Source of the DNA: an uncultured Verrucomicrobiota bacterium
Lineage (GTDB): Bacteria > Verrucomicrobiota > Verrucomicrobiia > Limisphaerales > MWDV01
Direction: 5' to 3'
Assembly: GCA_964548925.1 (NCBI GenBank)
Contig: CAZJTM010000003.1
Span: 16,155-80,154 of the forward strand
Length of the DNA: 64,000 bases
Shown here: in pieces, positions 1-64,000 of the stretch
How the letters are laid out: every line of letters starts with the position of its first letter
How positions within the stretch are numbered: the stretch's first letter is position 1
Notes under the pieces: generated by a model
Databases searched by the model: none
What the model saw: only the letters and a program-made list of their open reading frames with translations
Told to the model about the DNA's origin: nothing
Translations under genes and position numbers: made by a program

Positions 1-1
1 G

Positions 2-949
2 CCCGAAGGCGCGCCCACCGCAGCGGGTGTCCCGGTGCTGACCCCGCGGGGGGTGCGCGAATTGCGTCCGGCGGCGGACATTCGCCACGTGGACTTCCGG
101 CAATCCGGGTTTCTCGCCCCGAGCGAGCTGCGCCGCATCCGCTTGCGCCACGAGCAACTCGTCCGCTCGATGGCGGCGCGGTTGGCCATCTTTCTCCGGC
201 TTGAATTCACGATCGAACTGGGCAAGCTCCAGATCGTCGGGTATCAGAAGTTCATCGAGGGGTTGCCGAGCCCGACGCATATCACCCTGTTCAAGACGGA
301 TCCCTTGAAGGGCGTGGGTCTGCTGGTCATCCCGCCACGGCTCGGGTTGAGCCTGGTGGATCGGCTGCTCGGAGGCTCGGGCCAGAAGTCCGACCAGAAC
401 CGCGACCTCAGCGAATTGGAAACCGCGCTCTGCGACCAGGCCGCCATGATCGTGCTGAGCGAATGGTGCGGGCACTGGCACGAGATGCGCGATCTCCGCC
501 CGGCCATTCTCGGCCATGAGAGCAACAGCCGCTTTCTCCAAACCGCCCCCGCCGACACCGCGATGTTGATCATCACGCTCAACGCCGGCATGGGCGACTC
601 CCTCCAACCGGTTCACCTCGCCTTCCCTTACGCCACGATCGAGCCGCTGGTGCGCCTGCTCTGCCCGGTCGGCCTCCCGCATGCGGAGAGTTCTCCCGCC
701 GCGGGCGCGCGCCCGAAATGGAATCCCGAATTCGACGGCGTGCCCGTGCCGTTGACCGCGGAATGGAAGGGGCTGAAGCTCTCCGCCGGCGACATCACGC
801 GCCTGAAGCCGGGCGATGTGCTGATGCTCGATCCCGCGTGCGCCGCGCAGGTGGAACTGCGTCTGAGCCACGTCACCAAGTTTCTGGGCCGCCCCGGCAC
901 CCGCGGCGGCCGATGGGCCGTGCAATTGACCGCGCCCACGCCCGGATGA
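2..949 (+). CDS. fliM: Flagellar motor switch protein FliM (5' partial, frame open to window edge)
   Basis: Track ORF 35..949 starts at a GTG, but the frame continues upstream without a stop. It contains the FliM-like segment DFRQSGFL..SELRRIRLRHE and the LLGGSG loop. fliN follows directly. Confidence 0.85.
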   Translation, partial: PEGAPTAAGVPVLTPRGVRELRPAADIRHVDFRQSGFLAPSELRRIRLRHEQLVRSMAARLAIFLRLEFTIELGKLQIVGYQKFIEGLPSPTHITLFKTDPLKGVGLLVIPPRLGLSLVDRLLGGSGQKSDQNRDLSELETALCDQAAMIVLSEWCGHWHEMRDLRPAILGHESNSRFLQTAPADTAMLIITLNAGMGDSLQPVHLAFPYATIEPLVRLLCPVGLPHAESSPAAGARPKWNPEFDGVPVPLTAEWKGLKLSAGDITRLKPGDVLMLDPACAAQVELRLSHVTKFLGRPGTRGGRWAVQLTAPTPG

Positions 950-958
950 TCCCTTGCC

Positions 959-1228
959 ATGAACGCCACGCTCGAAACGCCCGCGAATTTGAACCTTGTT
1001 CTCGATGTGCCCGTGAGCCTGACCATCGAACTGGGCAGTTGCCAGATGCCAATGAAGGAAGTGCTCCAGCTCAACGTCGGCTCCGTCGTCCAGCTCGACA
1101 AAGCGGCCGATTCGCCCGTGGAGTTGAGCATTAACGGAAAGCTCATCGCCCGGGGTGAAGTCGTCGTCATCGAAGACCGCTTCGGGGTGAAGATCACCGA
1201 AGTGCTGGGCGGCGGCCTGCCCGCCTAA
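959..1228 (+). CDS. fliN: Flagellar motor switch protein FliN
   Basis: 89 aa with the SpoA/FliN C-terminal motif VGSVVQLDK..PVELSINGKLIARGEVVVIEDRFGVKITEV. It starts 9 nt after the fliM stop. Confidence 0.9.
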   Translation: MNATLETPANLNLVLDVPVSLTIELGSCQMPMKEVLQLNVGSVVQLDKAADSPVELSINGKLIARGEVVVIEDRFGVKITEVLGGGLPA

Positions 1229-1257
1229 GCCCCGGCCCGCGACCGGCATTGCCTCCC

Positions 1258-1722
1258 ATGAAACCGCGCTCCACTCGCTGCTGGTTCTGGACGCTCCTCC
1301 TACTGAGCGGCCTGGCCGCCAACGCGAGCGGGGCGCTGGAGGTGGGAACGAACGCCGCCGCGCTGCCGACCCCGCTGCCGGATGCCGGCGCGTCGTTGAT
1401 CCGGGTGTTCGGCGCGCTGGCGCTGGTCGTTGCGCTGTTCCTCGGCGGCGTCTGGCTATTTCGCAACTGGCAGCGTCTGACCTTGCGGCGGGGCGCCGCG
1501 CCGCGGTTGAACGTGCTCGAAGTGCGCTCGCTCGGCGGACGACACGCGCTTTATGTCGTGGGTTACGAGCAGGAGCGGTTTCTCCTGGCTTCCTCCCCCA
1601 GCGGCGTGAATCTCCTGAGCCATCTGCCCACCGCCGACGAAGTCGAGTCTCCCAACGCAGTTGAACCCGTGTCGCCGTCGTTTGCCGAGGCGCTCACGCA
1701 CGTCCTCCGAGGCCGGCGATGA
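1258..1722 (+). CDS. fliO: Flagellar biosynthesis protein FliO (start ATG 1258; track uses TTG 1249)
   Basis: One TM helix (LIRVFGALALVVALFLGGVWLF) is followed by the FliO-like segment LNVLEVRSLGGRHALYVV. The stop overlaps the fliP ATG (ATGA at 1719-1722). The gene sits in the canonical slot between fliN and fliP. Confidence 0.6.
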   Translation: MKPRSTRCWFWTLLLLSGLAANASGALEVGTNAAALPTPLPDAGASLIRVFGALALVVALFLGGVWLFRNWQRLTLRRGAAPRLNVLEVRSLGGRHALYVVGYEQERFLLASSPSGVNLLSHLPTADEVESPNAVEPVSPSFAEALTHVLRGRR

Positions 1723-2552
1723 ACGCGACCCCCACCCTCCAACATCGGATCTCACAACCCGCACGCCCGAGACACGCCGGGCGGTCGTCATTCGATGTTG
1801 GGTGTTGGGGGTTGCTGTTCCTCCTGTTGCTGGCCACCGCCGGCTCGGTGACGGCGCAAACGACGAATCTGACCACCGGCTTTGGCCCGGTACAGATCAC
1901 CCTCGGCGGTCAGCAGGGGCCGCAGGACGTGGATACCGGCATCAAGGTCCTGTTCGTCATCACGCTCTTGTCGCTCGCGCCGGGGATTCTGCTGCTGATG
2001 ACCTGCTTCACGCGGATCGTCATCGTCCTGTCGTTTGTGCGCACCGCGCTGCAATTGCAGGGGACGCCCGCCAACCAGATCATCGTCGGCCTGGCGCTGT
2101 TCATCACCTACTTCGTGATGGCCCCGGTGTGGGACAACATCCATCGCGAGGCGCTCGCGCCTTATCAGGCGCAGCAGATCAGCAGCGCGGAGGCGCTGGA
2201 ACGCACCTCCACGCAGGTGCGCACCTTCATGCTGCGGCAGGCCCGGCCGCGCGATGTCGAGCTCTTTGTCGCCATGGCCAAGCTCCCGCCCACCAAGCCG
2301 GAAGAACTGCCGCTGCGCGTCGTGATCCCCGGGTTCATCATCAGCGAACTGCGGACGGCGTTTCAAATGGGCTTCCTGATCTTTGTCCCCTTTATGCTGA
2401 TTGATCTCATCGTCGCGACCGTGCTGATGAGCATGGGCATGATGATGATGCCGCCGACGACATTCTCGCTGCCGCTCAAACTCCTCCTGTTCGTCCTGGT
2501 GGACGGCTGGGAGTTGGTGGTGCGGTCGTTGGTCCGCAGCTTTGGCATGTAA
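1719..2552 (+). CDS. fliP: Flagellar export apparatus protein FliP
   Basis: Strong FliP core: FTRIVIVLSFVRTALQLQGTPANQIIVGLALFITYFVMAPV and GFLIFVPFMLIDLIVATVLMSMGMMMMPP. Confidence 0.95.
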   Translation: MNATPTLQHRISQPARPRHAGRSSFDVGCWGLLFLLLLATAGSVTAQTTNLTTGFGPVQITLGGQQGPQDVDTGIKVLFVITLLSLAPGILLLMTCFTRIVIVLSFVRTALQLQGTPANQIIVGLALFITYFVMAPVWDNIHREALAPYQAQQISSAEALERTSTQVRTFMLRQARPRDVELFVAMAKLPPTKPEELPLRVVIPGFIISELRTAFQMGFLIFVPFMLIDLIVATVLMSMGMMMMPPTTFSLPLKLLLFVLVDGWELVVRSLVRSFGM

Positions 2553-2575
2553 CCTCAACCCTCATCGGAGTCACC

Positions 2576-2797
2576 ATGAAAACCCATCTCGCTCCACTGG
2601 ACATCGAAACCGATACCGGGCATCACGACTTGCGCCGGTATCGTGCCGAACACCGGGGCGGCGCCCGCCGCCGGACCAAACAGGCCTTGTCACATCTCTC
2701 CCACACCACCGCGCGGGGCTGGCCGTTCGCCGGCGAGGACGACACCGAAATCCTGCAATTGGCCGGCGCGCTGCCTGGGGACACCACCGTCGAGTAA
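2576..2797 (+). CDS. Hypothetical 73-aa protein in the fliP-fliQ gap
   Basis: This ORF fills most of an unusual 278-nt gap between fliP and fliQ. A GGAG lies 5 nt upstream of the ATG. No family was recognised. Confidence 0.25.
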   Translation: MKTHLAPLDIETDTGHHDLRRYRAEHRGGARRRTKQALSHLSHTTARGWPFAGEDDTEILQLAGALPGDTTVE

Positions 2798-2830
2798 CCG
2801 TCGCACAACCGCCTCCACTCTCCGACTGCC

Positions 2831-3100
2831 ATGAATCCCGAATTCGCCATCGAGCTTCTCAAAAACATGATGTACCAGGCGCTCACCGTGGCGTCCCCGT
2901 TTCTGGCCGCGGCCATGACCATCGGATTGTCCGTGAGCCTGTTTCAGGCGGTGACTTCCATTCATGAGCAAACGCTGACCTTCGTGCCCAAGGTGATTGG
3001 GATCGTGGGGGTGATGTTGGTGTCGCTGCCCTGGATCGTGCGCACGCTGGTGGAGTTCACCACGGCGGTCATCGAAAAGATGCCGCAGATGGTGCAGTGA
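2831..3100 (+). CDS. fliQ: Flagellar export apparatus protein FliQ
   Basis: 89 aa with two TM helices. FliQ-like sequence ASPFLAAAMTIGLSVSLFQAVTSIHEQTLTFVPK. Confidence 0.9.
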   Translation: MNPEFAIELLKNMMYQALTVASPFLAAAMTIGLSVSLFQAVTSIHEQTLTFVPKVIGIVGVMLVSLPWIVRTLVEFTTAVIEKMPQMVQ

Positions 3101-3185
3101 GGAAGAGCGCGGAATGAAGAACGCGCGGGGGGTGTCTCTACGCTCCCCTTTCCTCTCTCCCTGCTGCCCGCCTGGTCCGCTTTGA

Positions 3186-3950
3186 ATGGAACTGGATTTC
3201 TACAACTTCGCGCTGTGCTTCGTGCGCCTCGGGGCGTTTCTCTATGTGCTGCCGTTCTTCTCGGCCACGAACTTCCCGCACACGCTTCGGATTGCCCTCG
3301 GGTTGCTGACGGCGATGCTGTTGGCCCCGACGCTGCCACCGGTCGCGGTGGGGCAGGCGTCGGTCTTCGGGTTGCTGGGGATGCTGGCGCAGGAGGTGAG
3401 CATCGGCCTGCTGCTGGGCTTTGTCGCGCGCATGGTGTTCTACGCAGCGGACCTGGCGGGCGGCATCATTGCCACGGAAATCGGGCTGAACATGGGCACG
3501 ATTATGAATCCGCTCAACCGATCCGCCTCGCCCATCCCGGGCACAATCCTGTTCTTCCTCGCGGCCGTCGTGATGCTGACGCTGGACCTGCACCACTGGA
3601 TCTTGGCGGGCTTCCAGCAGACCTACCTGGTGTTGCCGGTGGGCGGGGCGCATCTGAACGAGACCTTGTTCCGAACCGTGCTGACGTCCACGAGCCGTAT
3701 CTTTGTGGTGGGCCTCCAAATCACCGCGCCCGTGATGGCCGTGTCGTTTGTGGTGACGCTGGTGTTCGCGGTGCTCAGCCGCGCGGTGCCGCAGATGAAC
3801 GTGTTCATCCTGAGTTTTTCCTTTCGGATCGTGGGCGGGTTGGCGGTGTTTGGGTTTACGCTGCACCTGACGGCCCAGCATGTGATGAACTACCTCCGCC
3901 GCCTGCCCGAGGACTTGATGGGACTGGCCCAGATTCTGGGCGCGGGCTGA
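3186..3950 (+). CDS. fliR: Flagellar export apparatus protein FliR
   Basis: 254-aa polytopic membrane protein in the canonical fliPQR position. FliR-like N terminus FVRLGAFLYVLPFF. Confidence 0.85.
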   Translation: MELDFYNFALCFVRLGAFLYVLPFFSATNFPHTLRIALGLLTAMLLAPTLPPVAVGQASVFGLLGMLAQEVSIGLLLGFVARMVFYAADLAGGIIATEIGLNMGTIMNPLNRSASPIPGTILFFLAAVVMLTLDLHHWILAGFQQTYLVLPVGGAHLNETLFRTVLTSTSRIFVVGLQITAPVMAVSFVVTLVFAVLSRAVPQMNVFILSFSFRIVGGLAVFGFTLHLTAQHVMNYLRRLPEDLMGLAQILGAG

Positions 3951-3966
3951 ACTTGAGTTACCCGCC

Positions 3967-5052
3967 ATGAGCGAACAAACCGGCGAGAAAACCGAACAAC
4001 CGACACCACGTCGGCTGGAAGAAGCGCTCAAGAAAGGCCAGATCGCGCGCAGCCCGGAGGTGCAGACGGCCTTCGTGCTGCTGGGTGGTTTGGGCGCCCT
4101 GTCGTTCACCGGCCGGGAGATTTGGAGTCAGCTTGTCGCGGCCACCACCACCTCGCTCGCGCATCTCCATGACACGCCCATTTCCCGCGACATGCTGCAA
4201 GGGTACGCCATTTCGGGCATGCTGCTGTTGCTGAAATGCACCGGGCCGGTGCTGTTGGGGACGTGTCTGGCGGGGCTGCTGGCGGGCACGATCCAGAACC
4301 GGTTCAACACCGCCTCCGAGGCGCTCACGCCGAACTGGAACCGGCTGAGTCCGGTGGAAGGCTTCAAACGGCTGTTCTCCGCCCGCATGATCATGCCCAC
4401 GGCCCTTTCGATGACGAAGCTGGGCATCATCATCGCGCTGACGTACTCGGAGGTGCGCAATATTCTGGACGATCCGATCTTCCGCACGTCGGTGGACATT
4501 GGTCGCATGGCGGGCTTCCTAGCGGGGGCAAGTTTGACAATCTTCCTGCGCGTGAGTCTGGCACTGCTGGTGGTGGCGGCGGCCGACTATAGTTACCAGT
4601 GGTGGCGGACGGCGCGGGACTTGATGATGACCAAGGAGGAGTTGAAGGAGGAAATGAAAAGCTCCGAAGGCAACCCGCAGGTGAAAGCCCGGCAACGCCG
4701 CCGGGGGCGCTCCGCCCGCAAGGCGCGCGAGCTGGCCGACGTGCCCAAAGCCGACGTGGTCCTCACGAACCCCACGCACATCGCCGTGGCCCTGCGCTAC
4801 GACCGCAAGACCATGCGCGCCCCGCAAGTCGTGGCGAAGGGCATCCGCCTGAATGCCCAGCGCATCCGCGAGATAGCGCGGCAACACCAAGTGCCCATCA
4901 TCGAGAACAAGCCCCTGGCGCGGATGCTCTTCAAGCACGGTCGCGTCGGCGGCGAGATCCCCGCGCAACTGTATGCGGCGGTTGCGGAGATTCTGGCGTG
5001 GGTTTATCGCGTGAACCGCTACCGCTATTACGCGGAACAGAACCAAGCCTGA
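3967..5052 (+). CDS. flhB: Flagellar export switch protein FlhB
   Basis: N terminus EKTEQPTPRRLEEALKKGQIARS, followed by TM segments. NPTH autocleavage site present (LTNPTHIAVAL). Confidence 0.95.
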   Translation: MSEQTGEKTEQPTPRRLEEALKKGQIARSPEVQTAFVLLGGLGALSFTGREIWSQLVAATTTSLAHLHDTPISRDMLQGYAISGMLLLLKCTGPVLLGTCLAGLLAGTIQNRFNTASEALTPNWNRLSPVEGFKRLFSARMIMPTALSMTKLGIIIALTYSEVRNILDDPIFRTSVDIGRMAGFLAGASLTIFLRVSLALLVVAAADYSYQWWRTARDLMMTKEELKEEMKSSEGNPQVKARQRRRGRSARKARELADVPKADVVLTNPTHIAVALRYDRKTMRAPQVVAKGIRLNAQRIREIARQHQVPIIENKPLARMLFKHGRVGGEIPAQLYAAVAEILAWVYRVNRYRYYAEQNQA

Positions 5053-5224
5053 CGAACAAGTCGCCGCGCTGGAGCCTCCCGACCTGCCGCCCTGCGGCGA
5101 AGTCTCGGTATTGGATGCGCCCGCCCGGAGGCTGCCGGCGCGTGGAGGGTAAGTGGGGTTAGCCGAACGCCGCCTGGTTGTTTGGCCTCGATGGTACGAA
5201 TTGGCAGGCGGGGGCGTCGCCAGT

Positions 5225-6715
5225 TCAAACCGGCCGGTGCTCTGCCGTCATCTGGCGCAAGGTCGTTTTGAGGATTTTTCCCGTGGCGTTCCGGGGCAGG
5301 GCTTCGACGAAAATGATCCGGCGCGGGAGCTTGTAGTCGGCCAGGCGCTGCTTGAGGAAGGTGAGAAGCTGCTTCTCGTCCAAGGTCGTTCCGTCCGCCG
5401 CCGCCACGTAGGCCAGCGGCTGCTCCCCTTTTCGCGCGTCATGCACCCCGATGACCGCCGCCTCCTTCACGCCGCCAAACTCGTACAGGACCTCCTCGAT
5501 CTCGCGGGGATAGACGTTGTTGCCGTTGACGAGCAGCATGTCCTTCTTGCGGTCGGTGATGTAGAAATAGCCTTCCGAATCCTGATAACCGACGTCGCCC
5601 GTGAGCAGCCAATCGCCGCGCATGGTTTTCGCGGTCGCCTCGGGTTGATTCCAATACCCCAGCATCACGTTGCCGCCGCGCACGCAAATCTCGCCGACGG
5701 TGTGATGGGGCAAGAGCTTGCCGTCGTCGTCCTGCACGCTGACTTCGACGTTGGGAATCGGCACCCCGATGGAACCGGGCTTGCGCCGGCCATCCAGCGG
5801 ATTCTTGGTGACCACCGGGCTGGCCTCGCTGAGGCCGTAGCCTTCGATCAGCGGGATGCCGAACTTCGTCTCGAAATCCTTGAGGACCTGCACCGGGAGC
5901 GGCGCCGCCCCGCTGATACAGGCGCGCAACGGCAGTGGCGGCTGGAGCGGGGAACTCACCATGCTGCGGTAAAACTGCGGGATGGCCGGCAAGATGGTGG
6001 CCTGGCGCTGCAAAATCTCCAACAGCGCGTTGCGTGGGGGATGCAACGAGCGCACCAACACAATGCTGCCTCCCACACTCAATGGCAGCAGCAACCCCAC
6101 CGTGAGCATGTAGCTGTGGAACATCGGCAGCAACACCGCAAACCGATCCGCGTTCACTGTGCGCAGCACCTGGCGGCAACTCTCCACGTTATGCAACAGG
6201 TTGCCGTGCGACAGCATCGCCCCCTTCGGCTTGCCCGTCGTGCCGGAGGTGTAAATGATGACCGCCAAATCCGATTCGCCGGCGGTTGACCCCGGAAACG
6301 CCGTCCCGGCTGGCAATGTCGGGAACGTCTCGACCAGCAACACCTGGAGCGACGGACGGGCCGCGACCAGTTTCGCCACCGCTTCATGCATGGACTTGTC
6401 CGTGATGAGCACGTTCGCGCCCGCGTCATTCAGAATGAAGCTCACTTCGTCCGGCTTGAGGAAGTTGTTGATCGGCACCACCACCGCGCCGGCTTGCAGG
6501 ATCCCAAACAAGGCGTCGAGAAACTCCGGGCAGTTCTTCAGCCACAGCCCCACACGGTCCCCGGGCTGGACCCCCAGCCGCCGCGTGAGATGCGCGGCGA
6601 CGGCGTTGGCCTGGCGCCACAACGCCGCGTAGGTGAATTCGTCCGGCCCCCAGAACACGGCAGTCTTCTCGGGCTGGTTGTGGACTGAGGCGGCAAAGGC
6701 GGTGGCCAGGTTCAT
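5225..6715 (-). CDS. AMP-dependent acyl-CoA synthetase/ligase (FadD-like)
   Basis: Adenylate-forming motifs YTSGTTGKPKG, EGYGLSE and TGDVGYQDSEGYFYITDRKKD. Confidence 0.9.
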   Translation of the reverse strand: MNLATAFAASVHNQPEKTAVFWGPDEFTYAALWRQANAVAAHLTRRLGVQPGDRVGLWLKNCPEFLDALFGILQAGAVVVPINNFLKPDEVSFILNDAGANVLITDKSMHEAVAKLVAARPSLQVLLVETFPTLPAGTAFPGSTAGESDLAVIIYTSGTTGKPKGAMLSHGNLLHNVESCRQVLRTVNADRFAVLLPMFHSYMLTVGLLLPLSVGGSIVLVRSLHPPRNALLEILQRQATILPAIPQFYRSMVSSPLQPPLPLRACISGAAPLPVQVLKDFETKFGIPLIEGYGLSEASPVVTKNPLDGRRKPGSIGVPIPNVEVSVQDDDGKLLPHHTVGEICVRGGNVMLGYWNQPEATAKTMRGDWLLTGDVGYQDSEGYFYITDRKKDMLLVNGNNVYPREIEEVLYEFGGVKEAAVIGVHDARKGEQPLAYVAAADGTTLDEKQLLTFLKQRLADYKLPRRIIFVEALPRNATGKILKTTLRQMTAEHRPV

Positions 6716-6985
6716 GCGCCGCTAACTATGGGCGAAAACCCCGGGTTGGCAAGCGGGCAATCGGCCAAGGCGGTCAAGCATCGCGGGAATCGCGGGAACC
6801 GTTCCCGCCGCGCCGCGCTTCCCGACACGCATTGCCTTCCGGGGAAACTGCGGGCGGTTCACGGAGTTGACGCTGGCTCCGGCGAGATTCCGGAGCGTTA
6901 CTGGTAAGCGGGGTTTCCGTGCGCCGTGCCACCGCAAGCCCTTGACGGGCGCAATCCGAAAACCCTGTTCCGCCGGAGGCGAGCC

Positions 6986-8476
6986 TTACTTCAAAACCGT
7001 CGTGGCGGTTTCCGCCCAGCGGAGCAGCGTGCCGGGAAAGAGGCCGAGCCAGAACATGCCCGCGATGCAGATCGCAATGGCTGCATGCATCGGGGCGGAG
7101 ACACAAATCCGTTCGCGTGGCGCCGCGTCCTTGCTCCAATAGATCGCGCGGATGACGCCGAAGTAGTAGTAAAGTGAGATCACCACACCTGCCAGCACCG
7201 TGAAGGCGAGGCAATAGTAGCCGGGGTTCGCCGGGCCCTGCAAAATGACCGCTTTGAGCAGAAGAAATTTTCCAAAGAATCCGGCGAGGGGCGGAATCCC
7301 GGCCAGCGAAACCATCGCCAGGGTCAAAGTGGCCGCGAGCAACGGTGAACGGTGGTTCAGACCCGCCAGACCGGAGACATCCTCCGAATCCAGATGCCGC
7401 ATCACAAGGGTGATGACTGTGAACGCCGCCAACACGGTGAACAGATAGCCGCTCAGGTAATAAAGCACCGCCGCGCCACCATCACTGGCCATCGGCCCTT
7501 TGCCATTGGCCATCGCGCCCGCAAACGCCGCCACGCCCAGCAGCACGTAGCCCGCGTGCGCGATGCTCGAATAGCCGAGCAGCCGCTTGAGGTTGCGTTG
7601 TGGCAGCGCACACAGATTGCCGTAGAGGATCGTGATGCCGGAAATGACGATGAGCAGATTCCGCCAGTCCGCCGTCACGTCCGGGATGGCGGAAAACAAA
7701 AAGCGTAGCAGCAACACGAACCCCGCGGCCTTCGAGCCAATGGCGAGGAACGCCGTCGTGGGCGTCGGCGCGCCCTGGTAAACATCCGGCGTCCAGAATT
7801 GAAATGGGAATGCGGCGATCTTGAAGCCGAGGCCGGCCAGGATGAATAGCACGCCGAACAAGAAAACCCTGTTGTTGGCAGCGGCAAACCTTCCCGAAAC
7901 CATCGCCAGTTCGCTGAAGTTGAACTTGCCCGTCGTTCCCCAAACCAGCGCAATGCCATACACCATGAACGCCGACGACAGCGCGCCCAGGATCAGGTAT
8001 TTCACGCCGGCTTCCAAAGAGAGAACTTTGCCGCGCGTGAAGCTGGTCAGCACATAAAACGTCACGGTGATCAGTTCGATGGACACAAACAGCAGCGCGA
8101 AGTCGTTGGCCGACGCGGCGAACAGCATTCCGGCCAGTGCGAAGATGATGAGCGCGTAGTATTCGGAAATGCCGGCGGCGACCCGGTCAGAAAACTCCAC
8201 AGCCATGACCAGCACGAGCACCGCCGCCAGCAGGAAGAGGCGCTTGAAAAAGACGCTCAGGGCATCCTGGACGAACATTCCGCCAAACGCCGACTGCCCC
8301 AACGAGGCGCAACTGCAATGGCCGGTGAAGGTGTTGACAAGCAGCAACGTCAGCGCGGCGGCGGCGGCGTAGCCGAGCATCCGCTTGCGTTCCGCCGGCA
8401 GCCACAAATCCGCCAGCAGCACCACCAAGCCAAGGGCCACGACCGAGATTTCCAATGACATCAATGAGAGGTTCAT
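6986..8476 (-). CDS. nuoN: NADH-quinone oxidoreductase subunit N
   Basis: 496-aa polytopic antiporter-like subunit and last gene of the nuo series. Its ATG overlaps the nuoM stop (ATGA at 8473-8476). Confidence 0.9.
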   Translation of the reverse strand: MNLSLMSLEISVVALGLVVLLADLWLPAERKRMLGYAAAAALTLLLVNTFTGHCSCASLGQSAFGGMFVQDALSVFFKRLFLLAAVLVLVMAVEFSDRVAAGISEYYALIIFALAGMLFAASANDFALLFVSIELITVTFYVLTSFTRGKVLSLEAGVKYLILGALSSAFMVYGIALVWGTTGKFNFSELAMVSGRFAAANNRVFLFGVLFILAGLGFKIAAFPFQFWTPDVYQGAPTPTTAFLAIGSKAAGFVLLLRFLFSAIPDVTADWRNLLIVISGITILYGNLCALPQRNLKRLLGYSSIAHAGYVLLGVAAFAGAMANGKGPMASDGGAAVLYYLSGYLFTVLAAFTVITLVMRHLDSEDVSGLAGLNHRSPLLAATLTLAMVSLAGIPPLAGFFGKFLLLKAVILQGPANPGYYCLAFTVLAGVVISLYYYFGVIRAIYWSKDAAPRERICVSAPMHAAIAICIAGMFWLGLFPGTLLRWAETATTVLK

Positions 8477-10230
8477 CGTTTGTCCGTAGCAGCCGACGTG
8501 AGGAGGCTCTGATTTTCTTTTGAAATGTCGGCACGCTCGCCCTCACCCTGGCCCTCTCCCCCGGGGAGAGGGCACAGCAGTTGTCCGCTCTGGATTGCGC
8601 CAAAGCCACCCTGCCTAATTCCATCTTCAGATGTGCCAAAAGACTGCGAACGATTCTCCCTCTCCTGGGGGAGAGGGCCGGGGTGAGGGCGGTCCAACGG
8701 ACCATTCTTTACAACCACTTCACGAGTTTTCATCGTCGACATCTTCACAATCTGCTCCGTCACGGGCTTGATCTTCTCTGTCAGCAGGCTCGGGAAGGAG
8801 CCGAAGAGGAGCAAGCTGGCGAGCAGCACTGCGTGGGGCAGCTTGCGCCAGAGACTCGCGTCCGCGAGGTTCGACCATTTCTCGGGCATCGGTCCGTGCA
8901 AGACCGTCCGCGCCATCCGCAACATGTAAACCGCCCCGATCAGCAGCGCACCCCAGACTGCCAGCACCGTCACGATCCGCAATGAGGGTTCCTTCCACGC
9001 GCCGAAAAACACCGTGACTTCGCCGACGAAATTGAGAAAGCCGGGCAAGCCGCATCCGGCCAGCGCCGCCATTGTCAGCGCCACGCCAATGAAACGCAGC
9101 TTCTTCGCCAGCCCCCCGAGGTCACTCATTTCCAACGTGCCGGTCTGGCTGTAAATATAGCCATTCAGACCGAAGAACAGCGCCGCCAGGAAGCCGTGGG
9201 CGACCATGATGACCACCGCGCCGGTCACACCGATGAGGTTCAGGCTTGCGATGCCGAGGAAGATCATGCCCATGTGCGCCACGCTGGAATTACCGATGAG
9301 CAGGTTGAGATTCTTCTGCCGCATCGCCACCCAGCCGACGTAGAGGATGTTGCCCAAGCACAGCCACGCTAGGATGTGCATCCAGCTTTGCGCGGCTTGC
9401 GGCATCAATGGCAGCGCCACGCGGATCAGACCGTAAAGCCCGAACTTCTTCAGCACGCCGGCGTGCAACATCGCCGTCGCGCTCGGCGCCGAGCCGTAAC
9501 CCAGTGCCGCCCACGAGTGGAACGGCCAGAGTGATACGAGAATTCCAAATCCGAACAGCAGCAGCGGGAAGATGAAGTTCTGCGCGCTCGCGGCCATCGT
9601 GTGTTCGGCGAAATACTTCGTCAGCGTCGGGATATCAAAGGTGCGGACGACCGCCGGCACTTGCAGGTAAAGCGCGATGAGGCCGATGAGCGCTAGCAAC
9701 GCACCAACGCTCAGGTAGAGCGTGATTTGGAACGTCGCGTAGTTCTTCCGCTCGCCGCGACCCCACACGCCGATCATGATGAAGGTCGGCACGAGCGCAA
9801 GTTCGTGGAAGAAATAGAAGAAAAACAGGTCAAGCGACATGAACGCGCCGAGGATGCCGCCGGACATCGTCAGCAGCAGGATGTAAAATTCCTTCTCGCG
9901 CGTTTTGATCTCGAACGAGCAACAGGCCGCCGCGAACGCGACAATCGCGCCCATCAACACCAGGCCAACGTTCAAGCCGTCCACGCCCAGTTTACAGGCA
10001 ATGCCGAGCGATTCCGCGCCCAGCCAGGGAATCATGCTGACGAATTTGTAGCCGCTGGCGTCTGCCGTCGCGCCGTTGAACTGGCAGAACATCAGCACGG
10101 CGAGCAGCATCGTGACGAACGTCACACCCAGCGCCACGGCGCGCATGATGACGGCAAAATTGCGCGGCACCAACGCCAGCGCGATTGCGGCGAGTAGCGG
10201 CAGCAGGAATATGAGTGGCAGGGTTGTCAT
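8473..10230 (-). CDS. nuoM: NADH-quinone oxidoreductase subunit M (ATG 10230 preferred over track start 10260)
   Basis: Antiporter-like subunit. The start MTTLPLIFLL is preferred because the 10 upstream codons translate a repeat arm. The last ~88 codons translate dispersed repeats (see findings). Confidence 0.88.
   Translation of the reverse strand: MTTLPLIFLLPLLAAIALALVPRNFAVIMRAVALGVTFVTMLLAVLMFCQFNGATADASGYKFVSMIPWLGAESLGIACKLGVDGLNVGLVLMGAIVAFAAACCSFEIKTREKEFYILLLTMSGGILGAFMSLDLFFFYFFHELALVPTFIMIGVWGRGERKNYATFQITLYLSVGALLALIGLIALYLQVPAVVRTFDIPTLTKYFAEHTMAASAQNFIFPLLLFGFGILVSLWPFHSWAALGYGSAPSATAMLHAGVLKKFGLYGLIRVALPLMPQAAQSWMHILAWLCLGNILYVGWVAMRQKNLNLLIGNSSVAHMGMIFLGIASLNLIGVTGAVVIMVAHGFLAALFFGLNGYIYSQTGTLEMSDLGGLAKKLRFIGVALTMAALAGCGLPGFLNFVGEVTVFFGAWKEPSLRIVTVLAVWGALLIGAVYMLRMARTVLHGPMPEKWSNLADASLWRKLPHAVLLASLLLFGSFPSLLTEKIKPVTEQIVKMSTMKTREVVVKNGPLDRPHPGPLPQERENRSQSFGTSEDGIRQGGFGAIQSGQLLCPLPGGEGQGEGERADISKENQSLLTSAATDKR
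8486..8691. repeat. Composite palindromic repeats inside the nuoM 3' coding tail (family D half-site plus family C double hairpin)
   Basis: Positions 8486-8515 (gtagcagccgacgtgaggaggctctgattt) are identical to 25031-25060. Positions 8538-8573 (cgccctcaccctggccctctcccccggggagagggc) and 8656-8691 (ctccctctcctgggggagagggccggggtgagggcg) are mutually inverted. Each also contains its own short palindrome. Confidence 0.85.
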
Positions 10231-10235
10231 TCTCT

Positions 10236-10320
10236 TTAACGCAAAGGCGCAAAGGGGCAAAGGCGCAAAGGAAAACCTTTTTGCTCTCCGCGTCTTTGCG
10301 TCTTTGCGTCTTTGCGTTTA
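10236..10320. repeat. Family A palindromic element, copy A1 (AACGCAAAGNCGCAAAG arms)
   Basis: Left arm ttaacgcaaaggcgcaaaggggcaaaggcgcaaagg. Right arm cgtctttgcgtctttgcgtctttgcgttta. It fills the GxxExxY-stop to nuoM-start gap. Confidence 0.9.
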
Positions 10321-10327
10321 TTCATGG

Positions 10328-10774
10328 TCATGGATTCTGGACGTTGTCCGTCTTGTCGTTCCGCTTCGGCTGGCGTTTGAAATCCACATCGTCCGGTAAT
10401 CCATTCACCACGCGATGAATTCCATTCTTCACGAGTCTTTCGCCAAAATTGATTACCAGTCCGAGCTTGAGACCGGTGAGTCGCAAGTAGGTTTGCATCT
10501 GCGCTTCGAAGATCGGATTCCATTCCGCAACAGCCTTGTTGTCCACCAGCACCAAACTTTCGACTTTCATGTCGAGCCGAAGCGGTTTGCTCAGAATGCG
10601 TCCCTTGTAGTTGATGCGGACGGGAAGTTGACGTTCCACTTTCAATCCGCGCAGCCCCATCTCTTCGGCTAGGGCTTCTTCATAAACATCCTCACGCAAA
10701 CCCGGCCCGCCGAGTTCACGATGCACTTCTATCGCGGCGTCCACGATGATCCTGGCGATTTCGTTCTCGGTCAT
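10328..10774 (-). CDS. GxxExxY family protein (PD-(D/E)XK-like)
   Basis: 148 aa with the typical N terminus EIARIIVDAAIEVHRELGGPGLREDVYEEAL, containing G-L-R-E-D-V-Y. Bracketed by family A copies A1 and A2. Lies between nuoL and nuoM. Confidence 0.8.
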   Translation of the reverse strand: MTENEIARIIVDAAIEVHRELGGPGLREDVYEEALAEEMGLRGLKVERQLPVRINYKGRILSKPLRLDMKVESLVLVDNKAVAEWNPIFEAQMQTYLRLTGLKLGLVINFGERLVKNGIHRVVNGLPDDVDFKRQPKRNDKTDNVQNP

Positions 10775-10797
10775 CGCGCACCGCCTTTCGCAAATTC

Positions 10798-10888
10798 TTT
10801 TAACGCAAAGTCGCTAAGACGCAAAGACGCCAAGGAAAAACAAAGTCTTCCCTCTTTGCGCCTTTGCGTCTTTGCGTCTTTGCGTTGA
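10798..10888. repeat. Family A palindromic element, copy A2
   Basis: Arms tttaacgcaaagtcgctaagacgcaaagacgccaagg and ctctttgcgcctttgcgtctttgcgtctttgcgttgaa. Confidence 0.9.
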
Positions 10889-10911
10889 ATTCTCATGTTA
10901 TTTCAAAAACA

Positions 10912-11330
10912 CTAGAGTTTGGAACGGTCCCGGATAGCGTCAACCAAACCGAGTTTGCGGAACTCTTCGTGAATCCAGATTTCAGTTCCTGCGACTGCTC
11001 CGCCCTTCCCTCCCGCAACGCCTTCTCCAACGCGCCGTCGTTCGTAGTAAATGTGAGCCATGTCCGGTGAATCCCAAGTCTTGGCGTCCAAGTCCAACAG
11101 AAGCTGTCGCAGGATTTCTTCTGAACATTTCACTTTGCTCGCAGCACATACAACGAAGATTTGCCCGCCGTCATCGCCTTCCATAACAACGACTCCGTCT
11201 GGCTGTGACTTGGCTTCTGCCAGCGACTTGAACGAGACGTAAGAAGATCCTTCGGCTTCTGCCATCATCTTCCGCACACCACTTTCATGGTCAGGAAGAT
11301 TGTCGCCGGTAAAAATGGTTTTCTTTGTGT

Positions 11331-11334
<4 letters not shown>
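10912..11334 (-). CDS. Hypothetical 140-aa protein translationally coupled to nuoL
   Basis: Internal ATG at 11334 (MNTKKTIFTGDN..) overlaps the nuoL stop as ATGA (11331-11334). The longer track ORF (to 11487) would overlap nuoL with an Arg-rich shadow. No family recognised. Visibly AT-richer than nuoL. Confidence 0.5.
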
Positions 11335-13205
<1,871 letters not shown>

Positions 13206-13213
13206 CCGGTTTC

Positions 13214-13400
13214 CTAACGCAAAGGCGCAAAGGCGCAAAGACGCAAAGCTTCGGAGCGCGACTGTGTGCGAAGCACCAGTCGCAGCACTTCCGCAACGCT
13301 GACGCGCTGCGGCTGGGTCTGCGACCACAGCCGCGCTCCGATAATTCGCAGCAGACTTTTGATTTTTCCGCGTCTTTGCGTCATTGCGTCTTTGCGTTGA
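13214..13400. repeat. Family A copy A3 with family B element (13250-13340) nested in its loop
   Basis: Arms ctaacgcaaaggcgcaaaggcgcaaagacgcaaagc and cgcgtctttgcgtcattgcgtctttgcgttga. The inner element cggagcgcgactgtgtgcgaagcaccagtcgcag...ctgcgaccacagccgcgctccg is self-complementary. Confidence 0.9.
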
Positions 13401-13419
13401 ATTGCTTGGCCTTTCACAA

Positions 13420-13725
13420 TCAAAGTTTCATCGAGGTCAAATCTTCCACGTGCGCGGACTGGCGCTTCCGATAAAGGGCAACGATCAACGCCAGACCGAC
13501 CGCCACTTCCGCCGCCGCCACGGTGATGATGAAGAACACCATCACCTGGCCGTTGAGGTTGTCGTTGAACCGCGAAAAGGAAACCAGCGCCAGGTTCGCC
13601 GAGTTGAGCATCAACTCCAGTGACATATACATCACGAGCAAGTTGCGCCGGGTGATGACGCCAAACAAACCCAGCGCGAACAGCAGCGCGCTCACGACCA
13701 AGTAATGTTCCAGCCCTACGTTCAT
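13420..13725 (-). CDS. nuoK: NADH-quinone oxidoreductase subunit K (ATG 13725 preferred)
   Basis: 101 aa, [45 protein letters not shown]. The upstream 48 track codons translate repeats. Confidence 0.92.
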
Positions 13726-13729
13726 GTTT

Positions 13730-13920
13730 CTTAACGCAAAAACGCAGAGACGCAAAAGCGCGAAGATTCGGAGCGCGACTGTATGCGAAGCACCAGTGGC
13801 AGCACCTCCGCAACGTCGCCGCGCTGCGGTCGGGTCTGCGACCACAGACGCCCATTGTTCAGTTCCCAATTCACATTCATTTCTTTGCGTCTTGCTGACT
13901 TGGCGCCTTTGCGTTCATTT
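13730..13920. repeat. Family A copy A4 with family B element (13767-13850) nested
   Basis: Arms cttaacgcaaaaacgcagagacgcaaaagcgcgaag and ttctttgcgtcttgctgacttggcgcctttgcgttca. The right arm overlaps the nuoJ stop codon (13915-13917). The inner element is about 85% similar by eye to 13250-13340. Confidence 0.85.
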
Positions 13921-14430
13921 CAAGTCCCTCTTGCTAAGCAAAATCACGCCCACCATCGCCACGAGGAGGAGGATGGAGACGATTTCAAACGGCAACAGGT
14001 AATTCGTAAACAGCATCCTGCCGAGCGCGGCGGGGTCGCCGACAGCGGTGGGGGCGGGCACGTTTTCGCCGGGCTTGGTCGCGAGCAGCGACCGAATGAA
14101 GATGGCGACGATGGCGCCCACGGAGATCAATCCAGCGACAAGCCCGAGCTTTTTGACCTTGCGACGCTCTTCCTCTTTCAAATCGAGCAGCATGATGACG
14201 AAGAGGAACAGCACCATCACCGCGCCGGCATAGACCAGCACCTGCACCGCCGCGAGAAAGAACGCGTGCAGCAAGACGAACAAGCCCGCCATCGAGATGA
14301 TCGTGAGCACGAGGAACATCGCGCTCGTGACCGGATTGCGGCTGAACGGGTTCGCGACGACCAGCGCCCCGCACGCGAGCGTCAGGAACGCGAAGACGTA
14401 AAACAAAATGTTGGGCAATTGATCCGGCAT
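13915..14430 (-). CDS. nuoJ: NADH-quinone oxidoreductase subunit J (ATG 14430 preferred)
   Basis: 171 aa, MPDQLPNILFYVFAFLTLACGALVVANPFSRNPVTSAM. The upstream 52 track codons translate repeat A5. Confidence 0.9.
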   Translation of the reverse strand: MPDQLPNILFYVFAFLTLACGALVVANPFSRNPVTSAMFLVLTIISMAGLFVLLHAFFLAAVQVLVYAGAVMVLFLFVIMLLDLKEEERRKVKKLGLVAGLISVGAIVAIFIRSLLATKPGENVPAPTAVGDPAALGRMLFTNYLLPFEIVSILLLVAMVGVILLSKRDLK

Positions 14431-14433
14431 TTT

Positions 14434-14514
14434 CTTTAACGCAAAGCCGCAAAGCCGCAACGACGGAGAGCAAAATCTCCTTTGCGACTTTGCGACTTTG
14501 CGTCTTTGCGTTGA
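14434..14514. repeat. Family A palindromic element, copy A5
   Basis: Arms ctttaacgcaaagccgcaaagccgcaacg and cctttgcgactttgcgactttgcgtctttgcgttga. It fills the nuoI-nuoJ gap. Confidence 0.9.
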
Positions 14515-14528
14515 TTCAGTTTCATCCG

Positions 14529-15071
14529 TCAGACCTTCACCGGGAAATTTTCCTGCGCCTTGGCCTCTTCCAGTTTGTGCTTCCACTTTTGCACACCCGC
14601 GTGGACGCCGCCGAGCGTGAGGAGTTTTTCCTTGTTGTAGATCATTTCCTGCCGGCTCGTGCCGGTAAGCGAATAATCCTTTTGCAGGAAGATGGCTTCC
14701 TCGGGGCAGACTTCCTGGCAGAAGCCGCAGAAGATGCAGCGGAGCATGTTGATCTCGAATTCGAGCGGCATCTTCTCAGCGTTCGGACGATCAGCCGAGG
14801 GGCCGGCTGGGCCGGGCGGCGTGATCTTGATGGCCTTGGGCGGGCAAACGAATTCGCAGAGCTGGCAGGAGACGCACTTGGTGTTGCCGTCCTGATCCCG
14901 CACGAGATACGGCGCGCCACGGTATCCGGGCGGCACGACCCATTTCTCTTCGGGATACTGCATCGTCACCTTCTTCTTGAAGAAGTGGCGCAGCGTGACC
15001 TTGAACCCGCCGATGATGGCCGGCAGGTAAAGCCGCTCCCAGAGATTCAAGGGTCTGCGTTTGACAATCAT
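14529..15071 (-). CDS. nuoI: NADH-quinone oxidoreductase subunit I
   Basis: Two 4Fe-4S ferredoxin motifs: CVSCQLCEFVCP and CIFCGFCQEVCP. Confidence 0.95.
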   Translation of the reverse strand: MIVKRRPLNLWERLYLPAIIGGFKVTLRHFFKKKVTMQYPEEKWVVPPGYRGAPYLVRDQDGNTKCVSCQLCEFVCPPKAIKITPPGPAGPSADRPNAEKMPLEFEINMLRCIFCGFCQEVCPEEAIFLQKDYSLTGTSRQEMIYNKEKLLTLGGVHAGVQKWKHKLEEAKAQENFPVKV

Positions 15072-15346
15072 GCGGCAACAGCCTCACGGCGCTGTTTGAG
15101 AAACTCGATGGAGGGTTTTCCGAGCGCCAGGCCTTTGGCGCTCAAATCCTCGTCCACCTCGGGCCAATGGACGCCGAAGCCCATGCCCAGCAGTTCATAA
15201 TGATCACGTTGTGCCTGCGTCGCCCGAAACAACCGCGGGAACCACATCAACGGCAACGCCACGGAGCGTCCGTCGTCGAAATCAACCTTCAACGTGTCCG
15301 GCGTGCTGCTCACGCGAACCACCCGAATCTCATCCAAAGTATTCAT
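15068..15346 (-). CDS. DUF2442-like small protein
   Basis: 92 aa. VRVSSTPDTLKVDFDDGRSVALPLMWFPRLFRATQAQRDHYELLGMGFGVHWPEVDEDLS matches the family pattern as I recall it. The stop overlaps the nuoI ATG (ATGA). Confidence 0.75.
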   Translation of the reverse strand: MNTLDEIRVVRVSSTPDTLKVDFDDGRSVALPLMWFPRLFRATQAQRDHYELLGMGFGVHWPEVDEDLSAKGLALGKPSIEFLKQRREAVAA

Positions 15347-15563
15347 GCCATGCTCTCAGCAGCTCAGGTTGGAATTGGGTCAGGATATCGTGGATCTCGT
15401 TGAGTTCATGCCGGGAAAAGCCCACGTTCCGCGCGAGCTGTACCGGCTCAATCCAGAACTTGGCTTGATGGCTGTCCTTGTCCGCGTGGACATGGGGTGG
15501 CTCGTCGCCATCGGCGCTGAAGAAGCCGATGCGATAGCCTTTGATGCGCAATACTGTTGGCAT
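15330..15563 (-). CDS. DUF4160-like small protein (ATG 15563 preferred)
   Basis: 77 aa. MPTVLRIKGYRIGFFSADGDEPPHVHADKDSHQAKFWI is the typical family N terminus. It starts 7 nt after the nuoH stop and overlaps the DUF2442 gene by 17 nt. Confidence 0.78.
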   Translation of the reverse strand: MPTVLRIKGYRIGFFSADGDEPPHVHADKDSHQAKFWIEPVQLARNVGFSRHELNEIHDILTQFQPELLRAWHEYFG

Positions 15564-15570
15564 TTCTTTA

Positions 15571-16641
15571 TCATCGTGCCAGCCACCACAACCATATCGC
15601 CGTGACCACGATGTTCGCCAGCGCGATCGGGATGAAGCGCAGCCAGCCAAGATTCATGAGTTGGTCATAACGAAAACGCGGCCACATCCAGCGCACCCAG
15701 ATGAACATCACCAGGAACGCGAAGACCTTGGCCAGGAAGATCGCGATATGCATCACCCCGCCGAGCAAGGTGGCTGCGGGTTGATCAAGGCCGAACCACG
15801 GCAGCGTCCAGCCGCCGAAGAACAGCGTCACCATCATGGCCGAGGCGAGGATCATGTTCGCGTATTCGCCCATGAAGAACAGGGCGAACTTGATGGAGCT
15901 GTATTCGATGTTGTAGCCGCCGGCGAGTTCCTGCTCGGCTTCGGGCAGGTCGAACGGCGTGCGGTTCGTTTCCGCAAATGCCGCGCCGAGGAAGATGACG
16001 AACGACAGGAACGTCATCGGGTTCTGGCAGACGAACCAGTTGGGCAGGAAGCGAAATTGCGTCCCGGTTTGCGCGCTGATGACTTCGCTCAAGTTGAGGC
16101 TGCCGACACACAGGAAGATCGGGATCACGCTCATGCCCATGGCGATTTCGTAGGAGATCATCTGCGCCGTCGAGCGGATGCCGCCGAGAAACGGATACTT
16201 GGAGTTCGCCGCGTAACCCGCCAGCACGATGCTATAGACCCCGAGCGAAACGATGCCGAACGTGTAAAGGATGCCGATGTTCAGGTCCGCCAGCACCATG
16301 CTTTGCTTGCCGATCTGCGAGCCGAACGGAATCACCGCGAGGTTCAGGATCGCCGGGATGAGCGCGAGGGCCGGCGCGAGGACGTAGAAAACCTTGCGGA
16401 CGTGTGCCGGCGTCATTTCTTCCTTGAAGAACGCCTTTACGGCATCGGCGGCGGGCTGGAGCAAGCCAAACGGCCCGGCGCGATTTGGTCCGATGCGGTC
16501 CTGGATGAACGCGCACACGCGCCGCTCCACCAGCACGATGTAAGCGACCATGAACATCAGCACACTGAACGCGGCCACGGCTTTCACGCCCGTGAAGATC
16601 ACGAACTGCGTTGTCGCATCCAGGTTGTTGAGCCAGTCCAT
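15571..16641 (-). CDS. nuoH: NADH-quinone oxidoreductase subunit H
   Basis: 356-aa ND1-like polytopic protein (ERRVCAFIQDRIGPNRAGPFGLLQP, YPFLGGIRSTAQMISYE). Confidence 0.95.
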   Translation of the reverse strand: MDWLNNLDATTQFVIFTGVKAVAAFSVLMFMVAYIVLVERRVCAFIQDRIGPNRAGPFGLLQPAADAVKAFFKEEMTPAHVRKVFYVLAPALALIPAILNLAVIPFGSQIGKQSMVLADLNIGILYTFGIVSLGVYSIVLAGYAANSKYPFLGGIRSTAQMISYEIAMGMSVIPIFLCVGSLNLSEVISAQTGTQFRFLPNWFVCQNPMTFLSFVIFLGAAFAETNRTPFDLPEAEQELAGGYNIEYSSIKFALFFMGEYANMILASAMMVTLFFGGWTLPWFGLDQPAATLLGGVMHIAIFLAKVFAFLVMFIWVRWMWPRFRYDQLMNLGWLRFIPIALANIVVTAIWLWWLAR

Positions 16642-17691
16642 CTAGTCTTTCTCCGAAAGCACCCGTTCCAATTCGGCCGGCGCGGGCAGCAGCTTGGCCA
16701 GAGGCTTTGGCAAGCGGTCCGTCAGCTTGTATTCCGCCACGCCGATGGGTTTGCGCAAGTCGCGCAACGCATACTCGACGACCGTGCGGCCTTTACCCTT
16801 GCACAGGATCAACCCGACCGACGGTTGGTCGTCCGGGTGCCGGACCTGTGCGTCGAGCGCCGACAAGTAGAAATTCATCTTGCCCGCGAACTCCGGCTCG
16901 AAATCACGCATCTTCAGGTCAATCGCGAAGAGGCAGCGCAGACGGTGATGAAAGAACAGCAAGTCCACGCGGAAATCCCGTCCGTCCACTTCGAGGCCAT
17001 ACTCGCTGCCGAGCAAGGCGAAGCCCGCGCCGAGTTCGAGCAGGAAATCTTTCAGCCGCTCCAGCAACGCGCGCTGGAGTTCCCGCTCCTTGGCCTGTTT
17101 CCTCACTTGCAGGAAATCGAAGACATAGGGGTCTTTCAAGGTCTGCGCGACCAACTCGGACTGTTTCGCGGGCAGCGTGTGCTTGAAGTTGTTTGCCTTG
17201 AGCGCGCCGGCCTGACGGCGATGCAAGCCGGTTTCAATCTGATGCACCAGCACCGCGCGCGACCAGCCGTTCGCGATCGTTTGCCGCGCATACCAGATGC
17301 GCTCGGCGGGGCTCTTAACGGAGTTCAACAGGACCAGATTGTGCCCCCACGGAATTTCTGCGACAAGCTGTCGCAGAATTTGGCGGTTGCGGTACGCCTC
17401 GAAGAAACGCCGCATGTCCCAGAGGTTGCGCGCGGAGAATCCCATCATCTCTGGAAACTCACGGCGCAAGTCCGCCGACAGTCTTTGAATCACGGCGTCG
17501 CCCCACCCAGCCGATTCCTGCCGTTCCATGATGCCCTTCCCGATTTCCCAATAGAGCACCACCATCTCGCGGTTCGCTGACAACGCAGCCTTGACCTGCG
17601 CCAAGCGGATACGCGACTTCAACTGCTGAAGCCAGGTCGCGTAACCCTTGGGCAGGGTTGGCGTCAAACTGCGTTGTTTCATTCGAGCCAT
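16642..17691 (-). CDS. DUF1016/YhcG-like PD-(D/E)XK nuclease (ATG 17691 preferred; track start 17805)
   Basis: YhcG-like N-terminal region (YWEIGKGIMERQ..WGDAVIQRLSADLRREFPEMMGFSARNLWDMRRFF). C-terminal nuclease core (FAIDLKMRDFEPEFAGKMNFYLSALD). The TAG stop abuts the nuoH ATG with a 0-nt spacer. Confidence 0.8.
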   Translation of the reverse strand: MARMKQRSLTPTLPKGYATWLQQLKSRIRLAQVKAALSANREMVVLYWEIGKGIMERQESAGWGDAVIQRLSADLRREFPEMMGFSARNLWDMRRFFEAYRNRQILRQLVAEIPWGHNLVLLNSVKSPAERIWYARQTIANGWSRAVLVHQIETGLHRRQAGALKANNFKHTLPAKQSELVAQTLKDPYVFDFLQVRKQAKERELQRALLERLKDFLLELGAGFALLGSEYGLEVDGRDFRVDLLFFHHRLRCLFAIDLKMRDFEPEFAGKMNFYLSALDAQVRHPDDQPSVGLILCKGKGRTVVEYALRDLRKPIGVAEYKLTDRLPKPLAKLLPAPAELERVLSEKD

Positions 17692-17823
17692 GTCTGGCAA
17701 ATCACCGCCGCACCGCTTGTCCAACAGCCTGTTGGACTTTTCGCCCGACGTCAGGCCAAATTCTGCGACAACCTGCCGCAGAATTAGTGCAACAAGCTGT
17801 TGCACAAATCAGCCTGCGCCGAT

Positions 17824-19509
17824 TCAAATCTTCACCGTCACGCCTGCGTCACCGAGACTGGCCCACGTCAGGCCATTGAACGCGGGCACATCCTTCGCCA
17901 TCTCGTTAAACAAACCCTCGATGGTCAGGAAACCGCCTTTGCCCAAGACGTTGAACACGAGGTCGTGCAGGAAATCCCATTCGGGCCGGGCGTCGCCCGG
18001 CGGCTCCACGGCTTTCATAAACTTCTGCACGCGACCTTTGGTGTTCGTGAACGTGCCGCGTTTCTCGGCGTGTGCGCAGCCGGGCAGGAGATAATGCGCC
18101 AACTTCGTTGTCGCGTTCGGCAAAATGTCGCTCACGACCAGCGTCTCCAGCTTGCCGAGCAAATCCGCGCCAAGGCCATGCTTCGTGACATCCTCACCGA
18201 AAGCGATCAGCGTCTTGATCTTCCCGCTCGCGATGCCGTCCGCGATCTTGGGCAGGTTGATGCCCATCTCGGTGAAGCACATCCCGGTCAGCCGCGCGCC
18301 ATTGGTGTTCGGATTCTTGTCGGCGCTCACGAGTAATTTGTCCGGCTCGCCGACGCGCTCGATGGAATCGCTGATCGCCCCCAGCTTCACCTTGAGCTTG
18401 CTCAACAGCCAGAGTTCTTCGTTCGTCTGCCGCGCGGAGGCGATGATGGCCACCGAACCCGCCGGAGCTTGCTTAAGTTTGTCGGCGATTTCGCTGAGCG
18501 CCTCGGTCCATGACGATTTCTCGCCGCGCACCAAAACGTCCTTCAAACGGTCATCGCGCTGAATCCACTTGTAGTTCAGGCGGCCGGAGTCGCACATCCA
18601 CGGGCCATTGACAGCGTCGTTCTCGCGCGGCGTGTAGCGGTAGATCCGTTCCTCGCGCGAGCCGATGACAATGTTGCAGCCCGTCCCACAACTCGTGCAG
18701 ACGCTCTTCGTTTCCTTCAGAAACCACACGCGCATCTGGAAACGAAAATCCTTCGATGTGAGCGCGCCCACGGGACAGATGTCCACGGTGTTGAGCGTGT
18801 AGTTGTTGTCGAACGGCATCCCCGGATACGTGGCGATGGTGTTGTAGCTGCCGCGATTGATGATGCCGAGGGCGTCGTCGCCCGCCACGTCCCTCGTGAA
18901 GCGAATGCAGCGCGAGCACAGGATGCAGCGCTCGGCGTCGAGCATGATGCGCGGGCCGAGATCAACGGCTTTGGGCTTGTGAACCTTCGCCTCGACGAAG
19001 CGGCTCGCGCTCTGGCCGTAGTCCACGGAATATTCCTGAAGCTTGCACTCGCCGGCCTGGTCGCAAATCGGGCAATCGAGCGGGTGATTGATTAGCAGGG
19101 ACTCCAGCACGCCTTCGCGCATGGCCTTCACGGTGGGCGTGTTCGTGTAAATCTCCATGCCCGGCGAAATCGGCGTGGCGCAGGCGATGGCCGGGCGTGG
19201 CGATTTGGCGATCTTCGGCGTGCCGTCGGGATTCAGGATGGGCTTGCGGTCCGGGCCGAGGGCGGGCGTGCCGAACTCGACGAGGCACATGCGGCAGTTG
19301 CCGGCGATTGGGAGCTTCGGATGATAGCAATAATGCGGCACCATCGCGCCCACGGCCTCAGCGGCTTGGATCATCGTCGTGGGCACGAGCTTGCCCTGCC
19401 AATCCGGCGAAAGCCGCGGCACTTCCACGTCGCGCCCGTCCACCGTCACCTTGATCTTTTCGATCGCGGGCGGCGCGGGCTTGGATTCAGTTGTAACGGC
19501 TGCTGACAT
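17824..19509 (-). CDS. nuoG: NADH-quinone oxidoreductase subunit G
   Basis: N-terminal 2Fe-2S region (CYHPKLPIAGNCRMCLV). 4Fe-4S motifs CPICDQAGEC and CILCSRCIRF. Followed by a molybdopterin-like domain. Confidence 0.93.
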   Translation of the reverse strand: MSAAVTTESKPAPPAIEKIKVTVDGRDVEVPRLSPDWQGKLVPTTMIQAAEAVGAMVPHYCYHPKLPIAGNCRMCLVEFGTPALGPDRKPILNPDGTPKIAKSPRPAIACATPISPGMEIYTNTPTVKAMREGVLESLLINHPLDCPICDQAGECKLQEYSVDYGQSASRFVEAKVHKPKAVDLGPRIMLDAERCILCSRCIRFTRDVAGDDALGIINRGSYNTIATYPGMPFDNNYTLNTVDICPVGALTSKDFRFQMRVWFLKETKSVCTSCGTGCNIVIGSREERIYRYTPRENDAVNGPWMCDSGRLNYKWIQRDDRLKDVLVRGEKSSWTEALSEIADKLKQAPAGSVAIIASARQTNEELWLLSKLKVKLGAISDSIERVGEPDKLLVSADKNPNTNGARLTGMCFTEMGINLPKIADGIASGKIKTLIAFGEDVTKHGLGADLLGKLETLVVSDILPNATTKLAHYLLPGCAHAEKRGTFTNTKGRVQKFMKAVEPPGDARPEWDFLHDLVFNVLGKGGFLTIEGLFNEMAKDVPAFNGLTWASLGDAGVTVKI

Positions 19510-19513
19510 TTTT

Positions 19514-19595
19514 AGTTAACGCAAAGGCGCAAAGACGCGGAGACGCAAAAGAAGAAACTCTTTGCGACTTGGCGACTTTGCATCTTGGCGTTGAA
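19514..19595. repeat. Family A palindromic element, copy A6
   Basis: Arms agttaacgcaaaggcgcaaagacgcggagacgcaaaag and ctctttgcgacttggcgactttgcatcttggcgttgaa. It fills the nuoF-nuoG gap. Confidence 0.88.
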
Positions 19596-19606
19596 ACAAT
19601 TTCATT

Positions 19607-21064
19607 TCACCTTGCAGCGGCGGGTTCTTCTTGCTCTGCCGCCGATGATTTCGAGACGACGGCATTTGGGGCGCGCTTCGCTTCGTCTGCTGCGCCTTTG
19701 GCTACAAACTCATCCTTGAACTTGGCAACGAAGCTCTGAACCGGCCACGAGCAGGCTTCGCCGAACGCGCAAATCGTGCGGCCGCCGGGGATGTTATCGG
19801 CAATCTTCGCCAGATACTCCGCGTCTTGGGCGCGCCCGCCACCGTGGGCGAGGCGATGCAGGGCCTTGCTCATCCAGAGCGAACCTTCCCGGCAGGGCGT
19901 GCATTGGCCGCAGCTTTCGTGCGCGTAAAACTCGGCGATGTTGGCCAGCGCTTCCACAATGTCCGTCGAGTCGTCCATCACGATGATCGCGCTCGAACCG
20001 CTCATCGAGCCCGCCTGAATGATGGTGTCGAAGTCGTAGGGCAGGTCGAGCATGTCCAACTCCTGCTCCACGTCCTTGCCGTCCACCTTGCGCTTGATTT
20101 TGAAGCGTTCGCCCGCCTTGAACACCTTGGCCGACGAGCCACCCGGGATCACAGCCTTCAACTGTCTCGGTGGCCCGCCCGGCTCGGGCTCCCGCAACCC
20201 ACCGCCAAATGCTGGATCGAAGATCAGATCGCGGAGTGTCACCTTGCCCGTTTCAACCTCGTAGTAGCCGGGCCGCTTGACGTGGCCGCTCAAGCTCACG
20301 ATGCGCGTGCCGGTGTTGTTCGGCGTGCCGAGCTTGGCGAATTCCGCGCCGCCCATCGCGACGATGTGCTTCACGTTGCAGAGCGTCTCGACGTTGTTCA
20401 CGATGGTCGGGCACATATAGAGGCCCAGCACCGCCGGGAAATACGGTGGCTTGATGCGCGGATACGGCCGCTTGCCTTCGAGCGATTCGATGAGGCCCGT
20501 TTCCTCGCCGCAGATGTAAGCGCCCGCACCGCGATGGACGTAGATTTCCAAATCGTAGCCACTGCCGAGAATGTTCTTGCCAAGAAAGTTCTTGGCGCGC
20601 GCTTCGGCCAAGGCCTTGTTGAGCAGCTTCGCTCCCTGCGGCATTTCGCCGCGGATGTAGATGTAGGCGAGCTTTACGTCGTTCGCGAAGCACGAGAGGA
20701 TCATGCCCTCGATGAGCTGGTGCGGATCCTTGTGGATGATTTGACGATCCTTGAATGTTCCTGGCTCGGATTCGTCGGCGTTGCAGATGAGATAGATCGG
20801 CTTGCCGCTCTTACGGTCCACGAAGCTCCACTTAAGCCCGCACGAGAAGCCCGCCCCGCCGCGACCGCGCAGGCCGGACTTCATGACTTCGTCCCGGATT
20901 TGCTCCTGTGGCGATTTCTGTTTGCCGTCGGGCAAAGCCATTGGCTGCATCGCCAGCACTTTCCTGAGCACCTCATAGCCGCCATGTCGCAAATAGCACT
21001 CGATGTCGGGCGTGTAACCCGGCTGATCGGCGTATTTGAGGATGAGGCGGTATTCGGAGGGCAT
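19607..21064 (-). CDS. nuoF: NADH-quinone oxidoreductase subunit F
   Basis: Motifs GRGGAGFSCGLKW and ESCGQCTPCREG. It carries an Ala/Glu-rich C-terminal tail of about 40 aa. Confidence 0.95.
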   Translation of the reverse strand: MPSEYRLILKYADQPGYTPDIECYLRHGGYEVLRKVLAMQPMALPDGKQKSPQEQIRDEVMKSGLRGRGGAGFSCGLKWSFVDRKSGKPIYLICNADESEPGTFKDRQIIHKDPHQLIEGMILSCFANDVKLAYIYIRGEMPQGAKLLNKALAEARAKNFLGKNILGSGYDLEIYVHRGAGAYICGEETGLIESLEGKRPYPRIKPPYFPAVLGLYMCPTIVNNVETLCNVKHIVAMGGAEFAKLGTPNNTGTRIVSLSGHVKRPGYYEVETGKVTLRDLIFDPAFGGGLREPEPGGPPRQLKAVIPGGSSAKVFKAGERFKIKRKVDGKDVEQELDMLDLPYDFDTIIQAGSMSGSSAIIVMDDSTDIVEALANIAEFYAHESCGQCTPCREGSLWMSKALHRLAHGGGRAQDAEYLAKIADNIPGGRTICAFGEACSWPVQSFVAKFKDEFVAKGAADEAKRAPNAVVSKSSAAEQEEPAAAR

Positions 21065-21074
21065 GTTAGCGTGG

Positions 21075-21095
21075 TGCGTGATGCGTAATGCGTGA
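21075..21095. repeat. Three tandem heptamers (tgcgtga tgcgtaa tgcgtga) just upstream of the nuoF start
   Basis: Read directly from the sequence. The minus-strand translation would be the ITHHA-type repeat peptide. Confidence 0.7.
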
Positions 21096-21153
21096 ACCCA
21101 AGGCCCGGCTTGACTGGGCGGGGAAAGGGTTTAGGCTTTCCACCGCTCCGGCT

Positions 21154-21227
21154 TGCCCGATGGTGTAACGGTAGCACAGCAGACTCTGGATCTGTTTGTC
21201 ATGGTTCAAATCCATGTCGGGCAGCCA
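21154..21227 (+). tRNA. tRNA-Gln (anticodon CTG), CCA encoded
   Basis: Manual cloverleaf. Acceptor TGCCCGA/TCGGGCA is 7/7 paired with U1-A72 and G73. D stem GTGT/GCAC. Anticodon stem GCAGA/TCTGT with loop CTCTGGA. T arm CATGG-TTCAAAT-CCATG. Total 74 nt. It lies on the strand opposite the surrounding nuo genes. Confidence 0.85.
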
Positions 21228-21271
21228 ACTTCCGTTTACGGGTCGAAGCTTGCGGATAGCGAACTTCTTTT

Positions 21272-21724
21272 TCATTTCGCCCTCCTCCGCAGTTTAAGCG
21301 TCTGGTCAATCGCGTGAATGTGAGCCGGATCTTTGTCCCGCATCACGGCGGCCTTACTCTTGCGGATGGACTCCAACGGCATGACGGGAATCTCGCAACC
21401 GTGGAATTTCAGTTTGTGCGCCTTTCGCATCTCAGTGCTGAACGTGTCGAGGCCGGTAACTTCGTAGATAAAATTCACCAGCATCCCGTCGCTCAATTCC
21501 ACGACGGTGTTGCGGACCATGGCTGCCCCCAAGCGCAAGGCGACGTTCACCGCGCGCATGTATTGGCGGGCGGGAAGGTCAATCCACAGGTCCACATCGT
21601 GCGTGACCACCGGAACACCTTGGAGGAGGGCTGCAGTCATGCCTATGAGCTGGAAGCGAATTTTTTCAGCGCGGAGCGCCCCCACAAGCCGAACGAGCGG
21701 AGATACGTCTCGTTTATCTGCCAA
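21272..21724 (-). CDS. Nucleotidyltransferase-fold protein (minimal NTase / DUF6036-like); start uncertain (TTG 21724, GTG 21685, or track ATG 21862)
   Basis: IRFQLIGMTAALLQGVPVVTHDVDLWIDLP resembles the G-x-A...T-x-D-x-D NTase core. The N-terminal 45 codons of the 196-aa track ORF are Arg-rich and overlap a better-looking small ORF in another frame. Confidence 0.5.
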   Translation of the reverse strand: MADKRDVSPLVRLVGALRAEKIRFQLIGMTAALLQGVPVVTHDVDLWIDLPARQYMRAVNVALRLGAAMVRNTVVELSDGMLVNFIYEVTGLDTFSTEMRKAHKLKFHGCEIPVMPLESIRKSKAAVMRDKDPAHIHAIDQTLKLRRRAK

Positions 21725-21843
21725 CGTTCGTCTGGTGTCGCCGCCAGACTTCGGGCGTAGAGGACCTTTTCGTGCTCGTCCAAGCCGCGCACGCGTTTGA
21801 TGCGTGCGTAAACTTTCCGCCAATCTTTGAGGCTTGTTTGCAT
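21643..21843 (-). CDS. Hypothetical 66-aa helical protein (possible partner of the NTase-like gene)
   Basis: MQTSLKDWRKVYARIKRVRGLDEHEKVLYARSLAATPDERWQINETYLRSFGLWG has balanced composition. It starts 29 nt after the nuoE stop and overlaps the start region of the downstream NTase-like ORF. Confidence 0.4.
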   Translation of the reverse strand: MQTSLKDWRKVYARIKRVRGLDEHEKVLYARSLAATPDERWQINETYLRSFGLWGRSALKKFASSS

Positions 21844-21872
21844 GTTTGCGCCTGGTTGCCATCCGGAATCGT

Positions 21873-22358
21873 CTATTTGCACTTGGCCACTATTTCGTCT
21901 GCTTTGGCGCGGCTGACGCCTTCATGGAAATCGTCGTTCACCATGATGACTGGCGCCGTGCCGCAACTGGCCAGGCATTCGACGAACTCAACCGTGAACT
22001 TGCCGTCCTTCGTCGTCTGCGGACCGTGTTTGTGCGCGTCGAGCCCCAACTTCTCGCAAAAGTGCTTGTGCAGTTGATATGAGCCGCCGAGCGCGCAGCT
22101 CAACGTGCGGCAAACCTTGATTTGATACTTTCCGACCGGCTGCTGCCGGAACATCGGGTAGAACGTGACCAGTTCGTAAACGTTGATCGGTTGCAGGCCG
22201 AGCTTCCTGGCCGTCCACTCGACGGCTTCCTGCGAAATCCAGCCGAAGTGTTCCTGAATCGCATGCAGCACCATGAGCGACGCGCTGCGCTTCACGGGAT
22301 AATGCGTGATCAGCTCGTCAATCTCGGCTTCCAAACTGGCTGGGATGGCGAAACTCAT
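21873..22358 (-). CDS. nuoE: NADH-quinone oxidoreductase subunit E
   Basis: 161-aa thioredoxin-like 2Fe-2S subunit (VCRTLSCALGG, ECLASCGTAPV). 4-nt overlap with nuoD. Confidence 0.93.
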   Translation of the reverse strand: MSFAIPASLEAEIDELITHYPVKRSASLMVLHAIQEHFGWISQEAVEWTARKLGLQPINVYELVTFYPMFRQQPVGKYQIKVCRTLSCALGGSYQLHKHFCEKLGLDAHKHGPQTTKDGKFTVEFVECLASCGTAPVIMVNDDFHEGVSRAKADEIVAKCK

Positions 22359-23629
22359 CGGTCACACTCCCCCATCACGAAGTCGAACGAGCCCAAGATC
22401 GCCGTTGTGTCGCTCATCATGTGGCCGGGCAAAAGGTGCGACAGGATGCTCAGGTTGCAGAAGGAAGGCGAACGAATCTTCATCCGATACGGCGTGCCGC
22501 CGCCGCGGCTGTGGATGTAGAAGCCCAATTCGCCCTTCGGATTCTCGTGCCCGAAGTAGATTTCGCCGGGCGGACAGTTCACGCCTTGCGTCACGAGCAT
22601 GAACTGGTGGATCAGTTCCTCCATGCTCGACATGACCTTGTGCTTGGGCGGCAACACGATCTTGCCATCGCTGACACACACTGGTTCTTTCGACTCGTTC
22701 TCAAAGCCACCGGGAATCTTATCGAGGCATTGATGGATAATCCGCACGCTTTGGCGCATTTCCTCCATGCGGACGAGGTAGCGGTCGTAGCTGTCGCCGA
22801 CTTCGCCGAGCGGCACGTCGAACTGCAAATCCGGGTAGCACAAATACGGCTGCGCCTTGCGCAAATCGTACTCCACCCCGCTGCCGCGCAGGTTCGGGCC
22901 GGTCAAGCCGTAGTCGAGCGCGTCTTCCTTCGAGATCACGCCGACATCCTTGGTCCGGTCAATCCAGATTCTGTTTCGCGTGAGCAACGTCTCGACCTCG
23001 GCGATGTTAACCACGACCTCGTTCAGAAACTTGCGCACGGCCGCGCACCAGCCGGGCGGCGTGTCGCGCGAAACCCCGCCGATGCGCGTGTAAGTGGTCG
23101 TGAACCGCGCGCCGGAGAGGGCCTCAGCCAGGTTGTGAATCTTTTCGCGCTCGGTGAACGTGATCAGGAACACCGTCATCGCGCCGACGTCCATGGCGAA
23201 GCAGCCAATGCCGAGCAAGTGCGACGAGATTCGGGCGAGTTCCGCGCAGATCACCCGGATGTATTGGCAGCGCGGCGGCAGCCCGTCGTGGATGCCGAGG
23301 AGCTTCTCGACCGCAAGCGCGTAGGCGACGTTGTTCGCGAGCGGCGCGAGGTAATCCAGCCGATCCGTATACGGGATGAACTGGGTGTAGGTCATGTTCT
23401 CGGCGATCTTCTCGTCGCCACGGTGGAGGTAGCCGATGTCGGGCGTCGCCTTGGTGATGACCTCGCCATCGAGTTCCAGCACGATGCGCAACACACCGTG
23501 CGTGGACGGATGCGACGGCCCCATGTTCAGGATCATCTTCTCGCCCTGAACGTCGGCAAGGTCTTCGACCGCGGCCTGGGCGGCGCGCCCGGCGCTGTCT
23601 TGGAACTCGATGTCGCGAACTTCAGGCAT
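22355..23629 (-). CDS. nuoD: NADH-quinone oxidoreductase subunit D
   Basis: 424-aa 49-kDa subunit (LNMGPSHPSTHGVLR, MEELIHQF, C-terminal DFVMGECDR). Confidence 0.95.
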   Translation of the reverse strand: MPEVRDIEFQDSAGRAAQAAVEDLADVQGEKMILNMGPSHPSTHGVLRIVLELDGEVITKATPDIGYLHRGDEKIAENMTYTQFIPYTDRLDYLAPLANNVAYALAVEKLLGIHDGLPPRCQYIRVICAELARISSHLLGIGCFAMDVGAMTVFLITFTEREKIHNLAEALSGARFTTTYTRIGGVSRDTPPGWCAAVRKFLNEVVVNIAEVETLLTRNRIWIDRTKDVGVISKEDALDYGLTGPNLRGSGVEYDLRKAQPYLCYPDLQFDVPLGEVGDSYDRYLVRMEEMRQSVRIIHQCLDKIPGGFENESKEPVCVSDGKIVLPPKHKVMSSMEELIHQFMLVTQGVNCPPGEIYFGHENPKGELGFYIHSRGGGTPYRMKIRSPSFCNLSILSHLLPGHMMSDTTAILGSFDFVMGECDR

Positions 23630-23660
23630 GGAACTGTTCAGACCGAATGGAACGGCGTTG

Positions 23661-24074
23661 TCATGGCTTCGCCTCCGGCGGAAGCAAATTCAGCACGAAA
23701 TCGTAAAGGGCTTGGGCATCTCGCAGTGCTGCGTCAAATTCCTCACGCGTTGGCATCGGGTCCTCGGTGAGTCCCGGATAACGGAAGGCAGAAACGTAAG
23801 GCGTGAGCCGTTCCGCGGTTCCGGTGAAAAGGGTGAAGTCAGTTCGCAACGCGGCGGCCTGTCGGATGAGCCGTCGGAGGTCATGCGTCTTTTCAAATGA
23901 AACATTCCGGGCCGCAAGCCAGCCTTTCACGGCCTTCTCCGCCGCCTGCTGGCAATGATAGATGGCGGTGTCAAGCGGCCCCCCGGCGGCGTTGGCTGTG
24001 ATGCGCGCCGTTTGCAGATCGTGCAGCGCCTTGGTCAACCATTCGCGCGTCAGCCTGGAAATGGCCTCATCCAT
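23661..24074 (-). CDS. HEPN domain protein (ATG 24074 preferred)
   Basis: MDEAISRLTREWLTKALHDLQTA...AIYHCQQAAEKAVKGWL...FEKTHDLRRLI shows the typical HEPN helix pattern. 8-nt overlap with the upstream MNT gene. Confidence 0.8.
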   Translation of the reverse strand: MDEAISRLTREWLTKALHDLQTARITANAAGGPLDTAIYHCQQAAEKAVKGWLAARNVSFEKTHDLRRLIRQAAALRTDFTLFTGTAERLTPYVSAFRYPGLTEDPMPTREEFDAALRDAQALYDFVLNLLPPEAKP

Positions 24075-24387
24075 AAAGTTTTCGCCCCCGGTGCAGGATG
24101 TCGTGCTGGATGGACGCGCGCAAATCCTTGTAGCGGTCAAATTCCTCCCGCGTTTGCACAAACACGTCCTTGCTCATGTCCAAGTCGCCCAGGCACCGAT
24201 GCGCGCGTTGCATCCGACGGATCGCTCGTTCGTTGCTTTCGGGGACAATCACCATCAAGTCCACATCGCTGTCCTCGTGCGGCGTGCCCCAGGCATGGGA
24301 GCCGAACAGGAATATCTGCTCCGGCTGGAACTCGGCTTTCAGCCGTTCCACGGCCTTCTCCAACAATCCTGCCGGGATTTCTTTCAT
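24067..24387 (-). CDS. Minimal nucleotidyltransferase (MNT) domain protein
   Basis: Pol-beta-type NTase motif LFGSHAWGTPHEDSDVDLMVIV. It starts 13 nt after the nuoC stop. Confidence 0.85.
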   Translation of the reverse strand: MKEIPAGLLEKAVERLKAEFQPEQIFLFGSHAWGTPHEDSDVDLMVIVPESNERAIRRMQRAHRCLGDLDMSKDVFVQTREEFDRYKDLRASIQHDILHRGRKLYG

Positions 24388-24400
24388 GGTTAATCCAAGA

Positions 24401-24979
24401 TCAGATTTCGGGCGTTCTTACCCGTGGCTCGCGCTCAATGGCATCCTTCCCGCCGGGCAAGGTCACGAACGGCCCGCCTTCGATGGGCGCGGCTTTCGTG
24501 AACGCCACGTCCGGCACTTCCGTCGGCTTGCCGGCGACAGGGAAGTCCTTGCGTAGTGGATGATACGGGTAGCCTTCCCACATGATGATTCGACGCAAAT
24601 CCGGGTGGTTGCGAAACCGGATTCCCATCATGTCGTAAATCTCGCGCTCGTGCCACTCAGCCGTGCGCCAGACGCCCGTGACGGTCGGCAGCTCGGATTT
24701 CTCTTCGCTTACGCGGGTCCGCAGGCGCAGGTAGCAGCGGTGCGCAACGCCATAAAGCTCATAGACGATCAGCCAGCGCGGGTCGTCGCCGTAGTTGTCC
24801 ACGCTCGAAATGTCCACGAGGAAATCGGAACCCAAGTCCTTCTTCGCAAAGGCGCACACCTCGACAATCCGCTCGGCATCCGCGACATCCATCGTCACTT
24901 CGCCGCGAAACTCCGCCGGCTCGGAGAGGGTTTCTCCGAACTTGGCGCGGAGTTGCTTGGCGAGTTCGAGGGCGGTCAC
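24401..24979 (-). CDS. nuoC: NADH-quinone oxidoreductase subunit C (GTG 24979 preferred over GTG 25021)
   Basis: 30-kDa subunit (WRTAEWHEREIYDMMGIRFRNHPDLRRI). The 14 extra track codons (SICVHPWFQFLF) translate the family E repeat arm. Confidence 0.9.
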   Translation of the reverse strand: MTALELAKQLRAKFGETLSEPAEFRGEVTMDVADAERIVEVCAFAKKDLGSDFLVDISSVDNYGDDPRWLIVYELYGVAHRCYLRLRTRVSEEKSELPTVTGVWRTAEWHEREIYDMMGIRFRNHPDLRRIIMWEGYPYHPLRKDFPVAGKPTEVPDVAFTKAAPIEGGPFVTLPGGKDAIEREPRVRTPEI

Positions 24980-24997
24980 AGTAAAAAGAAATTGAAA

Positions 24998-25137
24998 CCA
25001 CGGATGGACACAGATGGACACGGATAAGACGTAGCAGCCGACGTGAGGAGGCTCTGATTTCCTTTCAGTTTGAGCCTCGTTACCTCGGCTGCTACAGAAT
25101 CTCTTGTGAATCCGTGTTTATCCGTGTTCATCCGTGG
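24998..25137. repeat. Composite nested palindrome: family E arms flanking a family D hairpin
   Basis: E arms ccacggatggacacagatggacacggataag (24998-25028) and gtgaatccgtgtttatccgtgttcatccgtgg (25106-25137) are inverted copies. Inner hairpin gtagcagccgacgtgaggaggctc...gagcctcgttacctcggctgctac spans 25031-25095. The element fills the nuoB-nuoC gap. Confidence 0.88.
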
Positions 25138-25143
25138 TTGAAG

Positions 25144-25674
25144 CTACTTTCCGGGCGGCAACGCCGGGCCTGGTCGCTTCAGTGTTGCCAGCAACGGCTC
25201 GCGCATGAGTTTGCCCTGAAGCTTGAGCAGCGCGTCGAGCAACGCCTCGGGTCGCGGCGGACAACCGGCGACGTAGAAATCCACCGGGAGGATGTGGTCC
25301 ACGCCTTGCAGGACAGAATAGCTCCGATACATGCCTCCCGTGGACGCACACGCGCCCATGGCGATGACCCATTTCGGCTCGGCCATCTGGTCGTAGAGCC
25401 GCTTCACCACCGTGGCCATCTTGTAGGTCACCGTGCCGGCGACGATCATCACGTCCGATTGCCGCGGGGAAAAGCGCATCACCTCCATGCCGAAGCGGGA
25501 GATGTCGTAGCGGCTCGCGCCCGTGCCCATGAGTTCGATGGCACAGCAAGCCAACCCCATCGGCATCGGCCAGATGGAGTTCTTGCGAAACCAGTTCAAA
25601 GCGGCGTCCAGCCGAGTAACGACAACGTCGCCCTCGACCTTCGTGTTGTAGCCTATTTCGGTGGTGTTTTGCAC
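25144..25674 (-). CDS. nuoB: NADH-quinone oxidoreductase subunit B (GTG start)
   Basis: Motifs [20 protein letters not shown] and [11 protein letters not shown]. Confidence 0.95.
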
Positions 25675-25892
25675 AGGCTGCGCCGCGGTCGGTTTGCGCG
25701 TGGAACCTAGTGAGGCCCCCGAGGAGTCGCAAGGTGAAACTCCGCCATTTCAGGGCGGTTGTGGCGAAATTCCCGCCCCGACAGCAAAACTAAACAAGCG
25801 ATGCGCAACCGGAGTCAGTTCGTGCGGCCCAACTGCCAAAACATTGGGGTCAGCGAGAACTCACCGAAACCTCCCACCAGCCGCAATCAAGC

Positions 25893-26552
25893 TTAGTTCA
25901 GTCGCGACACGCGAAACTGGCTGAACCGCGCCCAATGTTCGGCGTCCGGCGGGCCTTGGTAACAATGCAGGCTGACCTTCGCCTGGCCTTGCGGTGAAGC
26001 GGGCATCTCGCCCGAACCCGCTTCACGCCACTTTTCCGCTCCTAGAGGCAAATACTCGCCGCGAATCTTCCGACCGGCCACAAGCAACCGCACCCGCACC
26101 GAGGTCACGGCGATGGGAATCTTGGCCAGCGTGCGCGTCTGGTCGGCCTCCTCGCGCCCCATGACGATGCACACCTCGCCATCCACGAGTTCCAAGCCCA
26201 GCTTCACCATGTGGCTGTCATCGTAATACCAGGCCAGGTTCGCCTGCTCGTACTGGTGCGTGGGGAAATTGGTGATGGTGACGGAAGCCTCGACTTCGCC
26301 GCCCTCCACAACCGGCGCGGGGCGGACAAGGACGTTTTTCGCGTTATTCGCCCCACCCCAGAGGTTGCCGGGCAACACGCGCATCTCAAGCCCTCGGCCC
26401 GTAATCCGCCAATTCGCCCGGTCTTCCCGCACCCACGACCACCCGTCACTGAGCTGGCTGGTGAAGTCGTCTTTGAACAGCACTTCCTCGGCAGCGCAAC
26501 TCAGGGCGAGGGGCAGGGTAACCAGGAAGAGTCCAAGGTGTTGGAGTTGCAT
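25893..26552 (-). CDS. Secreted concanavalin A-like lectin/glucanase-fold protein (GH43-C2/DUF1349-like)
   Basis: Signal peptide (LFLVTLPLALSCAAE). LFKDDFTS..GWSWVREDRANWRITGRGLEMRVLPGNLW and ANLAWYYDDSHMVKLGLE match the pattern as recalled. Confidence 0.5.
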   Translation of the reverse strand: MQLQHLGLFLVTLPLALSCAAEEVLFKDDFTSQLSDGWSWVREDRANWRITGRGLEMRVLPGNLWGGANNAKNVLVRPAPVVEGGEVEASVTITNFPTHQYEQANLAWYYDDSHMVKLGLELVDGEVCIVMGREEADQTRTLAKIPIAVTSVRVRLLVAGRKIRGEYLPLGAEKWREAGSGEMPASPQGQAKVSLHCYQGPPDAEHWARFSQFRVSRLN

Positions 26553-26574
26553 GGCTTCGGCCTCAAATGGCAGG

Positions 26575-27807
26575 TCAGGCTTTCAAGCCCTTCAGACTCA
26601 CCTCCCACTTCTCGTTCTTCTTCATCATCTGCTCCCAAGTCACTTCCGCGCGCTGGTACGCGGCGGTGCGGCCGAGGATGGTGGTGAGGTTGCTGCGGAC
26701 GCTCGGCGCGACCGTCGGGTTCGAGCAATCGCCGGTGGTGATGGCTTTGTGGAAGGTGGCGATGTTGTTGACCGCGCCGTCGGTGTAAAGGTTGGTCATT
26801 TCACCGCCGTTGAACAGGTCGTCGTTTGAGCGGACCATGACCTTGCCGAAGTAATGCGTGTCGGCCATGCCTTTCAGGCCGAACACGCGGCACAGAATGT
26901 CGTCAATGCCATGCCCGACCTGCTTCGAGTCGAAGCTCACGATCACGTCGTTCGGGAAGTAGTAGATCACGGCGAAGTGATCCCACACATCACCGCCGGG
27001 CGGGGTGATGCGCCCGCCGGTGCCGTAGGCGCGAAGGGGGTTGGCATTCAGGAACCAAGTGGCCACGTCCAAAGCATGGATGTTCTGCTCCGTGATGATG
27101 TCCCCGGAGAGCTTGCGGTCAGCGCCCCAGGCACGCAGCCGGGTTTCGGGGTCTTTGGGGTTCGCGCGCAACAACTCGTCCATCTTGCCCCACGTCGGGC
27201 CGCAGAGGTAGGACGCTTCCGCCAGGAAAACCTTGCCAATCATGCCGTCGTGGACGCGCTTGACCGCCTCTTGATATGAGGCGTGGGCGCGGGTCTGGAA
27301 GTCCACGAGGAAGCACAGCCGTTTGGCTGTGGCGCGCTTTCCGGATTCTTCCACCGACTTGCAGCCCGGCACGTCCACAGCGATGGGCTTGGCCAGATAG
27401 ACGTGTTTGCCGGCCTCCACAGCTTCGGCGGCTTGTTGCGGATGGAAATACGGCGGCGACTCGATGACCACGGCGTCCAGCTTTTGCTCCAGCATCCGCC
27501 GATAGCCATAGAGCCCGTTGAAGCGCATGTTCGCGGGCACACCGAACTTGTCGCCCGCCTCGGTGGTGCGATCCTCGAAATAATCAAACACCGCGCCAAG
27601 GTTGTAGCCGCCATGTTTGAGGAAGAGGTTGGCGATCCACTTGCCACGCCCGCCACAGCCGATGAGGCCGAGGTTGACCTTGGAGTTCGCCTCCGCGCCC
27701 AGGGCAAGCGCGGGCTTGAGCACGGTGAAGGAGAGCGCGGCAGCGCCGGCGCCGGCGACGAATTGGCGGCGGTTCATGCTTGAAGTCGGGGAAGGGGTTT
27801 CATTCAT
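26575..27807 (-). CDS. Gfo/Idh/MocA family oxidoreductase with TAT-like signal (ATG 27807 preferred)
   Basis: Twin-arginine motif NRRQFVAGAGAAALSF. Rossmann segment NLGLIGCGGRGKW. Confidence 0.8.
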   Translation of the reverse strand: MNETPSPTSSMNRRQFVAGAGAAALSFTVLKPALALGAEANSKVNLGLIGCGGRGKWIANLFLKHGGYNLGAVFDYFEDRTTEAGDKFGVPANMRFNGLYGYRRMLEQKLDAVVIESPPYFHPQQAAEAVEAGKHVYLAKPIAVDVPGCKSVEESGKRATAKRLCFLVDFQTRAHASYQEAVKRVHDGMIGKVFLAEASYLCGPTWGKMDELLRANPKDPETRLRAWGADRKLSGDIITEQNIHALDVATWFLNANPLRAYGTGGRITPPGGDVWDHFAVIYYFPNDVIVSFDSKQVGHGIDDILCRVFGLKGMADTHYFGKVMVRSNDDLFNGGEMTNLYTDGAVNNIATFHKAITTGDCSNPTVAPSVRSNLTTILGRTAAYQRAEVTWEQMMKKNEKWEVSLKGLKA

Positions 27808-27885
27808 GGTCAAACTCAGGTTGTTGGTTGCTGTTCGTGCGACTTGGCTTTTTTGTGGCGCGGGTTCACAGCGCGCCAAGGAGGT

Positions 27886-29271
27886 TTACACTGAGGCGGC
27901 CTGCCGCGCCAGCCTGCGTTGCTTGCGCGTGACCAGAAACATGCACACGCCGCCGCTGAAGGCGAACAGCACCATCAGCGGATACCAGGCGCTCCAGCCA
28001 AACTTGCCAAACAGTTTGCCGAACAAGAACAGGCTGAGGGCCGACCCGTAATACTGGAACGAATCAATCACCCCCAGCGCGAAGCCGGCCATCTTCTTAC
28101 CGCCAATGTCCATCGGCGCGGCGGCGCCCACGATCGAATGCGTGGAATTCACCGTCAACGAAACCAGCACCAGGAACATCCCCCCGAGAAAGACCCCGAG
28201 CGGGCCCGGGCGGATGAACCCCGAGAACATGGCGACGGCGGCGCAACTGATCACCGTCGCCTCCGTGAAATAGAGCGCCATGGCCACGGGCGAACGCGCG
28301 CCTTTGAAAAGCCGGTCCGAGATCATCCCCGCCCCGATGGATCCGAGGATCGCCGCGGCCGTCATCAAGTTCATGGTGATCAGCACCGACAGCGGTTTGG
28401 AATTCATGTCAATCAGCAGATGCTCCTTGAAAAACATCACCGCCATCTGGTCGGAACTGTGCCGCACCGCACCCGTGCTGGCATACGCCGCCGCGTAAAA
28501 CCACACCAGCGGATGCCGGAAGATGTACCGGAACGAGTCCCTCACGCTGACCCGCGTGCCGGGGCTGTCGTCAATCTCGTCGCGCACGGCCTCCGGATAG
28601 CCCGCCTGCGCCGGTTCTTCCTTCACAGTCAAAGCCATGAAGACGGCCATCAGGGCGGTGACAAACGGCGGCACGATGAACAGCAACCGCCAGTTGCCTG
28701 GCGCCACCGCCCAGGTGCCCAGCCCCCAACAGGTGATCGTGAATCCGGCGAGCAGCCACGGGGAGAGCGTGTTCGCTGCAAATTGGCCCAATTGGATCAT
28801 GATGCCGAAGATGCCGGTGAACGTGCCGCGCTCGGTGCGTCGGAACCACGCCGCGTTGATCTTCACGAACCCCGGCGCGCCGCACGATTGAAACCAGCCG
28901 TTCAACAACGCGATCAGCGCGAACGTCGCGAACGTCCCGACGAACGACGAGAAGCCGAAGATGAAGTTGCAGGCGATGGTGCCCGCCGCGCCCGCCAACA
29001 TCATCCATCTCCCCCCGATGCGATCCGCGATGAGGCCGTTAAACAACTGCCCCGTGCCGTACGCCAGCGACCACACCACCCAAAGGTTGGCCAGGTCGGC
29101 GGCATCAAACCCGAACTCCTTGTTCATGCCCGGGCCGGCGAACCGGAAGTTATACCGGCACATGTAATAGGAGGCGTAAAGCAGGCCCAGCGCGCCCCAG
29201 TTCAGCCCGCGCCGCGCCCGGAAGCCCGGCGGATACTTGGGACGCGCGGTGGTGGTGTGTGAGTCGTTCAT
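27886..29271 (-). CDS. MFS transporter, organophosphate:Pi antiporter (GlpT/UhpC-like) family
   Basis: Polytopic protein. YMCRYNF...GTGQLFNGLIADRIGGR...LLNGWFQSCGAPG...WFRRTERGT resembles OPA-family signatures. Confidence 0.7.
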   Translation of the reverse strand: MNDSHTTTARPKYPPGFRARRGLNWGALGLLYASYYMCRYNFRFAGPGMNKEFGFDAADLANLWVVWSLAYGTGQLFNGLIADRIGGRWMMLAGAAGTIACNFIFGFSSFVGTFATFALIALLNGWFQSCGAPGFVKINAAWFRRTERGTFTGIFGIMIQLGQFAANTLSPWLLAGFTITCWGLGTWAVAPGNWRLLFIVPPFVTALMAVFMALTVKEEPAQAGYPEAVRDEIDDSPGTRVSVRDSFRYIFRHPLVWFYAAAYASTGAVRHSSDQMAVMFFKEHLLIDMNSKPLSVLITMNLMTAAAILGSIGAGMISDRLFKGARSPVAMALYFTEATVISCAAVAMFSGFIRPGPLGVFLGGMFLVLVSLTVNSTHSIVGAAAPMDIGGKKMAGFALGVIDSFQYYGSALSLFLFGKLFGKFGWSAWYPLMVLFAFSGGVCMFLVTRKQRRLARQAASV

Positions 29272-29464
29272 CAACGATCGGCTTGCGCGCCGCGCCCGCC
29301 AGCTAACCAGACGCCTCCGCCCAGGTCAAAGTTTTCGCGCCCGGATACCCTCACGCCGAGTTGACTCAAGAAGAGAGTTTCCGCGAGGGTGAGCGTCTTT
29401 CCAACTGCAGGGACACGGCCGTGCCGTGCCGGAAACGGGCTCGCTTTGGACCGATCCGCGTCGC

Positions 29465-32400
29465 TCAACCCGGCTCGGCGGCGTTGGCGGCGGCGGCGAC
29501 GCTTTCGATCACGCGGGCGGCGCCGGGCAGGGTTTCGCGCAGCATTCCGACGCGACTGTTGAGCTGCACCACCGTTTCCACCGCCCGATAGGCCACCAAC
29601 CGCCGGTACCAGTCCACGAACGCGCGGCTGACGTTCAACTCCTCGGCGGCGCTTTGCGGGCACAAGCCCGGCTGCGCTTCGAGGGTCGCGCACAGGATGG
29701 CGGCGGCCACGGCGCGCGGCGGGCGCGCGCCGTTGCAGGCACGCTCCCAGAGCGGCTGCGCCTGGCGGGCCTGCTGGCTCAACAGCAGCGCCTCGGCACG
29801 TTGGCCAACGAGCGCCAAATCATCGGGAAAGAGGCGAACCGCCTCGTTCGTCCAATCGCGGGCGAACTCCAAAAAGGCCGGCTGGCTCAACGCAATCTCG
29901 CCGCCCAGCCGCCACGCCAGGGCGTGTTTCGCATTCTGTTGCACGACTTCATGCAGGCGTTGCAGCGCCTCCACCGGTCGTCCTTGCGCGACGAGGAAGC
30001 GGGCGTAATCCACCCGCAGATCTTCCGTCTTGGCGGCGGAGGCCAGCCCGGCTTGGAAGGCCTTCTCCGCGCCTGCGGCGTCGTTCAGTTTCGCCAACGA
30101 CAGTGCCAGGCAATGGTGGGGCGCGGCAGTGAGAATGTCCGTGTTGATCGGCGAGAGCGCGGGCTGTTTCAGCTTGGCGAGGCACTGGCGCATCTGCTCG
30201 GCGGCTTCGCGCGGCTGCTTCAATTCGTAATGCGACAATCCCAAGGCAAAGTGCATGGATGCCGTGAGCCCGCCGCCGCTCCGGGCCAGTGAGGAATTCA
30301 GGACCTGCACCACTTCGTCGTGGGCGCGAATCTTGTAGAGATGCGAGGTGAACTGGGTGAGCAGGACCTCGCGCAACTCGGGCACGACTTCGTTGGGCTT
30401 TTGCGCGGACATGAGCCGGAAGGCGTCGCGGTATTTCGCGATGCCCGACTCCACTTCACCCGAGCGGGCGAGTTCGAGCCCGAGATTCAGCGTGAGGTTG
30501 ATGTCGGTTGGGCGTTCCTCCAAACCGAGCCGGAGCAGGCGCAGGTTGCGCTCGATCTTGTTCCGGTCTCTGACCAGCTCCTTGCTGTAGCCGTGATGCA
30601 ACAGGCAGGCGGTGCCGAGCGCGGTGTCCATGCCGAATGTCTTGCAGAGCGGCAGCAGGCTGGGAAACACCTGCTCGTGAATCCGGCCGTAGTAGTAAGC
30701 GCCGGGGGCGTTGCGGAAGAGCCGCGGGATGAAGCTGCGGCCCTCGGCTTCCTGGCCGCGGTTGACCAGCGGCAGGCGGAAGGCGATGGCGTCGGCCTTG
30801 CGCAGGTCCGCGCGCAAGGCGGCGTGCTGATCGCCGGGCAATTCCTCGTCGGCGTCGAGCATCAGAATCCAATCGCCCGTGGCGTGCTCCAGGATCCGGT
30901 TGCGCGGCGCGCTGAAGTCGTCATTCCAGGTCGTCGTGTAAACCTCCGCGCCGAGCGACTTCGCAATTTCGATCGTGCGATCCGTCGAGCCGGTGTCCAC
31001 GACGATGATCTGGTCGGCCAGCCCCTTGACCGAGTTGAGGCACTGCGTGATGAACTGTTCCTCGTTCCGGGTGAGGACGCCGACGGTCAGCCGACTTCGG
31101 ATTTCGGATTTCGGATTTCGGATTTGCTCCGGCAACGCCAGCCACTCCGGCTTCGCGCCGCCCTTGAGCGGCTTCTTCAGAAATTGCTTCGGTGCGTTCC
31201 AGCGAGGTGCCAGTTCAGCAGCGCGGTGGGCGCAGCTTTTTGCCGAAGCGGCATCGCCGGCGGCCAGGGCGATTTCGGCAAGCAGCAGGCAGGCTTCGGG
31301 ATGGAAGGGGCGGACTTGAAGCGCGGTGCAGGCGGCTTGCCACGCGGCGGCGAACTCGCGGCGGCCAAACGCCCCGCGGGCTTCATCCAGTTGCCCCAAC
31401 TTGGCTGCTCCGGCCCCGGCTCGTGAGAGCGGGGATTCGCCGGTCACCACTCGCGAACTCATGCTCGCGGCTACCGGTTGCCAGAAGCGTTCACTGTTGC
31501 CTTTGTGCGTCAGTGTGAGCGCGGAGAGTGGAATGTTGAGCGAGACGCCGGCGGGCAGTTGCTGCGGGATGGGATAGCCCTTTTCGAGCGCCACGTCGGC
31601 GGGCAGTTGCCACTTGGCGCGGAACAAATCCCAGTTGCGCAGCATGGCGGAGCGATAGTCAATCTTCGCGCCTTTGAAGGTTTGACTGCCAGTGTGGTGA
31701 ATGAAGACATCCTTCGCAATGCGGATGCGGAAGCCGGCGAGCCGCGCGCGAATGCAGAAATCATCGTCCTCGAAATTGCCGCTGCCGAACCGCTCATCCA
31801 ATCCGCCGATGCGCTCGATGACTTCGCGCCGCGCCAGCAGGCAGAAGCCCACCGCGCGCCCGACCTCGAACGATTGGCCGGCGTGAGTCTGCGCCCACTG
31901 CTTGGCGAAGGCCGGCAAGCCCGACAAATCCGTGTAGCCGACTTCGCTCACGAACTGCGGCCCAGAGACGCGATTGGACATCGGGCCGACAACCCCGGTG
32001 TCCGGCTCGCGCCGGAGCACATCCAACATGCCTTCGAGCCAGCCAGCGGTGACGACCGTGTCATTGTTCAACAGCACCACGTTCTGACCGCGGGCGAGGG
32101 CCAAGCCCTGGTTGTTACCGGCGGCAAAGCCCAGATTCGTCTCGTTGTGGATGACGATGCCGTGGGGCGTCTTGGCCAGCCACTCGCGCAGAAACTCCGG
32201 CGTGCCGTCGTTCGAACCGTTGTCCACCACGATGATCTCATGTGGCAGCGGGGTGTGGGCGGCGAGACTCTCCAGACACCTGCGCGTATGCTCAAGCTGA
32301 TTCAGCACGAGAAGGATGACCGAGGCCATCGGCTTACCGGCGGCGGACGCCGGAGCAGCTTCCCCAGCCGGAGTTGAGACCGCCGGGCTTCCCAAGAGAT

Positions 32401-35158
32401 TTTTTGCCCACGCCGCAAAAGACGCGTGCGTCCGCTCCAAGTTCCGCAGATCGCTTGCGGGCAGTGAACTGTCGCCGCCGGTGAGGTCGGCGAATGCAGG
32501 CGTGGCTACGCGCGCCTGCCAGTTCAACTCGCGGAGTTGTGCGGCCAGATGCCAGAGAGCACCGGCAGGTGACAGATCGCCGGAGAGTCCAAGGCCCTCG
32601 ATAAAGGCGGCCCGGCGGAAGGCCACACAGCGGGCGGCCCTGCCCAACGCCTGCGGCAACGATTCAGCGGCATCGTTCGTCGCTCCGCTCGGGAAGAGCA
32701 GCGCGGTTGTTGGATTCCGCAAGCTGGCGAGCACCTGTTCATCCCAACCGCGCCGCGCACGCACCCCGTCGTCCGTGAAGAGCAGCGCGAAGGACGGCGA
32801 GCGGTCGGCCTGACTGTTGAGACACTGAGAAAGCGAATCTGCGGACTGACGTTGGACCGCCCACGCGCGGAAGACATTGTTGGTATGCCGCAGCGTGAGC
32901 GTCTTCAGTTCGTCGGTGATCTTGGCGACGATGGTAACTACTTCGATTCCGCGACCGGGCGCCGCGTTTTCCTTCAGGCGTGTCAGGCACTCTTCAAAGC
33001 GGGCGAGATCATTGCCCGCCTGGACGATCACAGTGATCTCAGGCGGCACGCCTTCGGCCACTTCGCCCACACCGGACAGCAACATCGCGCGACTGTAGGA
33101 AAAGAAATCGTCGGTGGCCTTGGGGCTTTCGAGTTGATGCACCGCCTGGGGCCAAAGCACGCCCTGCGCCGCAAGCAGGCGCGCATAACCTCCCTTGCGC
33201 CATTGCTCGCGGTCGCTGGTGGCGCAGATGGTTTTAACGCCCTCCGCGAAGTAGTAGTCATCCAGGGGAATGGTGGCGAAGTGGCGGAGTTCGGCCTGCA
33301 ACGGGAACGCGCTGGCCCGGCCGAGGATCATCGCTCCGGCACGGTCAATGTCCGTCAGCACGCGCGCGCCAAGCGCCGAGTCGCCTCCCAGTGATGCAGG
33401 CTTCTGCGCCCGCGTCCAGAGCCAGAGCTTCTGGAAGGCAAGCACCCCGTCCTTGAAGGCGCGCTGGCGGCGGAGCAGTTCCGGCGCGAAGCGCATTTCA
33501 TCGAGCACCGGGGCGACGCTGCCGTCGGGCTGGCGTTGGTAGCCGAGGGTGGTGCCGATCGGCGCGGTCAGACATTGCTCGACAAACGCGGGCGAGCGGA
33601 TGAAGGAGGCGAAGTGGAAATCGGGCTTGCCAAACGAGCCGAGGAAATGCCGGACGTCCAGACCGTCCAAGACGCGACTGGCCGCGCGTTCGCAGGTGAC
33701 CAGATAGCAGCCCACCATCGGCACGCGGATTCCTTCCATCTCCAGGATGCGGGCCATCTGCATCTGAGCCGACGCGTTATAGCCAATGTCGCACACGCCA
33801 AACGCCGCGCCGCTCTCGAGCCACGGCCGCAGATAGTCCACCACCTTGCGGCGTTCTTCGGCGCTGCGGGCCTCAATGCGCTGGGCAATCTCCGGGGTGA
33901 ACAAATGCTTCGCCAATTGGTGCAGCCGGTCGGGGCCGTTCACGCGCTCGTCGGCCGAAAACGGCAGGCCGCGCAGGTGTTCTGCCCCGAGGCCGAAATG
34001 CTTGAGAATGGTCTTCACCGGCAGCGTTTCGCGGCGGCCCAGCCAGTCCAGCAGATTTTCCGCGCTGAGCCGGCCAATCGCAGCGAGGTCGGTGGATTTC
34101 CGATTGACGAACAGCGGTTCAATGGTCAGGGGCAAGCCTTGGTGGTTTGCCTCCGCTTGCAGCAGTTGCCCAAACAGGTCGCCTTCGCGCATGAACGCGC
34201 CGACCTTGCGGACGCCGCTGGCGGTGAACTGCTCACACGCCCAGGTGGCAAATCGGGACAGCAACGGCCCCAGCAACAGCGCGCCGGATCGGGCAAAAAA
34301 GGCTTCCGCAGTTTCTCCCGGGAACTGGCGGGCGGCCAGCAACCGCAGCGAGTTGATGCTGAACGCCGGCTCGCTTCCTCCCAGCAGTGCCGCTTCGCGC
34401 GCCAGCACAGTCTGCGCGGTGGGCGCCGCCTGAACGTATTGGCAGGCGCGCACGCCGGCCTTGCGGGCACCCGCAACATCCGCCCCCGGATTGTCGCCGA
34501 GGTGCAGGAGTTCCTCCGGCTTCAGCTGTAAGGTTTTCAGGGCGGCGCGAAAAAGGTTGCCCGTGCCTTTGCAAACCCCGCAATCGCTGGAAGTGAAGAT
34601 GTGCTCAAAGAAACCGGGGTCGCAATGATTGGCCCGGAGGATTTCTCGCAGCGCGTCCGCCGCAAGATAGATGTCCGAAATGATCACGGTGCGCAGGCCG
34701 CGTTCGCGGGCGTGGCGGGCGAACGCCAGCACGCTCGGATTGAGCACACAAAGGTCCGCCTCGGCGGCCACTTCAAACTGGGCAGCCAGTGCGCCGTCCT
34801 TGACGAGCGTGCGCATTTGGGCATAAACGGCTTCCAACCGAACGTCCTCGACCGCCTTGTCCCGGCTGTGTTGGGCTTGGCGGGCCTTGCCCTCGGCCAC
34901 GCGCCGCAAGGTGGCGAAATCCGCCGGCGTGACGTGAGCAGGGATCAATTGTTGTTCCTTCAACCGGCGGCCGATTTCTGGAAAGACATCCGTGGGCCGT
35001 GTCGTCAGCCGCCAGACCAACGTATCAAAGAAGTCAAACGAGACGGCGCGCACCCGACCGGCGCTCAACTCGATCAATTCCGCGGCGCGGCGGAGGGATT
35101 CTTCATTGCGCCAGAGATCAGCGGGAAGTGGCAAGGCAGGGTTCATGGGAGCATTCAC
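29465..35158 (-). CDS. Giant multidomain protein: HAD-like hydrolase + unknown ~480-aa region + three GT-A/GT2-like modules + TPR regions (GTG 35158 or ATG 35146)
   Basis: HAD motifs SFDFFDTLV, IISD and LGDNPGADVAGA (nt ~34420-35050). Divergent GT-A-like module ~32450-33045 (EITVIVQAGND..). Canonical GT2 module 31680-32330 (VVDNGSNDGT, NLGFAAGNNQG, LLNNDT, EDDDFCIRA). Short TPR region ~31200-31400. Second GT2 module ~30600-31090 (VVDTGSTDRT, MLDADEEL). C-terminal TPR-like helical repeats 29465-30560. Confidence 0.8.
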   Translation of the reverse strand: MNAPMNPALPLPADLWRNEESLRRAAELIELSAGRVRAVSFDFFDTLVWRLTTRPTDVFPEIGRRLKEQQLIPAHVTPADFATLRRVAEGKARQAQHSRDKAVEDVRLEAVYAQMRTLVKDGALAAQFEVAAEADLCVLNPSVLAFARHARERGLRTVIISDIYLAADALREILRANHCDPGFFEHIFTSSDCGVCKGTGNLFRAALKTLQLKPEELLHLGDNPGADVAGARKAGVRACQYVQAAPTAQTVLAREAALLGGSEPAFSINSLRLLAARQFPGETAEAFFARSGALLLGPLLSRFATWACEQFTASGVRKVGAFMREGDLFGQLLQAEANHQGLPLTIEPLFVNRKSTDLAAIGRLSAENLLDWLGRRETLPVKTILKHFGLGAEHLRGLPFSADERVNGPDRLHQLAKHLFTPEIAQRIEARSAEERRKVVDYLRPWLESGAAFGVCDIGYNASAQMQMARILEMEGIRVPMVGCYLVTCERAASRVLDGLDVRHFLGSFGKPDFHFASFIRSPAFVEQCLTAPIGTTLGYQRQPDGSVAPVLDEMRFAPELLRRQRAFKDGVLAFQKLWLWTRAQKPASLGGDSALGARVLTDIDRAGAMILGRASAFPLQAELRHFATIPLDDYYFAEGVKTICATSDREQWRKGGYARLLAAQGVLWPQAVHQLESPKATDDFFSYSRAMLLSGVGEVAEGVPPEITVIVQAGNDLARFEECLTRLKENAAPGRGIEVVTIVAKITDELKTLTLRHTNNVFRAWAVQRQSADSLSQCLNSQADRSPSFALLFTDDGVRARRGWDEQVLASLRNPTTALLFPSGATNDAAESLPQALGRAARCVAFRRAAFIEGLGLSGDLSPAGALWHLAAQLRELNWQARVATPAFADLTGGDSSLPASDLRNLERTHASFAAWAKNLLGSPAVSTPAGEAAPASAAGKPMASVILLVLNQLEHTRRCLESLAAHTPLPHEIIVVDNGSNDGTPEFLREWLAKTPHGIVIHNETNLGFAAGNNQGLALARGQNVVLLNNDTVVTAGWLEGMLDVLRREPDTGVVGPMSNRVSGPQFVSEVGYTDLSGLPAFAKQWAQTHAGQSFEVGRAVGFCLLARREVIERIGGLDERFGSGNFEDDDFCIRARLAGFRIRIAKDVFIHHTGSQTFKGAKIDYRSAMLRNWDLFRAKWQLPADVALEKGYPIPQQLPAGVSLNIPLSALTLTHKGNSERFWQPVAASMSSRVVTGESPLSRAGAGAAKLGQLDEARGAFGRREFAAAWQAACTALQVRPFHPEACLLLAEIALAAGDAASAKSCAHRAAELAPRWNAPKQFLKKPLKGGAKPEWLALPEQIRNPKSEIRSRLTVGVLTRNEEQFITQCLNSVKGLADQIIVVDTGSTDRTIEIAKSLGAEVYTTTWNDDFSAPRNRILEHATGDWILMLDADEELPGDQHAALRADLRKADAIAFRLPLVNRGQEAEGRSFIPRLFRNAPGAYYYGRIHEQVFPSLLPLCKTFGMDTALGTACLLHHGYSKELVRDRNKIERNLRLLRLGLEERPTDINLTLNLGLELARSGEVESGIAKYRDAFRLMSAQKPNEVVPELREVLLTQFTSHLYKIRAHDEVVQVLNSSLARSGGGLTASMHFALGLSHYELKQPREAAEQMRQCLAKLKQPALSPINTDILTAAPHHCLALSLAKLNDAAGAEKAFQAGLASAAKTEDLRVDYARFLVAQGRPVEALQRLHEVVQQNAKHALAWRLGGEIALSQPAFLEFARDWTNEAVRLFPDDLALVGQRAEALLLSQQARQAQPLWERACNGARPPRAVAAAILCATLEAQPGLCPQSAAEELNVSRAFVDWYRRLVAYRAVETVVQLNSRVGMLRETLPGAARVIESVAAAANAAEPG
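31098..31125. repeat. (cggattt)x4 heptanucleotide tract inside the giant gene
   Basis: Read directly. It translates on the minus strand as QIRNPKSEIRS in the linker between a TPR region and the last GT2 module. The same heptamer family occurs at 58085-58111. Confidence 0.9.
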
Positions 35159-35167
35159 GGCGGCAGA

Positions 35168-36496
35168 TTAATTCGGGGGGCGAGCGCGCAACTCGTTAAG
35201 CGCGGCTTCGACCGCCGCCAGACGATCGGCAACCGGCGGCAGGTGACGGCCGTCGGCCGCGATGCGCGCAATGAACTGGGCCAAGTCACGCAGGTTGCGC
35301 CGGGCCGGCACGTCTGGTGTGCAGCCAATAAGAAACTGATCCATGATCCAAGTGAGAAAGGCCCGGGCATTGGCCCGCTTCTCCTCCCAGCCCTCCCGCC
35401 GCAGCGCCGCGCGCAAGACGGCGGGAAGTTGTTCCCGGCGATCCACTTCGTAGGCGGCATTGCGCCCCCACCAAGCACTGTGGCCGAGCAGAACGACCGG
35501 CTTGTCATAAAGGGCGGCCTCGAATTGCAGCGTGGTGAATTGCGCCACCACCACATCCGCCAGGTCAATCAAGGCGTGCGGGTTCACATCCCGGACCACC
35601 TGCACGCCCTCGACCTTGGCTACGGCATAGGGATCCTGGTCAATCGGGTGGGGTTTGAACACGACTGCCACGCTCGGATCGTTTTCCACGTGCGCCCAAA
35701 CTCCCATGAGCGCGTCTTGGGTGGAAACGAACTCCGGCGAGTGATAGCGCCGCCCGGGACTATTCCGAGGCTGAAGACCACAACTGTCGAATTGACCCAG
35801 GACGACCACGACCTTTTTCGAGCCCAGTTCGAGCTTTGTACGCAACGCCGCGCCGCCGCCTTCAAAATCTGGGTGCTCGTATTTCTGCGGGCGAGCCTTG
35901 AGGTAATAGTCACGGATTCGCTCGAAGGCGGACAGGTCGCGCGCGGATGCCGGCAGGTCTTGAGCCAGCCAGTGCGTTCGGAGGTCTGACCAGGCGTGCA
36001 AACCGCGACTTTCCATCATGAGCGTGTCCGGCAGCAAGCCGCGCTCAATCCCGGTGAAAGGGATTTCCCGTTCCAAGCATGGCTCGCGAAGCACTGTCGC
36101 CAAAGGTGAAGAGGGATCCCATGCCAACACGCAACCCGGTTGCAGCGTGTTGATCAAATTCCTCGCAACCTGGCGACATGCGATCAAGCCAGCCAACCCC
36201 TCATGGGCCGACCCCGCACCTTGCGTCCGGCTCCGATCATTCTCGATCAAATCGAAGTCCCGCGGAGTGACACAGCCCCCCAGTGTCACCGCCGCTGGAA
36301 ACTGTTGCGCGTAGTCACGGAAGAGATACGGAATGGGGATCAAGTGATACGACCGCGCGACCTCGGGCACGGTGGTGCTCAACAGGACCAACTGGCAGCC
36401 GACCTCATTCAGCCGCGCCCCCATATCCTCCCACATCCGCCTCGTCGGCTCGGTCATGAGGAGATAGTTGGTCGCCAGGCAAATGGTAGTGCTCAT
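35168..36496 (-). CDS. KpsS/KpsC-like (Capsule_synth family) putative glycosyltransferase (ATG 36496 preferred)
   Basis: VVVVLGQFDSCGL...AVVFKPHPIDQ...ALIDLADVVVAQFTTLQFEAALYDKPVVLLGHSAWWG follows the LQ..D / K.HP / V.T.nS..g.EAl..gkPV..G pattern of that family as I recall it. Confidence 0.5.
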   Translation of the reverse strand: MSTTICLATNYLLMTEPTRRMWEDMGARLNEVGCQLVLLSTTVPEVARSYHLIPIPYLFRDYAQQFPAAVTLGGCVTPRDFDLIENDRSRTQGAGSAHEGLAGLIACRQVARNLINTLQPGCVLAWDPSSPLATVLREPCLEREIPFTGIERGLLPDTLMMESRGLHAWSDLRTHWLAQDLPASARDLSAFERIRDYYLKARPQKYEHPDFEGGGAALRTKLELGSKKVVVVLGQFDSCGLQPRNSPGRRYHSPEFVSTQDALMGVWAHVENDPSVAVVFKPHPIDQDPYAVAKVEGVQVVRDVNPHALIDLADVVVAQFTTLQFEAALYDKPVVLLGHSAWWGRNAAYEVDRREQLPAVLRAALRREGWEEKRANARAFLTWIMDQFLIGCTPDVPARRNLRDLAQFIARIAADGRHLPPVADRLAAVEAALNELRARPPN

Positions 36497-36634
36497 GAGC
36501 GGCAGGGCTTTGTCAGCTTGCGCCGCTGGCCCGCGTTTAATGTGGAGGCATGCCAAAACCACCTGAAGGCGGTTTGGTGGATGGGCCGCTGTCGCTCTGG
36601 GGCAAGTTCCGTCATGGGCCGTGGGAGGGACGCG

Positions 36635-38011
36635 TCAGAAGAGCCCGAACTTCTTGACGAGTTCGTCGGTGCGGATGCCTTGAGCAATGGCCAGCAGGAT
36701 GCCGCCTTCGTTGCCGCGACGGCGCAACGCTTCCTCCAGAATCGCCGTCTCCTGCTTCTTGGGGATGACGACGATGCCGTCGCAATCGGCGAAGATCAGG
36801 TCGTCTTTGTGGACGCTGATGCCGTCAATGACAATGGTCTTGTTCCGCGAGGTGACGACGCCGCGCTTGCGGGTGTCCTTGCAGTGATGGCCCTTGGCGA
36901 AGACCGGGAAGCCCATACGCCGCGTGTCCGGCCAGTCGCGCGTGACGCCGTCAATGATCGCTCCCACCGCGCCGGCGCGAATGGCGAGGTTGGCATTCAA
37001 CTCGCCGAAGAACGCGAAGCCGGGGGCGTGGTTGGCAACGACAATAACATCGTTGCTTACGACGTGATCGTAAAGATGGAGGCTGTCGTAAATTTTGCGG
37101 AAATCCTCGTCGTCGGAGCAGAGATCAATCTGCAGGGTCTTGGCGCGCCCAAGGATCTTCTGGTCGGGGAGGTTCAGTTGGAACTCCCGGGAAAGGACGC
37201 CGCTCACGCCCAGATCGTCCATCACGTCGGAGAGCAGCGGGCTGTTGAGCTGGAGCTTGAGGTTGGCGAAGAGGCGGCGCTCCTGTTCGCGCAGGCCGAT
37301 GGCGATGAGATTGGCCATCTCGAAATCCACGGGCCAGTTCACGTCCACGCTTTCGAGCGGGTCAATCTCCAGCAGGAACGGCCGGTCGCCGATGCGGCGT
37401 TTGGTGGCGAGCGCGGCGTCGCGCCGGACGGCATAGAGGCCCATGGACTCGATGATGTTGTCTTCGAGGTCCACGCTGTTGGGGATGTGGTTGAGGTCGT
37501 AACGCGGTCGGCCGTTCTCCCAGCGGTATTGCTTCTCCTTGCGGACGGCAACCACCGAATCATAGCGGTCGTCCGTCTTGAGAATCTCGATGGCCTTCTC
37601 GATCGTCTCGGTTCTGATGAAAGGCGACGTGCCGAGCAACTGCACGCAGATGTCAGCGTCGCAGTTGACGACCTCGTTGAGGAACAATTGGTGGCCGTCG
37701 GTCTTGTTCGAGGCGAGCGTGGGGTCGCGGCGCAGGATGCGGCATTTGACCTCAGAGGCGAGGCTGATGATCTCGTGCGACTCGGTGTCGAGCCAGACCT
37801 CATCCACGGAGGGGCAGGCGGCGAGTTTCTTCAGGCTGCGCAGGAAGAGCGGCTCGCCGTCCAGCAACATCGTATTCTTGTTGGGCACGCGCTGGCTGGA
37901 GCCCTTGGCCGGGAGGAAGGCGGCAACCGTCATGGTCTTGGGCTGCGCCTGCCGCTCCGTTGTGAATTCAGGGGCTTCGCCCACTGAGGTGGCAGCGACG
38001 GCAGCGCTCAT
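36635..38011 (-). CDS. Fusion protein: N-terminal CMP-sugar (NeuA/KdsB-type) cytidylyltransferase + C-terminal RraA/HMG-aldolase-like domain
   Basis: N-terminal part: AAFLPAKGSSQRVPNKN, VWLDTESHEI, VQLLGTSPF. C-terminal part: GRAKT, NDVIVVA..AFFGELNANLAIRAGAVGAIIDGVTRD, GFPVFAKG, DDLIFADCDGIVVIP. Confidence 0.75.
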   Translation of the reverse strand: MSAAVAATSVGEAPEFTTERQAQPKTMTVAAFLPAKGSSQRVPNKNTMLLDGEPLFLRSLKKLAACPSVDEVWLDTESHEIISLASEVKCRILRRDPTLASNKTDGHQLFLNEVVNCDADICVQLLGTSPFIRTETIEKAIEILKTDDRYDSVVAVRKEKQYRWENGRPRYDLNHIPNSVDLEDNIIESMGLYAVRRDAALATKRRIGDRPFLLEIDPLESVDVNWPVDFEMANLIAIGLREQERRLFANLKLQLNSPLLSDVMDDLGVSGVLSREFQLNLPDQKILGRAKTLQIDLCSDDEDFRKIYDSLHLYDHVVSNDVIVVANHAPGFAFFGELNANLAIRAGAVGAIIDGVTRDWPDTRRMGFPVFAKGHHCKDTRKRGVVTSRNKTIVIDGISVHKDDLIFADCDGIVVIPKKQETAILEEALRRRGNEGGILLAIAQGIRTDELVKKFGLF

Positions 38012-38029
38012 GGTGCAAGGATTCCAAAC

Positions 38030-38689
38030 TTAGGCGGCACGAATCGCCATGAGGTTCTCGCGGGCGATGTCGTTGGTCGGGTCCAGCTTGAGCACGCGCT
38101 CGAAGCAGGCTTGGGCGGCGTGCCGGTCGTTGGTTCTGGCGCAACAAACGCCCAGACGCATCAGCAATTCGAGGTCGTCCGGCCGGTCTTCCAAGGCGCC
38201 TTCGACGTATTCGCGGGCCTCGTCGTAGCGCTCGCGGGTGAAGAGGAAACCGCTGAACAGGCTCTGGGCCAGAGGATTCTCGGGGCTCAAGGTGATCGCG
38301 TGCCGGAAGATGTTCTCGGCTTCGCGGTCCTGTCCGAGTTGCTGGTGGGTCAGGGCCAGTTGCAGGAAGATTTCGCCATCAGTGGGGTCCAGCTCGCCGG
38401 CTTTCACGAAGGCCAGTCCGGCCCGCTCGTATTCGCCCAGTTGGTAGTGCAGGCTGCCAAGGGCGACCCAGATGTGGGCGTCGTGCGGGTCCACGTCGGC
38501 GGCTTGTTTGAGGAAATCGCGGGCGGCGCCAAGTTCGCCGCGCGCGTACCATTCGTCAGCGCGGCGGAGACACCAGTCGCGGATGCTGGCGATTTCCCGG
38601 GCGGCCTGGGGGTTGGAGGTGGCCGCGGGACTGAAGTCGAGGTTAAAGAGTTGGTGCTTGTGGTTGGAAACGGAAGCGGTGGTTTTCAT
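38030..38689 (-). CDS. TPR repeat protein
   Basis: 219 aa with several TPR-like helix pairs (AHIWVALGSLHYQLGEYERAGLAFVKAGELDP etc.). It lies immediately downstream of flagellin. Confidence 0.8.
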   Translation of the reverse strand: MKTTASVSNHKHQLFNLDFSPAATSNPQAAREIASIRDWCLRRADEWYARGELGAARDFLKQAADVDPHDAHIWVALGSLHYQLGEYERAGLAFVKAGELDPTDGEIFLQLALTHQQLGQDREAENIFRHAITLSPENPLAQSLFSGFLFTRERYDEAREYVEGALEDRPDDLELLMRLGVCCARTNDRHAAQACFERVLKLDPTNDIARENLMAIRAA

Positions 38690-38792
38690 GTTGTGTTTGG
38701 TCGGCCCGGCTCAACCGGCAGCGGGTCGGGTTTCGGTTCGGCGCGTTGGCCGCTGCCCGGTTACGCAGCGGCGGCAAACTTGGTTTTGGTTG

Positions 38793-38825
38793 ACGGGCGG
38801 GCCGATGTGGGGTCGGCCCGCCCGT
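38793..38825 (-). terminator. Perfect 13-bp GC-rich stem-loop about 60 nt downstream of the flagellin stop (terminator or mRNA-stabilising hairpin)
   Basis: acgggcgggccga / tcggcccgcccgt with a 7-nt loop. No U tract follows on the minus-strand transcript, so it is not a canonical intrinsic terminator. Confidence 0.35.
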
Positions 38826-38882
38826 GGAAGGAGCCAGCGGTCTCGGCGTTTTGGTGGGCGACGATCTTCGCTGGACAGCGTG

Positions 38883-39686
38883 TTATTGCAGCAGCCGGAG
38901 CACGGACTGCGGCATGGAATTGGCCTGCGCCAGCATCGCGGTGCCGGACTGGACGAGGATGTTCTGCTTCGCGTATTGGGTGCTTTCCTCGGCCACGTCC
39001 ACATCTTGGATGCGGGAGCTGGCGGCGGTGAGGTTCTCTTTGCTCACCATCAGTTGTTGGACCGTCGAGTTCATGCGGGCCTGGTAGGCGCCGATGGTCG
39101 CGCGGTCCTCCGAAAGTTTGGTAATCGCGGCCTTGATCTTGGTCAGCGTGTCCTGCGCTTCGGTGTTCGTCGCCACGCTGCCATTGAAGGCCTCGGTGTA
39201 AACGGCCGCGCCGAGGCTGATGCCCTGCATGGCGAAATTGTTGCCGTCCGAGTCAATGACCACGTTGAGGCTGTCGCCGGTGAACAGGCTGACCCCGTTG
39301 AAGTCCTTGGTGGCGGCGCTGGTGATGTAGGCGCTCAACTGGCCGAATTCACTTTGGTAGAGCTGGCGGTCGTTGTCGGACTTGGTAACGTCCTGCGCGA
39401 GGATCGAGAGTTCGCTCATCCGGTCCAGCGCCTTGGCGATGGTCTTGAGATAGCCATCCTGGGTCTGGGTGTAGGAGATGGCGTTGCCCACGTTGTCGCG
39501 CGCGGCGTCGAGCCGGCGGATTTGGGCGTCCAGGCGGGAAGCGACGGCCAGCCCGGCGGCGTCGTCTCCCGGTTGGATGATCTTGCTGCCGGAGCTGAGG
39601 CGCGAGAGTGAGCGGCTCAACATGGCTTGGTTGGTCTGCAGGTTGTGCGAGGAAACCTGCGCGGCGATGTTCGTGTTGATGATCAT
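38883..39686 (-). CDS. fliC: Flagellin (short, D0/D1-only type)
   Basis: MIINTNIAAQVSSHNLQTNQAMLSRSLSRLSSGSKI..DDAAGLAV at the N terminus. TAMLAQANSMPQSVLRLLQ at the C terminus. 267 aa. Confidence 0.95.
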   Translation of the reverse strand: MIINTNIAAQVSSHNLQTNQAMLSRSLSRLSSGSKIIQPGDDAAGLAVASRLDAQIRRLDAARDNVGNAISYTQTQDGYLKTIAKALDRMSELSILAQDVTKSDNDRQLYQSEFGQLSAYITSAATKDFNGVSLFTGDSLNVVIDSDGNNFAMQGISLGAAVYTEAFNGSVATNTEAQDTLTKIKAAITKLSEDRATIGAYQARMNSTVQQLMVSKENLTAASSRIQDVDVAEESTQYAKQNILVQSGTAMLAQANSMPQSVLRLLQ

Positions 39687-39707
39687 AGAACGGGCGGTTG
39701 GATGGAG

Positions 39708-39989
39708 TTACTGGACTGGAGAGATGGGGGTGGCCGGCGCCTTTTGGGGCTTCATTTTGGCGGTGGTTGGCAGGCGGAGCGGCAGTTTGGGCAGCGGCCC
39801 GCGCGGGCGGGTCAGCGCGGCCTGGTTGTTGCGCTGGATTTCCTCATAGACCTCGCGCCGATGCACGGGAACGTCTGCCGGCGCGTCAATGCCCACCTTC
39901 ACCACTTCGCCCTCCACGCGAACGATCTTCACGTGGATGCGCCCATCAATCACGATGCTTTCGCCGGTTTTGCGGGAGAGAATAAGCAT
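39708..39989 (-). CDS. csrA: Carbon storage regulator CsrA with extended Pro/Lys-rich C-terminal tail
   Basis: MLILSRKTGESIVIDGRIHVKIVRVEGEVVKVGIDAPADVPVHRREVYEEI. 93 aa in total. Confidence 0.93.
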   Translation of the reverse strand: MLILSRKTGESIVIDGRIHVKIVRVEGEVVKVGIDAPADVPVHRREVYEEIQRNNQAALTRPRGPLPKLPLRLPTTAKMKPQKAPATPISPVQ

Positions 39990-40006
39990 GGCAGGCGCGG
40001 TTGAGG

Positions 40007-40444
40007 TTATTCAGCGTCGGCCAGCGGCAACGGATGTTGCACCGAGTAGGCGGACGCATTGGCGATGACCACCTGCTTGCCGACCCCGGAGTGGCGGTTC
40101 ACAACGATGGGCCCCTTCAGATTGACCGTGGCGCGGTTGGGGCCGTGCAAGGTCACGATATTGAGCAACTGCGCGTCCTCGGGGGCGGTGATGCCGAGGA
40201 ATTCCACATCGGGCGGCGGGAGGTTGGGCTGATAATCCGGCACGACCAGGAACGGATCCACCACGATAAAGGCCAGGGCGGGATTATTTCTGACCTCCAG
40301 CCAGCGGAAGGGTTCCTCGCCGGGGTTGGTGATGAGCACGTAGTCTTTGATCTGCTCAAACCCCAGAAGCCCCATCGGCAGCCTCAATCCGTGGCTGGTG
40401 GCCTTTTCAGGCGTGTCCGTTACTGTCGGGCTATCGCATTTCAT
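40007..40444 (-). CDS. fliW: Flagellar assembly factor FliW
   Basis: LPMGLLGFEQIKDYVLI..PFRWLEV..PALAFIVVDPFLVVPDY is FliW-like. It sits directly upstream of csrA, the same order as fliW-csrA-hag in B. subtilis. Confidence 0.88.
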   Translation of the reverse strand: MKCDSPTVTDTPEKATSHGLRLPMGLLGFEQIKDYVLITNPGEEPFRWLEVRNNPALAFIVVDPFLVVPDYQPNLPPPDVEFLGITAPEDAQLLNIVTLHGPNRATVNLKGPIVVNRHSGVGKQVVIANASAYSVQHPLPLADAE

Positions 40445-41277
40445 TCCGCAGAACGTTTAGCAACGGATATGCCAGCACCCGGGGCGACGACTTCTGCTGG
40501 CGTAACTTGCGGGAAATCAACTCGGCAAACCCCTTTGCAGAGGAGCGCGGCTCAGTCTCGCTTGGTTGAGGCATCCCTTCACCGGCAAAAAAGGTCGGCG
40601 TGGGGATGAAATTGCCCGGTGCGGGATCGCGCCCGAGAGCCTGGTGTCGCAACCGAGGCGATGGAGGTAATGGGGTTGGCGTTGAGCCGTTCGCGGAGTT
40701 TAGCCCGAGCGGCCCGCCGATGTTTTGGCGGTTACGCAGGAGCAACCCGCCATCACTCTTGACCCCGGCGCGGGCCGGTTTGTCTTGCCGGAGCCGGTGG
40801 GCTTTCTCTTCGCGTCCGCGTCCCCTCCCGCCGACCCAGAATCCCTGTTGATGGCGAGGCTTGATACCGACCATGGCGTAACGCGGTCCCGGTGGCATGG
40901 CGAACGCATCTGGGGCCAAGAGCTTGACCGGCGACTCGTCCACCGGTCCGCGCGTCGTTGCTCAAGAGCACTTATCGAGGGCTTTGGTCGTCCCGCAAGG
41001 CAAGCCAGACCCAATTCATCGCCGTTCCGGCCTCCGCACAGTTCGGCAAACTCTACCCGCCTCAACAGTGGCGGATGATCCGCAGTCGGTTCTCGGTTCA
41101 CCCGGCCATCTTCTCGTTTTCTTCTTCGGATTCCACAGGGTGGAAATCCCGGCCGGTTCGCGTGGTGATGCCTGTTTTCTCTGGAAAAGAGTCGTTTCTG
41201 TGACAGAACGGTGACGTTTTGGCAACACGGCCAGTCTGCGTTTGACTCGCCTCGCTCCCCTTTTGGATAAAGTAGGC

Positions 41278-42276
41278 ATGCGACTTTTCTCAGTTGTCTT
41301 GTTGGCGGTGCTGGTCTGCGGCTGCGCGGGCGCGAAAAAGCGCGGGGCCAGCATGAAAGACCCCTATGACGCGGTGCGCGTGGACCAGATGACCGGCAAC
41401 CACGTGTCCGGCCAGGTCTTCGAGCGAACGATCGTTTGCCTGAACGCCCGCCGCGAGACGCGCGCCCTGACCGTGCTGACCAACCAAACCGTGGCGCTCG
41501 TCACGAACGTGTCGCTGAGCTACGTCACCAACCTGAGCTTCACCCTCTCAACGAACCAGCAAACAGCCTTCGCCACCAACGAGGTCGCCGCCCTGCCCCC
41601 GCTGGCGGCGGCGGAGGCCAACGAGACAGGTGAAGCTGTGGCAGTTGCCTCCGCGCCCCTGCCGCCTCCCAGCACCAATGTCAGCCTGACCGCCGCCCAC
41701 AACGCCGTGCTGTCGAAGGCTGGCAGCCAAACCGTGCTCACGGCCAGCGCCCAGCAGCAGCGCAGCCGGCAAGTCACGACGACCCACGGCAACTTCACCG
41801 TGACGGCGGCAGATAACGAGAACACCTCCGCCGAAACCAACACAGTGGTGACGGTGGTGACGAACCTGACCGTCACGGCGGTCACAAATGTCACCGTCAC
41901 GCTCACGAATCAGCCGCTGCACGACTACTTCCTGACGGTGGAATACACCCCACCGCCGGACTTCGCGCTGCAATCGGGCGAATCCTTGGTGCTGTTGGTG
42001 GATGGCGTGCGGCATCCGTTGACGCAGGCGACTTCGCCCTCCGTGCTGGTGCCGCGCCGCGGTTTCTCCGTCGTCCTCTACCGCGCCACGCCGCAGTTGT
42101 TCGTGGACATCGCCAATGCCAAGCAGGTGAGCTTGCGGCTCAAAGGCGCAACGGCGGTCATCGAAAAGAAGATGAACGCCAGCAGCCGCGCCAACTTCCG
42201 CAAATTCCTGGTCAAGTATTTCACCCCGGAGTCATCGCAATGCGCCACGGCTGAATCCCCTCAACCGAACTCCTGA
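41278..42276 (+). CDS. Putative lipoprotein with Thr/Val/Asn-rich repeats carrying 10 N-X-S/T sequons (ATG 41278 preferred)
   Basis: Signal peptide with a lipobox-like LVCGC. Repeats such as TNQTVALVTNVSLSYVTNLSFTLSTN and VVTVVTNLTVTAVTNVTVTLTN. No family recognised. Confidence 0.6.
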   Translation: MRLFSVVLLAVLVCGCAGAKKRGASMKDPYDAVRVDQMTGNHVSGQVFERTIVCLNARRETRALTVLTNQTVALVTNVSLSYVTNLSFTLSTNQQTAFATNEVAALPPLAAAEANETGEAVAVASAPLPPPSTNVSLTAAHNAVLSKAGSQTVLTASAQQQRSRQVTTTHGNFTVTAADNENTSAETNTVVTVVTNLTVTAVTNVTVTLTNQPLHDYFLTVEYTPPPDFALQSGESLVLLVDGVRHPLTQATSPSVLVPRRGFSVVLYRATPQLFVDIANAKQVSLRLKGATAVIEKKMNASSRANFRKFLVKYFTPESSQCATAESPQPNS

Positions 42277-42277
42277 C

Positions 42278-42988
42278 ATGAAGAAAGCGGTCATTGTCCT
42301 CGCTATTCTCGCCGCCGCGTTCGCTTTCGCGTTGTTCCGCGCCAAGCAGAGCGCCGGTGTGGCGGCGCAACAGGCACAAGCCCAACTCGGTGCGGTATCC
42401 AACCGCATCAGCGAATTGGAGATGAAGCTCAACCACCAGGAACAGCTTGCTCGCTCGCTCGGCAGCCAGGTCACGAACCGGGTTGAGGAACTGAGCCAGC
42501 GCGCCGCCGAGATCAACCGGCTGCGCACGGCCCTCACGCGGGCCGAATCGGAAACGGGCGAGGTCCAAACCCGTCTGGCGGCCACCGAACCGGTTCGGCA
42601 GCGGCTCGAAACGGACATCGCCGGACTGAAATCCCGCATCGCGGAACTGGAGTCTTCTCTGGCACAGAGCGCCACGGAAAGTCATGCCCTCAAGGATCAG
42701 TTGGCCGCGCTCCACACGCAGCGCAACGCCCTGGCCCTGCAACTGGCGCACGCGCGGCAGGAAACCGCCACTTTGGGGGGGCGGCTGGAGAACCCCGATT
42801 TCCTGAAGGCCCAAAAGAACGCGCTCGCCCGCGCCGACAAGAGTTCTGCTTCGACCAACCGCGTCCCTCCGGTAACGTCTCCTCGTTTCCAAGCCGCGGC
42901 GGTCTCCAAGCCCCCCGCAGTCCCGCGGGTTTCCACATCGCTCGAGCTGCAGCCCGACGGTTCTGTTCGCAACGTGCCGGCCAACTGA
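42278..42988 (+). CDS. Membrane-anchored coiled-coil protein
   Basis: N-terminal TM helix (AVIVLAILAAAFAFALF). About 150 aa of heptad-like Q/E/L/R-rich sequence follow, then a Pro-rich tail. It starts 1 nt after the lipoprotein stop. Confidence 0.6.
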   Translation: MKKAVIVLAILAAAFAFALFRAKQSAGVAAQQAQAQLGAVSNRISELEMKLNHQEQLARSLGSQVTNRVEELSQRAAEINRLRTALTRAESETGEVQTRLAATEPVRQRLETDIAGLKSRIAELESSLAQSATESHALKDQLAALHTQRNALALQLAHARQETATLGGRLENPDFLKAQKNALARADKSSASTNRVPPVTSPRFQAAAVSKPPAVPRVSTSLELQPDGSVRNVPAN

Positions 42989-43308
42989 ATCGGCACGCTG
43001 CTGAGTTGATCGCAGCCGGCCGGCCGGGGTTGCAGCAGAACTCCGCCTCAGCAAATCGTCCACGTTCCATCGGCTCGACCACGAGCAGTTGCTCCACATG
43101 ATTGATAGCCGCGCCACGCAGCGCCATTGAGCCAGGTTGGCCGGAGGCGGATTGGATTGTAACAATTGGCGGCTTGCGCGGACCGTAACGCGCCCATTAT
43201 ACACCTCCGGAGCGCGTGCGTCGCGGTTGGCCGCGGCGTGGGGGCGCTTGCGCCCTGCCGTCCGGTTGGAAAGCGGAGCAAACTGCCGGGCGGACGGGCG
43301 ATGAACTT

Positions 43309-44451
43309 GTGACCCAAGCCAGACACAATCACTTGAATCCGCCAACACATTTTGAGGCCTCCCTCCAGCGGGCGATGGATGCCATCCGCGCGAAGGTCAC
43401 GCAAATGGCCGGGTTGGATGAGCGCGCCTTGAAGGCCAGCTTGCAGGCGTTCGTGGAGCGCAATCGGCAGTTGGCCTACTCGGTCATTCTGCGCGACCAG
43501 TATCTGGACGAGTTGGAAACGGAACTGGACCGGCTTTGCCTGGAATTCCTCGTGCGGCAGCAACCCGCCGCCGGCCCGCTGCGATTCGTTTTCACCACCA
43601 TCAAGATTAACAAGGAACTGGAGCGGATCGGGGATTACGCCGAGAGCGTCGCCCGCCAGGCGCTGAAGCTCAGTCCACTGGCGACGCCCCTGCCGCAGGA
43701 GAAGTTCGTCGAACTGGGCAACCTCGCCGTCCACATGCTGCGCGACGCGGTCCAGGCGTTTCTGGATCAGGACGCGGAGCTGGCGCGCCGGACGATGCTG
43801 ATCGAGGAGCGCGGGAATACCTTGCGCAACCAACTGAACGCGGAACTCTCCGCCCTGCACGATGCCGGGAAGCTGCCGACGGAGGCGTTGACCCCGCTGC
43901 TGACCATCGCCCGGCGTTTCGAGCGCGTCACGGATCAGACGAAGAACATCTGCGAGGAAGTGCTTTACCTTTGCACGGGCGAGTTCACCCATCATCCCGG
44001 CGCGGAGGCGTTCCGGATTTTGTTCGTGGATGCCGACAACTGCTGGCTCAGTCAGATGGCGGAGGGCATTGGCAATTCGCTGGGCGTGCCCGGGTTTGTT
44101 TTCAGCAGCGCGGGCATTGCGCCCCGGCCGGTGGACGCGCGGGTGGTGGAGTTCATGTCCCGGAAGGGCATTGATCTCTCGCGCCACACGAGCAAGACCC
44201 GTGAGCAAGTGCCGAACTGGGATCACTACCAAGTCGTGATCGCGCTGTGCGAGGAAGCGCAAAAAGTTTTCCCCGCAGCGCCCACGAAGACGATTTGCCT
44301 CACGTGGTCCCCGCCCGTCCCGGCCAGTACCGAGGGCAGTCTGGAGACGGTGCAAGCTGCTTTCACTTCCGCGTTCAACTTTCTTCAGGATCAAATCCAG
44401 GTTTTGGTGGAGGCGATCCGCGGAGAACCTCAACAACAAACGACCTCATGA
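43309..44451 (+). CDS. PhoU-domain protein fused to a degenerate LMW phosphatase/ArsC-like domain (GTG 43309 suggested; track start 43216)
   Basis: Two PhoU repeats (KELERIGDYAESVARQ and RRFERVTDQTKNICEEV). The C-terminal domain aligns by eye to LMW-PTP, but the P-loop reads V-D-A-D-N-C-W-L-S (44026-44052) instead of V-C-x-G-N-x-C-R-S. Confidence 0.75.
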   Translation: MTQARHNHLNPPTHFEASLQRAMDAIRAKVTQMAGLDERALKASLQAFVERNRQLAYSVILRDQYLDELETELDRLCLEFLVRQQPAAGPLRFVFTTIKINKELERIGDYAESVARQALKLSPLATPLPQEKFVELGNLAVHMLRDAVQAFLDQDAELARRTMLIEERGNTLRNQLNAELSALHDAGKLPTEALTPLLTIARRFERVTDQTKNICEEVLYLCTGEFTHHPGAEAFRILFVDADNCWLSQMAEGIGNSLGVPGFVFSSAGIAPRPVDARVVEFMSRKGIDLSRHTSKTREQVPNWDHYQVVIALCEEAQKVFPAAPTKTICLTWSPPVPASTEGSLETVQAAFTSAFNFLQDQIQVLVEAIRGEPQQQTTS

Positions 44452-45377
44452 AACCGAACACGATTATTTCAAATTTCATCCGCCCTGGCGTGGGCGTCAC
44501 CGGTGCGGTCGCCCTGGCTTTGGGACTGGCGGGTTGCGGTCCGAAAGGCGACGGCGGCTCAGGCGGCGGCACCGCGGCGAAACCGGCAGAAATCCGCGTC
44601 AAAGGCTCGGACACGATGATCCAGCTCGCGACCGCGTGGGCCGAAGCCTACCGGAAGGTGCGGCCGAACGTGTATGTCAACGCCAACGGCGGCGGCAGCG
44701 GCACCGGCATCGCCGCCCTCCAGAACAACAACACGGACCTCTGCAACGCCTCGCGCGAGATCAAGCCCGAGGAACGGGAGAAGGTCAAAGCCGCCACCGG
44801 CAAGGAAGTGAAGGAATTCGTCGTGGCCTACGACGCCTTGGCCGTTTATTCCCATCCTTCGAATCCCATCAAGGAGATTACGATCGAAGACCTCCGCGAA
44901 ATTTGGGCCGAGGGCGGCACGATCACGCAGTGGGAGCAAGTCAGTCCGGCGTTCAAGGGCAAGATCGTGCTCTTTGGCCGGCAGAATAATTCCGGCACGT
45001 ACGACTATTTCCGCGAGCACGTCTGCGGCAAGACTGCGGACAAGAAACAGCGGGAGTTTCGCGGCGGCATCAGCGAGATGAACGGTTCGGCCGAAGTGGT
45101 CGAAAACATCGCGCGCACGCCCACAGCCCTGGGCTACAGCGGCATGGGTTACAAGACGCCGCATGTCAACTGGCTGAAGGTGGCGCACAAGAAAGGCGAG
45201 CCGAGCGTTGAGCCCGGCGTCGAAGCGGCGCGCTCCGGCAAGTATCCCATCTCGCGCAAGCTTTACATCTACTGCGCCGGCGAGCCGGAGGGCGAAGTGA
45301 AGGCCTTCATTGACTGGGTGCTTTCGCCGGAAGGACAAAAGATCGTCGAGAAGGAAGGCTTCGTGCCGGTGCATTGA
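44448..45377 (+). CDS. pstS: Phosphate ABC transporter substrate-binding lipoprotein PstS (ATG 44448)
   Basis: Lipobox LAGC. Motifs KGSDTMIQLA and GGGSGTGIAAL. The ATG overlaps the stop of the PhoU fusion (ATGA). Confidence 0.9.
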   Translation: MKPNTIISNFIRPGVGVTGAVALALGLAGCGPKGDGGSGGGTAAKPAEIRVKGSDTMIQLATAWAEAYRKVRPNVYVNANGGGSGTGIAALQNNNTDLCNASREIKPEEREKVKAATGKEVKEFVVAYDALAVYSHPSNPIKEITIEDLREIWAEGGTITQWEQVSPAFKGKIVLFGRQNNSGTYDYFREHVCGKTADKKQREFRGGISEMNGSAEVVENIARTPTALGYSGMGYKTPHVNWLKVAHKKGEPSVEPGVEAARSGKYPISRKLYIYCAGEPEGEVKAFIDWVLSPEGQKIVEKEGFVPVH

Positions 45378-45453
45378 CCGGCCCGGGGCTGCGCGCGATA
45401 CGAGTTCCGCCGGCAACCTGCGGCGGAGCCGCAAGTTCGGCGGCCCGCCTTGA

Positions 45454-46452
45454 ATGATGCCCAAACCCAATTCCTCCAAACCACGTCGCAGGTTCAACCT
45501 CCTCGACGCCCTTGAAGTCCCCACCGAATGGCTGATTCGGTTCTGTGGCTGGAGCGGCATCATTGCGGTTGCGGCCATCTTCCTGTTCATCTTCAAGGAA
45601 GCGGCGCCGATGGTGCCCAAGCTGGACTGGGTGCATTTCTTCACCAGCTCGCGCTGGATTCCAGAGCCCGGCGGCGATAATCCGGCCAGCTTTGGCGCGC
45701 TGGCGCTGATCACCGGAACGGTCGCCACCACGTTCCTCGCGCTCCTCTTCGCCGTGCCGATTGGACTCGGCGCCGCGGTTTACATCTCCGAGTTCGCCCA
45801 GGGCAAGGTGAAGGAGACGTTGAAGGTGCTGATCGAAATGCTCGCGGCGATCCCGTCCATCGTGTGGGGATTCATTGGCTTGATGGTGCTGGGGCCGATC
45901 ATCACAACAATCTTCAGCGCCGAGCCGGGAAGCTGGTGGGGGCACACCATGGTCGCGCTGCGCATCGCCAGTTCGGAAACCGGCGCGGCGCAGGGCACCA
46001 ACCTCCTCACTGGCAGCATCGTGCTCGCGCTGATGAGCGTGCCGCTGATCGTGTCGCTCTCGGAAGACGCGCTGCGGGCCGTGCCGGATTCGTTTCGCGA
46101 GGCGGCGCTGGCACTTGGGGCGAACCCTTGGGAAACCGTGCGGCGTGTGCTGTTTCCGGCCGCGCGGAACGGCTTGCTCGCCGCCTGCATGCTGGGCATG
46201 GGACGCGCCATCGGCGAAACCATGGCCGTGCTGCTGGCTGCCGGCCACAGCAACCGCATCCCCGCCTTCCTCACCGATCCGGTGCGAACCATGACCGCCA
46301 CCATCGCCGCGGAAATGGGGGAAACGGTGCATGGCAGCGATCACTACCGGGTGTTGTTCATTCTCGGCATCGTGCTGTTCGCCGTCACTTGCGCCATCAA
46401 CGTCGCCGCCGACTTCATCATCAAGGGCGTCAAGAACCAGGAGCATTCGTGA
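45454..46452 (+). CDS. pstC: Phosphate ABC transporter permease PstC
   Basis: Polytopic permease with the EAA-type loop (SEDALRAVPDSFREAALALGANPWETVRRV). Confidence 0.9.
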   Translation: MMPKPNSSKPRRRFNLLDALEVPTEWLIRFCGWSGIIAVAAIFLFIFKEAAPMVPKLDWVHFFTSSRWIPEPGGDNPASFGALALITGTVATTFLALLFAVPIGLGAAVYISEFAQGKVKETLKVLIEMLAAIPSIVWGFIGLMVLGPIITTIFSAEPGSWWGHTMVALRIASSETGAAQGTNLLTGSIVLALMSVPLIVSLSEDALRAVPDSFREAALALGANPWETVRRVLFPAARNGLLAACMLGMGRAIGETMAVLLAAGHSNRIPAFLTDPVRTMTATIAAEMGETVHGSDHYRVLFILGIVLFAVTCAINVAADFIIKGVKNQEHS

Positions 46453-47426
46453 CCGCCGCCCCTCCAGCCCCGTTTGCTGAAAACCCCTTTGCGCCGGGAG
46501 AATTTGAGCGTCGCAAGGCGCGCCGGGCCAACCGGAACAAATGGTTGCTTTTCGTTTGCTGCCTCCTGCTGGTGCTGCCGATCCTCGCCATCCTGATCTA
46601 CATCTTCATTCGCGCCGCGCCGATTCTCTCGCCCGAATACATCTGGTTGAATCCCGCCGACAAGGGCAAGACCGGGGGACTGTGGGCGCCGCTGGTCGGC
46701 ACCTTCTATCTGGTTGTCGGATCGCTGGTGGTCGTGGCGCCGGTCGGCATTCTCGCCGCCATCTACTTGAACGAATACGCCCGCGAAGGCTGGTTCAAAC
46801 GGATGGTCAGCATCACGGTGACCACGCTGGCCGGCGTGCCCAGTATCGTGCATGCGTTGTTTGGGCTCGGCGCGTTCGTGCTCGGAATGCTGCCGGCGCT
46901 CAATCGCGTGCTGGCGGATCCGAACGACCTGACCACGCGGTGGCAGGCGGGGCTTTTGACCGCCTCCCTGACCATCGCCGTGATGACGTTGCCGGTGATC
47001 ATCACCGCCGCGCGCGAGGCCCTGAACGCCGTGCCGCACGCCTTCCGCGAGGCGTGCTGGAACCTCGGCGCCAGCCGCTGGCAGACCATCCGCACCATCG
47101 TGCTCCCCAATTCCTTCGGCGGCATCCTTACGGGCGTGATTTTGGAAGTGTGTCGCGCGGCGGGCGAGACGGCCCCGATCTTGTTTACCGGCGCCACGTT
47201 CTTCAAGTTCGTCGCCGATCAAGGGCTGGCGAAGTTCTTTCCGTATCACATCGGTGAGCCGTTCATGGCCATGTCCATGCACCTGCACGTGATCTCCAGC
47301 CAGATTTCGCAGATGCCCGAAGTCATGAAATTCGGCGCGGCGGCGGTGCTCATCGGACTGATCCTGTTTGTCAACAGCTTCGCCATCGTCCTGCGCATCT
47401 GGCTGCGTAGCCGCAAACGCTGGTAG
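46449..47426 (+). CDS. pstA: Phosphate ABC transporter permease PstA (GTG 46449, GTGA overlap with pstC)
   Basis: The C-terminal two thirds of track ORF 45864..47426 is permease-like (AAREALNAVPHAFREACWNLGASRWQTIRTIVLP). The upstream part of that ORF is an out-of-frame shadow of pstC. Confidence 0.88.
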   Translation: MTAAPPAPFAENPFAPGEFERRKARRANRNKWLLFVCCLLLVLPILAILIYIFIRAAPILSPEYIWLNPADKGKTGGLWAPLVGTFYLVVGSLVVVAPVGILAAIYLNEYAREGWFKRMVSITVTTLAGVPSIVHALFGLGAFVLGMLPALNRVLADPNDLTTRWQAGLLTASLTIAVMTLPVIITAAREALNAVPHAFREACWNLGASRWQTIRTIVLPNSFGGILTGVILEVCRAAGETAPILFTGATFFKFVADQGLAKFFPYHIGEPFMAMSMHLHVISSQISQMPEVMKFGAAAVLIGLILFVNSFAIVLRIWLRSRKRW

Positions 47427-47436
47427 CCCGGCGGTT

Positions 47437-48201
47437 ATGACGGACACCCGCACGCACATCGAGTTCCGCAACGTCTCGGCCTTCTATGGCTCGAAACAGG
47501 TGCTCCGGGAGGTTGGCTTCAGCGTGCCGCGCAACACCATCTTCGGCATCATTGGTCCGGCCAACTCGGGCAAGACCACGCTGCTCAAGACGATCAACCG
47601 CACGCTGGAGTTCGTGGGCGGCGCGCGGTCGAGCGGGCAGGTATTGCTCAACGGCGCGGACGTGGCCGCCGTGCGCAATCCAACCGAACTGCGCCGGCGC
47701 ATCGGCATGGTCTTTCCGCTGCCGGTGGGACTGCCATTGACGGTTTATGAAAACGTGGCCTATGCGCCCCGCCGGATGGGCATCGCTGACAAAGCGCAGT
47801 TGGACGAAATCGTGGAGCGGTCACTGCGGCAGGCGGTCTTGTGGGACGAAGTGAAGGACCGCTTGGGCTCGCTCGGCACACGGCTCTCGGGCGGCCAGCA
47901 ACAACGCCTCACGCTGGCCCGCGCCCTGTCGCTCTCGCCGGAGGTGCTTTGCCTGGATGAATTCAGCATCGCGATTGATCCGGTCACCACCATGCGCATC
48001 GAGGAGGTGCTGAAGGAGTTGAAAACGACGCTCACGATCATCCTCGTCACCAATCTCCTCCAGCAGGCCCGGCGGATTGCCGACAACACATTGTTCCTGT
48101 GGCGCGGCGAGGTGATCGAACTCGGCCCGACGTCGGTTGTGTTCAGCGACACGCCAAAAGATAAACGCACCTACGACTACGTGAACGGGATTTTCGGATG
48201 A
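47437..48201 (+). CDS. pstB: Phosphate ABC transporter ATP-binding protein, paralog 1 (canonical LSGGQ; Q-loop Gln and H-loop His missing)
   Basis: Walker A GPANSGKTT. Signature LSGGQQQR (47884-47898). Walker B LCLDEF. The Q-loop position reads MVFPLP. The H-loop position reads VTNLLQQ (Asn codon at 48052-48054). Confidence 0.85.
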   Translation: MTDTRTHIEFRNVSAFYGSKQVLREVGFSVPRNTIFGIIGPANSGKTTLLKTINRTLEFVGGARSSGQVLLNGADVAAVRNPTELRRRIGMVFPLPVGLPLTVYENVAYAPRRMGIADKAQLDEIVERSLRQAVLWDEVKDRLGSLGTRLSGGQQQRLTLARALSLSPEVLCLDEFSIAIDPVTTMRIEEVLKELKTTLTIILVTNLLQQARRIADNTLFLWRGEVIELGPTSVVFSDTPKDKRTYDYVNGIFG

Positions 48202-48971
48202 GCGAGGAGCGTTACTGCATCACGACGCACGGGCTGAACTTGTGGTACGCCAAGTTCCAGGCGCTGCTCAACGTGTCGGTGAACATCAAGCACGGCATCA
48301 TCACTTCGCTCATCGGTCCGTCTGGCTGCGGCAAGACCACGCTCCTGCGCTGTTTCAACCGGGTGAACGAGCGCTACGGCTACGTCACCACCACGGGCGA
48401 GATCAAGATTCTCGGGAAGAACATTTACGATCCGGACGTCTCCCTCATCGAACTGCGCAAGTCGGTCGGGATGGTGTTCCAGCGCCCCAACCCGCTGCCC
48501 ATTTCCGTCTATGAGAACGTGGTCTTTGGCCTGCGCCTGCATCGCGAGTCGAAGGACACCAAACGCGCGATCCTCGACCAGGCCGTCGAGCAAGCCCTGA
48601 CCGAGGTCGGCCTCTGGAGCGAACTCAAGGACCGGTTGGACACCAAGGCCACCCGGCTGCAACTGGAGCAGCAGCAAAAACTCTGCATCGCCCGACTCCT
48701 GCCGCTCAAGCCGCAGATCATTCTCATGGACGAACCCTGTTCCGCGCTGGATGTCGAAGGCACGCGCGCCATCGAGGAACTGATGTTCAGTCTGAAGGGC
48801 CGTTACAGCATCGTCATCGTGACGCACAACATGGCTCAAGCCCGCCGCGCGAGCGACGAGTGCCTGTTCATGCTGCTGGGCGAGGTGGTCGAGCATGCCC
48901 GCACCGAGCAACTGTTCCTTGCCCCCAAGCATCCCAAGACCGCCGAGTACATCGAAGGCCGCTACGCGTAG
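48198..48971 (+). CDS. pstB: Phosphate ABC transporter ATP-binding protein, paralog 2 (canonical Walker A/B, Q- and H-loops; degenerate signature)
   Basis: Walker A GPSGCGKTT. Q-loop MVFQRPNP. Walker B ILMDEPCSALD. H-loop VTHNM. The signature position reads LQLEQQQK (48657-48671) instead of LSGGQ. Confidence 0.85.
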   Translation: MSEERYCITTHGLNLWYAKFQALLNVSVNIKHGIITSLIGPSGCGKTTLLRCFNRVNERYGYVTTTGEIKILGKNIYDPDVSLIELRKSVGMVFQRPNPLPISVYENVVFGLRLHRESKDTKRAILDQAVEQALTEVGLWSELKDRLDTKATRLQLEQQQKLCIARLLPLKPQIILMDEPCSALDVEGTRAIEELMFSLKGRYSIVIVTHNMAQARRASDECLFMLLGEVVEHARTEQLFLAPKHPKTAEYIEGRYA

Positions 48972-49093
48972 GCCGACGACAGGGCATCCTCCGGGGCGGG
49001 GTGCTTTTCTTGCCGCCAACGCCACTCGAATCCTGAGCGACTTGCGGCGTGGTTTGGAGTCGCCCAGGTCGTTCCCCGGTGCCACATTGGGGC

Positions 49094-49774
49094 ATGATTG
49101 AAAACTCGGAGACTGTGAAACTTGCGGCGTCCCCCGAGACGGGCGCGCCCGGGCAAGCAGCCCCGGCCTTGTCCGCCGACCTGCGGGTGCTGGCGGAACA
49201 CTTCAAGGACGGGCCGGTGCGGCTGGCGGAGATCGTGGACGTGCTGCGCGGGCGGGGGTACCGCTTGTTCATCGTGCTGCTCTGCCTGCCTTTTCTGACT
49301 CCGATTCCGCTGCCGGGGTTGTCCACGGTGTTTGGCTTGGTCATCGCGCTCATCGGCTTTCGCCTCGCGTTGGGACGGAAGCCGCGTCTGCCGCGTCGGC
49401 TGTTGCAGAGGGAACTTCCGCCGCGCCTTTTGCCCAAGGTGCTGCGTGCCAGCAGCCGGCTGGTGGGCGCCTTCGAGCGGCTCTCGAAACCGCGTCTCCG
49501 GTTCTTCTACCGGAATGCCGCGTTTCAATGTCTCGGGGGCGCGCTGATCGCGCTCTGCGGGCTGAAACTCCTGCTGCCGATTCCCGTGCCGATGAGCAAC
49601 TTCTTTCCCGGCCTCGCGGCTGCGCTGCTGGCGGCGGGCTCGTTCGAGGAGGATGGGCTGGTGTTTCTCGCGGGAATCGTGACGTTTGCCGCGTCGCTCG
49701 GCTATTTCACGCTGTTGGCGTTCGGCGGCGTGGCGGCTGTGGGGCAGATCTGGCAACGGTTCTTCGGGGGCTGA
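49094..49774 (+). CDS. ExoD-like exopolysaccharide synthesis membrane protein (ATG 49094)
   Basis: LAEIVDVLRGRGYRLFIVLLCLPFLTPIPLPGLSTVFGLVIALIGFRLALG matches the ExoD family pattern as recalled. Confidence 0.65.
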   Translation: MIENSETVKLAASPETGAPGQAAPALSADLRVLAEHFKDGPVRLAEIVDVLRGRGYRLFIVLLCLPFLTPIPLPGLSTVFGLVIALIGFRLALGRKPRLPRRLLQRELPPRLLPKVLRASSRLVGAFERLSKPRLRFFYRNAAFQCLGGALIALCGLKLLLPIPVPMSNFFPGLAAALLAAGSFEEDGLVFLAGIVTFAASLGYFTLLAFGGVAAVGQIWQRFFGG

Positions 49775-49901
49775 GCCGGGCCAACCAATTCGCGGCCAAC
49801 CTCCACTCGAAAACTTTGTTGCAGGTGCAACAAAGTTTGAACGTGGGCGCGTGTCCGCCTTCTCGGCTTGCAAACCCGCACGAACAGTGTTTGCTGGCGG
49901 C

Positions 49902-51047
49902 ATGCAACGCCTCTCCCTGATGTCCTGCTTGCTGCTGACCTTCTGGTCCATCCTGCAAGCCGCGCCCGCGCGTTACCTCGTTTACTTCGGCACGTACACC
50001 GGGCCGAAGAGCCAGGGCATCTATGTGGCCCGCTTTGACGCCACCACGGGGAAGCTCGGCATGCCGGAACTGGCGGCTGAGACGAAAAGCCCATCCTTCC
50101 TCGCCGTCCATCCCAACGAGCGCTTCCTGTACGCCGTGGGTGAAGGGACAATGCTGGAGGGCACGCGCTCGGGCGCCGTGAGCGCGTTCGCGTTGAACAA
50201 GCGGTCCGGGCAACTCTCCCTCCTCAACCAGCAACCGTCGGGCGGACTCGGCCCATGCCATCTCGCGCTGGAGTCGAAGGGCCGCTGCCTTCTGGCCGCG
50301 AACTACGGCAGCGGGAGCGTTACCTCATTGCCGGTGCGCAAGGACGGCTCGCTCGGCGAACCGGTGTCCACGATTCAACATATCGGTGCCAGTGTGAACC
50401 CACAGCGCCAGGCCGGACCGCACGCGCATTTCATCACGGCCGATCCGCGTGATCGTTTCGCACTGTGCTGCGACCTCGGCCTCGATCAGGTTTTGGTGTA
50501 TCGCTTGGACCCAAAGCGCGCCACGCTCATTGCCAACGATCCGCCCTTCGCCACGGTCAAACCTGGTGCCGGTCCGCGCCACTTGGCGTTCTCGCCGAAC
50601 GGCAGGTTCGTCTTCGTCATTAACGAACTGGCCTCCACGGTCGCCGTGTTTGCTTACGATGCGAGGCGCGGCACGCTCGCGGAGCGCCAGACGGTTTCCA
50701 CGTTGCCGGCGGGGCATCCCGGCACAAACACCACCTGCGCCGAGATCGCGGTGCATCCGTCCGGAAAGTTTGTCTTCGGCTCGAACCGCGGGCATGAGAG
50801 CATCGTCACCTTTGCCGTGGATACGAAGACCGGCGTGCTCAGCCACGTGGCGCATCAACCCACGGGCGGCAGGACGCCGCGGCATTTCGTGATAGATCCG
50901 ACGGGGCAATGGTTGCTCGCGGAGAACCAGGCGTCCGACACCGTGACCGTGTTTCGCATTGATCCACGGTCGGGCCGGCTCGCGCCCACCGGACAAACCG
51001 CGGCGGTGCCGTCGCCGGTGTGCGCGGTGTTTGTCGCGGCGGAGTGA
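49902..51047 (+). CDS. Lactonase-type 7-bladed beta-propeller protein (6-phosphogluconolactonase-like), secreted (ATG 49902)
   Basis: Signal peptide. Motifs YFGTYTG..SQGIYV, NPSFLAVHPNERFLYAV, GPCHLALES, ANYGSGSV and GPRHLAFSPNGRFVFVINE. Confidence 0.8.
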   Translation: MQRLSLMSCLLLTFWSILQAAPARYLVYFGTYTGPKSQGIYVARFDATTGKLGMPELAAETKSPSFLAVHPNERFLYAVGEGTMLEGTRSGAVSAFALNKRSGQLSLLNQQPSGGLGPCHLALESKGRCLLAANYGSGSVTSLPVRKDGSLGEPVSTIQHIGASVNPQRQAGPHAHFITADPRDRFALCCDLGLDQVLVYRLDPKRATLIANDPPFATVKPGAGPRHLAFSPNGRFVFVINELASTVAVFAYDARRGTLAERQTVSTLPAGHPGTNTTCAEIAVHPSGKFVFGSNRGHESIVTFAVDTKTGVLSHVAHQPTGGRTPRHFVIDPTGQWLLAENQASDTVTVFRIDPRSGRLAPTGQTAAVPSPVCAVFVAAE

Positions 51048-51053
51048 CGCTGC

Positions 51054-53984
51054 TCACCGCAGGCGCGGCGTCAGGAACTCCAGCAGATCCGCCACGGCGT
51101 GGGGCGCGAGATTCGTCTCCAGCCCTTCGGGCATCGCGGAGAGGTTCAGGTTTTGGAGGTCGAGCACGGCGCTTTGGGGAATGGCGATTCGCCCGTTGAG
51201 CGGTTGTCGCAGGACCACGCCCGCCGTGGTTTCATTTTCGATCACGCCCAGCAGACTTCCAAGATGCCGAGTCTCGATGACGTGGCACAGCCATTCCGGG
51301 GACACATAACCGTTCGGGTCCACGAACTGCGTCAAGACCCACTCCGCGCCGCGACCGACCGCGCTTTCGAGGTCGGGACCGAATTCCGCGCCTTCGCCCC
51401 GGAAACGATGACATTCCGCGCAGCGCGTCAGGAAGAGCTGTCGCCCCCGCGCGGCATCTCCGCGCCGGGACAAGGCCGGGCGCAGGCGCTGGATGGCTTC
51501 CGCGCGATCCTCCGTGGGCGGACCGAACAGGTCCTTCGCGCGCCGCGAAACCGCCGTTGCGGGATGCAACCGCAAGAAGGCGACCTGTGGAGCGGACAAG
51601 GCATCGCGCGGGATCACTCCGTCTTGCACGGCGGTCAACAGGGCCTGGCATCCCTCGGTTCGCGCCAGCAAGGCATCGAGCGCGACCAGCCGCACCGGTT
51701 CCGGCATCTCGCTCCAGCGTTGCGTCAGACCCGGGCCCACGCGGGCGTCGCTGAACCGGGCCAGTGACTGGACCGCCGCCAACTGGACCATTTCCGTTTG
51801 CGCCGGGGCGATCAGCCCGAACAGCGTCTCGCTGACTTCCTCGAAAGGGGCCGCCGCGAGCAGGCGAATGCCCTCCACGCGCACCGACTCCTGGCCGCCC
51901 TTCGCCGCCACCAAGGCTTCCCGAAAGAGCGGGCGCAACTCGGTGTCGAGCACCACTCGGGACAGTTGGCTGCCGGCGCCGCGCAGGCCCTCGTCGAGCC
52001 GGTGGAGCAAGGCGAGCCGGAGCCGGGCTTCGGGCAGTCGTTCGAGGGTCACAAAGGTCCGGGAGACTTCCGCGCGGACATTCCGTGAGCCGAGCAGCAG
52101 CGTGAGTTCCCGCAGGAACGCCTCGCCGCCATCGGAGCGCCGCAGCACCGGATCACCCAGCACCAGCCGCAGAGTATCGCCCGGCTCCGTGGCCAGCGCA
52201 TTCAAGACAGCAGCGCGCACCCATGGTTGCTCCGGCTCGCGGCTCAACACTTCCACCAACGCCGCGTCCCGTTCGGGGCCGAGAATGTCGCGGCAAGCCA
52301 GCGTGAACTCGAAGCGAACCGCCGGGGAAGCATCGGAGGCCAACGATCGCAGCGCCGGCCAGAAAGCGTTCAGCGCGGCCTCGTCGCGGTGCCCGAGTTG
52401 ATCCGCCAAGCGGATGGCGAGCATGCAAACCCGGTCGTCGTCGTCCCGCAATCCCTGCTCGACGTGCCGCGCGTCCAGGGCGTCCAGCGCGTCCAAGGTC
52501 GCCAGCGCGTGCAGGCGGGCCAGCGGACTTCCGGCCCGAAAGAGCATGTTGCTCAGGAGCGGCGGAGTGGCCGGATGCCGCTGCTCACAGAGCAGGCGGG
52601 CGGCGGTATCGCGATGCCAGCGATTGGAGTGGGCCAGGTTCGCGGCGAGGTCCACCAGCTTGGCCTTCGCGAGTTGCGGGGCGGAGGGTTGTTTGAAGTT
52701 GTCCGGCACGATGCGGTAGAGGCGGCCACGGTCACTGCCGCGCCGCCGCGCCGCCGCCACCCGCTGCGATTCCGGCAGCCGGGGCCACGGATCCAGGAAC
52801 TCGCGATGGAGGTCCGCAATGTAGAGCGCGCCGTCCGGCCCGACGGTGAGATGCATCGGGCGAAACCAGGTGTTCGTCGTGGCCAGAAACTCCGCGCCCA
52901 ATTCGTCCGCCGGCCGGCTGGCGCTGAGGACGACACCATTAGTGCGCAGCTTGAAGCGGTGAATCACGTTCGCCCGCGCGTCGGCCACGAACACGTCTCC
53001 CCGGAACGCCGGCGGGAAGGCGTGGCCGTCATAGACGACCAAGCTGGACGCCGCGGAGAAATGCTCGGTGATGCGTTTTGTCGCGGTAGTCTGGCCGCCG
53101 GCGCCTCCCGGGACGGCGACTTCGCGCAACGCCAGGAGCGGCGTGGCGGACGCCGGCCCGGAGAGGTCCACGAGCGGCGGCGGCAGGACGAACGCGTTGG
53201 TGTGCGCCGCGTGGCGGGTCTCCCACATCACCTGCCGCAGCGGACGGGCGGGGGCACAGACGAGCCGGCGGCCGAGCGCGTCGAAGCCCACGCCCGTTGA
53301 GCCCCCGCTGCTTTCCGCGTCGAAGACCTGCGTGCGCGGGTCGAAGGCAAAGTCGTGTCCGTCCAACTGGAACTCGCTCCCCGTTCCGCGCGAGCGGCGG
53401 GCGGCGCCGCTGAAGGCGGCGTGAATCCGGTGGTCCAATCCCCAGACGAAGCCGCGGATGGGGAGCGGGTTTTCCGCGCCCCGGAAGTTCTGTGCGTCCC
53501 CGGCGAACAGGGTCTTACGCTCATCCGCACGCCCGTCATCGTCCGTGTCCTTGCAGTGGAGGATTTCCGTGCCCGCCGCCACAATGACGCCGTGGTCCCA
53601 GCAGAGGAGCGCGGACGGCGCGGGCAGGTCCTCCACGAAATCCTTGCTCGTGTCGAAGCGGCCATCACCGTCCTGGTCCTCCAACAACCGCACGCGCCCG
53701 CGATGTGGCGGGCCGGCGTCCGGCCCGGGGTAATCGCGATGTTCCGCGACGAAGAGCCGCCCCTCGGCGTCGAAGGCCATAGCGACGGGGTCAAACACCA
53801 GCGGTTCGGCGGCGACGAGTTCGAGGCGGAAGCCTTTCTTGAGTTGGAAGCCGGCAAGATCGTTGGTCGCCGGCTCGGCGACGCCGCGCGGCGCCGCAAG
53901 GAGAAGGCCGGCGAGCCCAAGGCGGATGGCGAAGTTTCGTTTCACGTCGCGGAGAGCATGACGCAGGGCTATTGCCGTGTCCAT
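51054..53984 (-). CDS. PVC-type putative membrane-bound dehydrogenase domain / HEAT-repeat / c-type heme-binding protein (ATG 53984 preferred)
   Basis: The N-terminal region looks like a beta-propeller. The central region has HEAT-like helical repeats. The C-terminal region has a CAECH heme c motif (LFLTRCAECHRFRGEG). The architecture is common in Planctomycetes/Verrucomicrobia by recollection. Confidence 0.65.
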   Translation of the reverse strand: MDTAIALRHALRDVKRNFAIRLGLAGLLLAAPRGVAEPATNDLAGFQLKKGFRLELVAAEPLVFDPVAMAFDAEGRLFVAEHRDYPGPDAGPPHRGRVRLLEDQDGDGRFDTSKDFVEDLPAPSALLCWDHGVIVAAGTEILHCKDTDDDGRADERKTLFAGDAQNFRGAENPLPIRGFVWGLDHRIHAAFSGAARRSRGTGSEFQLDGHDFAFDPRTQVFDAESSGGSTGVGFDALGRRLVCAPARPLRQVMWETRHAAHTNAFVLPPPLVDLSGPASATPLLALREVAVPGGAGGQTTATKRITEHFSAASSLVVYDGHAFPPAFRGDVFVADARANVIHRFKLRTNGVVLSASRPADELGAEFLATTNTWFRPMHLTVGPDGALYIADLHREFLDPWPRLPESQRVAAARRRGSDRGRLYRIVPDNFKQPSAPQLAKAKLVDLAANLAHSNRWHRDTAARLLCEQRHPATPPLLSNMLFRAGSPLARLHALATLDALDALDARHVEQGLRDDDDRVCMLAIRLADQLGHRDEAALNAFWPALRSLASDASPAVRFEFTLACRDILGPERDAALVEVLSREPEQPWVRAAVLNALATEPGDTLRLVLGDPVLRRSDGGEAFLRELTLLLGSRNVRAEVSRTFVTLERLPEARLRLALLHRLDEGLRGAGSQLSRVVLDTELRPLFREALVAAKGGQESVRVEGIRLLAAAPFEEVSETLFGLIAPAQTEMVQLAAVQSLARFSDARVGPGLTQRWSEMPEPVRLVALDALLARTEGCQALLTAVQDGVIPRDALSAPQVAFLRLHPATAVSRRAKDLFGPPTEDRAEAIQRLRPALSRRGDAARGRQLFLTRCAECHRFRGEGAEFGPDLESAVGRGAEWVLTQFVDPNGYVSPEWLCHVIETRHLGSLLGVIENETTAGVVLRQPLNGRIAIPQSAVLDLQNLNLSAMPEGLETNLAPHAVADLLEFLTPRLR

Positions 53985-54126
53985 TCCGACGGAATCCACG
54001 TTCACTCTTCCCAAGAACCGCATGCTCCCAAGGATTCAAAGCGTTCAAGGATGGCGGCAAGCGGATTCCTGAACGCTCTGGGTTTCTGGTGGAACTCGAA
54101 AGGGCGGCGCGGCGCGGGTCAGGGGC

Positions 54127-55533
54127 TCAGGGCTTCAGTCCCAGAAACCGCTCCGCGTTGCCGTAGCAGATATTGCGGAGCATCGGGCCGAGCAGCGTCT
54201 CTTCCCCCGGCAGTTCGTTGTTTTCCACATCCCGCCCGATGAGGTTGCACAGCACGCGGCGGAAATACTCGTGGCGCGGATACGACATGAAGGAGCGCGA
54301 ATCGGTGACCATCCCGACGAACCGCGAAAGCAGGCCGAGGTTGGACAGCGCGTTGAGCTGCCACTCCATGCCTTCCTTTTGGTCGAGAAACCACCAGCCG
54401 CTGCCGAGCTGCAGCTTGCCCGGGATCGTGCCGTCCTGAAAATTGCCCAGCATCGTGGCAAAGGCGTAGTTGTCCGCCGGGTTCAAGTTGTAGAGAATCG
54501 TGCGCGGCAGCGCGTTCTCGGAATCGAGCCGGTCCAGGAACGCCGCCAACGAGCGGGTCTGCGGAAAGTCGCCGACGGAATCGAAGCCCGTGTCCGGGCC
54601 GAGTTGCTTCAGCAGGCGTGAGTTGTTGTTCCGCTGCGCGCCGAGGTGAAGCTGCATCACCCAACCCTTCTGCGCGTTGAGCCGGCCCACGAAGAGCAGG
54701 ATGAACGTGGCGAACTGATCGCGCTCTTTGGGCGAAACCGGCTTGCCGGCCCGGGCCTTGCGGAAGATCGCTTTCGCCTCGGCATCGGTGCAGAAGTCGG
54801 CGACGGCCTGCTCCAACCCGTGGTCCGTCATGCGCGCGCCCATCTCGGCGAAAAAATCGTGGCGGCGCTTCAACGCGTCGAGCAGCGCGTCGAGCGACCG
54901 GATGTCCACGTCCGCTGCGGCGGCCAGCTTGTCCACCCAGGCATTCCACGCCTCGGGCTGGTGGATGGCGAGCGCCCGGTCAGGCCGGAACGTGGGCAGG
55001 ACCTTCGTCTCCAACGTGGACCGGGCGAGGAGCGCGTGGGGTTTCAGGTCGTCGGTCGGATCATCGGTGGTGCCGACGACCTTGACCTTGAACCGCTTGA
55101 GGAGGCCCTGCGCGGTGAACTCCGGCAGAGCGAGTTTGGCGTTCGCGCGCTCCCAGATGTTCTTCGCCGTGCGCTCGTCGAGGAGGTCGTTGATGCCGAA
55201 ATAGCGCTTCAGTTCCAAATGAGTCCAATGATAGAGCGGATTGCGGAGCGTGTGCGGCACGGTCCGCGCCCAAGCCATGAATTTCTCGAACGGCTCGGCG
55301 TCGCCGGTGCAGAACCGTTCGGGCACCCCGTTGGACCGCATGGCGCGCCATTTGTAGTGGTCGCCTTCGAGCCAGATTTCGAACAGGTTGTTGAAACGGC
55401 GATTCTCCGCGAGGTCCTTGGGGGGCAGGTGGCAATGATAATCACAGATGGGTTCGGCCTCGACGAACCGGTGATAAAGCCGGCGGGCGGTGCGGGTGTG
55501 GAGCAGGAAGTTATCGTAGATGAACGGCTTCAT
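54127..55533 (-). CDS. uxaC: Glucuronate isomerase
   Basis: MKPFIYDNFLLHTRTARRLYH..PICDYHCHLPPKDLAENRRF..LEGDHYKWRAMR. ATG 55533 is preferred over the track start. Confidence 0.92.
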   Translation of the reverse strand: MKPFIYDNFLLHTRTARRLYHRFVEAEPICDYHCHLPPKDLAENRRFNNLFEIWLEGDHYKWRAMRSNGVPERFCTGDAEPFEKFMAWARTVPHTLRNPLYHWTHLELKRYFGINDLLDERTAKNIWERANAKLALPEFTAQGLLKRFKVKVVGTTDDPTDDLKPHALLARSTLETKVLPTFRPDRALAIHQPEAWNAWVDKLAAAADVDIRSLDALLDALKRRHDFFAEMGARMTDHGLEQAVADFCTDAEAKAIFRKARAGKPVSPKERDQFATFILLFVGRLNAQKGWVMQLHLGAQRNNNSRLLKQLGPDTGFDSVGDFPQTRSLAAFLDRLDSENALPRTILYNLNPADNYAFATMLGNFQDGTIPGKLQLGSGWWFLDQKEGMEWQLNALSNLGLLSRFVGMVTDSRSFMSYPRHEYFRRVLCNLIGRDVENNELPGEETLLGPMLRNICYGNAERFLGLKP

Positions 55534-56495
55534 GCGCCCAGCAAACCGGAATGTCCCGCCCGGAGGCAAGCCGCATTTCGCCGGCGGTGGGGGTGGGGTT
55601 TGGAAATCCATAACCCGCCCGAAGCTGCGGCGGACCTTCCACTCCTTGCCAGACGCGAGGTGTCCGCGCCAGGATTTGGCGGCGGGGCGGCTACTTCACC
55701 GGCCGGCGAGGGGCTACACGACCCGAAGGGTGCATCTCAGCTTCTGGAGGGGACGTGGGCGGTGTGAGGGAAGAGGAGGGTTCAGCGTTCCTGGCGCCAG
55801 AAGGTTTCGCGGCACAGGAGGGCTTCGCGGCCCGTCGTACTCCAGAATTGCCCGGTCCGCTTGAAGCGGCACCGGCCCTGCCGACCGGGCGCTTCCACGG
55901 GACCGCTACCGATGGGTTCGCCCACTCGTCGTGCCGCGCGGCAGTTCGGCCGGGGTTGGGGTTTGTGGAAGTCGGCGACTTCCTTGGCCACGGCTTCCCG
56001 TGCGGGGCTCGCCGGCAAGCCGGCACGGGCCACGTCCAGTTGCAGGATGGTTTTCGCCGCGGACTCGTGCTTGAGCGAGTGCCCCAACGGGTTGCGCCAC
56101 GCCTTGAATGGCGCTTTCTCCTCGTCTCCCCAACGCCGTGTCCCCCGCGACGAGACGTTGCACGGCGTGATCCAGGTCCAAGTGTTGTTGCGCCTGCGGC
56201 CAACGGTCGGCGGCCCGCCGCCCAATCCACCCCGCGCTGTCGCCAGCTTACACAACCTTGTAAGAAACTGAGATGCGCGCAAATCAAGCTGTCCTGAAAA
56301 CTCACGTCAGCGGTGACGCGTGACGACTCGGGGGCGTGGGCCGTAGAGCTTGCATGCGCCCCAGCATTTTTCCATGCCGTGTGAACAATCTCCCACCAGG
56401 GGCGAACGGTTCCATCGGCGCGCCCGCGGGACGCATCTTCGGGGTTGAAAACGCCGCCGGTTGCGGCATCGTTGGCCTCAACCAAAGCTCTGACT

Positions 56496-57308
56496 ATGAA
56501 AACGTGGTTGCGCCAACGATTCTCCGCACTCGGCCTGTGGGCCTCTTTGTTCTTCTTCGTGGCGGGTTGCGCCATTGTGCCCGAGACCGGGCGCAAGCAA
56601 GTCATGCTGGTCTCCGGAGAACAGGAAACGCAACTCGGCCTGAGCAGTTTCAATCAGTTGAAGAAGGAGCAGCCGATCAGCAAGGACGCGGCGGCAACCG
56701 CCCTCGTGCAGAAGGTGGGTAAGCGCATCGCTGCCGTGGCCCCCCTGCCGAACGCCCAGTGGGAGTTCGTCTTGTTCGAGAGCCCGGAAGCCAATGCGTT
56801 CTGTCTGCCGGGCGGCAAAGTGGGCGTGTACACTGGGTTGCTGCCCATCACGCGCGACGAGGCCGGGCTGGCGACGGTCATCGGCCACGAGGTCGCCCAC
56901 GCCGTGGCGCATCACGGCGCGGAACGCATGAGCCAGGAGATGCTGCGGCAGACCGGCGGTCAATTGCTGGCGAGCGGCGTGTCCAATGCCGATCCGAGGG
57001 TCCAGGCGTTGGCCACGATGGCCTACGGTCTCGGCACGCAAATCGGCGCGATCCTGCCCTACAGCCGCCTGCACGAATCCGAGGCGGACAATATGGGGCT
57101 GACCTACATGGCGCGGGCGGGTTACGACCCGGAAGCAGCGGTGGCGTTCTGGCAGCGGTTTGCCCAACACAGCAAACAAAGCGGCGGCGCCTCCACCCCT
57201 GGCTTCTTGCGCACCCATCCGGTGGACGAAACCCGCATCAAGCAACTTCAGGAACTGATGCCGCGCGCCAAGGCGGAGTATCAAAAGGCCATCGGCGCCG
57301 CGCGCTAG
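56496..57308 (+). CDS. M48 family metallopeptidase lipoprotein (ATG 56496)
   Basis: Lipobox VAGC. Zinc motif VIGHEVAHAVAHH, plus a downstream SRLHESEAD. Confidence 0.85.
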   Translation: MKTWLRQRFSALGLWASLFFFVAGCAIVPETGRKQVMLVSGEQETQLGLSSFNQLKKEQPISKDAAATALVQKVGKRIAAVAPLPNAQWEFVLFESPEANAFCLPGGKVGVYTGLLPITRDEAGLATVIGHEVAHAVAHHGAERMSQEMLRQTGGQLLASGVSNADPRVQALATMAYGLGTQIGAILPYSRLHESEADNMGLTYMARAGYDPEAAVAFWQRFAQHSKQSGGASTPGFLRTHPVDETRIKQLQELMPRAKAEYQKAIGAAR

Positions 57309-58078
57309 ATTGTTGCCGCAGTCGCCTGTTCCTGATTTGCCGCCCAGGTCAACCGCAGCCCCTCCAGTGTCAGCAACGGATCCACGACCGCGATCTCCGG
57401 CAGCTTCGCTGCCATGAGTTTCGCGTAGCCGCCGGTGGCCACCACGGGCAGCCGCCTGGCGTTCAACTCCCGTTTCAATTCCAGGAGCAATTCGCGGATC
57501 AAGCCGCGATAGCCATGCACCGCGCCCACCAGCATCGCTTCCTCCGTGCTTCGGCCAATGGCGCGGTTGAACTCCCGAATCCGGATGCGCGGGAGCAGCG
57601 CTGTCTTGTCATGCAGATAATCGGTCATGGCCGCCAGCCCGGGCGCAATGATGCCGCCGACGTAATTGCCGCGGCGATCCACCACGTCGAGCGTGACGGC
57701 CGTGCCGAAATCCAGCACCACGACCGGCGCGCCGAAGCGATGCCGCGCGGCAACGGCGTTGGCCAGACGGTCCGGACCGATGGTGTCCGGCTTGGGATAG
57801 TCAAGGCCCACGCCGCGCAAGGTTCGCGGGGTGAGCTCGAGACAAGGCAGTCCGCACAGCCCGCGTACGGCGCGCTGGACCCGCGGGGTGGCGCGCGGCA
57901 CCACGCTGCAAAGCGCCGCGCCATCCACGGAAACAGTCTTCACCAGGCGTGCCAGGCGTGCCCGTGCTTGGCCGCCAAACCACGCGGCGGTGGGGATGTC
58001 GGTTTGTCGAACCACGCGGTAGGCGTTCGCCAGGCCAACGTGGGTGTTTGTGTTGCCGATGTCGAAGAGCAGGATCAT
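57305..58078 (-). CDS. coaX: Type III pantothenate kinase (ATG 58078 preferred)
   Basis: MILLFDIGNTNTHVGLAN, VVLDFGTAVTLDVV and GGIIAPG. The upstream 41 track codons translate the heptamer repeat. Confidence 0.9.
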   Translation of the reverse strand: MILLFDIGNTNTHVGLANAYRVVRQTDIPTAAWFGGQARARLARLVKTVSVDGAALCSVVPRATPRVQRAVRGLCGLPCLELTPRTLRGVGLDYPKPDTIGPDRLANAVAARHRFGAPVVVLDFGTAVTLDVVDRRGNYVGGIIAPGLAAMTDYLHDKTALLPRIRIREFNRAIGRSTEEAMLVGAVHGYRGLIRELLLELKRELNARRLPVVATGGYAKLMAAKLPEIAVVDPLLTLEGLRLTWAANQEQATAATI

Positions 58079-58083
58079 GGGGA

Positions 58084-58256
58084 CAAATCCGAAATCCGAA
58101 ATCCGAAATCCAAAACAACACCGAAGCTCGAAACCCGAAACCGCCGCTGTTCCATGCCCGGGAAGTGAGTCGGGCGGGTGGCAGTCGCTCCGACCGTCCA
58201 CCGTCGGTTTTCGGAATCCAGGATTCTCTTGGAGTTCGGGTTTCGGATTTTGAATT
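58084..58256. repeat. Palindromic element built on ccgaaat heptamers (family F) between birA and coaX
   Basis: Left arm caaatccgaaatccgaaatccgaaatccaaaac..gctcgaaacccgaaacc. Right arm ggttttcggaatcc..gagttcgggtttcggattttgaatttc. The right arm ends at the birA stop codon. Confidence 0.85.
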
Positions 58257-59237
58257 TCACTTTTCCACCGTTACATCCCCGCCGACGATATGTTCGATGA
58301 CACCGTGCTCGGTGCGCAACAGGAGCGCGCCGTCGTCATCCAACGCCTCAGCCCGGCCCCGCACGCGGCGCTCGCCCACGCCGATGGTCACGTGCTGGCC
58401 CAGCGTGGCGCAGTGCGCCGCCCACTCGTCCGCGATGGCGGCAAACTCCCCGGCGCGCAAACGCGCGTAATCGCGGTCCAACTCGCGCAGGATTCCTGCG
58501 GCCAACGCTGGCCGAGCGACGGCGTGGCCGGCTTCGGCCTTGAGCGAGGTTGCCAGCCGGCGCAACTCCGCGGGGAACTCGTTGGCCGCCAGGTTCACAT
58601 CCACGCCGATGCCGAGGATGACGTGTTTTATCCGATCCAACTCAGCACTCAATTCGGTGAGAATGCCGGCGACCTTCCGTCCGCGCAGCAAGATGTCGTT
58701 CGGCCACTTGATGTCGGGGCTCAGGCCGGTTTCCTGGTGAATGGCCCGACGGAGCGCGGTGGCGGCGGTAAGCGTTAGTTGCGTAGCTTGTTGTGGACGC
58801 AACTCCGGGCGCAGGAGCACGGAGAACCAGAGTCCCTTGCCCGGCGGCGAAAGCCACCGGCGCCCCAGCCGGCCGCGGCCTTTGGTTTGCGACTCCGCGA
58901 ACACCACCACGCCCTCCCCCACGCCGTCCCGGCCCAGCTTCTCGATCACGTCGTTGGTCGAGGTGGTTTCCGCAAACACGCGGATGTCGCGTCCGATCAC
59001 ACGGGCCGCCTCCAGGCGCGTGAGCAAGTCGTCGGCGTGCAACACGTCCGGCGTGCCCACCAAGCGATACCCGGCATGCGGGCTGGCCTCGATCTCGTAG
59101 CCCAGCCGCCGTAATTCCTCGACGCGCGCCCAAATGGCGGCCCGCGTGAGACCGAGCCGCTGCGAAAGCTCCGCGCCCGACACCGTGCCCTCGCCCGCCG
59201 CCCGCAGCGCCGCGAGAATCTGCGCGTCTGTCGTCAT
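58257..59237 (-). CDS. birA: Bifunctional biotin-protein ligase / bio operon repressor BirA
   Basis: N-terminal wHTH (VSGAELSQRLGLTRAAIWARVEELRRLGYEI). Biotin ligase motif QTKGRGRLGRRW. Confidence 0.9.
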   Translation of the reverse strand: MTTDAQILAALRAAGEGTVSGAELSQRLGLTRAAIWARVEELRRLGYEIEASPHAGYRLVGTPDVLHADDLLTRLEAARVIGRDIRVFAETTSTNDVIEKLGRDGVGEGVVVFAESQTKGRGRLGRRWLSPPGKGLWFSVLLRPELRPQQATQLTLTAATALRRAIHQETGLSPDIKWPNDILLRGRKVAGILTELSAELDRIKHVILGIGVDVNLAANEFPAELRRLATSLKAEAGHAVARPALAAGILRELDRDYARLRAGEFAAIADEWAAHCATLGQHVTIGVGERRVRGRAEALDDDGALLLRTEHGVIEHIVGGDVTVEK

Positions 59238-60085
59238 GCGAAATCCAGCCCGAGGTCCACCGCCGGCGCCGAGTGGGTCAGCGCCCCGACGGAAATGTAA
59301 TCCACCCCGGTTGCGGCGATGGCGCGAACCGTTTTCAAATTCACCCCGCCGCTGGCCTCGGTTTTGGCCCGACCGCCGATTAGCTTCACCGCCTGGCGCA
59401 ACTGCGCCGGCGGCATGTTGTCGAGCAGGATGAGGTCCGCGCCCGCCGCCACCGCTTGGGCGACCTGCTCCAGCGTGTCCGCCTCAACTTCGATTCTGAG
59501 CTTTGGAAACTGCCTTCGCGCGCGGGCAACGGCGGCGGCGATAGCGTTTGGCTTGGCCTCGCGCAGGGCGGCAAGGTGGTTGTCCTTGATGAGCACCATG
59601 TCGAACAGCCCAAGGCGGTGGTTCTGTCCGCCGCCACACCTCACAGCGTATTTCTCGAACCGCCGCCAGCCGGGCGTGGTCTTGCGCGTGTCGAGGATTT
59701 GCGCCCGTGTGCCCTTCACCGCCTCTACAAACCGGGCCGTCAACGTAGCCACGCCGGAGAGGCGCTGAACGAAATTCAGTGCGACGCGCTCCGCGCCCAA
59801 CAACGCGCGAGCCGGGCCGGAGACCTCCAACACCTCCTGGCCCGCCTCGACGCGTTGGCCATCCCGGGCGCGGCGCTTGATTCTCACAGCGGGCGAAAGT
59901 TGGCGGAACGCGCTCTCCGCAAATGCCAACCCCGCCACGACGACCGGCTCCCGGGCGCGCATCGTTGCCAAGGCTCTGGCGGCGCGCGGCACGGTGGCCA
60001 GCGTCGTGACATCGCCACGACCGATGTCCTCGGCCAGAGCGGCGCGGACGGCACGGCGCACCTCAACACTGTTGAGCGGCTGCAT
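59234..60085 (-). CDS. nadC: Nicotinate-nucleotide pyrophosphorylase (quinolinate phosphoribosyltransferase)
   Basis: 283 aa. Motifs LDTRKTTPGWR, GGGQNHRLGLFD, ILLDNM and SGGV. 4-nt overlap with birA. Confidence 0.9.
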   Translation of the reverse strand: MQPLNSVEVRRAVRAALAEDIGRGDVTTLATVPRAARALATMRAREPVVVAGLAFAESAFRQLSPAVRIKRRARDGQRVEAGQEVLEVSGPARALLGAERVALNFVQRLSGVATLTARFVEAVKGTRAQILDTRKTTPGWRRFEKYAVRCGGGQNHRLGLFDMVLIKDNHLAALREAKPNAIAAAVARARRQFPKLRIEVEADTLEQVAQAVAAGADLILLDNMPPAQLRQAVKLIGGRAKTEASGGVNLKTVRAIAATGVDYISVGALTHSAPAVDLGLDFA

Positions 60086-60250
60086 GGTCGCAGCATGTCG
60101 TCAACAACTGGCTCAAGAAAGAAAAATTGAGGCATTATTCCACACAGTTTTTTCCTTTGACACCGGGCTGCTTTGCGAGTGCCATTTGGCGGAAACGAAA
60201 ACGCAATGCCCGTCCACAAGGCGGGCCGAATTCTGAAATCTGTAATAGCC

Positions 60251-61129
60251 ATGTTCTCATCGCATACCATCATTCGCTCGTTCAGCCTCGCCGCCGCCAG
60301 CCTCGCCGTCACCCTGGCCGCCACGGCCGAAACCAAGATTCCCGACGAATTCAAGACCGGCGGATTCGCCATCGGCTGCCAAGCCTACACCTTCAACCGG
60401 TTCACGGCCTTCGAGGCCATTGAGAAGTGCGCCCAAGCGGGCGGCAAGGTCATCGAGTTCTACCCGGGCCAGAAACTCAGCAAGGAAGAGCCGGGGTTGA
60501 GCGTGGATCACAATTCCCCGCAAGTGGACACCATCATCGCCAAGCTTCAGGCCAAGCTGGCTCAGCACAAGATGAAGGCAGTGAATTACGGTGTGGTGGG
60601 CGTGCCCGCGGATGAAGCGGGCGCCCGCAAGGTGTTCGAGTTCGCGAAGAAGATGGGCATGCGGGCCATCAGCACCGAATCGGTGGAGGCCATCAACACC
60701 ATCGAGAAACTGGTCAAGGAATACGACATCTGTGTGGGCTATCACAATCACCCGGGCAGCTTCAGCCAGCCCGACTACAAGGTCTGGAATCCGTATTTCA
60801 TTGCCGGCTTGGTGGCGGGACGCGATCCGCGCATTGGTGCGGCGGCCGACACCGGCCACTGGTGTACGTCCAAGCTCACGCCGGTCGAATGCCTGCGGGT
60901 CCTCAAGGGCCGGATCATCAGTGTTCACCTCAAAGACAAGAAGGAGTTCGGCCAGAGCCACGATGTGCCTTACGGCGAAGGCGTGGCTGACATCAAAGGT
61001 TGCCTGGATGAGCTCAAGGCGCAGGGGTTTGAGGGCAACATTTCGATCGAATATGAATACAACTGGGACAACAACGTCCCAGAGGTGACGAAGTGCATTG
61101 ACTTCGTCCGCAATTACGGCGGGAAGTAG
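60251..61129 (+). CDS. Xylose isomerase-like TIM-barrel (sugar phosphate isomerase/epimerase) protein with signal peptide (ATG 60251)
   Basis: Signal peptide SLAAASLAVTLAATAE. Motifs GYHNHPGSF, DTGHW, HLKD and ISIEYE. Confidence 0.75.
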   Translation: MFSSHTIIRSFSLAAASLAVTLAATAETKIPDEFKTGGFAIGCQAYTFNRFTAFEAIEKCAQAGGKVIEFYPGQKLSKEEPGLSVDHNSPQVDTIIAKLQAKLAQHKMKAVNYGVVGVPADEAGARKVFEFAKKMGMRAISTESVEAINTIEKLVKEYDICVGYHNHPGSFSQPDYKVWNPYFIAGLVAGRDPRIGAAADTGHWCTSKLTPVECLRVLKGRIISVHLKDKKEFGQSHDVPYGEGVADIKGCLDELKAQGFEGNISIEYEYNWDNNVPEVTKCIDFVRNYGGK

Positions 61130-61294
61130 CCTTCGCCGAGGCGGTACGCGGCGGCGGTCCGGAGGCGATGTGCCCGGTTCATCCGGGCGACATCGTGAGG
61201 CTGGACGTGCCGTCTGTCATTCCGCTCGACGAACACCTGGCCGCCGCATATTCTTGCGTGCCAGTGATCCGGCGGCCCGCGGGGCCGCGCCAAT

Positions 61295-62701
61295 ATGACC
61301 ATAGCAACAACCATGAAAACCAGTTCCTTGACTCGTCGTCAGTTTCTTAAACGCACCTCGCTCGCGGCCAGCGTCGCGGGCCTCAGCTTCCCCTTCGTCG
61401 GCCGCGTGCTCGGCGCCAACGAGAAGATCCGTGTCGCCTGCATCGGCGTCGGTGGCAAGGGAGACAGCGACAGCAGTGATGCCGCAAGATGCGGGGGCGA
61501 GATCATCGCTCTCTGCGACGTGGACCAGCGCACCCTCGACAAGAAGGGCCAGCAGTTCCCACAAGCGAAGAAGTATCGCGACTACCGCAAGCTTTTGGAC
61601 GAGGTGGGCAAGGACATTGACGCCGTCACCGTTTCAACGCCCGACCACAATCATGGCGTGGCCGCCATCCGCGCCATGAAGATGGGCAAGCACTGCTTCT
61701 GCCAGAAGCCGCTGGTGCAGAACGTGGAGGAAGCCCGCATCATGCGGAAGCTGGCGAACGAAAAGAAGCTCGCCACTCAGATGGGCAACCAGGGTAGCGC
61801 CGAGAACGGCCTGCGTCGCGCGGTGGAAGTCATTCAGGCCGGGGTGATCGGCAAGCCGCTCGAACTTCATGTCTGGAGCAACCGCCCAGTGTGGGCGCAA
61901 GGCTACGACCGCCCCGCCGGAAGCGATCCCGTGCCGGATTACCTGGATTGGGATTGCTGGCTCGGACCGGCCGCCAACCGTCCCTACAAGAAGGATGTCT
62001 ATCACACCTTCCAATGGCGCGGTTGGTATGAGTTCGGCACGGGCGCGCTCGGCGACATGGCCTGTCACACTGTCAACATGCCGTTCCGCGCGTTGAAGCT
62101 GGGCTACCCCAACGTGGTCGAGTGCGAACTCGCCTCGCGCGTCTATCCCGAAACCTTCCCGAAGACCTCGCGCATCCGGTTCGAGTTCCCCGAGCGCGAG
62201 GGCCTGCCGCCGCTCAAGTTCTGGTGGTACGACGGCAACCCCGGCGACGCGCTCAAGCCGTTGCGTCCAGACGCTGAGACGACCAAGGAAATCCTGTCGA
62301 CCATGGGCACGCTGCCCGGCTCGGGCGCGCTCATCATCGGCGAGAAGGGCAAGCTGTTCTCGCCGGACGACTACGGCGCCCGGTTCTACGTGGCGATGAA
62401 GGGCAAGGAAGAAATGGTCCAAGGCGACAAGGACGAGGCCTGCAAGGCGGTGACGGAATCCATCCCACGCTCGCCCGGTCACATGCAGGAATGGTTCCGC
62501 ATGATGAAGGAAGGCACGCCCGCCTACTCCAACTTCGACATCGCGGCCTACCTGACGGAGATCATCCTCCTTGGCTGTATCGCGCTGCGTGTGGGCGAAG
62601 GCCGCCGCATGGAATGGGACGGCCCGAATATGAAGTCCACCAACCTGCCGGAAGCCGCGCAGTTTGTGAAACGCGCCAACCGGAAAGGGTGGGAGGCGTA
62701 A
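61295..62701 (+). CDS. Gfo/Idh/MocA family oxidoreductase with TAT signal
   Basis: Twin-arginine motif LTRRQFLKRTSLAASVAG. Rossmann segment IRVACIGVGGKG. Also VSTPDHNH. ATG at 61295 or 61313. Confidence 0.85.
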   Translation: MTIATTMKTSSLTRRQFLKRTSLAASVAGLSFPFVGRVLGANEKIRVACIGVGGKGDSDSSDAARCGGEIIALCDVDQRTLDKKGQQFPQAKKYRDYRKLLDEVGKDIDAVTVSTPDHNHGVAAIRAMKMGKHCFCQKPLVQNVEEARIMRKLANEKKLATQMGNQGSAENGLRRAVEVIQAGVIGKPLELHVWSNRPVWAQGYDRPAGSDPVPDYLDWDCWLGPAANRPYKKDVYHTFQWRGWYEFGTGALGDMACHTVNMPFRALKLGYPNVVECELASRVYPETFPKTSRIRFEFPEREGLPPLKFWWYDGNPGDALKPLRPDAETTKEILSTMGTLPGSGALIIGEKGKLFSPDDYGARFYVAMKGKEEMVQGDKDEACKAVTESIPRSPGHMQEWFRMMKEGTPAYSNFDIAAYLTEIILLGCIALRVGEGRRMEWDGPNMKSTNLPEAAQFVKRANRKGWEA

Positions 62702-62861
62702 AACTGGCGACACCCTGACTGGCTTTGCCGGTCGGGATTCGGAGAAATTCATCAAACTGCCGGTCCGGGTGACCCCGGGCCGGCAGTTTGCGTTTTTGCC
62801 GAGCCTGTGTTCGCTGGAAACTGCTTCTCGCAATGCACTGTTTCTGCCAGCATCGCACGCA

Positions 62862-63581
62862 ATGAGAAACCGGATTCAAATGCGCTGGCTTGCCCCTCTG
62901 CTCCTCACCTGGGTCCTCACCCCGCTTGATTGTACGGTTGCCGTGGAAACGAATGCCCCACCCCACGCGCGGTGGGAGAAGGACATAGCGGCTTTCGAGG
63001 CGGCGGACAAGACCAACCCACCGCCCACCGGCGCCGTCGTGTTCGTGGGCAGTTCGAGCATCCGGCTCTGGAAGATGGCTGCGGAACAGTTCCCCAGTCA
63101 CCGGATCATCAACCGCGGCTTTGGGGGCTCGCATCTCTCCGATTCCGTGGCGTTTGCCGGGCGGATCGTGATCCCCTACCGGCCAAAGCTTGTTGTGCTC
63201 TACGCGGGAGATAACGACATCGCCTCGGGCAAGACGCCGGAGCAGGTGCGCGATGATTTCAAGGCCTTCGTGGCGAAAGTGCGGGAGGCCCTGCCCGAAA
63301 CCCGGGTCGCCTACCTCGCCATCAAGCCCAGCTCTTCCCGGCTGAAGTTTTTCGACCGGCACAAGGCGACGAACGACCTCATCCGCGAAGTCATCGCCAC
63401 CGATCCCAAGCTCATCTACGTGGATACCTGGACACCGATCCTCGATGCCGAGGGGAAACCGCGCGACGAGTTTTTCCTCCCGGACCGCCTGCACCTGAAT
63501 GACGCGGGCTACAAACTGTGGGCTGGCATTGTAGGCCCGGTGCTCGACAAATTCGTCCCGCCAAGCCCGGAGAGCCGGTAA
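62862..63581 (+). CDS. SGNH/GDSL-type hydrolase (ATG 62862)
   Basis: Block I VVFVGSSSI. Block II GFGGS. Block III YAGDNDI. Block V DRLHLNDAGY. Confidence 0.85.
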   Translation: MRNRIQMRWLAPLLLTWVLTPLDCTVAVETNAPPHARWEKDIAAFEAADKTNPPPTGAVVFVGSSSIRLWKMAAEQFPSHRIINRGFGGSHLSDSVAFAGRIVIPYRPKLVVLYAGDNDIASGKTPEQVRDDFKAFVAKVREALPETRVAYLAIKPSSSRLKFFDRHKATNDLIREVIATDPKLIYVDTWTPILDAEGKPRDEFFLPDRLHLNDAGYKLWAGIVGPVLDKFVPPSPESR

Positions 63582-63602
63582 CGGCGGGAAGAAAGACGAG
63601 AC

Positions 63603-64000
63603 ATGAGCGGCGGCGGCATTCTGATCTTCATTTTCATTGCGGCGCTGGTGATCGCCGCGGCGATCTGCGGAGCGCTGGCGGCAAAGAAACGGCGGGAGGA
63701 GATGTCGGCCCTGGCCGCCCGGCTTGGCCTGTCGTTCAATCCGGGAACCGACCGCGCGTTGGCAAGCCGATTCGGTTTCCTGGACAAGCTGGCGCAGGGC
63801 AGCAACCGCTATGCGTTCAATGCGCTCTCCGGCGAATACCAGCGGGAGCCGGTGCTGGTCTTCGATTACCACTACGAAACCCACTCGACCAGTTCCAAGG
63901 GCCATCGCCAGACACACCATCACTACTTCTCGTTCTTCATCCTGCTCCTGCCGCGGAGCTTTCCGGAGTTGACCATCGTCCGCGAGGGTATGTTCTCGAA
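63603..64000 (+). CDS. Membrane protein of unknown function, 3' partial (possibly DUF3137-like)
   Basis: My own translation: ATG at 63603, and the frame stays open to the window end. N-terminal TM helix (ILIFIFIAALVIAAAICGAL), then FGFLDKLAQGSNRYAFNALSGEY..VLVFDYHYET. This ORF is not in the supplied track because it is truncated. Confidence 0.5.
   Translation, partial: MSGGGILIFIFIAALVIAAAICGALAAKKRREEMSALAARLGLSFNPGTDRALASRFGFLDKLAQGSNRYAFNALSGEYQREPVLVFDYHYETHSTSSKGHRQTHHHYFSFFILLLPRSFPELTIVREGMFS

Follow-up and report, generated by a model that had tools for sequence, protein, structure and literature searches.

Mini-ORFs crossing palindromic repeats may keep ribosomes coupled between cistrons of a Limisphaerales complex I operon

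Within the window, a 64,000-nucleotide stretch of DNA from an uncultured Limisphaerales bacterium, a palindromic repeat (family A) occurs in six copies between cistrons of the complex I (nuo) operon, and each copy is crossed in mRNA sense by one mini-ORF or, in one case (A4), by a relay of two. These mini-ORFs start on or beside the upstream stop codon, often as an ATGA overlap, and stop at the element's terminal TAA or TAG or on the next ATG. The data show directly that these ORFs exist and where they lie, that they outnumber those in controls, and that they are conserved from genome to genome and between repeat families. We consider it probable (roughly 70%) that family A consists of selfish REP/MITE-like palindromes retained only where such a relay ORF preserves translational coupling.

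The six copies lie at the coordinates that an earlier note on this DNA had given, and the arms it described, tandem octamers in inverted pairs with an 8-nt period, were recovered with TRF and a repeat finder. Its reading of the ends also stood: the stop-proximal termini are GCGTTGA in A2, A3, A5 and A6, GCGTTCA in A4 and GCGTTTA in A1, the start-proximal termini are TTAACGC in five copies and CTAACGC in A3, and 5-8 nt separate the element from the ATG of nuoG, nuoJ, nuoK, nuoL and nuoM. A2 is the exception to this register, with 29 nt to the next ATG. The note had assigned the copies to six nuo gaps; the gene identities were right (Pfam), but A2 and A1 flank a GxxExxY/PDDEXK_3 gene and do not lie between two nuo genes. 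Each arm comprises three or four tandem 8-nt units of the form [ACGT]CGCAAAG, giving stems of 25-35 bp, and contains no stop codon in any of the six frames. All six copies in the window fall within the nuo operon in one common orientation, and together they hold 13 of the 15 CGCAAAG and 16 of the 20 CTTTGCG heptamers of the 64 kb. A3 and A4, which are 86% identical over 126 nt, each carry a nested palindrome of about 90 nt in the loop. When the gaps were folded as mRNA, a check the earlier note had proposed, energies ranged from -33.8 to -109.2 kcal/mol; in the five gaps compared with shuffled sequences (for A4 the energy only), z ranged from -5.6 to -7.4 and 0 of 200 shuffles folded as well. 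The hairpins are as follows.

10236..10320, minus strand: hairpin A1, gap from the GxxExxY gene to nuoM; arms of four CGCAAAGN units; -43 kcal/mol, z -7.4
10798..10888, minus strand: hairpin A2, gap from X2 to the GxxExxY gene; -59.7 kcal/mol, z -7.1
13214..13400, minus strand: hairpin A3, gap from nuoK to nuoL; nested palindrome at 13251-13341; -109.2 kcal/mol, z -7.2
13730..13920, minus strand: hairpin A4, gap from nuoJ to nuoK; nested palindrome at about 13770-13860; -74.6 kcal/mol
14434..14514, minus strand: hairpin A5, gap from nuoI to nuoJ; -45.9 kcal/mol, z -6.3
19514..19595, minus strand: hairpin A6, gap from nuoF to nuoG; -33.8 kcal/mol, z -5.6

The mini-ORFs that cross these hairpins occupy the following positions.

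10236..10331, minus strand: relay ORF across A1, 31 codons, from an ATG that overlaps the GxxExxY stop as ATGA to a TAA in the TTAA terminus, 5 nt before the nuoM ATG
10771..10896, minus strand: relay ORF across A2, 41 codons; it begins with an ATG 16 nt past the X2 stop and ends with a TGA that overlaps the GxxExxY start as ATGA
13214..13423, minus strand: relay ORF across A3, 69 codons; its TAG lies in the TTAG terminus, 8 nt before the nuoL ATG
13731..13918, minus strand: two-ORF relay across A4; ORF 1 has 13 codons (13877-13918) and ORF 2 has 49 (13731-13880)
14436..14525, minus strand: relay ORF across A5, 29 codons; its ATG lies 3 nt after the nuoI stop, and its TAA 5 nt before the nuoJ ATG
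19516..19605, minus strand: relay ORF across A6, 29 codons; its ATG lies 1 nt after the nuoF stop, and its TAA 6 nt before the nuoG ATG

The A3 ORF, whose start is either a TTG that overlaps the nuoK stop or a GTG in the same frame, 3 nt past that stop, is open throughout the nested palindrome. At A4, the ATG of the first ORF overlaps the nuoJ stop and its TGA overlaps the ATG of the second, which ends in TAA 5 nt before the nuoK ATG. These frames account for the fixed register with downstream start codons that the earlier note had reported: the register is real and non-random, but its cause is not an initiation context lacking a Shine-Dalgarno (SD) motif as such: the TAA or TAG of the TTAA or TTAG terminus is the in-frame stop of a mini-ORF begun at the upstream stop. 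A2 does not fit the register because its ORF, being in another frame at the TTAA terminus, reads on and closes as ATGA on the next start.

The host operon and other bridged gaps of the window extend this pattern.

6986..25674, minus strand: nuoB-nuoN operon in which the elements reside; each cistron or inserted gene meets the next through an overlap, a gap no longer than 14 nt or a gap bridged by an ORF
24976..25131, minus strand: relay ORF in the nuoB/nuoC gap, crossing a tandem-arm hairpin of CACGGAT units (24980-25143); its TGA overlaps the nuoC GTG start
21066..21275, minus strand: relay ORF before nuoF, 69 codons, in a 207-nt gap with an antisense tRNA-Gln; the start is an ATGA overlap and the TAA stop lies 1 nt before the ATG
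8473..8720, minus strand: C-terminal extension of NuoM, an in-frame reading of other repeat families that ends in an ATGA overlap with the nuoN start
58075..58260, minus strand: relay ORF outside nuo (GTGA ... ATGA), across a hairpin of AAATCCG units in the gap between a BirA-like gene and coaX

Start codons of downstream genes were set by homology, and under a lenient criterion only 5 of the 19 starts in the chain have an SD-like motif. Apart from such insertions, stop/start overlaps or gaps of 3-7 nt connect the cistrons, so the operon appears to rely on translational coupling.

To ask how often such frames arise, we counted gaps of 30-330 nt in seven Limisphaerales nuo operons, applying one bridging criterion to gaps and controls. 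A single ORF bridges 39 of the 45 internal gaps (87%), 30 of them with ATG, compared with 1 of 49 reverse-complemented gaps (2%) and 9.1 of 45 (about 20%) expected from dinucleotide shuffles with flanks kept (P about 1e-25). In the window alone the figures are 5 of 6 against 1.2 expected (P about 9e-4). The ATGA-type offset of -3 accounts for 20 start offsets and 14 end offsets. Six internal gaps have no single bridging ORF, and in some of these a relay is needed, or an ATG comes only 26-36 nt downstream. A stricter count, restricted to the first start codon per open frame, gives 30 of all 49 gaps and about 20 of 32 sequence clusters as bridged; independent events number fewer than 39, because some junction insertions are shared by descent. 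Three of the compared loci come from assemblies with frameshift-fragmented genes; L128 was left out as too fragmented, and Logan contigs L001 and L002, which both break inside the repeat, are identical to the window and thus add no comparative information.

Open frames are easily obtained here because the repeat arms are stop-free in all frames on both strands, and the ORFs could on that account be a passive by-product of arms inserted at ATGA junctions with target duplication, with no selection for bridging. Direct repeats that contain ATG beside some copies (ATGAACG at A4, ATGAC at A1, GAAATGAA at nuoJ/K of L124) fit this account, as do the roughly 20% of flank-keeping shuffles that are already bridged. 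Against it stand the gulf between 87% and both the shuffles and the 2% on the antisense strand, frames that survive indels and hairpin decay, open frames through loops and nested palindromes as long as 235-277 nt, and gaps after nuoN, at the operon end, of which 0 of 4 are bridged. We therefore regard a purely passive origin as very unlikely. An antisense ORF also bridges the BirA-like gene/coaX hairpin gap, outside nuo. For a MITE, which combines terminal inverted repeats with a target-site duplication, the observations are inverted ends that are trivially present and short direct repeats beside some family-A copies but not all (ATGAACG at A4, ATGAC at A1).

Bridging is not confined to one repeat: the bridged gaps include unrelated families with units CTCCAAG, GAAGATG, CACGGAT, TCGAACA and GGTAGGG (REP-like), and some hairpin stands at almost every junction of every genome compared. 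Four orthologous pairs of bridged gaps differ in net length by multiples of 3 (24, 12, 6 and 6); in two further related pairs the difference is 4 and 25 nt, and in another it is 9 nt, located upstream of the ORF start. The A6 orthologue in L123 also has 29 codons at 77% DNA identity, its sole 1-nt indel falling after the TAA, outside the ORF. A1 orthologues in L252 and L254 maintain the ATGA start and the TAA 5 nt before the next gene, and A2 orthologues in L129, L252 and L254 likewise end as ATGA on the GxxExxY start. Among these orthologues from further lineages, an 8-nt length change is offset by a shifted start codon. Orthologous elements thus preserve the ORF despite sequence change and hairpin decay.

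Some relatives have no insertion. L123, whose NuoK is 99% identical, has a nuoK/L gap of 3 nt and a nuoL/M gap of 5 nt where the window carries A3 and A2/A1, and an unrelated repeat family at nuoI/J. Where relatives lack an insertion, the genes lie -4 to 7 nt apart, and judging from these empty junctions tight coupling looks like the ancestral state.

The same comparisons bear on whether the hairpins are functional operon RNA, that is, REP-like stabilizers or RNase III-type processing sites that set segmental stability and subunit ratios, with the ORFs incidental. Long stable stems of 25-35 bp with z down to -7.4, and a hairpin of some kind at nearly all junctions in all genomes, would suit such a role, and REPs near stop codons are reported to act on translation and mRNA decay (PMC12306157, citing Liang 2015 and Newbury 1987). 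Occupancy is not conserved, however, given the 3- and 5-nt gaps of L123 and the different families found at the same junction; fold energy has no strand bias, terminator-like tails are absent, and the account leaves unexplained why only the sense strand has ORF starts and stops at the gap ends. We judge this account unlikely, and the built-in REP-type device for stoichiometry or segmental mRNA stability that the earlier note had suggested is unsupported, as L123 lacks the insertions at nuoK/L and nuoL/M and has an unrelated family at nuoI/J. A possible strand asymmetry, A·C mismatches in the A1 mRNA strand where the antisense strand would have G·U, was dropped because sense and antisense fold energies did not differ across 43 structured gaps (Wilcoxon p 0.82). 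Intrinsic terminators, GC-rich hairpins with a U run behind them, were set aside as well: 14 terminator-like sites occur against 16.9 expected, none at an element end, and in the window tRNA is the only Rfam match at the gathering threshold.

The mini-ORFs might instead encode functional small proteins, such as accessory peptides of complex I, and MNKRKDAKTQRR...FAPLR is indeed common to the A1 orthologues. Yet the common residues are those dictated by the repeat arms while the central parts differ, and unrelated repeat families at other junctions yield unrelated peptides, which makes a peptide function highly improbable.

We return to coupling as the preferred explanation. Judging from sequence, we infer that the mini-ORFs are translated and that selection for coupling is what maintains them, perhaps together with protection from Rho-dependent polarity. 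Copies of the palindrome would colonize junctions of a translationally coupled operon; at the upstream stop the ribosome would pass to the mini-ORF, whose start either overlaps that stop (ATGA type) or lies 1-16 nt beyond it, and translation of the mini-ORF would melt the 25-35 bp hairpin. The ribosome would then be released 5-8 nt short of the next ATG, or at that ATG where stop and start overlap as ATGA, and could reinitiate after termination. A likely side effect is that downstream cistrons could not initiate independently, since about 7 nt separate the helix base from the AUG. The hairpins themselves may contribute to mRNA processing or enforce strict coupling.

A broader proposal is doubtful as a whole: that the entire Limisphaerales complex I operon is jointly an unbroken ribosome relay, a collection of translation-transparent insertions and a home of cross-phylum mobile hairpins. 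Internal cistrons may, under this proposal, be started almost only by reinitiation, and because of that dependence every insertion, whether hairpin family, accessory gene or antisense tRNA gene, would have to be translation-transparent. Tandem-octamer hairpins with a stop codon at both palindromic ends (TTAA/TTGA) may constitute a cross-phylum mobile class adapted to such junctions, and might be mobilized by the GxxExxY PD-(D/E)XK protein. That protein is their commonest neighbor; the best 120 GxxExxY homologues are all orthologues at the same nuoL-nuoM site and hence provide no unbiased test of the link.

CGCAAAG hairpins elsewhere span many phyla, and their polarity, register and bridging ORFs are not fixed. 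In a metagenome census, TTAA and TTGA ends adjoin gene starts and gene ends alike and start distances spread over 9-30 nt. Among crudely called junction-type elements, 2 of 28 and 5 of 30 are bridged in sense, against 1 of 28 and 3 of 30 in antisense. The constant polarity that the earlier note had described thus holds for all six window copies but is not a family property, and on the strength of the census we rejected the idea that polarity and register are intrinsic to the family.

Integron attC sites have the core motifs RYYYAAC and GTTRRRY and go with an integron integrase. The AAC...GTT ends of some copies resemble these, starts follow soon after the 3' end in cassette-like fashion, and small accessory genes are inserted in the operon, so the elements could be attC-like recombination sites and those genes cassettes. 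We reject this identity as extremely improbable: only A2 and A3 have a fitting ATTCAAC, GTTRRRY is not matched at the 3' ends, core-like AAC/GTT ends are missing from most copies in other phyla (flanks are TCTCA...TGAGA), essential nuo genes would need to be cassettes, and a non-exhaustive look through the operon loci showed no integrase gene.

By analogy, the closest known counterpart of the bridged hairpins is the mycobacterial MIRU. A MIRU is a direct repeat unit of about 46-101 bp, often in tandem, in Mycobacterium and is not a hairpin, whereas the elements here are palindromes with tandem arm units of 7-10 nt, come from several unrelated families and are found in Verrucomicrobiota; nested repeats, inserted genes and an antisense tRNA region are bridged here as well. 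As PMC12548453 summarizes Supply et al. 1997, MIRUs are repeats between genes of polycistronic operons, with an internal ORF in the sense of the flanking genes that is coupled to its neighbor at -4 (ATGA) spacing, interpreted as permitting insertion with little effect on expression. Similarly, all six family-A copies lie between co-oriented minus-strand cistrons of the nuo chain and have a sense internal ORF whose ends overlap or abut the flanking stop and start codons. Judged by architecture and host, the elements do not belong to the mycobacterial family itself, which consists of direct repeats of the MIRU sequence classes, as they are hairpins with CGCAAAG-octamer arms from a Limisphaerales genome. 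Among the papers searched, none contains the arm sequences and none connects MITEs to translational coupling.

Family A likewise resembles REP/BIME and REPIN-RAYT elements in being short, multicopy, extragenic and palindromic, often within operons and near stop codons. REP ends can give flanking ORFs their stop codons (PMC3733652), and REPs less than 15 nt from a stop are reported to affect translation (PMC12306157). A REP carries a conserved GTAG or CGTC tag at one end (PMC3733652), whereas family A has no such tag, its termini being T[CAG]AACGC...GCGTTA[AG], and its much longer stems are made of tandem octamers. A REPIN-RAYT assignment was rejected: tblastn with Y1 transposase found no RAYT gene in the window, and the Y1 transposase gene of relatives, which lies beside other hairpins, scores above the IS200/IS605 model cut-off and below that for RAYT. 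Rickettsia palindromic elements and other in-frame MITEs (PMC10969869) are also palindromic and persist by staying translatable, and the repeat-built C-terminal extension of NuoM in the window is the same situation; the Rickettsia elements are in-frame fusions within genes, whereas here most are separate mini-cistrons between genes. Bicistronic design cassettes (PMC12548453) similarly use a short leader ORF to bring in the ribosome and unfold structure at the downstream start, although they are man-made and the leader here sits inside a natural repeat.

If the relay ORFs are translated, they offer a testable rule for how selfish repeats can live in essential, tightly coupled operons without breaking them. 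The little-studied MIRU idea would then extend to structured palindromic repeats in another phylum, in organisms whose internal cistrons may depend almost wholly on reinitiation. For annotation, hairpins in operons need not be regulators, and a good many of the tiny ORFs in gaps like these may genuinely carry ribosomes across. The N-terminal "extensions" annotated on NuoK and NuoC would be translated repeats.

The nuo operon of the window, which encodes complex I, lies on the minus strand in the order nuoB, C, (two small genes), D, E, (orf196), F, G, (DUF1016/YhcG), H, (DUF4160, DUF2442), I, J, K, L, (X2), (GxxExxY/PDDEXK_3), M, N. A lenient SD-like motif stands upstream of only 5 of the 19 start codons in this chain. 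An earlier note had described six hairpins in its intercistronic gaps (family A, copies A1 to A6) as a polar repeat held in fixed register with the downstream start codons. The positions and terminal sequences it gave for the copies were correct, and all six sit in gaps of the operon, although A2 and A1 flank the inserted GxxExxY gene. The spacing was likewise right for five copies, with 5 to 8 nt between the TTAA or TTAG end and the ATG, whereas A2 sits 29 nt from the next ATG. The arms consist of three to four tandem 8-nt units ([ACGT]CGCAAAG) arranged as inverted pairs, and the 64 kb contain 35 CGCAAAG/CTTTGCG heptamers, 29 of them within A1 to A6. As mRNA, the six gaps have folding energies of -33.8 to -109.2 kcal/mol; in the five that were shuffle-tested (for A4 we have the energy only), z-scores were -5.6 to -7.4 and no shuffle folded as well. 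A3 and A4, 86% identical over 126 nt, also carry a nested palindrome of a second family (GGAGCGCG..CTGTGGTCGCAGACCC...) in their loops (13251-13341 and about 13770-13860). Related copies sit inside other hairpins, in the nuoB-nuoC gap of a close relative (L123) and at 4440-4520 of another comparison locus (L090).

Read in mRNA sense, each of the six elements is crossed by one or two short ORFs, anchored at both ends to the neighbouring genes.

ORFs crossing the family-A hairpins, in mRNA sense
A6, nuoF to nuoG: ATG 1 nt past the nuoF TGA; TAA 6 nt from the nuoG ATG; 29 codons
A5, nuoI to nuoJ: ATG 3 nt past the nuoI TGA; TAA 5 nt from the nuoJ ATG; 29 codons
A4, nuoJ to nuoK: first ATG on the nuoJ stop, its TGA on a second ATG; TAA 5 nt from the nuoK ATG; 13 + 49 codons
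A3, nuoK to nuoL: TTG on the nuoK stop, or GTG 3 nt past it; TAG 8 nt from the nuoL ATG; 69 codons
A2, X2 to GxxExxY: ATG 16 nt past the X2 stop; TGA on the GxxExxY ATG; 41 codons
A1, GxxExxY to nuoM: ATG on the GxxExxY stop (ATGA); TAA 5 nt from the nuoM ATG; 31 codons

The A3 ORF runs through the nested palindrome without a stop, and the A2 ORF, in another frame, passes through the TTAA end. Because flank-tied ORFs cross every element, the "fixed register" comes down to the bridging ORF's stop codon, which lies within reinitiation distance of the next start, and A2, the sole exception to the register, follows the same rule by another route. The earlier observation is real and its interpretation partly right.

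All frames of the arms are free of stop codons, which makes an open frame weak evidence by itself, and we therefore set fixed criteria. A bridging ORF had to begin with a start codon -3 to +20 nt from the last base of the upstream stop, and the last base of its own stop had to lie from 3 nt past to 15 nt before the first base of the downstream start. These criteria were applied to all gaps of 30 to 330 nt between consecutive same-strand genes in the window operon and in six related operons obtained via NuoK homologues, which place the organism in the Limisphaerales (Verrucomicrobiota); where gene starts had been over-extended, homology was used to correct them. Across the seven operons, single ORFs bridged 39 of 45 internal gaps (30 with an ATG start), where 9.1 would be expected if the gaps were dinucleotide-shuffled and their flanks left intact (P about 1e-25). 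The reverse-complement control gave 1 of 49 gaps, and none of the four operon-end gaps (after nuoN) was bridged. In the window itself, 1.2 of the six gaps would be expected to be bridged and five are (P about 9e-4); the remaining one has the two-ORF relay. ATGA-type overlaps account for 20 starts and 14 ends of the bridging ORFs. The bridging events are not all independent, because some insertions were inherited from a common ancestor. A stricter count, in which each open frame contributed its first start codon alone, left 30 of all 49 gaps bridged and 20 of 32 sequence clusters mostly bridged.

Bridging in the window extends to the nuoB/C hairpin gap, to a 31-nt gap 5' of nuoD and to a 207-nt gap 5' of nuoF that carries an antisense tRNA-Gln. 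Outside nuo, the hairpin between a BirA-like gene and coaX is bridged as well, and there an antisense ORF also fits the criteria. The tRNA-Gln(CTG) gene (21154-21227, plus strand) lies immediately 5' of nuoF in the gap 21065-21271. The same antisense tRNA-like sequence occurs at nuoE/nuoF of L123, and in relatives ORFs of 84 to 155 aa (orf127, orf155 and others) cross it and are joined by ATGA overlaps.

In relatives, junctions free of insertions are overlaps or gaps of 3 to 7 nt (for example, nuoK/L 3 nt, nuoL/M 5 nt, nuoI/J 3 nt), so tight coupling looks ancestral. Across genomes the same junctions hold small genes, a GGTAGGG REP-like palindrome or unrelated tandem-arm hairpins, with units such as CTCCAAG, GAAGATG/CCATCCTC, CACGGAT, TCGAACA and AAATCCG. 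Nearly all of these occupants are ATGA-joined or ORF-bridged, and one 235-nt gap is spanned entirely by a single 79-codon ORF. The relative closest to the window, L123 (NuoK 99% identical), carries family A at nuoF/G only, again with a 29-codon ORF, and a different family at nuoI/J. Four orthologous pairs of bridged gaps differ in net length by 24, 12, 6 and 6 nt, all multiples of three; in a fifth, window versus L123 at nuoF/G, the sole 1-nt indel falls in the spacer past the stop. Further related gap pairs differ by 9 nt (5' of the ORF start), 4 nt and 25 nt. In additional lineages, the ORFs of the A1 and A2 orthologues have been retained despite diverged arms and loops, and there an 8-nt change in gap length is offset by a shifted start codon. 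Many database NuoK entries run to 120-151 aa, compared to a true length of 101; because the arms are stop-free, these N-terminal "extensions" are translated upstream repeats, an annotation artefact.

Hairpins with CGCAAAG octamers are not confined to this operon: exact-pattern scans returned at least 120 loci in species-representative genomes and at least 120 in metagenomes. The matches listed span at least nine phyla: Acidobacteriota (many Pyrinomonadaceae), Verrucomicrobiota, Planctomycetota, Chlamydiota, Chloroflexota, Cyanobacteria, Bacteroidota, Proteobacteria and Myxococcota. The majority form hairpins whose inverted flanks are extended and vary between lineages (e.g., TCTCA...TGAGA, TTCAA...TTGAA). 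Single arms, reversed (R-F) hairpins and arms flanking whole genes (e.g., L081, L013) also occur among the listed loci (L003-L122, L132-L251), and a Dolichospermum locus (L106, 5513-5940) has an array of six identical 81-nt tandem units, each with a TCTCA-CGCAAAG x3 arm. Among the matches listed, end type (TTAA or TTGA) had no link to adjacency with gene starts or gene ends, distances to starts were scattered and bridging ORFs were rare. Constant polarity and register thus did not survive as traits of the repeat; they and the ORFs are properties of the operon context.

The window copies of family A have no GTAG tag, attC-type cores or terminator tail; the family has no Rfam match, and the window contains no RAYT. 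Among ORFs adjacent to hairpins at the listed genome loci, PDDEXK_3 (GxxExxY) was the commonest family (5 of 94), the rest being ordinary genes. Such genes lie beside or between CGCAAAG arms in unrelated phyla (L010, L011, L013, L062, L071, L168, L198; window 10328-10774). This association is only a lead and could reflect a mobilising enzyme or a common preference for the same sites. The GxxExxY gene of the window itself has long been in place, since many genomes carry it between nuoL and nuoM with 83-100% identity.

The best explanation for these patterns is a translational relay over selfish hairpin repeats, supported by the ORF positions, their excess over controls, their limitation to the sense strand and internal junctions, and their persistence through sequence change. 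The ribosome terminating on the upstream gene would reinitiate on the mini-ORF, unwind the hairpin while translating it, end beside the next start and reinitiate there; copies that broke the relay would have been lost. Protection against Rho-dependent polarity, to which the stretch would be open if left untranslated, would favour the same outcome. With some 7 nt between the base of the helix and the AUG, the predicted hairpins probably also block independent initiation, which would enforce strict coupling. The earlier suggestion of a device setting subunit stoichiometry could hold in a limited sense, as a consequence of such coupling, although not as a conserved device.

The nearest published parallel is the mycobacterial MIRU, which apparently inserts at start codons and has an internal ORF coupled to the gene at -4 spacing, likely minimising the effect on expression (PMC12548453, citing Supply et al. 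1997). As proposed for the nuo hairpins, an ORF within the repeat is coupled to a flanking gene. REP ends can supply stop codons, and REPs inside ORFs are also on record (PMC3733652); ribosome stalling is reported for REPs that lie within 15 nt of a stop codon (PMC12306157, citing Liang 2015). Palindromic elements of Rickettsia survive as insertions that keep the reading frame (PMC10969869). Our literature search, which covered a minority of subscription-journal papers, found no account of ORFs bridging palindromic repeats, no description of these octamer-arm hairpins and nothing on such elements in Verrucomicrobiota.

In this Limisphaerales lineage (the window and loci L123-L131), the nuo operon is also a landing site for small accessory genes.

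Accessory genes in the nuo operon of the window
10328-11334: GxxExxY and a 140-aa ORF without a family
15068-15563: DUF4160 and DUF2442 pair, weak DhiT-toxin match
16642-17805: DUF1016/YhcG
21272-21862: 196-aa ORF
23661-24400: insert at the nuoC/nuoD junction, probably two genes

Relatives carry an IS200-like Y1 transposase at nuoH/nuoI, as well as antitoxin/ParE, Dam and PIN genes, and almost all accessory genes in the window and its relatives have ATGA overlaps with their neighbours.

NuoM has an in-frame C-terminal extension built from repeats, which ends in an ATGA overlap with nuoN. An additional palindrome (CGCCCTCACCCTGGCCCTCTCCCC..., 8538-8691) is translated within this extension, and a 36-nt sequence (CGTAGCAGCCGACGTGAGGAGGCTCTGATTT.CTTT) in the NuoM tail (8485-8520) is 97% identical to one in the nuoB/C hairpin loop (25030-25065). 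A TTCGGAT repeat (4.3 tandem copies, 31096-31125) lies in a 1897-aa minus-strand ORF (29465-35158), which may be two genes fused via the translated repeat. Finally, a 28-nt palindrome (AATTCTGCGACA.C.TG.CGCAGAATT) occurs three times at the DUF1016/YhcG gene, both at its 5' end and within it (17353-17380 and 17758-17809).

Follow-up and report, generated by a model that had tools for sequence, protein, structure and literature searches.

A conserved antisense tRNA-Gln gene and an accessory, probably toxin-antitoxin-like cassette at the nuoE-nuoF junction of a verrucomicrobial complex I operon

The complex I gene clusters of alphaproteobacteria (nqo in Paracoccus, nuo in Rhodobacter) contain URFs between subunit genes, including at the nuoE-nuoF junction. 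We know of no antisense tRNA gene in these clusters, nor of any of their URFs being recognized as a nucleotidyltransferase (NTase), HEPN, or PD-(D/E)xK cassette. Protein-coding operons can include tRNA genes: in the Escherichia coli thrU-tyrU-glyT-thrT-tufB operon, tRNA genes are cotranscribed with a protein gene, and the co-oriented tRNAs are processed from the shared transcript. Genomic islands at tRNA 3' ends, in turn, place variable cargo beside the tRNA 3' end, with patchy occupancy among relatives. Among toxin-antitoxin (TA) systems, MenAT1 of Mycobacterium tuberculosis (Rv0078B/Rv0078A) consists of an NTase toxin, which adds CMP to tRNA 3' ends, and an antitoxin of 68 aa (PMC10435456).

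The locus described here lies in a 64-kb stretch of DNA from an uncultured Verrucomicrobiota bacterium, which was analyzed as a whole (the window). Like the Paracoccus and Rhodobacter clusters, it has non-subunit ORFs among its complex I genes, and, as in the E. coli operon, a tRNA gene stands within a protein-coding operon; unlike the tRNAs of that operon, this one is encoded on the opposite strand in a conserved orientation and has a predicted promoter of its own. Pfam upheld the assignment of both flanking genes in the preliminary description: nuoF (positions 19607 to 21064, minus strand) matches Complex1_51K and NADH_4Fe-4S, and nuoE (21873 to 22358, minus strand) matches 2Fe-2S_thioredx (E = 2e-48). 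The tRNA reported between them, antisense to the operon, was called by both ARAGORN and Rfam at 21154 to 21227 (plus strand). It is the single tRNA in the window, was assigned by ARAGORN to tRNA-Gln with anticodon CTG, and scored 62.7 bits against the Rfam covariance model RF00005 (gathering score, 29). The gene is 74 nt long with an encoded CCA, and its 5' end lies 89 nt from the nuoF ATG. The CUG anticodon, U1-A72, and G73, which are known from E. coli as identity elements for GlnRS, can all be read directly in its sequence; some relatives' tRNA-Gln has A73 instead of G73. Compensatory double changes were seen at 7 of 22 stem pairs in a comparison of 17 tRNA sequences, and 14 distinct tRNA-Gln sequences occur among 29 loci.

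Every related nuo locus with sequence at this junction has the tRNA there in antisense orientation: all 29 informative species genomes (GTDB species representatives), loci L001 to L009, and 44 of 44 metagenome loci, a set sampled by the tRNA alone and not by the two-gene module that separates the tRNA from nuoE in the window. The placement is kept in locus L055, which has only 64% identity in NuoF and 49% in NuoE. The module is missing from 38 of the 44 metagenome loci, present in 5, and reduced to a remnant in 1; cultured Limisphaera (sp. VF-2) likewise has the antisense tRNA at the nuoE-nuoF junction and no module. The preliminary description had the tRNA and the module together split nuoE from nuoF and had proposed a synteny check, on the reasoning that finding the tRNA similarly placed in relatives lacking the module would point to an ancient operon split. 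Bare nuoE-tRNA-nuoF loci are what most relatives present, and the idea that the tRNA came with a recent insertion falls with them. We conclude from this synteny that the tRNA had come to stand between nuoE and nuoF long before the module arrived. It was probably fixed head-on between the two genes before the radiation of a large clade of Pedosphaerales/Limisphaerales-type Verrucomicrobiota. Literature searches for this arrangement returned nothing relevant.

A predicted tRNA promoter occupies 21110 to 21137 (plus strand), with a -35 box (TTGACT, 21110 to 21115), a 16-nt spacer, and a -10 box (TAGGCT, 21132 to 21137) that ends 16 nt from the mature tRNA 5' end. This promoter is nearly invariant (TTGACT-16/17-TAnnnT): CTTGACT followed by TAnnnT stands at a constant distance from the tRNA in 29 of 29 aligned loci, and TTGAC is kept in 41 of the 44 metagenome loci and also in Limisphaera. 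We conclude that tRNA-Gln(CTG) is probably functional and driven by a promoter of its own, its expression being predicted from the conservation of that promoter. Between the nuoF start codon and the -35 box lies an array of the heptamer GCGTGAT (21069 to 21095; period 7 and 3.9 copies according to TRF), in which a pattern search recovered exactly the three tgcgtRa units first noted at 21075 to 21095. The array is not conserved; compact relatives are without it, and other relatives have different 7- to 8-nt arrays.

In these compact relatives, the tRNA is only 46 to 57 nt from nuoF, and the space is filled by the tRNA promoter, which points away from nuoF and whose -35 box lies 3 to 12 nt from the nuoF start codon. 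The preliminary description had named this junction as the likeliest transcriptional break of the operon; the spacing instead favors read-through over a separate nuoF promoter, and the nuo mRNA most likely continues across the antisense tRNA into nuoF. A simple consensus scan of 20900 to 22000 for sigma-70 promoters and terminators found nothing; since it missed even the conserved tRNA promoter, its failure to find a promoter for nuoF carries little weight. [quoted passage not shown] The length of this spacer varies between 2 and 52 nt among relatives, and in L009 the two genes overlap by 29 nt. From the spacing, we infer a head-on conflict between tRNA and nuo transcription. The tRNA might serve as conserved punctuation that regulates the complex I operon instead of being a tolerated accident, an idea that we hold to be rather improbable. 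By one route, firing of the tRNA promoter would throttle expression of nuoF-N relative to nuoB-E, on the premise that its -35 box extends into the region where nuoF translation starts. By another, the abundant tRNA would pair with the complementary 74 nt of the nuo mRNA, and this pairing, or alternatively RNase P/Z-type cleavage of the mirror cloverleaf, would process the transcript.

The two-gene module described earlier between nuoE and the tRNA 3' end proved to be real, with a small ORF (21643 to 21843, minus strand) followed by an NTase-like ORF ending at 21272 (minus strand). The small ORF, the first gene of the cassette, encodes 66 aa and is recognized by purifying selection, by its homologs, and by its AF2 model. 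It has 224 close homologs of 62 to 67 aa, and its 141 representative clusters are all small stand-alone proteins except for three unrelated large repeat proteins. AF2 placed helices at residues 5 to 15, 23 to 34, and 37 to 50, with pLDDT values of 78 to 89 over residues 1 to 50, and the product is thus predicted to be a conserved three-helix protein of 62 to 67 aa, always encoded upstream of the NTase. It had no match in Pfam, NCBIfam, PADLOC, or the PDB; PDB profile and Foldseek searches returned only noise, and no relationship emerged to MenA1, to COG5340, to another known family, or to any solved structure. Pfam found no HEPN domain in it, so the pair does not qualify as an MNT-HEPN (type VII) system.

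An alternative explanation could be that the public annotation is correct and that the locus encodes one 196-aa protein whose N-terminal tail is basic and disordered; the small ORF would then be overprinted or spurious. Gene callers and NCBI do give proteins of 196 to 205 aa, and in nearly all nuo-embedded loci the NTase frame (f0) is open up to a moderately conserved ATG, which in the window is at 21862, 10 nt past nuoE. However, nucleotide diversity by codon position indicates that the 5' part of this long ORF (21725 to 21862, minus strand) is open in f0 without being under selection in f0 and codes for the small protein in the other frame (f1). Over the first ∼50 codons, the variable site is position 1 of f0 and position 3 of f1, which argues for selection on f1; the selected frame remains f1 up to "GLWGRS" and then switches sharply. 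Furthermore, f0 is broken by stop codons in the equivalent of 21725 to 21862 in L039, and AF2 left residues 1 to 48 of the long product unstructured (pLDDT < 50) while folding the small ORF confidently. We consider the single 196-aa protein very unlikely as the full account of the locus, and we prefer two overlapping genes. The long form could additionally be made.

In the two-gene arrangement, the minimal NTase gene spans 21272 to 21724 (minus strand, f0), and its folded domain corresponds to residues ∼50 to 196 of the long ORF. The start codon is not pinned, the candidates being TTG (21724 to 21722) and GTG (21685 to 21683). As universal starts, both f0 codon 47 (GTG, 13; CTG, 10; TTG, 5; ATG, 4) and f0 codon 60 (GTG, 16; ATG, 10; CTG, 4; TTG, 2) were rejected; 6 of 11 free-standing copies of the cassette, which are described below, have CTG at codon 60. 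The overlap of the two genes is 40 nt or longer, and its frame relation is constant: the small frame is the NTase frame +1 (the NTase overlaps at -1) in 43 of 43 loci, free-standing copies included. Positions 21673 to 21700 (minus strand) are under constraint in both frames, reading "PLVRLVGAL" in f0 and "RSFGLWGRS" in f1, and the same nucleotides are kept there in embedded and free-standing copies. This zone contains a run of five G residues (G5, 21679 to 21683), and a run of six A residues (A6, ∼21661 to 21666) lies just downstream. Both were tried as conserved slippery sites and rejected: A6 is found in 21 of 32 embedded copies and only 3 of 11 free-standing copies, and G5 is found in embedded copies only.

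A fixed -1 overlap in every locus is also what dnaX and IS3-type frameshift genes have, and the two frames could be joined into one polypeptide by a programmed -1 frameshift at G5 or at the G-AAA-AAA run. The sharp switch of the selected frame and the absence of any universally conserved start codon fit this possibility, as does L027, in which a 1-nt insertion directly after the G run, at the switch point, fuses both frames into "GLWGQFLAEKIRF". Against it, the patchy A6 and G5 runs leave no conserved slippery heptamer, constraint on f0 appears to begin at P55, which precedes the G run, and CTG never occupies both candidate start codons of one locus. Natural fusions of the small protein to the NTase were absent among the listed homologs and representative relatives; setting aside the three repeat proteins, 0 of 141 representatives exceeds 129 aa, so natural fusions are rare. 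Frameshifting therefore seems unlikely to us, and two separately translated, overlapping genes remain the preferred arrangement.

Pfam gave no family at threshold for either cassette protein, and NCBIfam and PADLOC gave no match for the NTase either. In a Pfam scan at E ≤ 0.01, the NTase had no DUF1814 (PF08843) match and hit only DUF2204 (17.3 bits, E = 0.0039), under the gathering cutoff of 20.3. Residues 50 to 196 were modeled by AF2 with pLDDT values above 90, and the best Foldseek match was TM1012 of Thermotoga maritima (PDB 2ewr/2fcl/4hx0; E = 9e-7; TM score of 0.66 on the target), a putative nucleotidyltransferase assigned to DUF2204. LnuA, ANT(2''), and MenT1 (8an5/8an4; E ∼1e-4) were also matched, and the structural match to MenT1 (TM score of ∼0.55) was weaker than that to TM1012. 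TM1012 was, moreover, the sole PDB sequence-profile match (E = 1e-3), with helix 1, the G motif, and DxD aligned, so that fold and motif register are shared. The catalytic motifs G74-M-S76 and D89-x-D91 are kept, and G74, D89, D91, D95, K170, and D178 are invariant or nearly so. Based on these models, we conclude that the protein is a minimal NTase whose fold is TM1012/MenT1-like and whose G-x-S...DxD center is intact. TM1012 itself has no known function or partner, and the match therefore names a fold and not a mechanism.

Like MenAT1, the cassette combines a short, helical upstream protein (68 aa in MenA1) with a single-domain NTase that shares the fold, as detected by Foldseek, and the G-x-[ST]...D-x-D catalytic center. 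Unlike MenAT1, its NTase does not match DUF1814/PF08843, its small protein does not resemble MenA1, and its genes share 40 nt or more at an unvarying -1 offset. By analogy, the NTase would be a toxin and the small protein its inhibitor, and architecture, fold, and population behavior together make a TA-like, probably selfish pair the most likely reading. The cassette could instead have been domesticated for a host function tied to its neighbors, with the NTase acting, for example, on tRNA-Gln or nuo mRNA, or with the two products helping complex I as accessory or assembly factors. Strong purifying selection acts on both proteins, embedded copies keep a fixed position and orientation directly after nuoE, at least 29 species retain the cassette at this one site, and the NTase fold family includes enzymes that modify tRNA 3' ends. 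Such a role fits poorly with the absence of the cassette from 38 of 44 related loci, close relatives such as L078 (88% identity in NuoF) among them, with free-standing copies that have neither nuo nor tRNA neighbors, with decayed copies in L143 and L107, and with allele clades that are incongruent with the host tree. Given this distribution, domestication appears decidedly unlikely, and we continue with the TA-like reading.

Free-standing copies, with no nuo genes or tRNA nearby, make up 11 of 41 GTDB matches; in one MAG, such a copy accompanies a nuo-embedded one. In a NuoDEF tree (1,096 columns), module-bearing and module-less loci are interspersed, and the NTase falls into two deep clades (∼57% identity) that disagree with it; the Spearman correlation between the pairwise identities of NTase and NuoDEF is 0.35. 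The trees were built by neighbor joining and have no support values, and many of the metagenome loci are short, so that they do not settle how often the cassette was gained or lost. By its distribution, the module is an accessory, exchangeable two-gene cassette. It is also not recent, judging from its presence at the same nuoE-tRNA site in at least 29 species at 55 to 81% protein identity. In module-less loci, nuoE and the tRNA are often close together (≤60 nt in 23 of 38). Embedded cassettes are co-oriented with nuo and start 10 to 29 nt past the nuoE stop codon, and on the strength of this spacing they are probably expressed by hitchhiking on nuo transcription. The preliminary description had seen the module as an insertion on the tRNA 3' side. 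In evolutionary terms this stands, since most relatives are bare; the split of nuoE from nuoF, by contrast, belongs to the tRNA and is older, and tRNA and cassette would be two features of different age at one junction.

Several features do recall the islands found at tRNA 3' ends, and one reading of them is that a mobile integrative element recently entered beside the 3' end of tRNA-Gln and broke up a nuoE-nuoF pair that had been continuous until then. The cassette sits on the tRNA 3' side and is polymorphic in presence and absence there, as expected of tRNA-targeting elements; the nuoE-tRNA slot holds different cargo in different lineages, with other genes in L053, L105, L144, and L107; and in L107 two tandem tRNA-Gln copies surround an insert encoding 157 and 74 aa, which has an att-like look. 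Unlike such islands, however, the element consists of the small ORF and the NTase only, 0.6 kb flanked by nuoE and nuoF with no integrase, as had been observed at the outset. Its lack of an att repeat was likewise borne out: the tRNA 3' 25-mer (≤3 mismatches) has no second copy in the window. The att search that had been suggested near 21860 to 21900 gave no convincing direct repeat, and att or inverted repeats around the module amounted to short, chance-level matches. Bare nuoE-tRNA-nuoF loci largely refute recent integration, the constancy of the site across species speaks against it as well, and we give it hardly any credence. Because integrase and att repeats are lacking, the cargo is only 0.6 kb, and nuo junctions without a tRNA are also filled, recombination between conserved flanks, or an unknown route, more likely fills the slot than tRNA-targeted integration.

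Those other junctions include two in the window: an MNT and HEPN pair lies between nuoC and nuoD (23661 to 24387), and a DUF1016/PDC-S02 gene follows nuoG. In relatives, nuo junctions carry Uma2, PDDEXK_3, MethyltransfD12, Y1_Tnp, and DUF2442 cargo. The intergenic junctions of the nuo operon are probably general landing slots for small cassettes in these genomes. Taking the locus as a whole, an ancient, functional tRNA with its own promoter and an accessory TA-like cassette that share one junction are the probable joint explanation.

The cassette is an uncharacterized pair of a small protein and a minimal NTase with a fixed -1 overlap, publicly annotated as one 196-aa hypothetical protein. If our reading of the junctions is correct, core-operon junctions would serve as landing slots for small TA- or defense-like cassettes that ride on host transcription, and these slots would be a kind of island unlike integrase-borne elements. 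An essential respiratory operon would, moreover, have long carried an actively promoted gene on its opposite strand, a natural system for permanent head-on transcription and for an mRNA complementary to an abundant tRNA. Should the tRNA act as punctuation, the stoichiometry of respiratory-chain subunits would be tied to tRNA transcription and, through it, to growth rate. Limisphaera, which is cultured, has the arrangement, and these predictions are therefore testable.

A well-formed plus-strand tRNA-Gln(CTG) at 21154-21227, as the preliminary description had proposed, is called by ARAGORN and supported by the Rfam tRNA model (62.7 bits); ARAGORN finds no other tRNA in the 64 kb. The sequence bears out the claimed 89-nt distance to the nuoF ATG. 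The module (a small ORF plus a nucleotidyltransferase [NTase] gene, between nuoE and the tRNA) ends with its stop codon 44 nt from the tRNA, on the 3' side, where it had been placed. Homologues of the module's long ORF were restricted to Verrucomicrobiota, and every contig fetched through them had the order nuoE, module, antisense tRNA-Gln(CTG), nuoF. A scan with one genome per GTDB species returned 41 module loci, almost all labeled Verrucomicrobiia, Pedosphaera, Limisphaerales, or subdivision 3; 29 of these were in nuo context, with the antisense tRNA in all that reached far enough. Because this sample was drawn via the module, a second one was selected solely on the tRNA, with a degenerate pattern of its core. 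This yielded 120 metagenome loci, 44 of them in nuo context; the antisense tRNA was present in 44/44 of the latter, and the module was missing from 38. Of the 36 metagenome loci with both flanks, 23 had a gap of ≤60 nt (minimum, 2 nt) between the nuoE stop codon and the 3' end of the tRNA. The arrangement is kept in locus L055 (L numbers denote loci of relatives), at 49% NuoE and 64% NuoF identity to the window, and also in L096. Limisphaera sp. VF-2, the nearest named relative by the NuoF of L055, has nuoE, 122 nt, the antisense tRNA-Gln(CTG), 74 nt, and nuoF, without the module.

The junction had been read as an integrative-element-style insertion splitting nuoE from nuoF. What survives of that reading is an accessory module, patchily present on the tRNA 3' side; the split by the tRNA exists without it. 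Consistent with the preliminary description, neither an integrase nor a repeat of the tRNA 3' end was found; a search for an att repeat near 21860-21900 was negative, and the window held no further copy of the tRNA 3' end. Among 29 loci, the tRNA-Gln occurs as 14 distinct sequences, with compensatory double changes in 7 of 22 stem pairs and the cloverleaf kept. Selection maintains the gene as a tRNA, and it is an ancient, fixed element at this junction. The tRNA is ordinary as such; its conserved head-on position is unusual, and a literature search found no description of a tRNA gene in the nuoE-nuoF interval.

When the 100 nt preceding the tRNA were aligned across 29 loci, CTTGACT stood at a fixed distance from the tRNA, with TAnnnT 16 to 17 nt beyond it. 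In the window, the predicted plus-strand -35 box (TTGACT) is at 21110-21115 and the -10 box (TAGGCT) at 21132-21137, ending 16 nt 5' of the mature tRNA end. TTGAC was present in 41/44 metagenome loci and likewise in Limisphaera. The tRNA-Gln thus appears to have its own promoter, crowding nuoF: in compact loci the entire tRNA-nuoF spacer is 46 to 57 nt, and the -35 box is only 3 to 12 nt from the opposite-strand nuoF start codon. On the 3' side of the tRNA, the stop codon of the ORF that precedes it in the operon is 2 to 52 nt away; in L009, the two overlap by 29 nt. Since neither a terminator nor a separate nuoF promoter would fit into such spacers, the nuo transcript would cross the antisense tRNA, and tRNA and nuo transcription would collide head-on. 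A consensus scan around the junction detected no promoter or terminator, and the same scan also missed the tRNA promoter.

The heptamers reported between the tRNA and nuoF were recovered by both TRF (21069-21095; period 7, 3.9 copies) and pattern search, between the nuoF ATG and the tRNA -35 box. This array is not conserved: it is absent in compact relatives, and other relatives have different 7- to 8-nt arrays that flank the tRNA (GAAACGT x3 and ATTTWCG x4 in L007; GATTTAC arrays in L014 and L019). The intergenic spacers of the window are rich in short tandem arrays (TRF), many forming inverted pairs of period 8 or 10 and 3 to 4 copies that fold into long hairpins (10240-10317, 10803-10885, 13218-13397, 14440-14510, 19519-19590, 24999-25136, and also 31096-31125 and 58085-58115). 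These include the nuoG-nuoF spacer, whose fold has an energy of -35.6 kcal/mol (z = -4.9), and the nuoB-nuoC spacer; the hairpins are made of tandem octamers, e.g., (ACGCAAAG)4 ... (TCTTTGCG)4, and could be mRNA stabilizers, processing sites, or REP-like elements. Given this variability and the abundance of arrays in the spacers, we regard the heptamers as part of a spacer-repeat class found throughout the genome rather than as a specific conserved site. Separately, L010, L013, and L131 have longer tRNA-nuoF spacers with repeat-like sequence that translates in several frames to "LTPALSPGERA / SPGGEGRGEG"-type strings, which suggests a dispersed palindromic repeat family.

Two open frames follow nuoE: a 196-aa ORF with the NTase domain (frame f0) and, offset by +1, a 66-aa ORF (frame f1; minus strand, ATG at 21843, stop at 21643). 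NCBI/JGI records (P0004, P0012, and P0023) represent 21272-21862 as a single hypothetical protein of 196 to 202 aa. Nucleotide diversity by codon position across 32 embedded loci, i.e., copies within the nuo operon, placed the variable position at f1 position 3 up to f1 "GLWGRS" and at f0 position 3 from about f0 residue 67 on, with both frames constrained over ∼28 nt (21673-21700); the annotated 196-aa protein is therefore not under f0 selection over its first ∼50 codons. AlphaFold modeled residues 1 to 48 of that ORF as unstructured and 50 to 196 with very high confidence, and L039 has f0 stop codons within this 5' part. The single-protein annotation thus appears to be a systematic error in these metagenome-assembled genomes (MAGs), the reading frame of the first ∼50 codons being a different one.

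Separate initiation of the NTase is most likely. Two candidate internal f0 starts, codons 47 and 60, derive from f1 Trp codons. Embedded copies have GTG (13), ATG (4), TTG (5), or CTG (10) at codon 47 and GTG (16), ATG (10), TTG (2), or CTG (4) at codon 60; free-standing copies, which lack nuo and tRNA neighbors, have only TTG (5) or CTG (6) at codon 60, with no GTG or ATG, and no locus has CTG at both codons. In 43/43 loci, free-standing ones included, the small ORF lies at +1 relative to the NTase frame, a constancy that would suit a -1 frameshift into the NTase frame, but database searches (homologue list and representative clusters) recovered no fused small-NTase protein, and we consider a frameshift unlikely; that an additional long form is also made seems quite improbable. 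A G5 run is conserved in embedded copies only, and an A6 run is present in 21/32 embedded and 3/11 free-standing copies. In L027 (∼1698-2288, QHOP01000381.1), a 1-nt insertion directly 3' of the G run joins the frames ("...LGLWGQFLAEKIRFQLIGM..."), either as a natural fusion or as an assembly error.

The small protein is strongly conserved (mean column identity, 82%), with 224 close homologues of 62 to 67 aa. Its 141 representative clusters, from 1.84 billion proteins, are all small and stand-alone except for three unrelated large repeat proteins with weak E-values. Structure prediction gives three helices and then a floppy tail, and the protein had no family or structure match in Pfam, NCBIfam, PADLOC, PDB profile, or Foldseek searches. 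The NTase domain has a minimal nucleotidyltransferase fold in the predicted structure, with TM1012 (E 9e-7, TM 0.66), LnuA, the MenT1 toxin (E 1e-4, TM ∼0.55), and ANT(2'')-Ia as best structural matches. A PDB profile search returned TM1012 only, aligning helix 1 as well as the G and DxD motifs; the score against Pfam DUF2204 was under threshold. Residues G74, D89, D91, D95, K170, and D178 show no or almost no variation.

To the observed anatomy, conservation, fold, and patchy distribution of the module we add a proposed mode of action. The cassette would be expressed from nuo transcription, since it is co-oriented with nuo and starts 10 to 29 nt past the nuoE stop, and the NTase may be a toxin-like enzyme restrained by the small helical protein. 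The analogy is with MenAT1, whose 68-aa antitoxin inhibits an NTase that attaches CMP to tRNA 3' ends (PMC10435456). The two systems are alike in organization; however, by sequence the cassette NTase falls outside DUF1814, and its small partner shows no relationship to MenA1. We place the cassette among the minimal NTases, as a new and uncharacterized member.

The complex I operon runs on the minus strand as nuoB (25144-25674), nuoC (24401-25021), a typical MNT nucleotidyltransferase (24067-24387; NTP_transf_2 E 2e-11, weak MntA match), a HEPN protein (23661-24161; E 2e-23), nuoD (22355-23629), nuoE (21873-22358), the module, nuoF (19607-21064), nuoG (17824-19509), and a DUF1016/YhcG PD-(D/E)xK gene (16642-17805; DUF1016_N plus YhcG_C nuclease; PADLOC candidate defense family PDC-S02, E 4e-146), followed by nuoH, I, J, L, M, and N. 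The MNT and HEPN pair between nuoC and nuoD gives this operon a second toxin-antitoxin-like cassette. Directly upstream of nuoB, 25675-25892 holds no nuoA-sized ORF, and nuoA may be encoded elsewhere; the next gene (25893-26552, minus strand) encodes a secreted DUF1349/GH43_C2-like protein.

Several lines of evidence mark the module as exchangeable. Free-standing copies account for 11/41 GTDB hits and have neither nuo genes nor a tRNA within 4 kb; one of them (L046) shares its MAG with the embedded L012, giving that MAG two copies. Because such copies lack a tRNA neighbor, the adjacency of cassette and tRNA-Gln would reflect an insertion slot and no functional link. In neighbor-joining host trees built on NuoD+E+F (1096 columns), module-bearing loci are scattered among those without it, and no module is present on the deepest branches. 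The NTases fall into two deep clades (∼57% identity) whose distribution does not follow the host tree: L011 and L016 have NTases of another clade than L026 and L028 at 89% NuoDEF identity, and pairwise NTase and NuoDEF identities correlate at a Spearman coefficient of only 0.35. L143 carries an orphan cassette remnant between nuoE and the tRNA, a small ORF (1648-1827; 88% identical to the window's) without the NTase.

The nuoE-tRNA slot also holds other cargo: an acyltransferase_3 gene in L053, a ∼230-aa lipoprotein-like ORF in L105 and L144, and, in L107, a ∼850-nt insert downstream of a deletion-fused small/NTase remnant, with 157- and 74-aa ORFs without Pfam match between two tandem tRNA-Gln(CTG) copies (1555-1627, slightly aberrant, and 2483-2556), the only att-like duplication seen. 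Relatives' other nuo junctions (F-G and H-I in L001, L005, L006, and L009; D-E in L150; tRNA-F in L167 and L034) contain Uma2, PDDEXK_3, D12 methyltransferase, Y1_Tnp, DUF2442, and glyoxalase genes, a hypothetical gene beside the D12 methyltransferase, and a 199-aa unknown, while the window's own hold MNT+HEPN and DUF1016/PDC-S02. The cassettes were probably moved by recombination in conserved flanks. The behavior of the module fits that of small selfish or defense-type cassettes in slots between conserved genes, and this clade's nuo operon resembles a row of such slots.

What the first reader, a model, noticed from the sequence alone, without database searches (positions are those of the whole stretch)
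36635..38011. Fusion of a CMP-sugar cytidylyltransferase with an RraA/HMG-aldolase-fold domain
Residues ~27-250 look like NeuA/KdsB-type cytidylyltransferases (PAKGSSQRVPNKN, LGTSPF). Residues ~265-458 carry RraA-family hallmarks (GELNANLAIRAGAVGAIIDGVTRD, GFPVFAKG, ADCDGIVVIP). RraA-fold proteins include divalent-metal pyruvate aldolases/oxaloacetate decarboxylases and RNase E regulators. Physically coupling such a domain to a CMP-activating enzyme suggests pyruvate-dependent, rather than PEP-dependent, synthesis of a 3-deoxy-2-ulosonic acid followed by immediate activation. That would explain the absence of a NeuB/KdsA-type synthase in the locus. I do not know of a characterised example.
Basis: inference. 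Interest (0 to 1): 0.7.

Follow-up and report, generated by a model that had tools for sequence, protein, structure and literature searches.

The report
Cytidylyltransferase–RraA fusion in flagellin glycosylation island
The gene really does fuse a CMP-sugar-activating enzyme to an intact aldolase-type (RraA-like) domain and sits in a flagellin-glycosylation locus, but its relatives elsewhere lie next to the ordinary Kdo-building genes, so the aldolase-type domain is probably an extra, still uncharacterised step and not a replacement for the normal sugar synthase.

Summary
ORF 36635-38011(-) encodes a NeuA-type cytidylyltransferase fused to an RraA/HMG-aldolase-fold domain. This architecture occurs in more than 100 protein clusters, so it is not an artefact. 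The metal and enolate residues of the HMG/CHA aldolase are invariant across the family.

The gene lies in a flagellin glycosylation island: FliW, CsrA, flagellin, a TPR protein, the fusion, a KpsC-like (beta-Kdo-transferase-like) glycosyltransferase, and a 1897-aa protein. That protein carries a PRPP-dependent ribofuranosyltransferase/phosphatase module, two GT2 domains and TPR repeats.

Relatives contradict this:
- The giant virus CroV has a full-length homologue (crov266) between a Kdo-8-P synthase gene and a Kdo-8-P phosphatase/arabinose-5-P isomerase gene.
- Two bacterial loci and one metagenome contig also have kdsA beside or near the fusion.
- One giant-virus-like protein fuses a DAHP synthase to the same unit.

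The fusion therefore occupies the KdsB position of a Kdo-type pathway. In this bacterium the housekeeping Kdo genes would supply the sugar. The RraA-like domain most likely performs additional aldol or enolate chemistry on open-chain Kdo just before activation. That reaction is unknown, and no member of the family has been characterised.

The parts
36635..38011 (-). Fusion gene: cytidylyltransferase + RraA-like domain. 458-aa ORF; the probable start is Met27 at 37933, giving 432 aa.
37277..37933 (-). N-terminal NeuA-type CMP-ulosonic-acid synthetase domain (ORF residues about 27-245). It has the P-loop PAKGSSQRVPNKN and an invariant Arg206 (R180 in 432-aa numbering) at the Kdn gate-keeper position. 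An invariant IPNSVDL replaces the sialic-acid motif RPRRQDW.
36638..37246 (-). C-terminal RraA-like / class-II pyruvate-aldolase-fold domain (ORF residues about 256-458). G336-E337, R358-D359 and E435 (G310, E311, R332, D333, E409 in 432-aa numbering) match the HMG/CHA aldolase catalytic and metal residues.
35168..36496 (-). GT-B glycosyltransferase related to KpsC/KpsS (Capsule_synth, retaining beta-Kdo transferases). It has KPHP and FEA..KPV motifs. It is the probable user of the CMP-sugar.
29465..35158 (-). 1897-aa multidomain glycosyltransferase: HAD phosphoribosyl-phosphatase, PRPP-dependent ribofuranosyltransferase, two GT2 domains and C-terminal TPR repeats.
34418..35065 (-). HAD phosphatase domain of the ribofuranosyltransferase module. 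It is not an ulosonate-phosphate phosphatase.
33188..34294 (-). Glycan-acceptor phosphoribosyltransferase domain. The profile matches 7SHG (E 6.6e-36) and Bcs3 (E 1.7e-16).
38030..38689 (-). 219-aa TPR protein between the flagellin gene and the fusion. It is a candidate flagellin-binding specificity factor.
   Evidence: homologues are in the same position in L005 and L025
38883..39686 (-). Short flagellin (267 aa), the presumed glycosylation target.
39708..39989 (-). CsrA (93 aa).
   Evidence: CsrA is in the same position in L001
40007..40444 (-). FliW.

Best explanation
Shown: the gene encodes a genuine bifunctional protein in a flagellin glycosylation island.

Inferred with good support:
- The N-terminal NeuA-type cytidylyltransferase makes the CMP-activated form of a non-aminated 3-deoxy-2-ulosonic acid of the Kdo type.
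- The adjacent KpsC-like glycosyltransferase uses that donor.
- The 1897-aa enzyme adds ribofuranose from PRPP plus other sugars, and its TPR repeats target flagellin.

Inferred with moderate support: the carbon skeleton comes from the ordinary PEP-dependent route (KdsD, KdsA, KdsC; housekeeping in this bacterium). The fusion stands where KdsB/KpsU normally stands.

Inferred, least certain: the RraA-like domain is a catalytically active Mg2+-dependent 2-oxo-acid enzyme. It binds open-chain Kdo and performs reversible C3-C4 aldol or enolate chemistry on it. The most likely reaction is retro-aldol cleavage followed by re-addition, which would epimerise C4 or exchange the aldose part. The product is then trapped immediately by the fused cytidylyltransferase, which pulls the equilibrium. 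This would explain why a specialised NeuA-like enzyme is used instead of a KdsB-type one.
For: Locus context:
- The window has FliW-CsrA-flagellin-TPR-fusion-GT-giant GT.
- The same order occurs in Fontisphaera, ending in a second flagellin and FliD.
- Flagellar genes flank the fusion in Ignavibacteria, Melioribacter and other MAGs.

Partner transferase:
- The KpsC-like domain lies right beside the fusion in 18 loci, counting the window.
- Pfam Capsule_synth is recorded for 14 of 55 homologues, for the Calditrichia 1886-aa protein and for the L026 polymerase.
- The family profile hits KpsC 6MGD across the KPHP motif.
- The model is GT-B, with KpsC and WbbB among the top fold matches.

Ribose module: profile against 7SHG gives E 6.6e-36. 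Kdo-plus-ribose enzyme pairs are known from E. coli K13 KrkA.

N-terminal domain: the best structural match is CMP-Kdn synthetase 9T4Z (TMt 0.85). The invariant Arg aligns with its Kdn gate-keeper Arg196.

Co-location with the Kdo pathway:
- CroV has KdoPS, the fusion, and KdoPase/API in a row.
- L026 has kpsF directly upstream of the fusion, with kdsA and kdsC homologues about 6-8 kb downstream. L027 has kdsA directly upstream of the fusion. L016 has kpsF directly upstream.
- In L034 an RraA-like gene is followed by kdsA.

Same enzyme throughout:
- The N-domain substrate residues and the C-domain catalytic residues are identical in the window protein, in phage homologues and in CroV.
- The domains also occur as two overlapping genes in L035/L036, so they are separable partners.

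Precedent: the RraA-family enzyme FlDet acts on a 2-keto-3-deoxy sugar acid.
Against: - No enzyme of this family has been assayed, and no glycan from any of these organisms has been determined.
- An epimerase activity has no precedent in the RraA family. The AraD analogy comes from general knowledge, not from a test here.
- Most bacterial loci contain no Kdo genes, so use of housekeeping Kdo is assumed and was not shown for this genome.
- The cytidylyltransferase metal motif reads D-x-N where NeuA enzymes have an acidic pair.
- The residues corresponding to Thr145 and Lys147 of the aldolase vary between clades while the cytidylyltransferase pocket does not. The model does not explain this.
- P0278 links the unit to a DAHP synthase instead of a Kdo synthase, so the sugar may not always be an octulosonate.
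Confidence: 0.4

Rival explanations
1. The RraA-like domain is a pyruvate-dependent class-II aldolase that builds the 3-deoxy-2-ulosonic acid de novo, or as a salvage route from a free aldose such as D-arabinose or D-mannose. The fused cytidylyltransferase then traps the product, making KdsA/NeuB unnecessary.
For: - The full aldolase catalytic set is conserved.
- Most of the roughly 30 bacterial loci contain no synthase gene. In a Pfam census of 119 neighbouring ORFs, NeuB and DAHP_synth_1 are not among the 25 commonest families.
- An invariant Asp sits at the position of Gly144 in the phosphate site of the aldolase, which suggests a neutral, unphosphorylated substrate.
- Fusion to an irreversible activating step would pull an unfavourable aldol equilibrium (inference).
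Against: - CroV, a virus under pressure to keep few genes, carries a Kdo-8-P synthase, a phosphatase and an isomerase around the same fusion.
- kdsA lies beside the fusion in L027, near it in L026, and after the RraA-like gene in L034.
- A DAHP synthase is fused to the unit in P0278.
- Free aldoses are scarce in the cytoplasm (general knowledge).
Confidence: 0.2
2. The RraA-like domain performs some other reaction on open-chain Kdo or Kdo-8-P. Candidates are FlDet-like C4 dehydration, metal-assisted ring opening and closing (an anomerase supplying the reactive beta-anomer), or dephosphorylation.
For: - The RraA-family enzyme FlDet is a 2-keto-3-deoxy-hexarate dehydratase/decarboxylase.
- The domain always accompanies a cytidylyltransferase that needs a particular ring form (general knowledge).
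- In the single protein P0278 (Rpe, DAHP synthase, cytidylyltransferase, RraA) a phosphatase is the only missing step.
Against: - CroV and L026 already encode a KdsC-type phosphatase.
- The Asp at the phosphate site argues against binding phosphate.
- Dehydration would need a further reductase, and none is seen.
- There is no precedent for an anomerase in this fold.
Confidence: 0.15
3. The RraA-like domain is not an enzyme here. It acts as an oligomerisation or docking module (RraA proteins are trimers). It would hold the cytidylyltransferase against the transferase so that the labile CMP-sugar is passed on directly, or it would sense pyruvate or oxaloacetate.
For: - RraA proper works by binding another protein (general knowledge).
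- The K13 Kdo transferase KrkA is a trimer.
- CMP-Kdo is unstable (general knowledge).
- Mammalian CMP-sialic-acid synthetase carries a KdsC-like C-terminal domain, 3EWI. That this domain is catalytically inactive is general knowledge.
Against: - The metal-binding and enolate-stabilising residues are invariant at 34-38% overall identity from bacteria to the giant-virus homologues CroV and L044; P0278, at about 27% identity, keeps the C-domain catalytic residues only. This is unusual for a purely structural domain.
- The domain scores much closer to the aldolases than to RraA proper: 72.7 bits against 35.2 bits.
Confidence: 0.12
4. The C-terminal domain regulates RNase E, as E. coli RraA does. 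The fusion would then link RNA decay to sugar activation.
For: Family name only. The JGI annotation reads 'regulator of RNase E activity RraA'.
Against: - The RraA equivalog model scores 35 bits against a cut-off of 136.
- The family occurs in phages and giant viruses and always in glycan loci.
- The aldolase residues are retained.
Confidence: 0.02

Closest known systems
CroV crov266 (Cafeteria roenbergensis virus), a predicted Kdo-activating protein
   Same: It is a full-length homologue: 38% identity over residues 1-432. It has the same two domains, the same invariant residues in both, and an O-methyltransferase next door, as in several bacterial loci.
   Different: It is viral, and it sits beside its own Kdo-8-P synthase, phosphatase and isomerase genes, with no flagellin. 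It has never been assayed. Its C-terminal domain was annotated as a demethylmenaquinone methyltransferase, the old misnomer for RraA.
KdsB / KpsU CMP-Kdo synthetase
   Same: It occupies the same pathway position, next to kpsF, kdsA and kdsC in L026, L027 and CroV. It has the same CTP_transf_3 superfamily fold and P-loop.
   Different: Structurally the domain is nearer the NeuA class (TMt 0.78-0.85) than KdsB (about 0.6-0.65). The KdsB models score far below their cut-offs. KdsB and KpsU have no second domain.
CMP-Kdn / CMP-Neu5Ac synthetases (PpNeuA 9T4Z, mouse 1QWJ, V. cholerae 6IFD)
   Same: These are the best sequence and fold matches. Arg is conserved at the Kdn gate-keeper position and Tyr at the pocket position.
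   Different: The RPRRQDW motif is replaced by an invariant IPNSVDL. The metal motif is D-x-N. Identity is only about 24%.
[quoted passage not shown]
   Same: It has the same fold, and the equivalents of Gly101, Asp102, Arg123, Asp124 and Glu199 are conserved.
   Different: The match is far below the equivalog cut-offs (72.7 against 179 bits). Gly144 of the phosphate-activation site is an invariant Asp here. The context is glycan biosynthesis, not aromatic catabolism.
E. coli K13 KrkA and group 2 capsule machinery (KpsC/KpsS)
   Same: It combines a retaining Kdo-type transferase with a PRPP-dependent ribosyltransferase and HAD phosphatase. The L026 polymerase has these modules in one protein.
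   Different: Here the Kdo-type transferase resembles GT107 (KpsC), not GT140. In the window it is a separate protein, and the presumed acceptor is flagellin, not a lipid-linked capsule.
Maf and FlmG flagellin glycosyltransferase systems
   Same: The island lies beside flagellin genes, a CMP-ulosonic acid is the donor, and TPR modules are there for flagellin recognition.
   Different: The window has no Maf or FlmG homologue and no NeuB-type pathway. The transferase is KpsC-like. One relative (L038) does have a faint Maf-type (MptE-like) neighbour.
FlDet, an RraA-family 2-keto-3-deoxy-hexarate dehydratase/decarboxylase
   Same: It is an RraA-fold enzyme that acts on a 2-keto-3-deoxy sugar acid.
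   Different: It is catabolic and stand-alone. Its sequence could not be compared here.

Membership tests
CMP-ulosonic acid synthetase (CTP_transf_3: NeuA/KdsB/PseF) | Pfam PF02348 match above the gathering score | tested here: met
   66 bits against 22.6
CMP-ulosonic acid synthetase (CTP_transf_3: NeuA/KdsB/PseF) | N-terminal CTP-binding loop with conserved Arg and Lys | tested here: met
   PAKGSSQRVPNKN. P8, S13, R15, K19 and N20 are invariant in all 22 bacterial orthologues, and G11 in 21 of 22 (Ala in L019). The phage and CroV homologues keep them apart from G11->Ser in CroV and L044, but the giant-virus-like P0278 differs at P8, G11 and R15.
CMP-ulosonic acid synthetase (CTP_transf_3: NeuA/KdsB/PseF) | Fold of solved CMP-sugar synthetases | tested here: met
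   9T4Z: TMt 0.85, rmsd 2.0. 6IFD, 1QWJ and 1EYR: 0.78-0.81.
CMP-ulosonic acid synthetase (CTP_transf_3: NeuA/KdsB/PseF) | Acidic pair that binds catalytic Mg2+ | tested here: inconclusive
   An invariant D-x-N aligns with E-x-D of PpNeuA.
CMP-ulosonic acid synthetase (CTP_transf_3: NeuA/KdsB/PseF) | Score above the curated cut-off of a specific equivalog (PseF, KdsB) | tested here: not met
   PseF 48.1 against 205.7; KdsB models 32-44 against 193-281. The substrate class is therefore not assigned.
CMP-ulosonic acid synthetase (CTP_transf_3: NeuA/KdsB/PseF) | CTP + ulosonic acid gives CMP-sugar in vitro | not testable with these tools
   Enzyme assay needed.
RraA-like / HMG-CHA class-II pyruvate aldolase | Pfam PF03737 match and fold | tested here: met
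   93 bits against 24.5. Fold matches to 3NOJ, 3K4I, 5X15 and 2C5Q.
RraA-like / HMG-CHA class-II pyruvate aldolase | Enolate-stabilising Arg123, metal ligands Asp124 and Glu199, pyruvate-pocket Gly101 | tested here: met
   R332, D333, E409 and G310 (432-aa numbering) are invariant in all homologues, including CroV.
RraA-like / HMG-CHA class-II pyruvate aldolase | Score above the LigK/ProA equivalog cut-off | tested here: not met
   72.7 against 179; 69.2 against 304.5.
RraA-like / HMG-CHA class-II pyruvate aldolase | Phosphate-activation site (Gly144, Thr145, Lys147, Arg195) | tested here: not met
   Gly144 is an invariant Asp. The Thr, Lys and Arg positions vary by clade.
RraA-like / HMG-CHA class-II pyruvate aldolase | Aldol cleavage or oxaloacetate decarboxylation activity | not testable with these tools
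   Enzyme assay needed.
RraA, inhibitor of RNase E | Score above the RraA equivalog cut-off | tested here: not met
   35.2 against 136.
Kdo biosynthesis pathway, KdsB position | Co-location with KdsD/KpsF, KdsA and KdsC genes | tested here: inconclusive
   Met in relatives, by adjacency or proximity: CroV; L026 (kpsF adjacent, kdsA and kdsC about 6-8 kb downstream); L027; L016; L034. Not met in the window, where these genes are absent from the 64 kb.
Flagellin glycosylation island | Sugar-activating and glycosyltransferase genes contiguous with flagellin and flagellar genes | tested here: met
   Window. Recurs in L001, L002, L004, L005, L009, L025, L029 and L032.
Flagellin glycosylation island | Flagellin actually carries the glycan | not testable with these tools
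   Mass spectrometry of flagellin needed.
KpsC/KpsS-type retaining beta-Kdo transferase (Capsule_synth, GT107), for the neighbour at 35168-36496 | PF05159 match and HP motif in a GT-B fold | tested here: inconclusive
   The window protein gives no Pfam hit at 1e-3. However, 14 of 55 homologues carry PF05159. The family profile hits KpsC at E 1.2e-3 across KPHP. The GT-B model ranks KpsC and WbbB near the top, but generic GT-B folds score similarly.
Polysaccharide ribofuranosyltransferase (phosphoribosyl transferase + HAD phosphatase), for residues 36-660 of the 1897-aa protein | Homology to solved ribofuranosyltransferases with an adjoining HAD domain | tested here: met
   Profile against 7SHG gives E 6.6e-36 and against Bcs3 1.7e-16. 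HAD Pfam and NCBIfam hits. Module description.

The most novel reading that the evidence does not exclude
The RraA-like domain catalyses a previously unrecognised fifth step of Kdo-type sugar biosynthesis. This could be C4 epimerisation by retro-aldol cleavage and re-addition, or a pyruvate-dependent exchange or salvage reaction. The product would be a new CMP-octulosonic acid. The step would be conserved from Verrucomicrobia, Ignavibacteria and Proteobacteria to jumbo phages and giant viruses. In this bacterium the sugar would be attached to flagellin, together with ribofuranose, by a KpsC-like transferase. That would be a third kind of flagellin glycosylation system alongside Maf and FlmG.
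Probability: 0.35. Interest if true: 0.75.

Novelty: new variant of a known kind. Interest (0 to 1): 0.58.

Why it matters
Kdo biosynthesis is regarded as a closed four-enzyme pathway and is an antibiotic target. This is a large and widespread protein family:
- At least 1,000 hits in the first search.
- About 40 fusion-type representatives among the 150 best hits at the 50%-identity clustering level.
- Members in five or more bacterial phyla, phage-like contigs and giant viruses.

The family consistently pairs the activating enzyme with an intact aldolase-type active site whose reaction nobody has measured. Working it out would do three things. It would either reveal a new ulosonic acid or a new way of feeding the pathway. 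It would correct a persistent misannotation ('RNase E regulator', 'demethylmenaquinone methyltransferase'). It would explain the unvalidated 'Kdo cluster' of CroV.

Separately, the island predicts flagellin decorated with a Kdo-type sugar and ribofuranose, using capsule-type enzymes. As far as my literature searches show, this has not been described.

Tried and rejected
1. HAD domain as phosphatase. I first read the conserved HAD domain of the 1897-aa neighbour as the phosphatase for an ulosonate phosphate, which would have favoured an aldolase acting on a sugar phosphate. I rejected this. The HAD domain and the 370 aa after it form the PRPP-dependent ribofuranosyltransferase/phosphatase module.

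2. Heptulosonate idea. I considered that the sugar is 3-deoxy-arabino-heptulosonate, a 'shortened Kdn' drawn from the shikimate pathway, prompted by the DAHP synthase in P0278. I dropped it because the ring configurations are mirror images. In addition, the residues of the activating domain are identical in CroV, which has a Kdo pathway.

3. Pfam census of 119 neighbouring ORFs. It suggested there was no synthase anywhere. This was misleading, because kdsA next to the fusion in L027 counts as a single member and so falls outside the 25 families listed. A later tblastn with the CroV proteins found kdsA there and, outside the 5-kb census range, in L026.

4. Searches that led nowhere:
- A plasmid search found only single-domain relatives.
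- The afdb50 fold library was unavailable.
- The BFVD viral fold search added nothing.
- P0236 turned out to be a tandem RraA protein, not a fusion.
- The look-up of the window's own neighbour protein (P0121) did not identify the organism.
- The original CroV genome paper could not be read.

5. Stand-alone RraA protein P0180. Its contig starts 17 nt upstream, so it may be a truncated fusion.
Full report
**Observation**

The ORF at 36635..38011 on the minus strand is intact and encodes 458 aa. Pfam finds CTP_transf_3 at residues 31-156 and RraA-like at 260-415, both well above their gathering scores. NCBIfam extends the first domain to residue 235 (PseF model) and the second to about residue 453.

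A database search returned 1,022 significant relatives. The 120 best nearly all have both Pfam domains in one protein. Most are 432 aa and 57-91% identical. They come from Verrucomicrobia (including cultured Fontisphaera persica), Calditrichota, Ignavibacteria/Melioribacter and other MAGs. The fusion is therefore real. The true start is probably Met27 (window 37933). The upstream sequence gives no clear ribosome-binding site for either start.

An AlphaFold model built on 52 sequences is confident (pLDDT 90.4, pTM 0.81). Residue numbers below use the 432-aa form; add 26 for ORF numbering.

**The two domains**

The N-terminal half is closest to CMP-Kdn synthetase from Prymnesium (9T4Z: E 6e-15 by sequence, TMt 0.85, rmsd 2.0 Å). 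Other NeuA/PseF-type enzymes follow. KdsB structures fit clearly worse, at TMt about 0.6-0.65.
- The CTP loop is present.
- In the HMMER alignment the invariant R180 falls on Arg196 of PpNeuA. The authors showed that this residue is the gate-keeper for the 5-hydroxy sugar Kdn as opposed to N-acetylated Neu5Ac. This fits a non-aminated ulosonic acid.
- The sialic-acid motif RPRRQDW is replaced by an invariant IPNSVDL.
- The metal motif reads D-x-N.

The C-terminal half aligns with P. putida HMG/CHA aldolase (3NOJ). The correspondences are:
- G310-E311 with Gly101-Asp102
- R332-D333 with Arg123-Asp124
- T354 and K356 with Thr145 and Lys147
- R405 with Arg195
- E409 with Glu199

The published roles of these residues are enolate stabilisation (Arg123), metal binding (Asp124, Glu199) and lining the pyruvate pocket (Gly101). 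G310, E/D311, R332, D333 and E409 are invariant in 22 bacterial orthologues down to 42% identity, and in phage, CroV and other viral homologues. The residue at the Gly144 position of the aldolase's phosphate site is an invariant Asp.

**Surroundings in the window**

On the same strand lie:
- FliW (40007-40444)
- CsrA (39708-39989)
- a 267-aa flagellin (38883-39686)
- a 219-aa TPR protein (38030-38689)
- the fusion
- a 442-464-aa protein with no Pfam hit (35168-36562)
- a 1897-aa protein with HAD, two GT2 domains and TPR repeats (29465-35158)

This is a flagellin glycosylation island. TPR modules are what give Maf-1 and FlmG their flagellin specificity. The same gene order occurs in Fontisphaera, ending in a second flagellin and FliD.

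**The neighbouring proteins**

An HMM built iteratively on the fetched loci finds the 442-aa protein's domain directly beside the fusion in 18 loci, counting the window. In Ignavibacteria it forms the N-terminal part of proteins annotated only as methyltransferases. Several lines tie it to KpsC:
- Capsule_synth (PF05159, the KpsC/KpsS family) is precomputed for 14 of its 55 homologues. It is a solid hit in the Calditrichia and Rhodocyclaceae multidomain proteins.
- The family profile hits KpsC (6MGD, E 1.2e-3), aligning KPHP and FEA..KPV.
- The AlphaFold model (pLDDT 89) is a GT-B fold. KpsC and WbbB beta-Kdo transferases are among the best matches, although generic GT-B enzymes score similarly.

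I take it to be the transferase that uses the CMP-sugar.

The HAD domain and the following 370 aa of the large protein recur together in 10 loci, counting the window. The 370-aa profile matches a solved ribofuranosyltransferase (7SHG, E 6.6e-36) and Bcs3. This is the two-part polysaccharide ribosyltransferase: phosphoribosyl transfer from PRPP, then removal of the 5-phosphate by the HAD domain. The HAD domain therefore says nothing about a phosphorylated ulosonate. A Kdo transferase paired with this ribose module is exactly what E. coli K13 KrkA contains.

**The decisive comparison**

A search of 1.84 billion representatives with the RraA-like domain alone returned about 40 further fusion-type representatives at 29-48% identity. 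It also returned stand-alone and otherwise fused forms. One of these, P0278 (1149 aa), reads ribulose-phosphate 3-epimerase + class-II DAHP synthase + cytidylyltransferase + RraA-like. It lies on a GC-rich, ORFan-rich contig with a nucleotide-sugar transporter, which looks like a giant virus.

A review of giant-virus glycans describes the predicted Kdo cluster of Cafeteria roenbergensis virus (CroV):
- crov265: Kdo-8-P phosphatase + arabinose-5-P isomerase
- crov266: a cytidylyltransferase of the CMP-NeuAc-synthetase type, with a C-terminal domain 'annotated as a demethylmenaquinone methyltransferase'
- crov267: Kdo-8-P synthase + a 3-O-methyltransferase

None of these has been validated. 'Demethylmenaquinone methyltransferase' is the old misannotation of the RraA family (my own knowledge; PDB entries 1NXJ and 2PCN still carry that name).

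A scan of viral contigs found a 617,453-bp contig with a full-length homologue at 38% identity over residues 1-432. I confirmed its neighbours against solved structures:
- Upstream: Kdo-8-P synthase (E 5e-66) fused to a CalS11-like methyltransferase.
- Downstream, on the other strand: a KdsC-type phosphatase (E 1e-23) fused to a SIS isomerase.

Using those CroV proteins as queries against the bacterial loci gave further links:
- A kdsA homologue lies directly upstream of the fusion in Roseococcus (L027).
- A Rhodocyclaceae capsule-type locus (L026) has kpsF directly upstream of the fusion and, about 6-8 kb downstream of it, kdsA and kdsC homologues.
- A Photobacterium MAG has kpsF directly upstream.
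- A close RraA-like homologue (46% identity) is followed by the start of kdsA in L034.

All substrate-facing residues of the activating domain, and the catalytic residues of the RraA-like domain, are identical in the window protein and CroV. The same chemistry is therefore expected in both.

**Interpretation**

A virus that carries its own Kdo-8-P synthase, phosphatase and isomerase alongside this fusion does not need a second, pyruvate-dependent synthase. The fusion stands where KdsB/KpsU stands.

In the window's bacterium, the missing synthase is most simply explained by the housekeeping Kdo pathway. Its closest relatives are Verrucomicrobia, which are Gram-negative. E. coli kps clusters likewise carry kpsF and kpsU but not kdsA (general knowledge).

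The RraA-like domain keeps a complete metal and enolate site, so I think it is an enzyme. It needs an open-chain 2-oxo acid, so it must act before cytidylyl transfer. The simplest chemistry for an aldolase scaffold on Kdo is reversible C3-C4 cleavage and re-addition, which would epimerise C4 or swap the aldose moiety. The fused, effectively irreversible activating step would then pull the product forward. This last step is inference, by analogy with L-ribulose-5-phosphate 4-epimerase (my own knowledge). It is supported only indirectly:
- A NeuA-like enzyme is used in place of a KdsB-like one.
- The RraA-family enzyme FlDet works on a 2-keto-3-deoxy sugar acid.

The de novo aldolase, another reaction (dehydration, anomerisation) and a non-catalytic scaffold remain live rivals.

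**Other variation**

The two domains occur as separate genes overlapping by 8 nt in two independent metagenome contigs. Tailoring enzymes next to the fusion differ by lineage:
- TylF/CalS11-like O-methyltransferases in alphaproteobacteria, CroV and a JGI contig.
- Methyltransferase domains fused to the KpsC-like domain in Ignavibacteria.
- Sulfotransferases in Calditrichia (weak match), a phage-like contig and a giant-virus contig.
- A GT29 sialyltransferase-like ORF in a low-GC phage-like contig.
- A faint Maf-type neighbour in L038.

**Novelty**

Literature searches combining RraA with cytidylyltransferase, Kdo or nonulosonic-acid terms, and the old methyltransferase name with flagellin, found no characterised member. 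The only description of the architecture was the CroV mention. I rate this as a new variant of a known kind: a Kdo-type activation module with an extra, conserved, unassigned catalytic domain, here serving flagellin glycosylation by capsule-type transferases.

Noticed in passing
window 29465-35158 (-): The 1897-aa protein combines a PRPP-dependent ribofuranosyltransferase/HAD phosphatase module with two GT2 domains and C-terminal TPR repeats, next to a flagellin gene. This predicts ribofuranose on flagellin. My literature searches, which targeted Kdo and RraA and not ribose specifically, turned up no such report.
   Followed up: partly
L033 10001-13450 (protein P0278): A single 1149-aa protein fuses ribulose-phosphate 3-epimerase, class-II DAHP synthase, cytidylyltransferase and an RraA-like domain. 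Its contig is GC-rich (65%), intron-free and ORFan-rich, carries a nucleotide-sugar transporter, and looks like a giant virus. It may be a one-protein pathway to a CMP-heptulosonate-type sugar. It is a singleton in the database.
   Followed up: partly
L040/L041 9400-11293; L042 9989-12546: Phage-like viral contigs (117-160 kb at 34% GC; 31 kb at 61% GC) encode the same fusion. In L040/L041 a GT29 sialyltransferase-like ORF lies directly upstream. In L042 a sulfotransferase lies two ORFs downstream. Phages may therefore make this CMP-sugar.
   Followed up: partly
L035 413-1616 and L036 439-1642: The cytidylyltransferase and RraA-like domains are separate genes overlapping by 8 nt in two independent metagenome contigs. 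The cytidylyltransferase reading frame has no obvious ATG/GTG/TTG start before its P-loop.
   Followed up: partly
L026 7256-19576: A Rhodocyclaceae MAG locus resembles a group 2 capsule cluster. It has a polysaccharide export protein, KpsF and the fusion in place of KpsU. It also has a 1190-aa protein combining Capsule_synth, HAD and ribofuranosyltransferase, a second ribofuranosyltransferase copy, KdsA and KdsC. It probably makes a polymer of ribose and a Kdo-type sugar.
   Followed up: partly
window 23661-24161 (-) and 24067-24387 (-): A HEPN-domain ORF and a small neighbouring ORF sit immediately next to the NADH dehydrogenase 49-kDa subunit gene (22355-23629). They may be a HEPN/nucleotidyltransferase toxin-antitoxin pair inserted by the nuo genes.
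   Followed up: no
window 43216-44451 (+): This ORF combines two PhoU domains with a low-molecular-weight phosphotyrosine phosphatase domain. It lies upstream of phosphate ABC transporter genes (44247-48971).
   Followed up: no
window 35-5052 (+): Flagellar export and switch genes (FliM, FliP, FliR-type, FlhB) lie at the start of the window, about 30 kb from the flagellin island. A nuo operon and other genes lie between them.
   Followed up: no
window 51054-54023 (-): A 989-aa protein has DUF7133, HEAT repeats and a cytochrome c domain. My recollection is that this combination is common in Verrucomicrobia and Planctomycetes; this was not checked here.
   Followed up: no
representatives P0226, P0250, P0236, P0295, P0305: Other architectures of the same RraA-like subfamily exist: tandem RraA-RraA proteins (about 450 aa; P0236 sits beside a solute-binding protein and an MFS transporter), RidA (L-PSP) + RraA, and a protein with a partial AP_endonuc_2 (xylose-isomerase-like TIM barrel) match, a GNAT domain and RraA.
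   Followed up: partly
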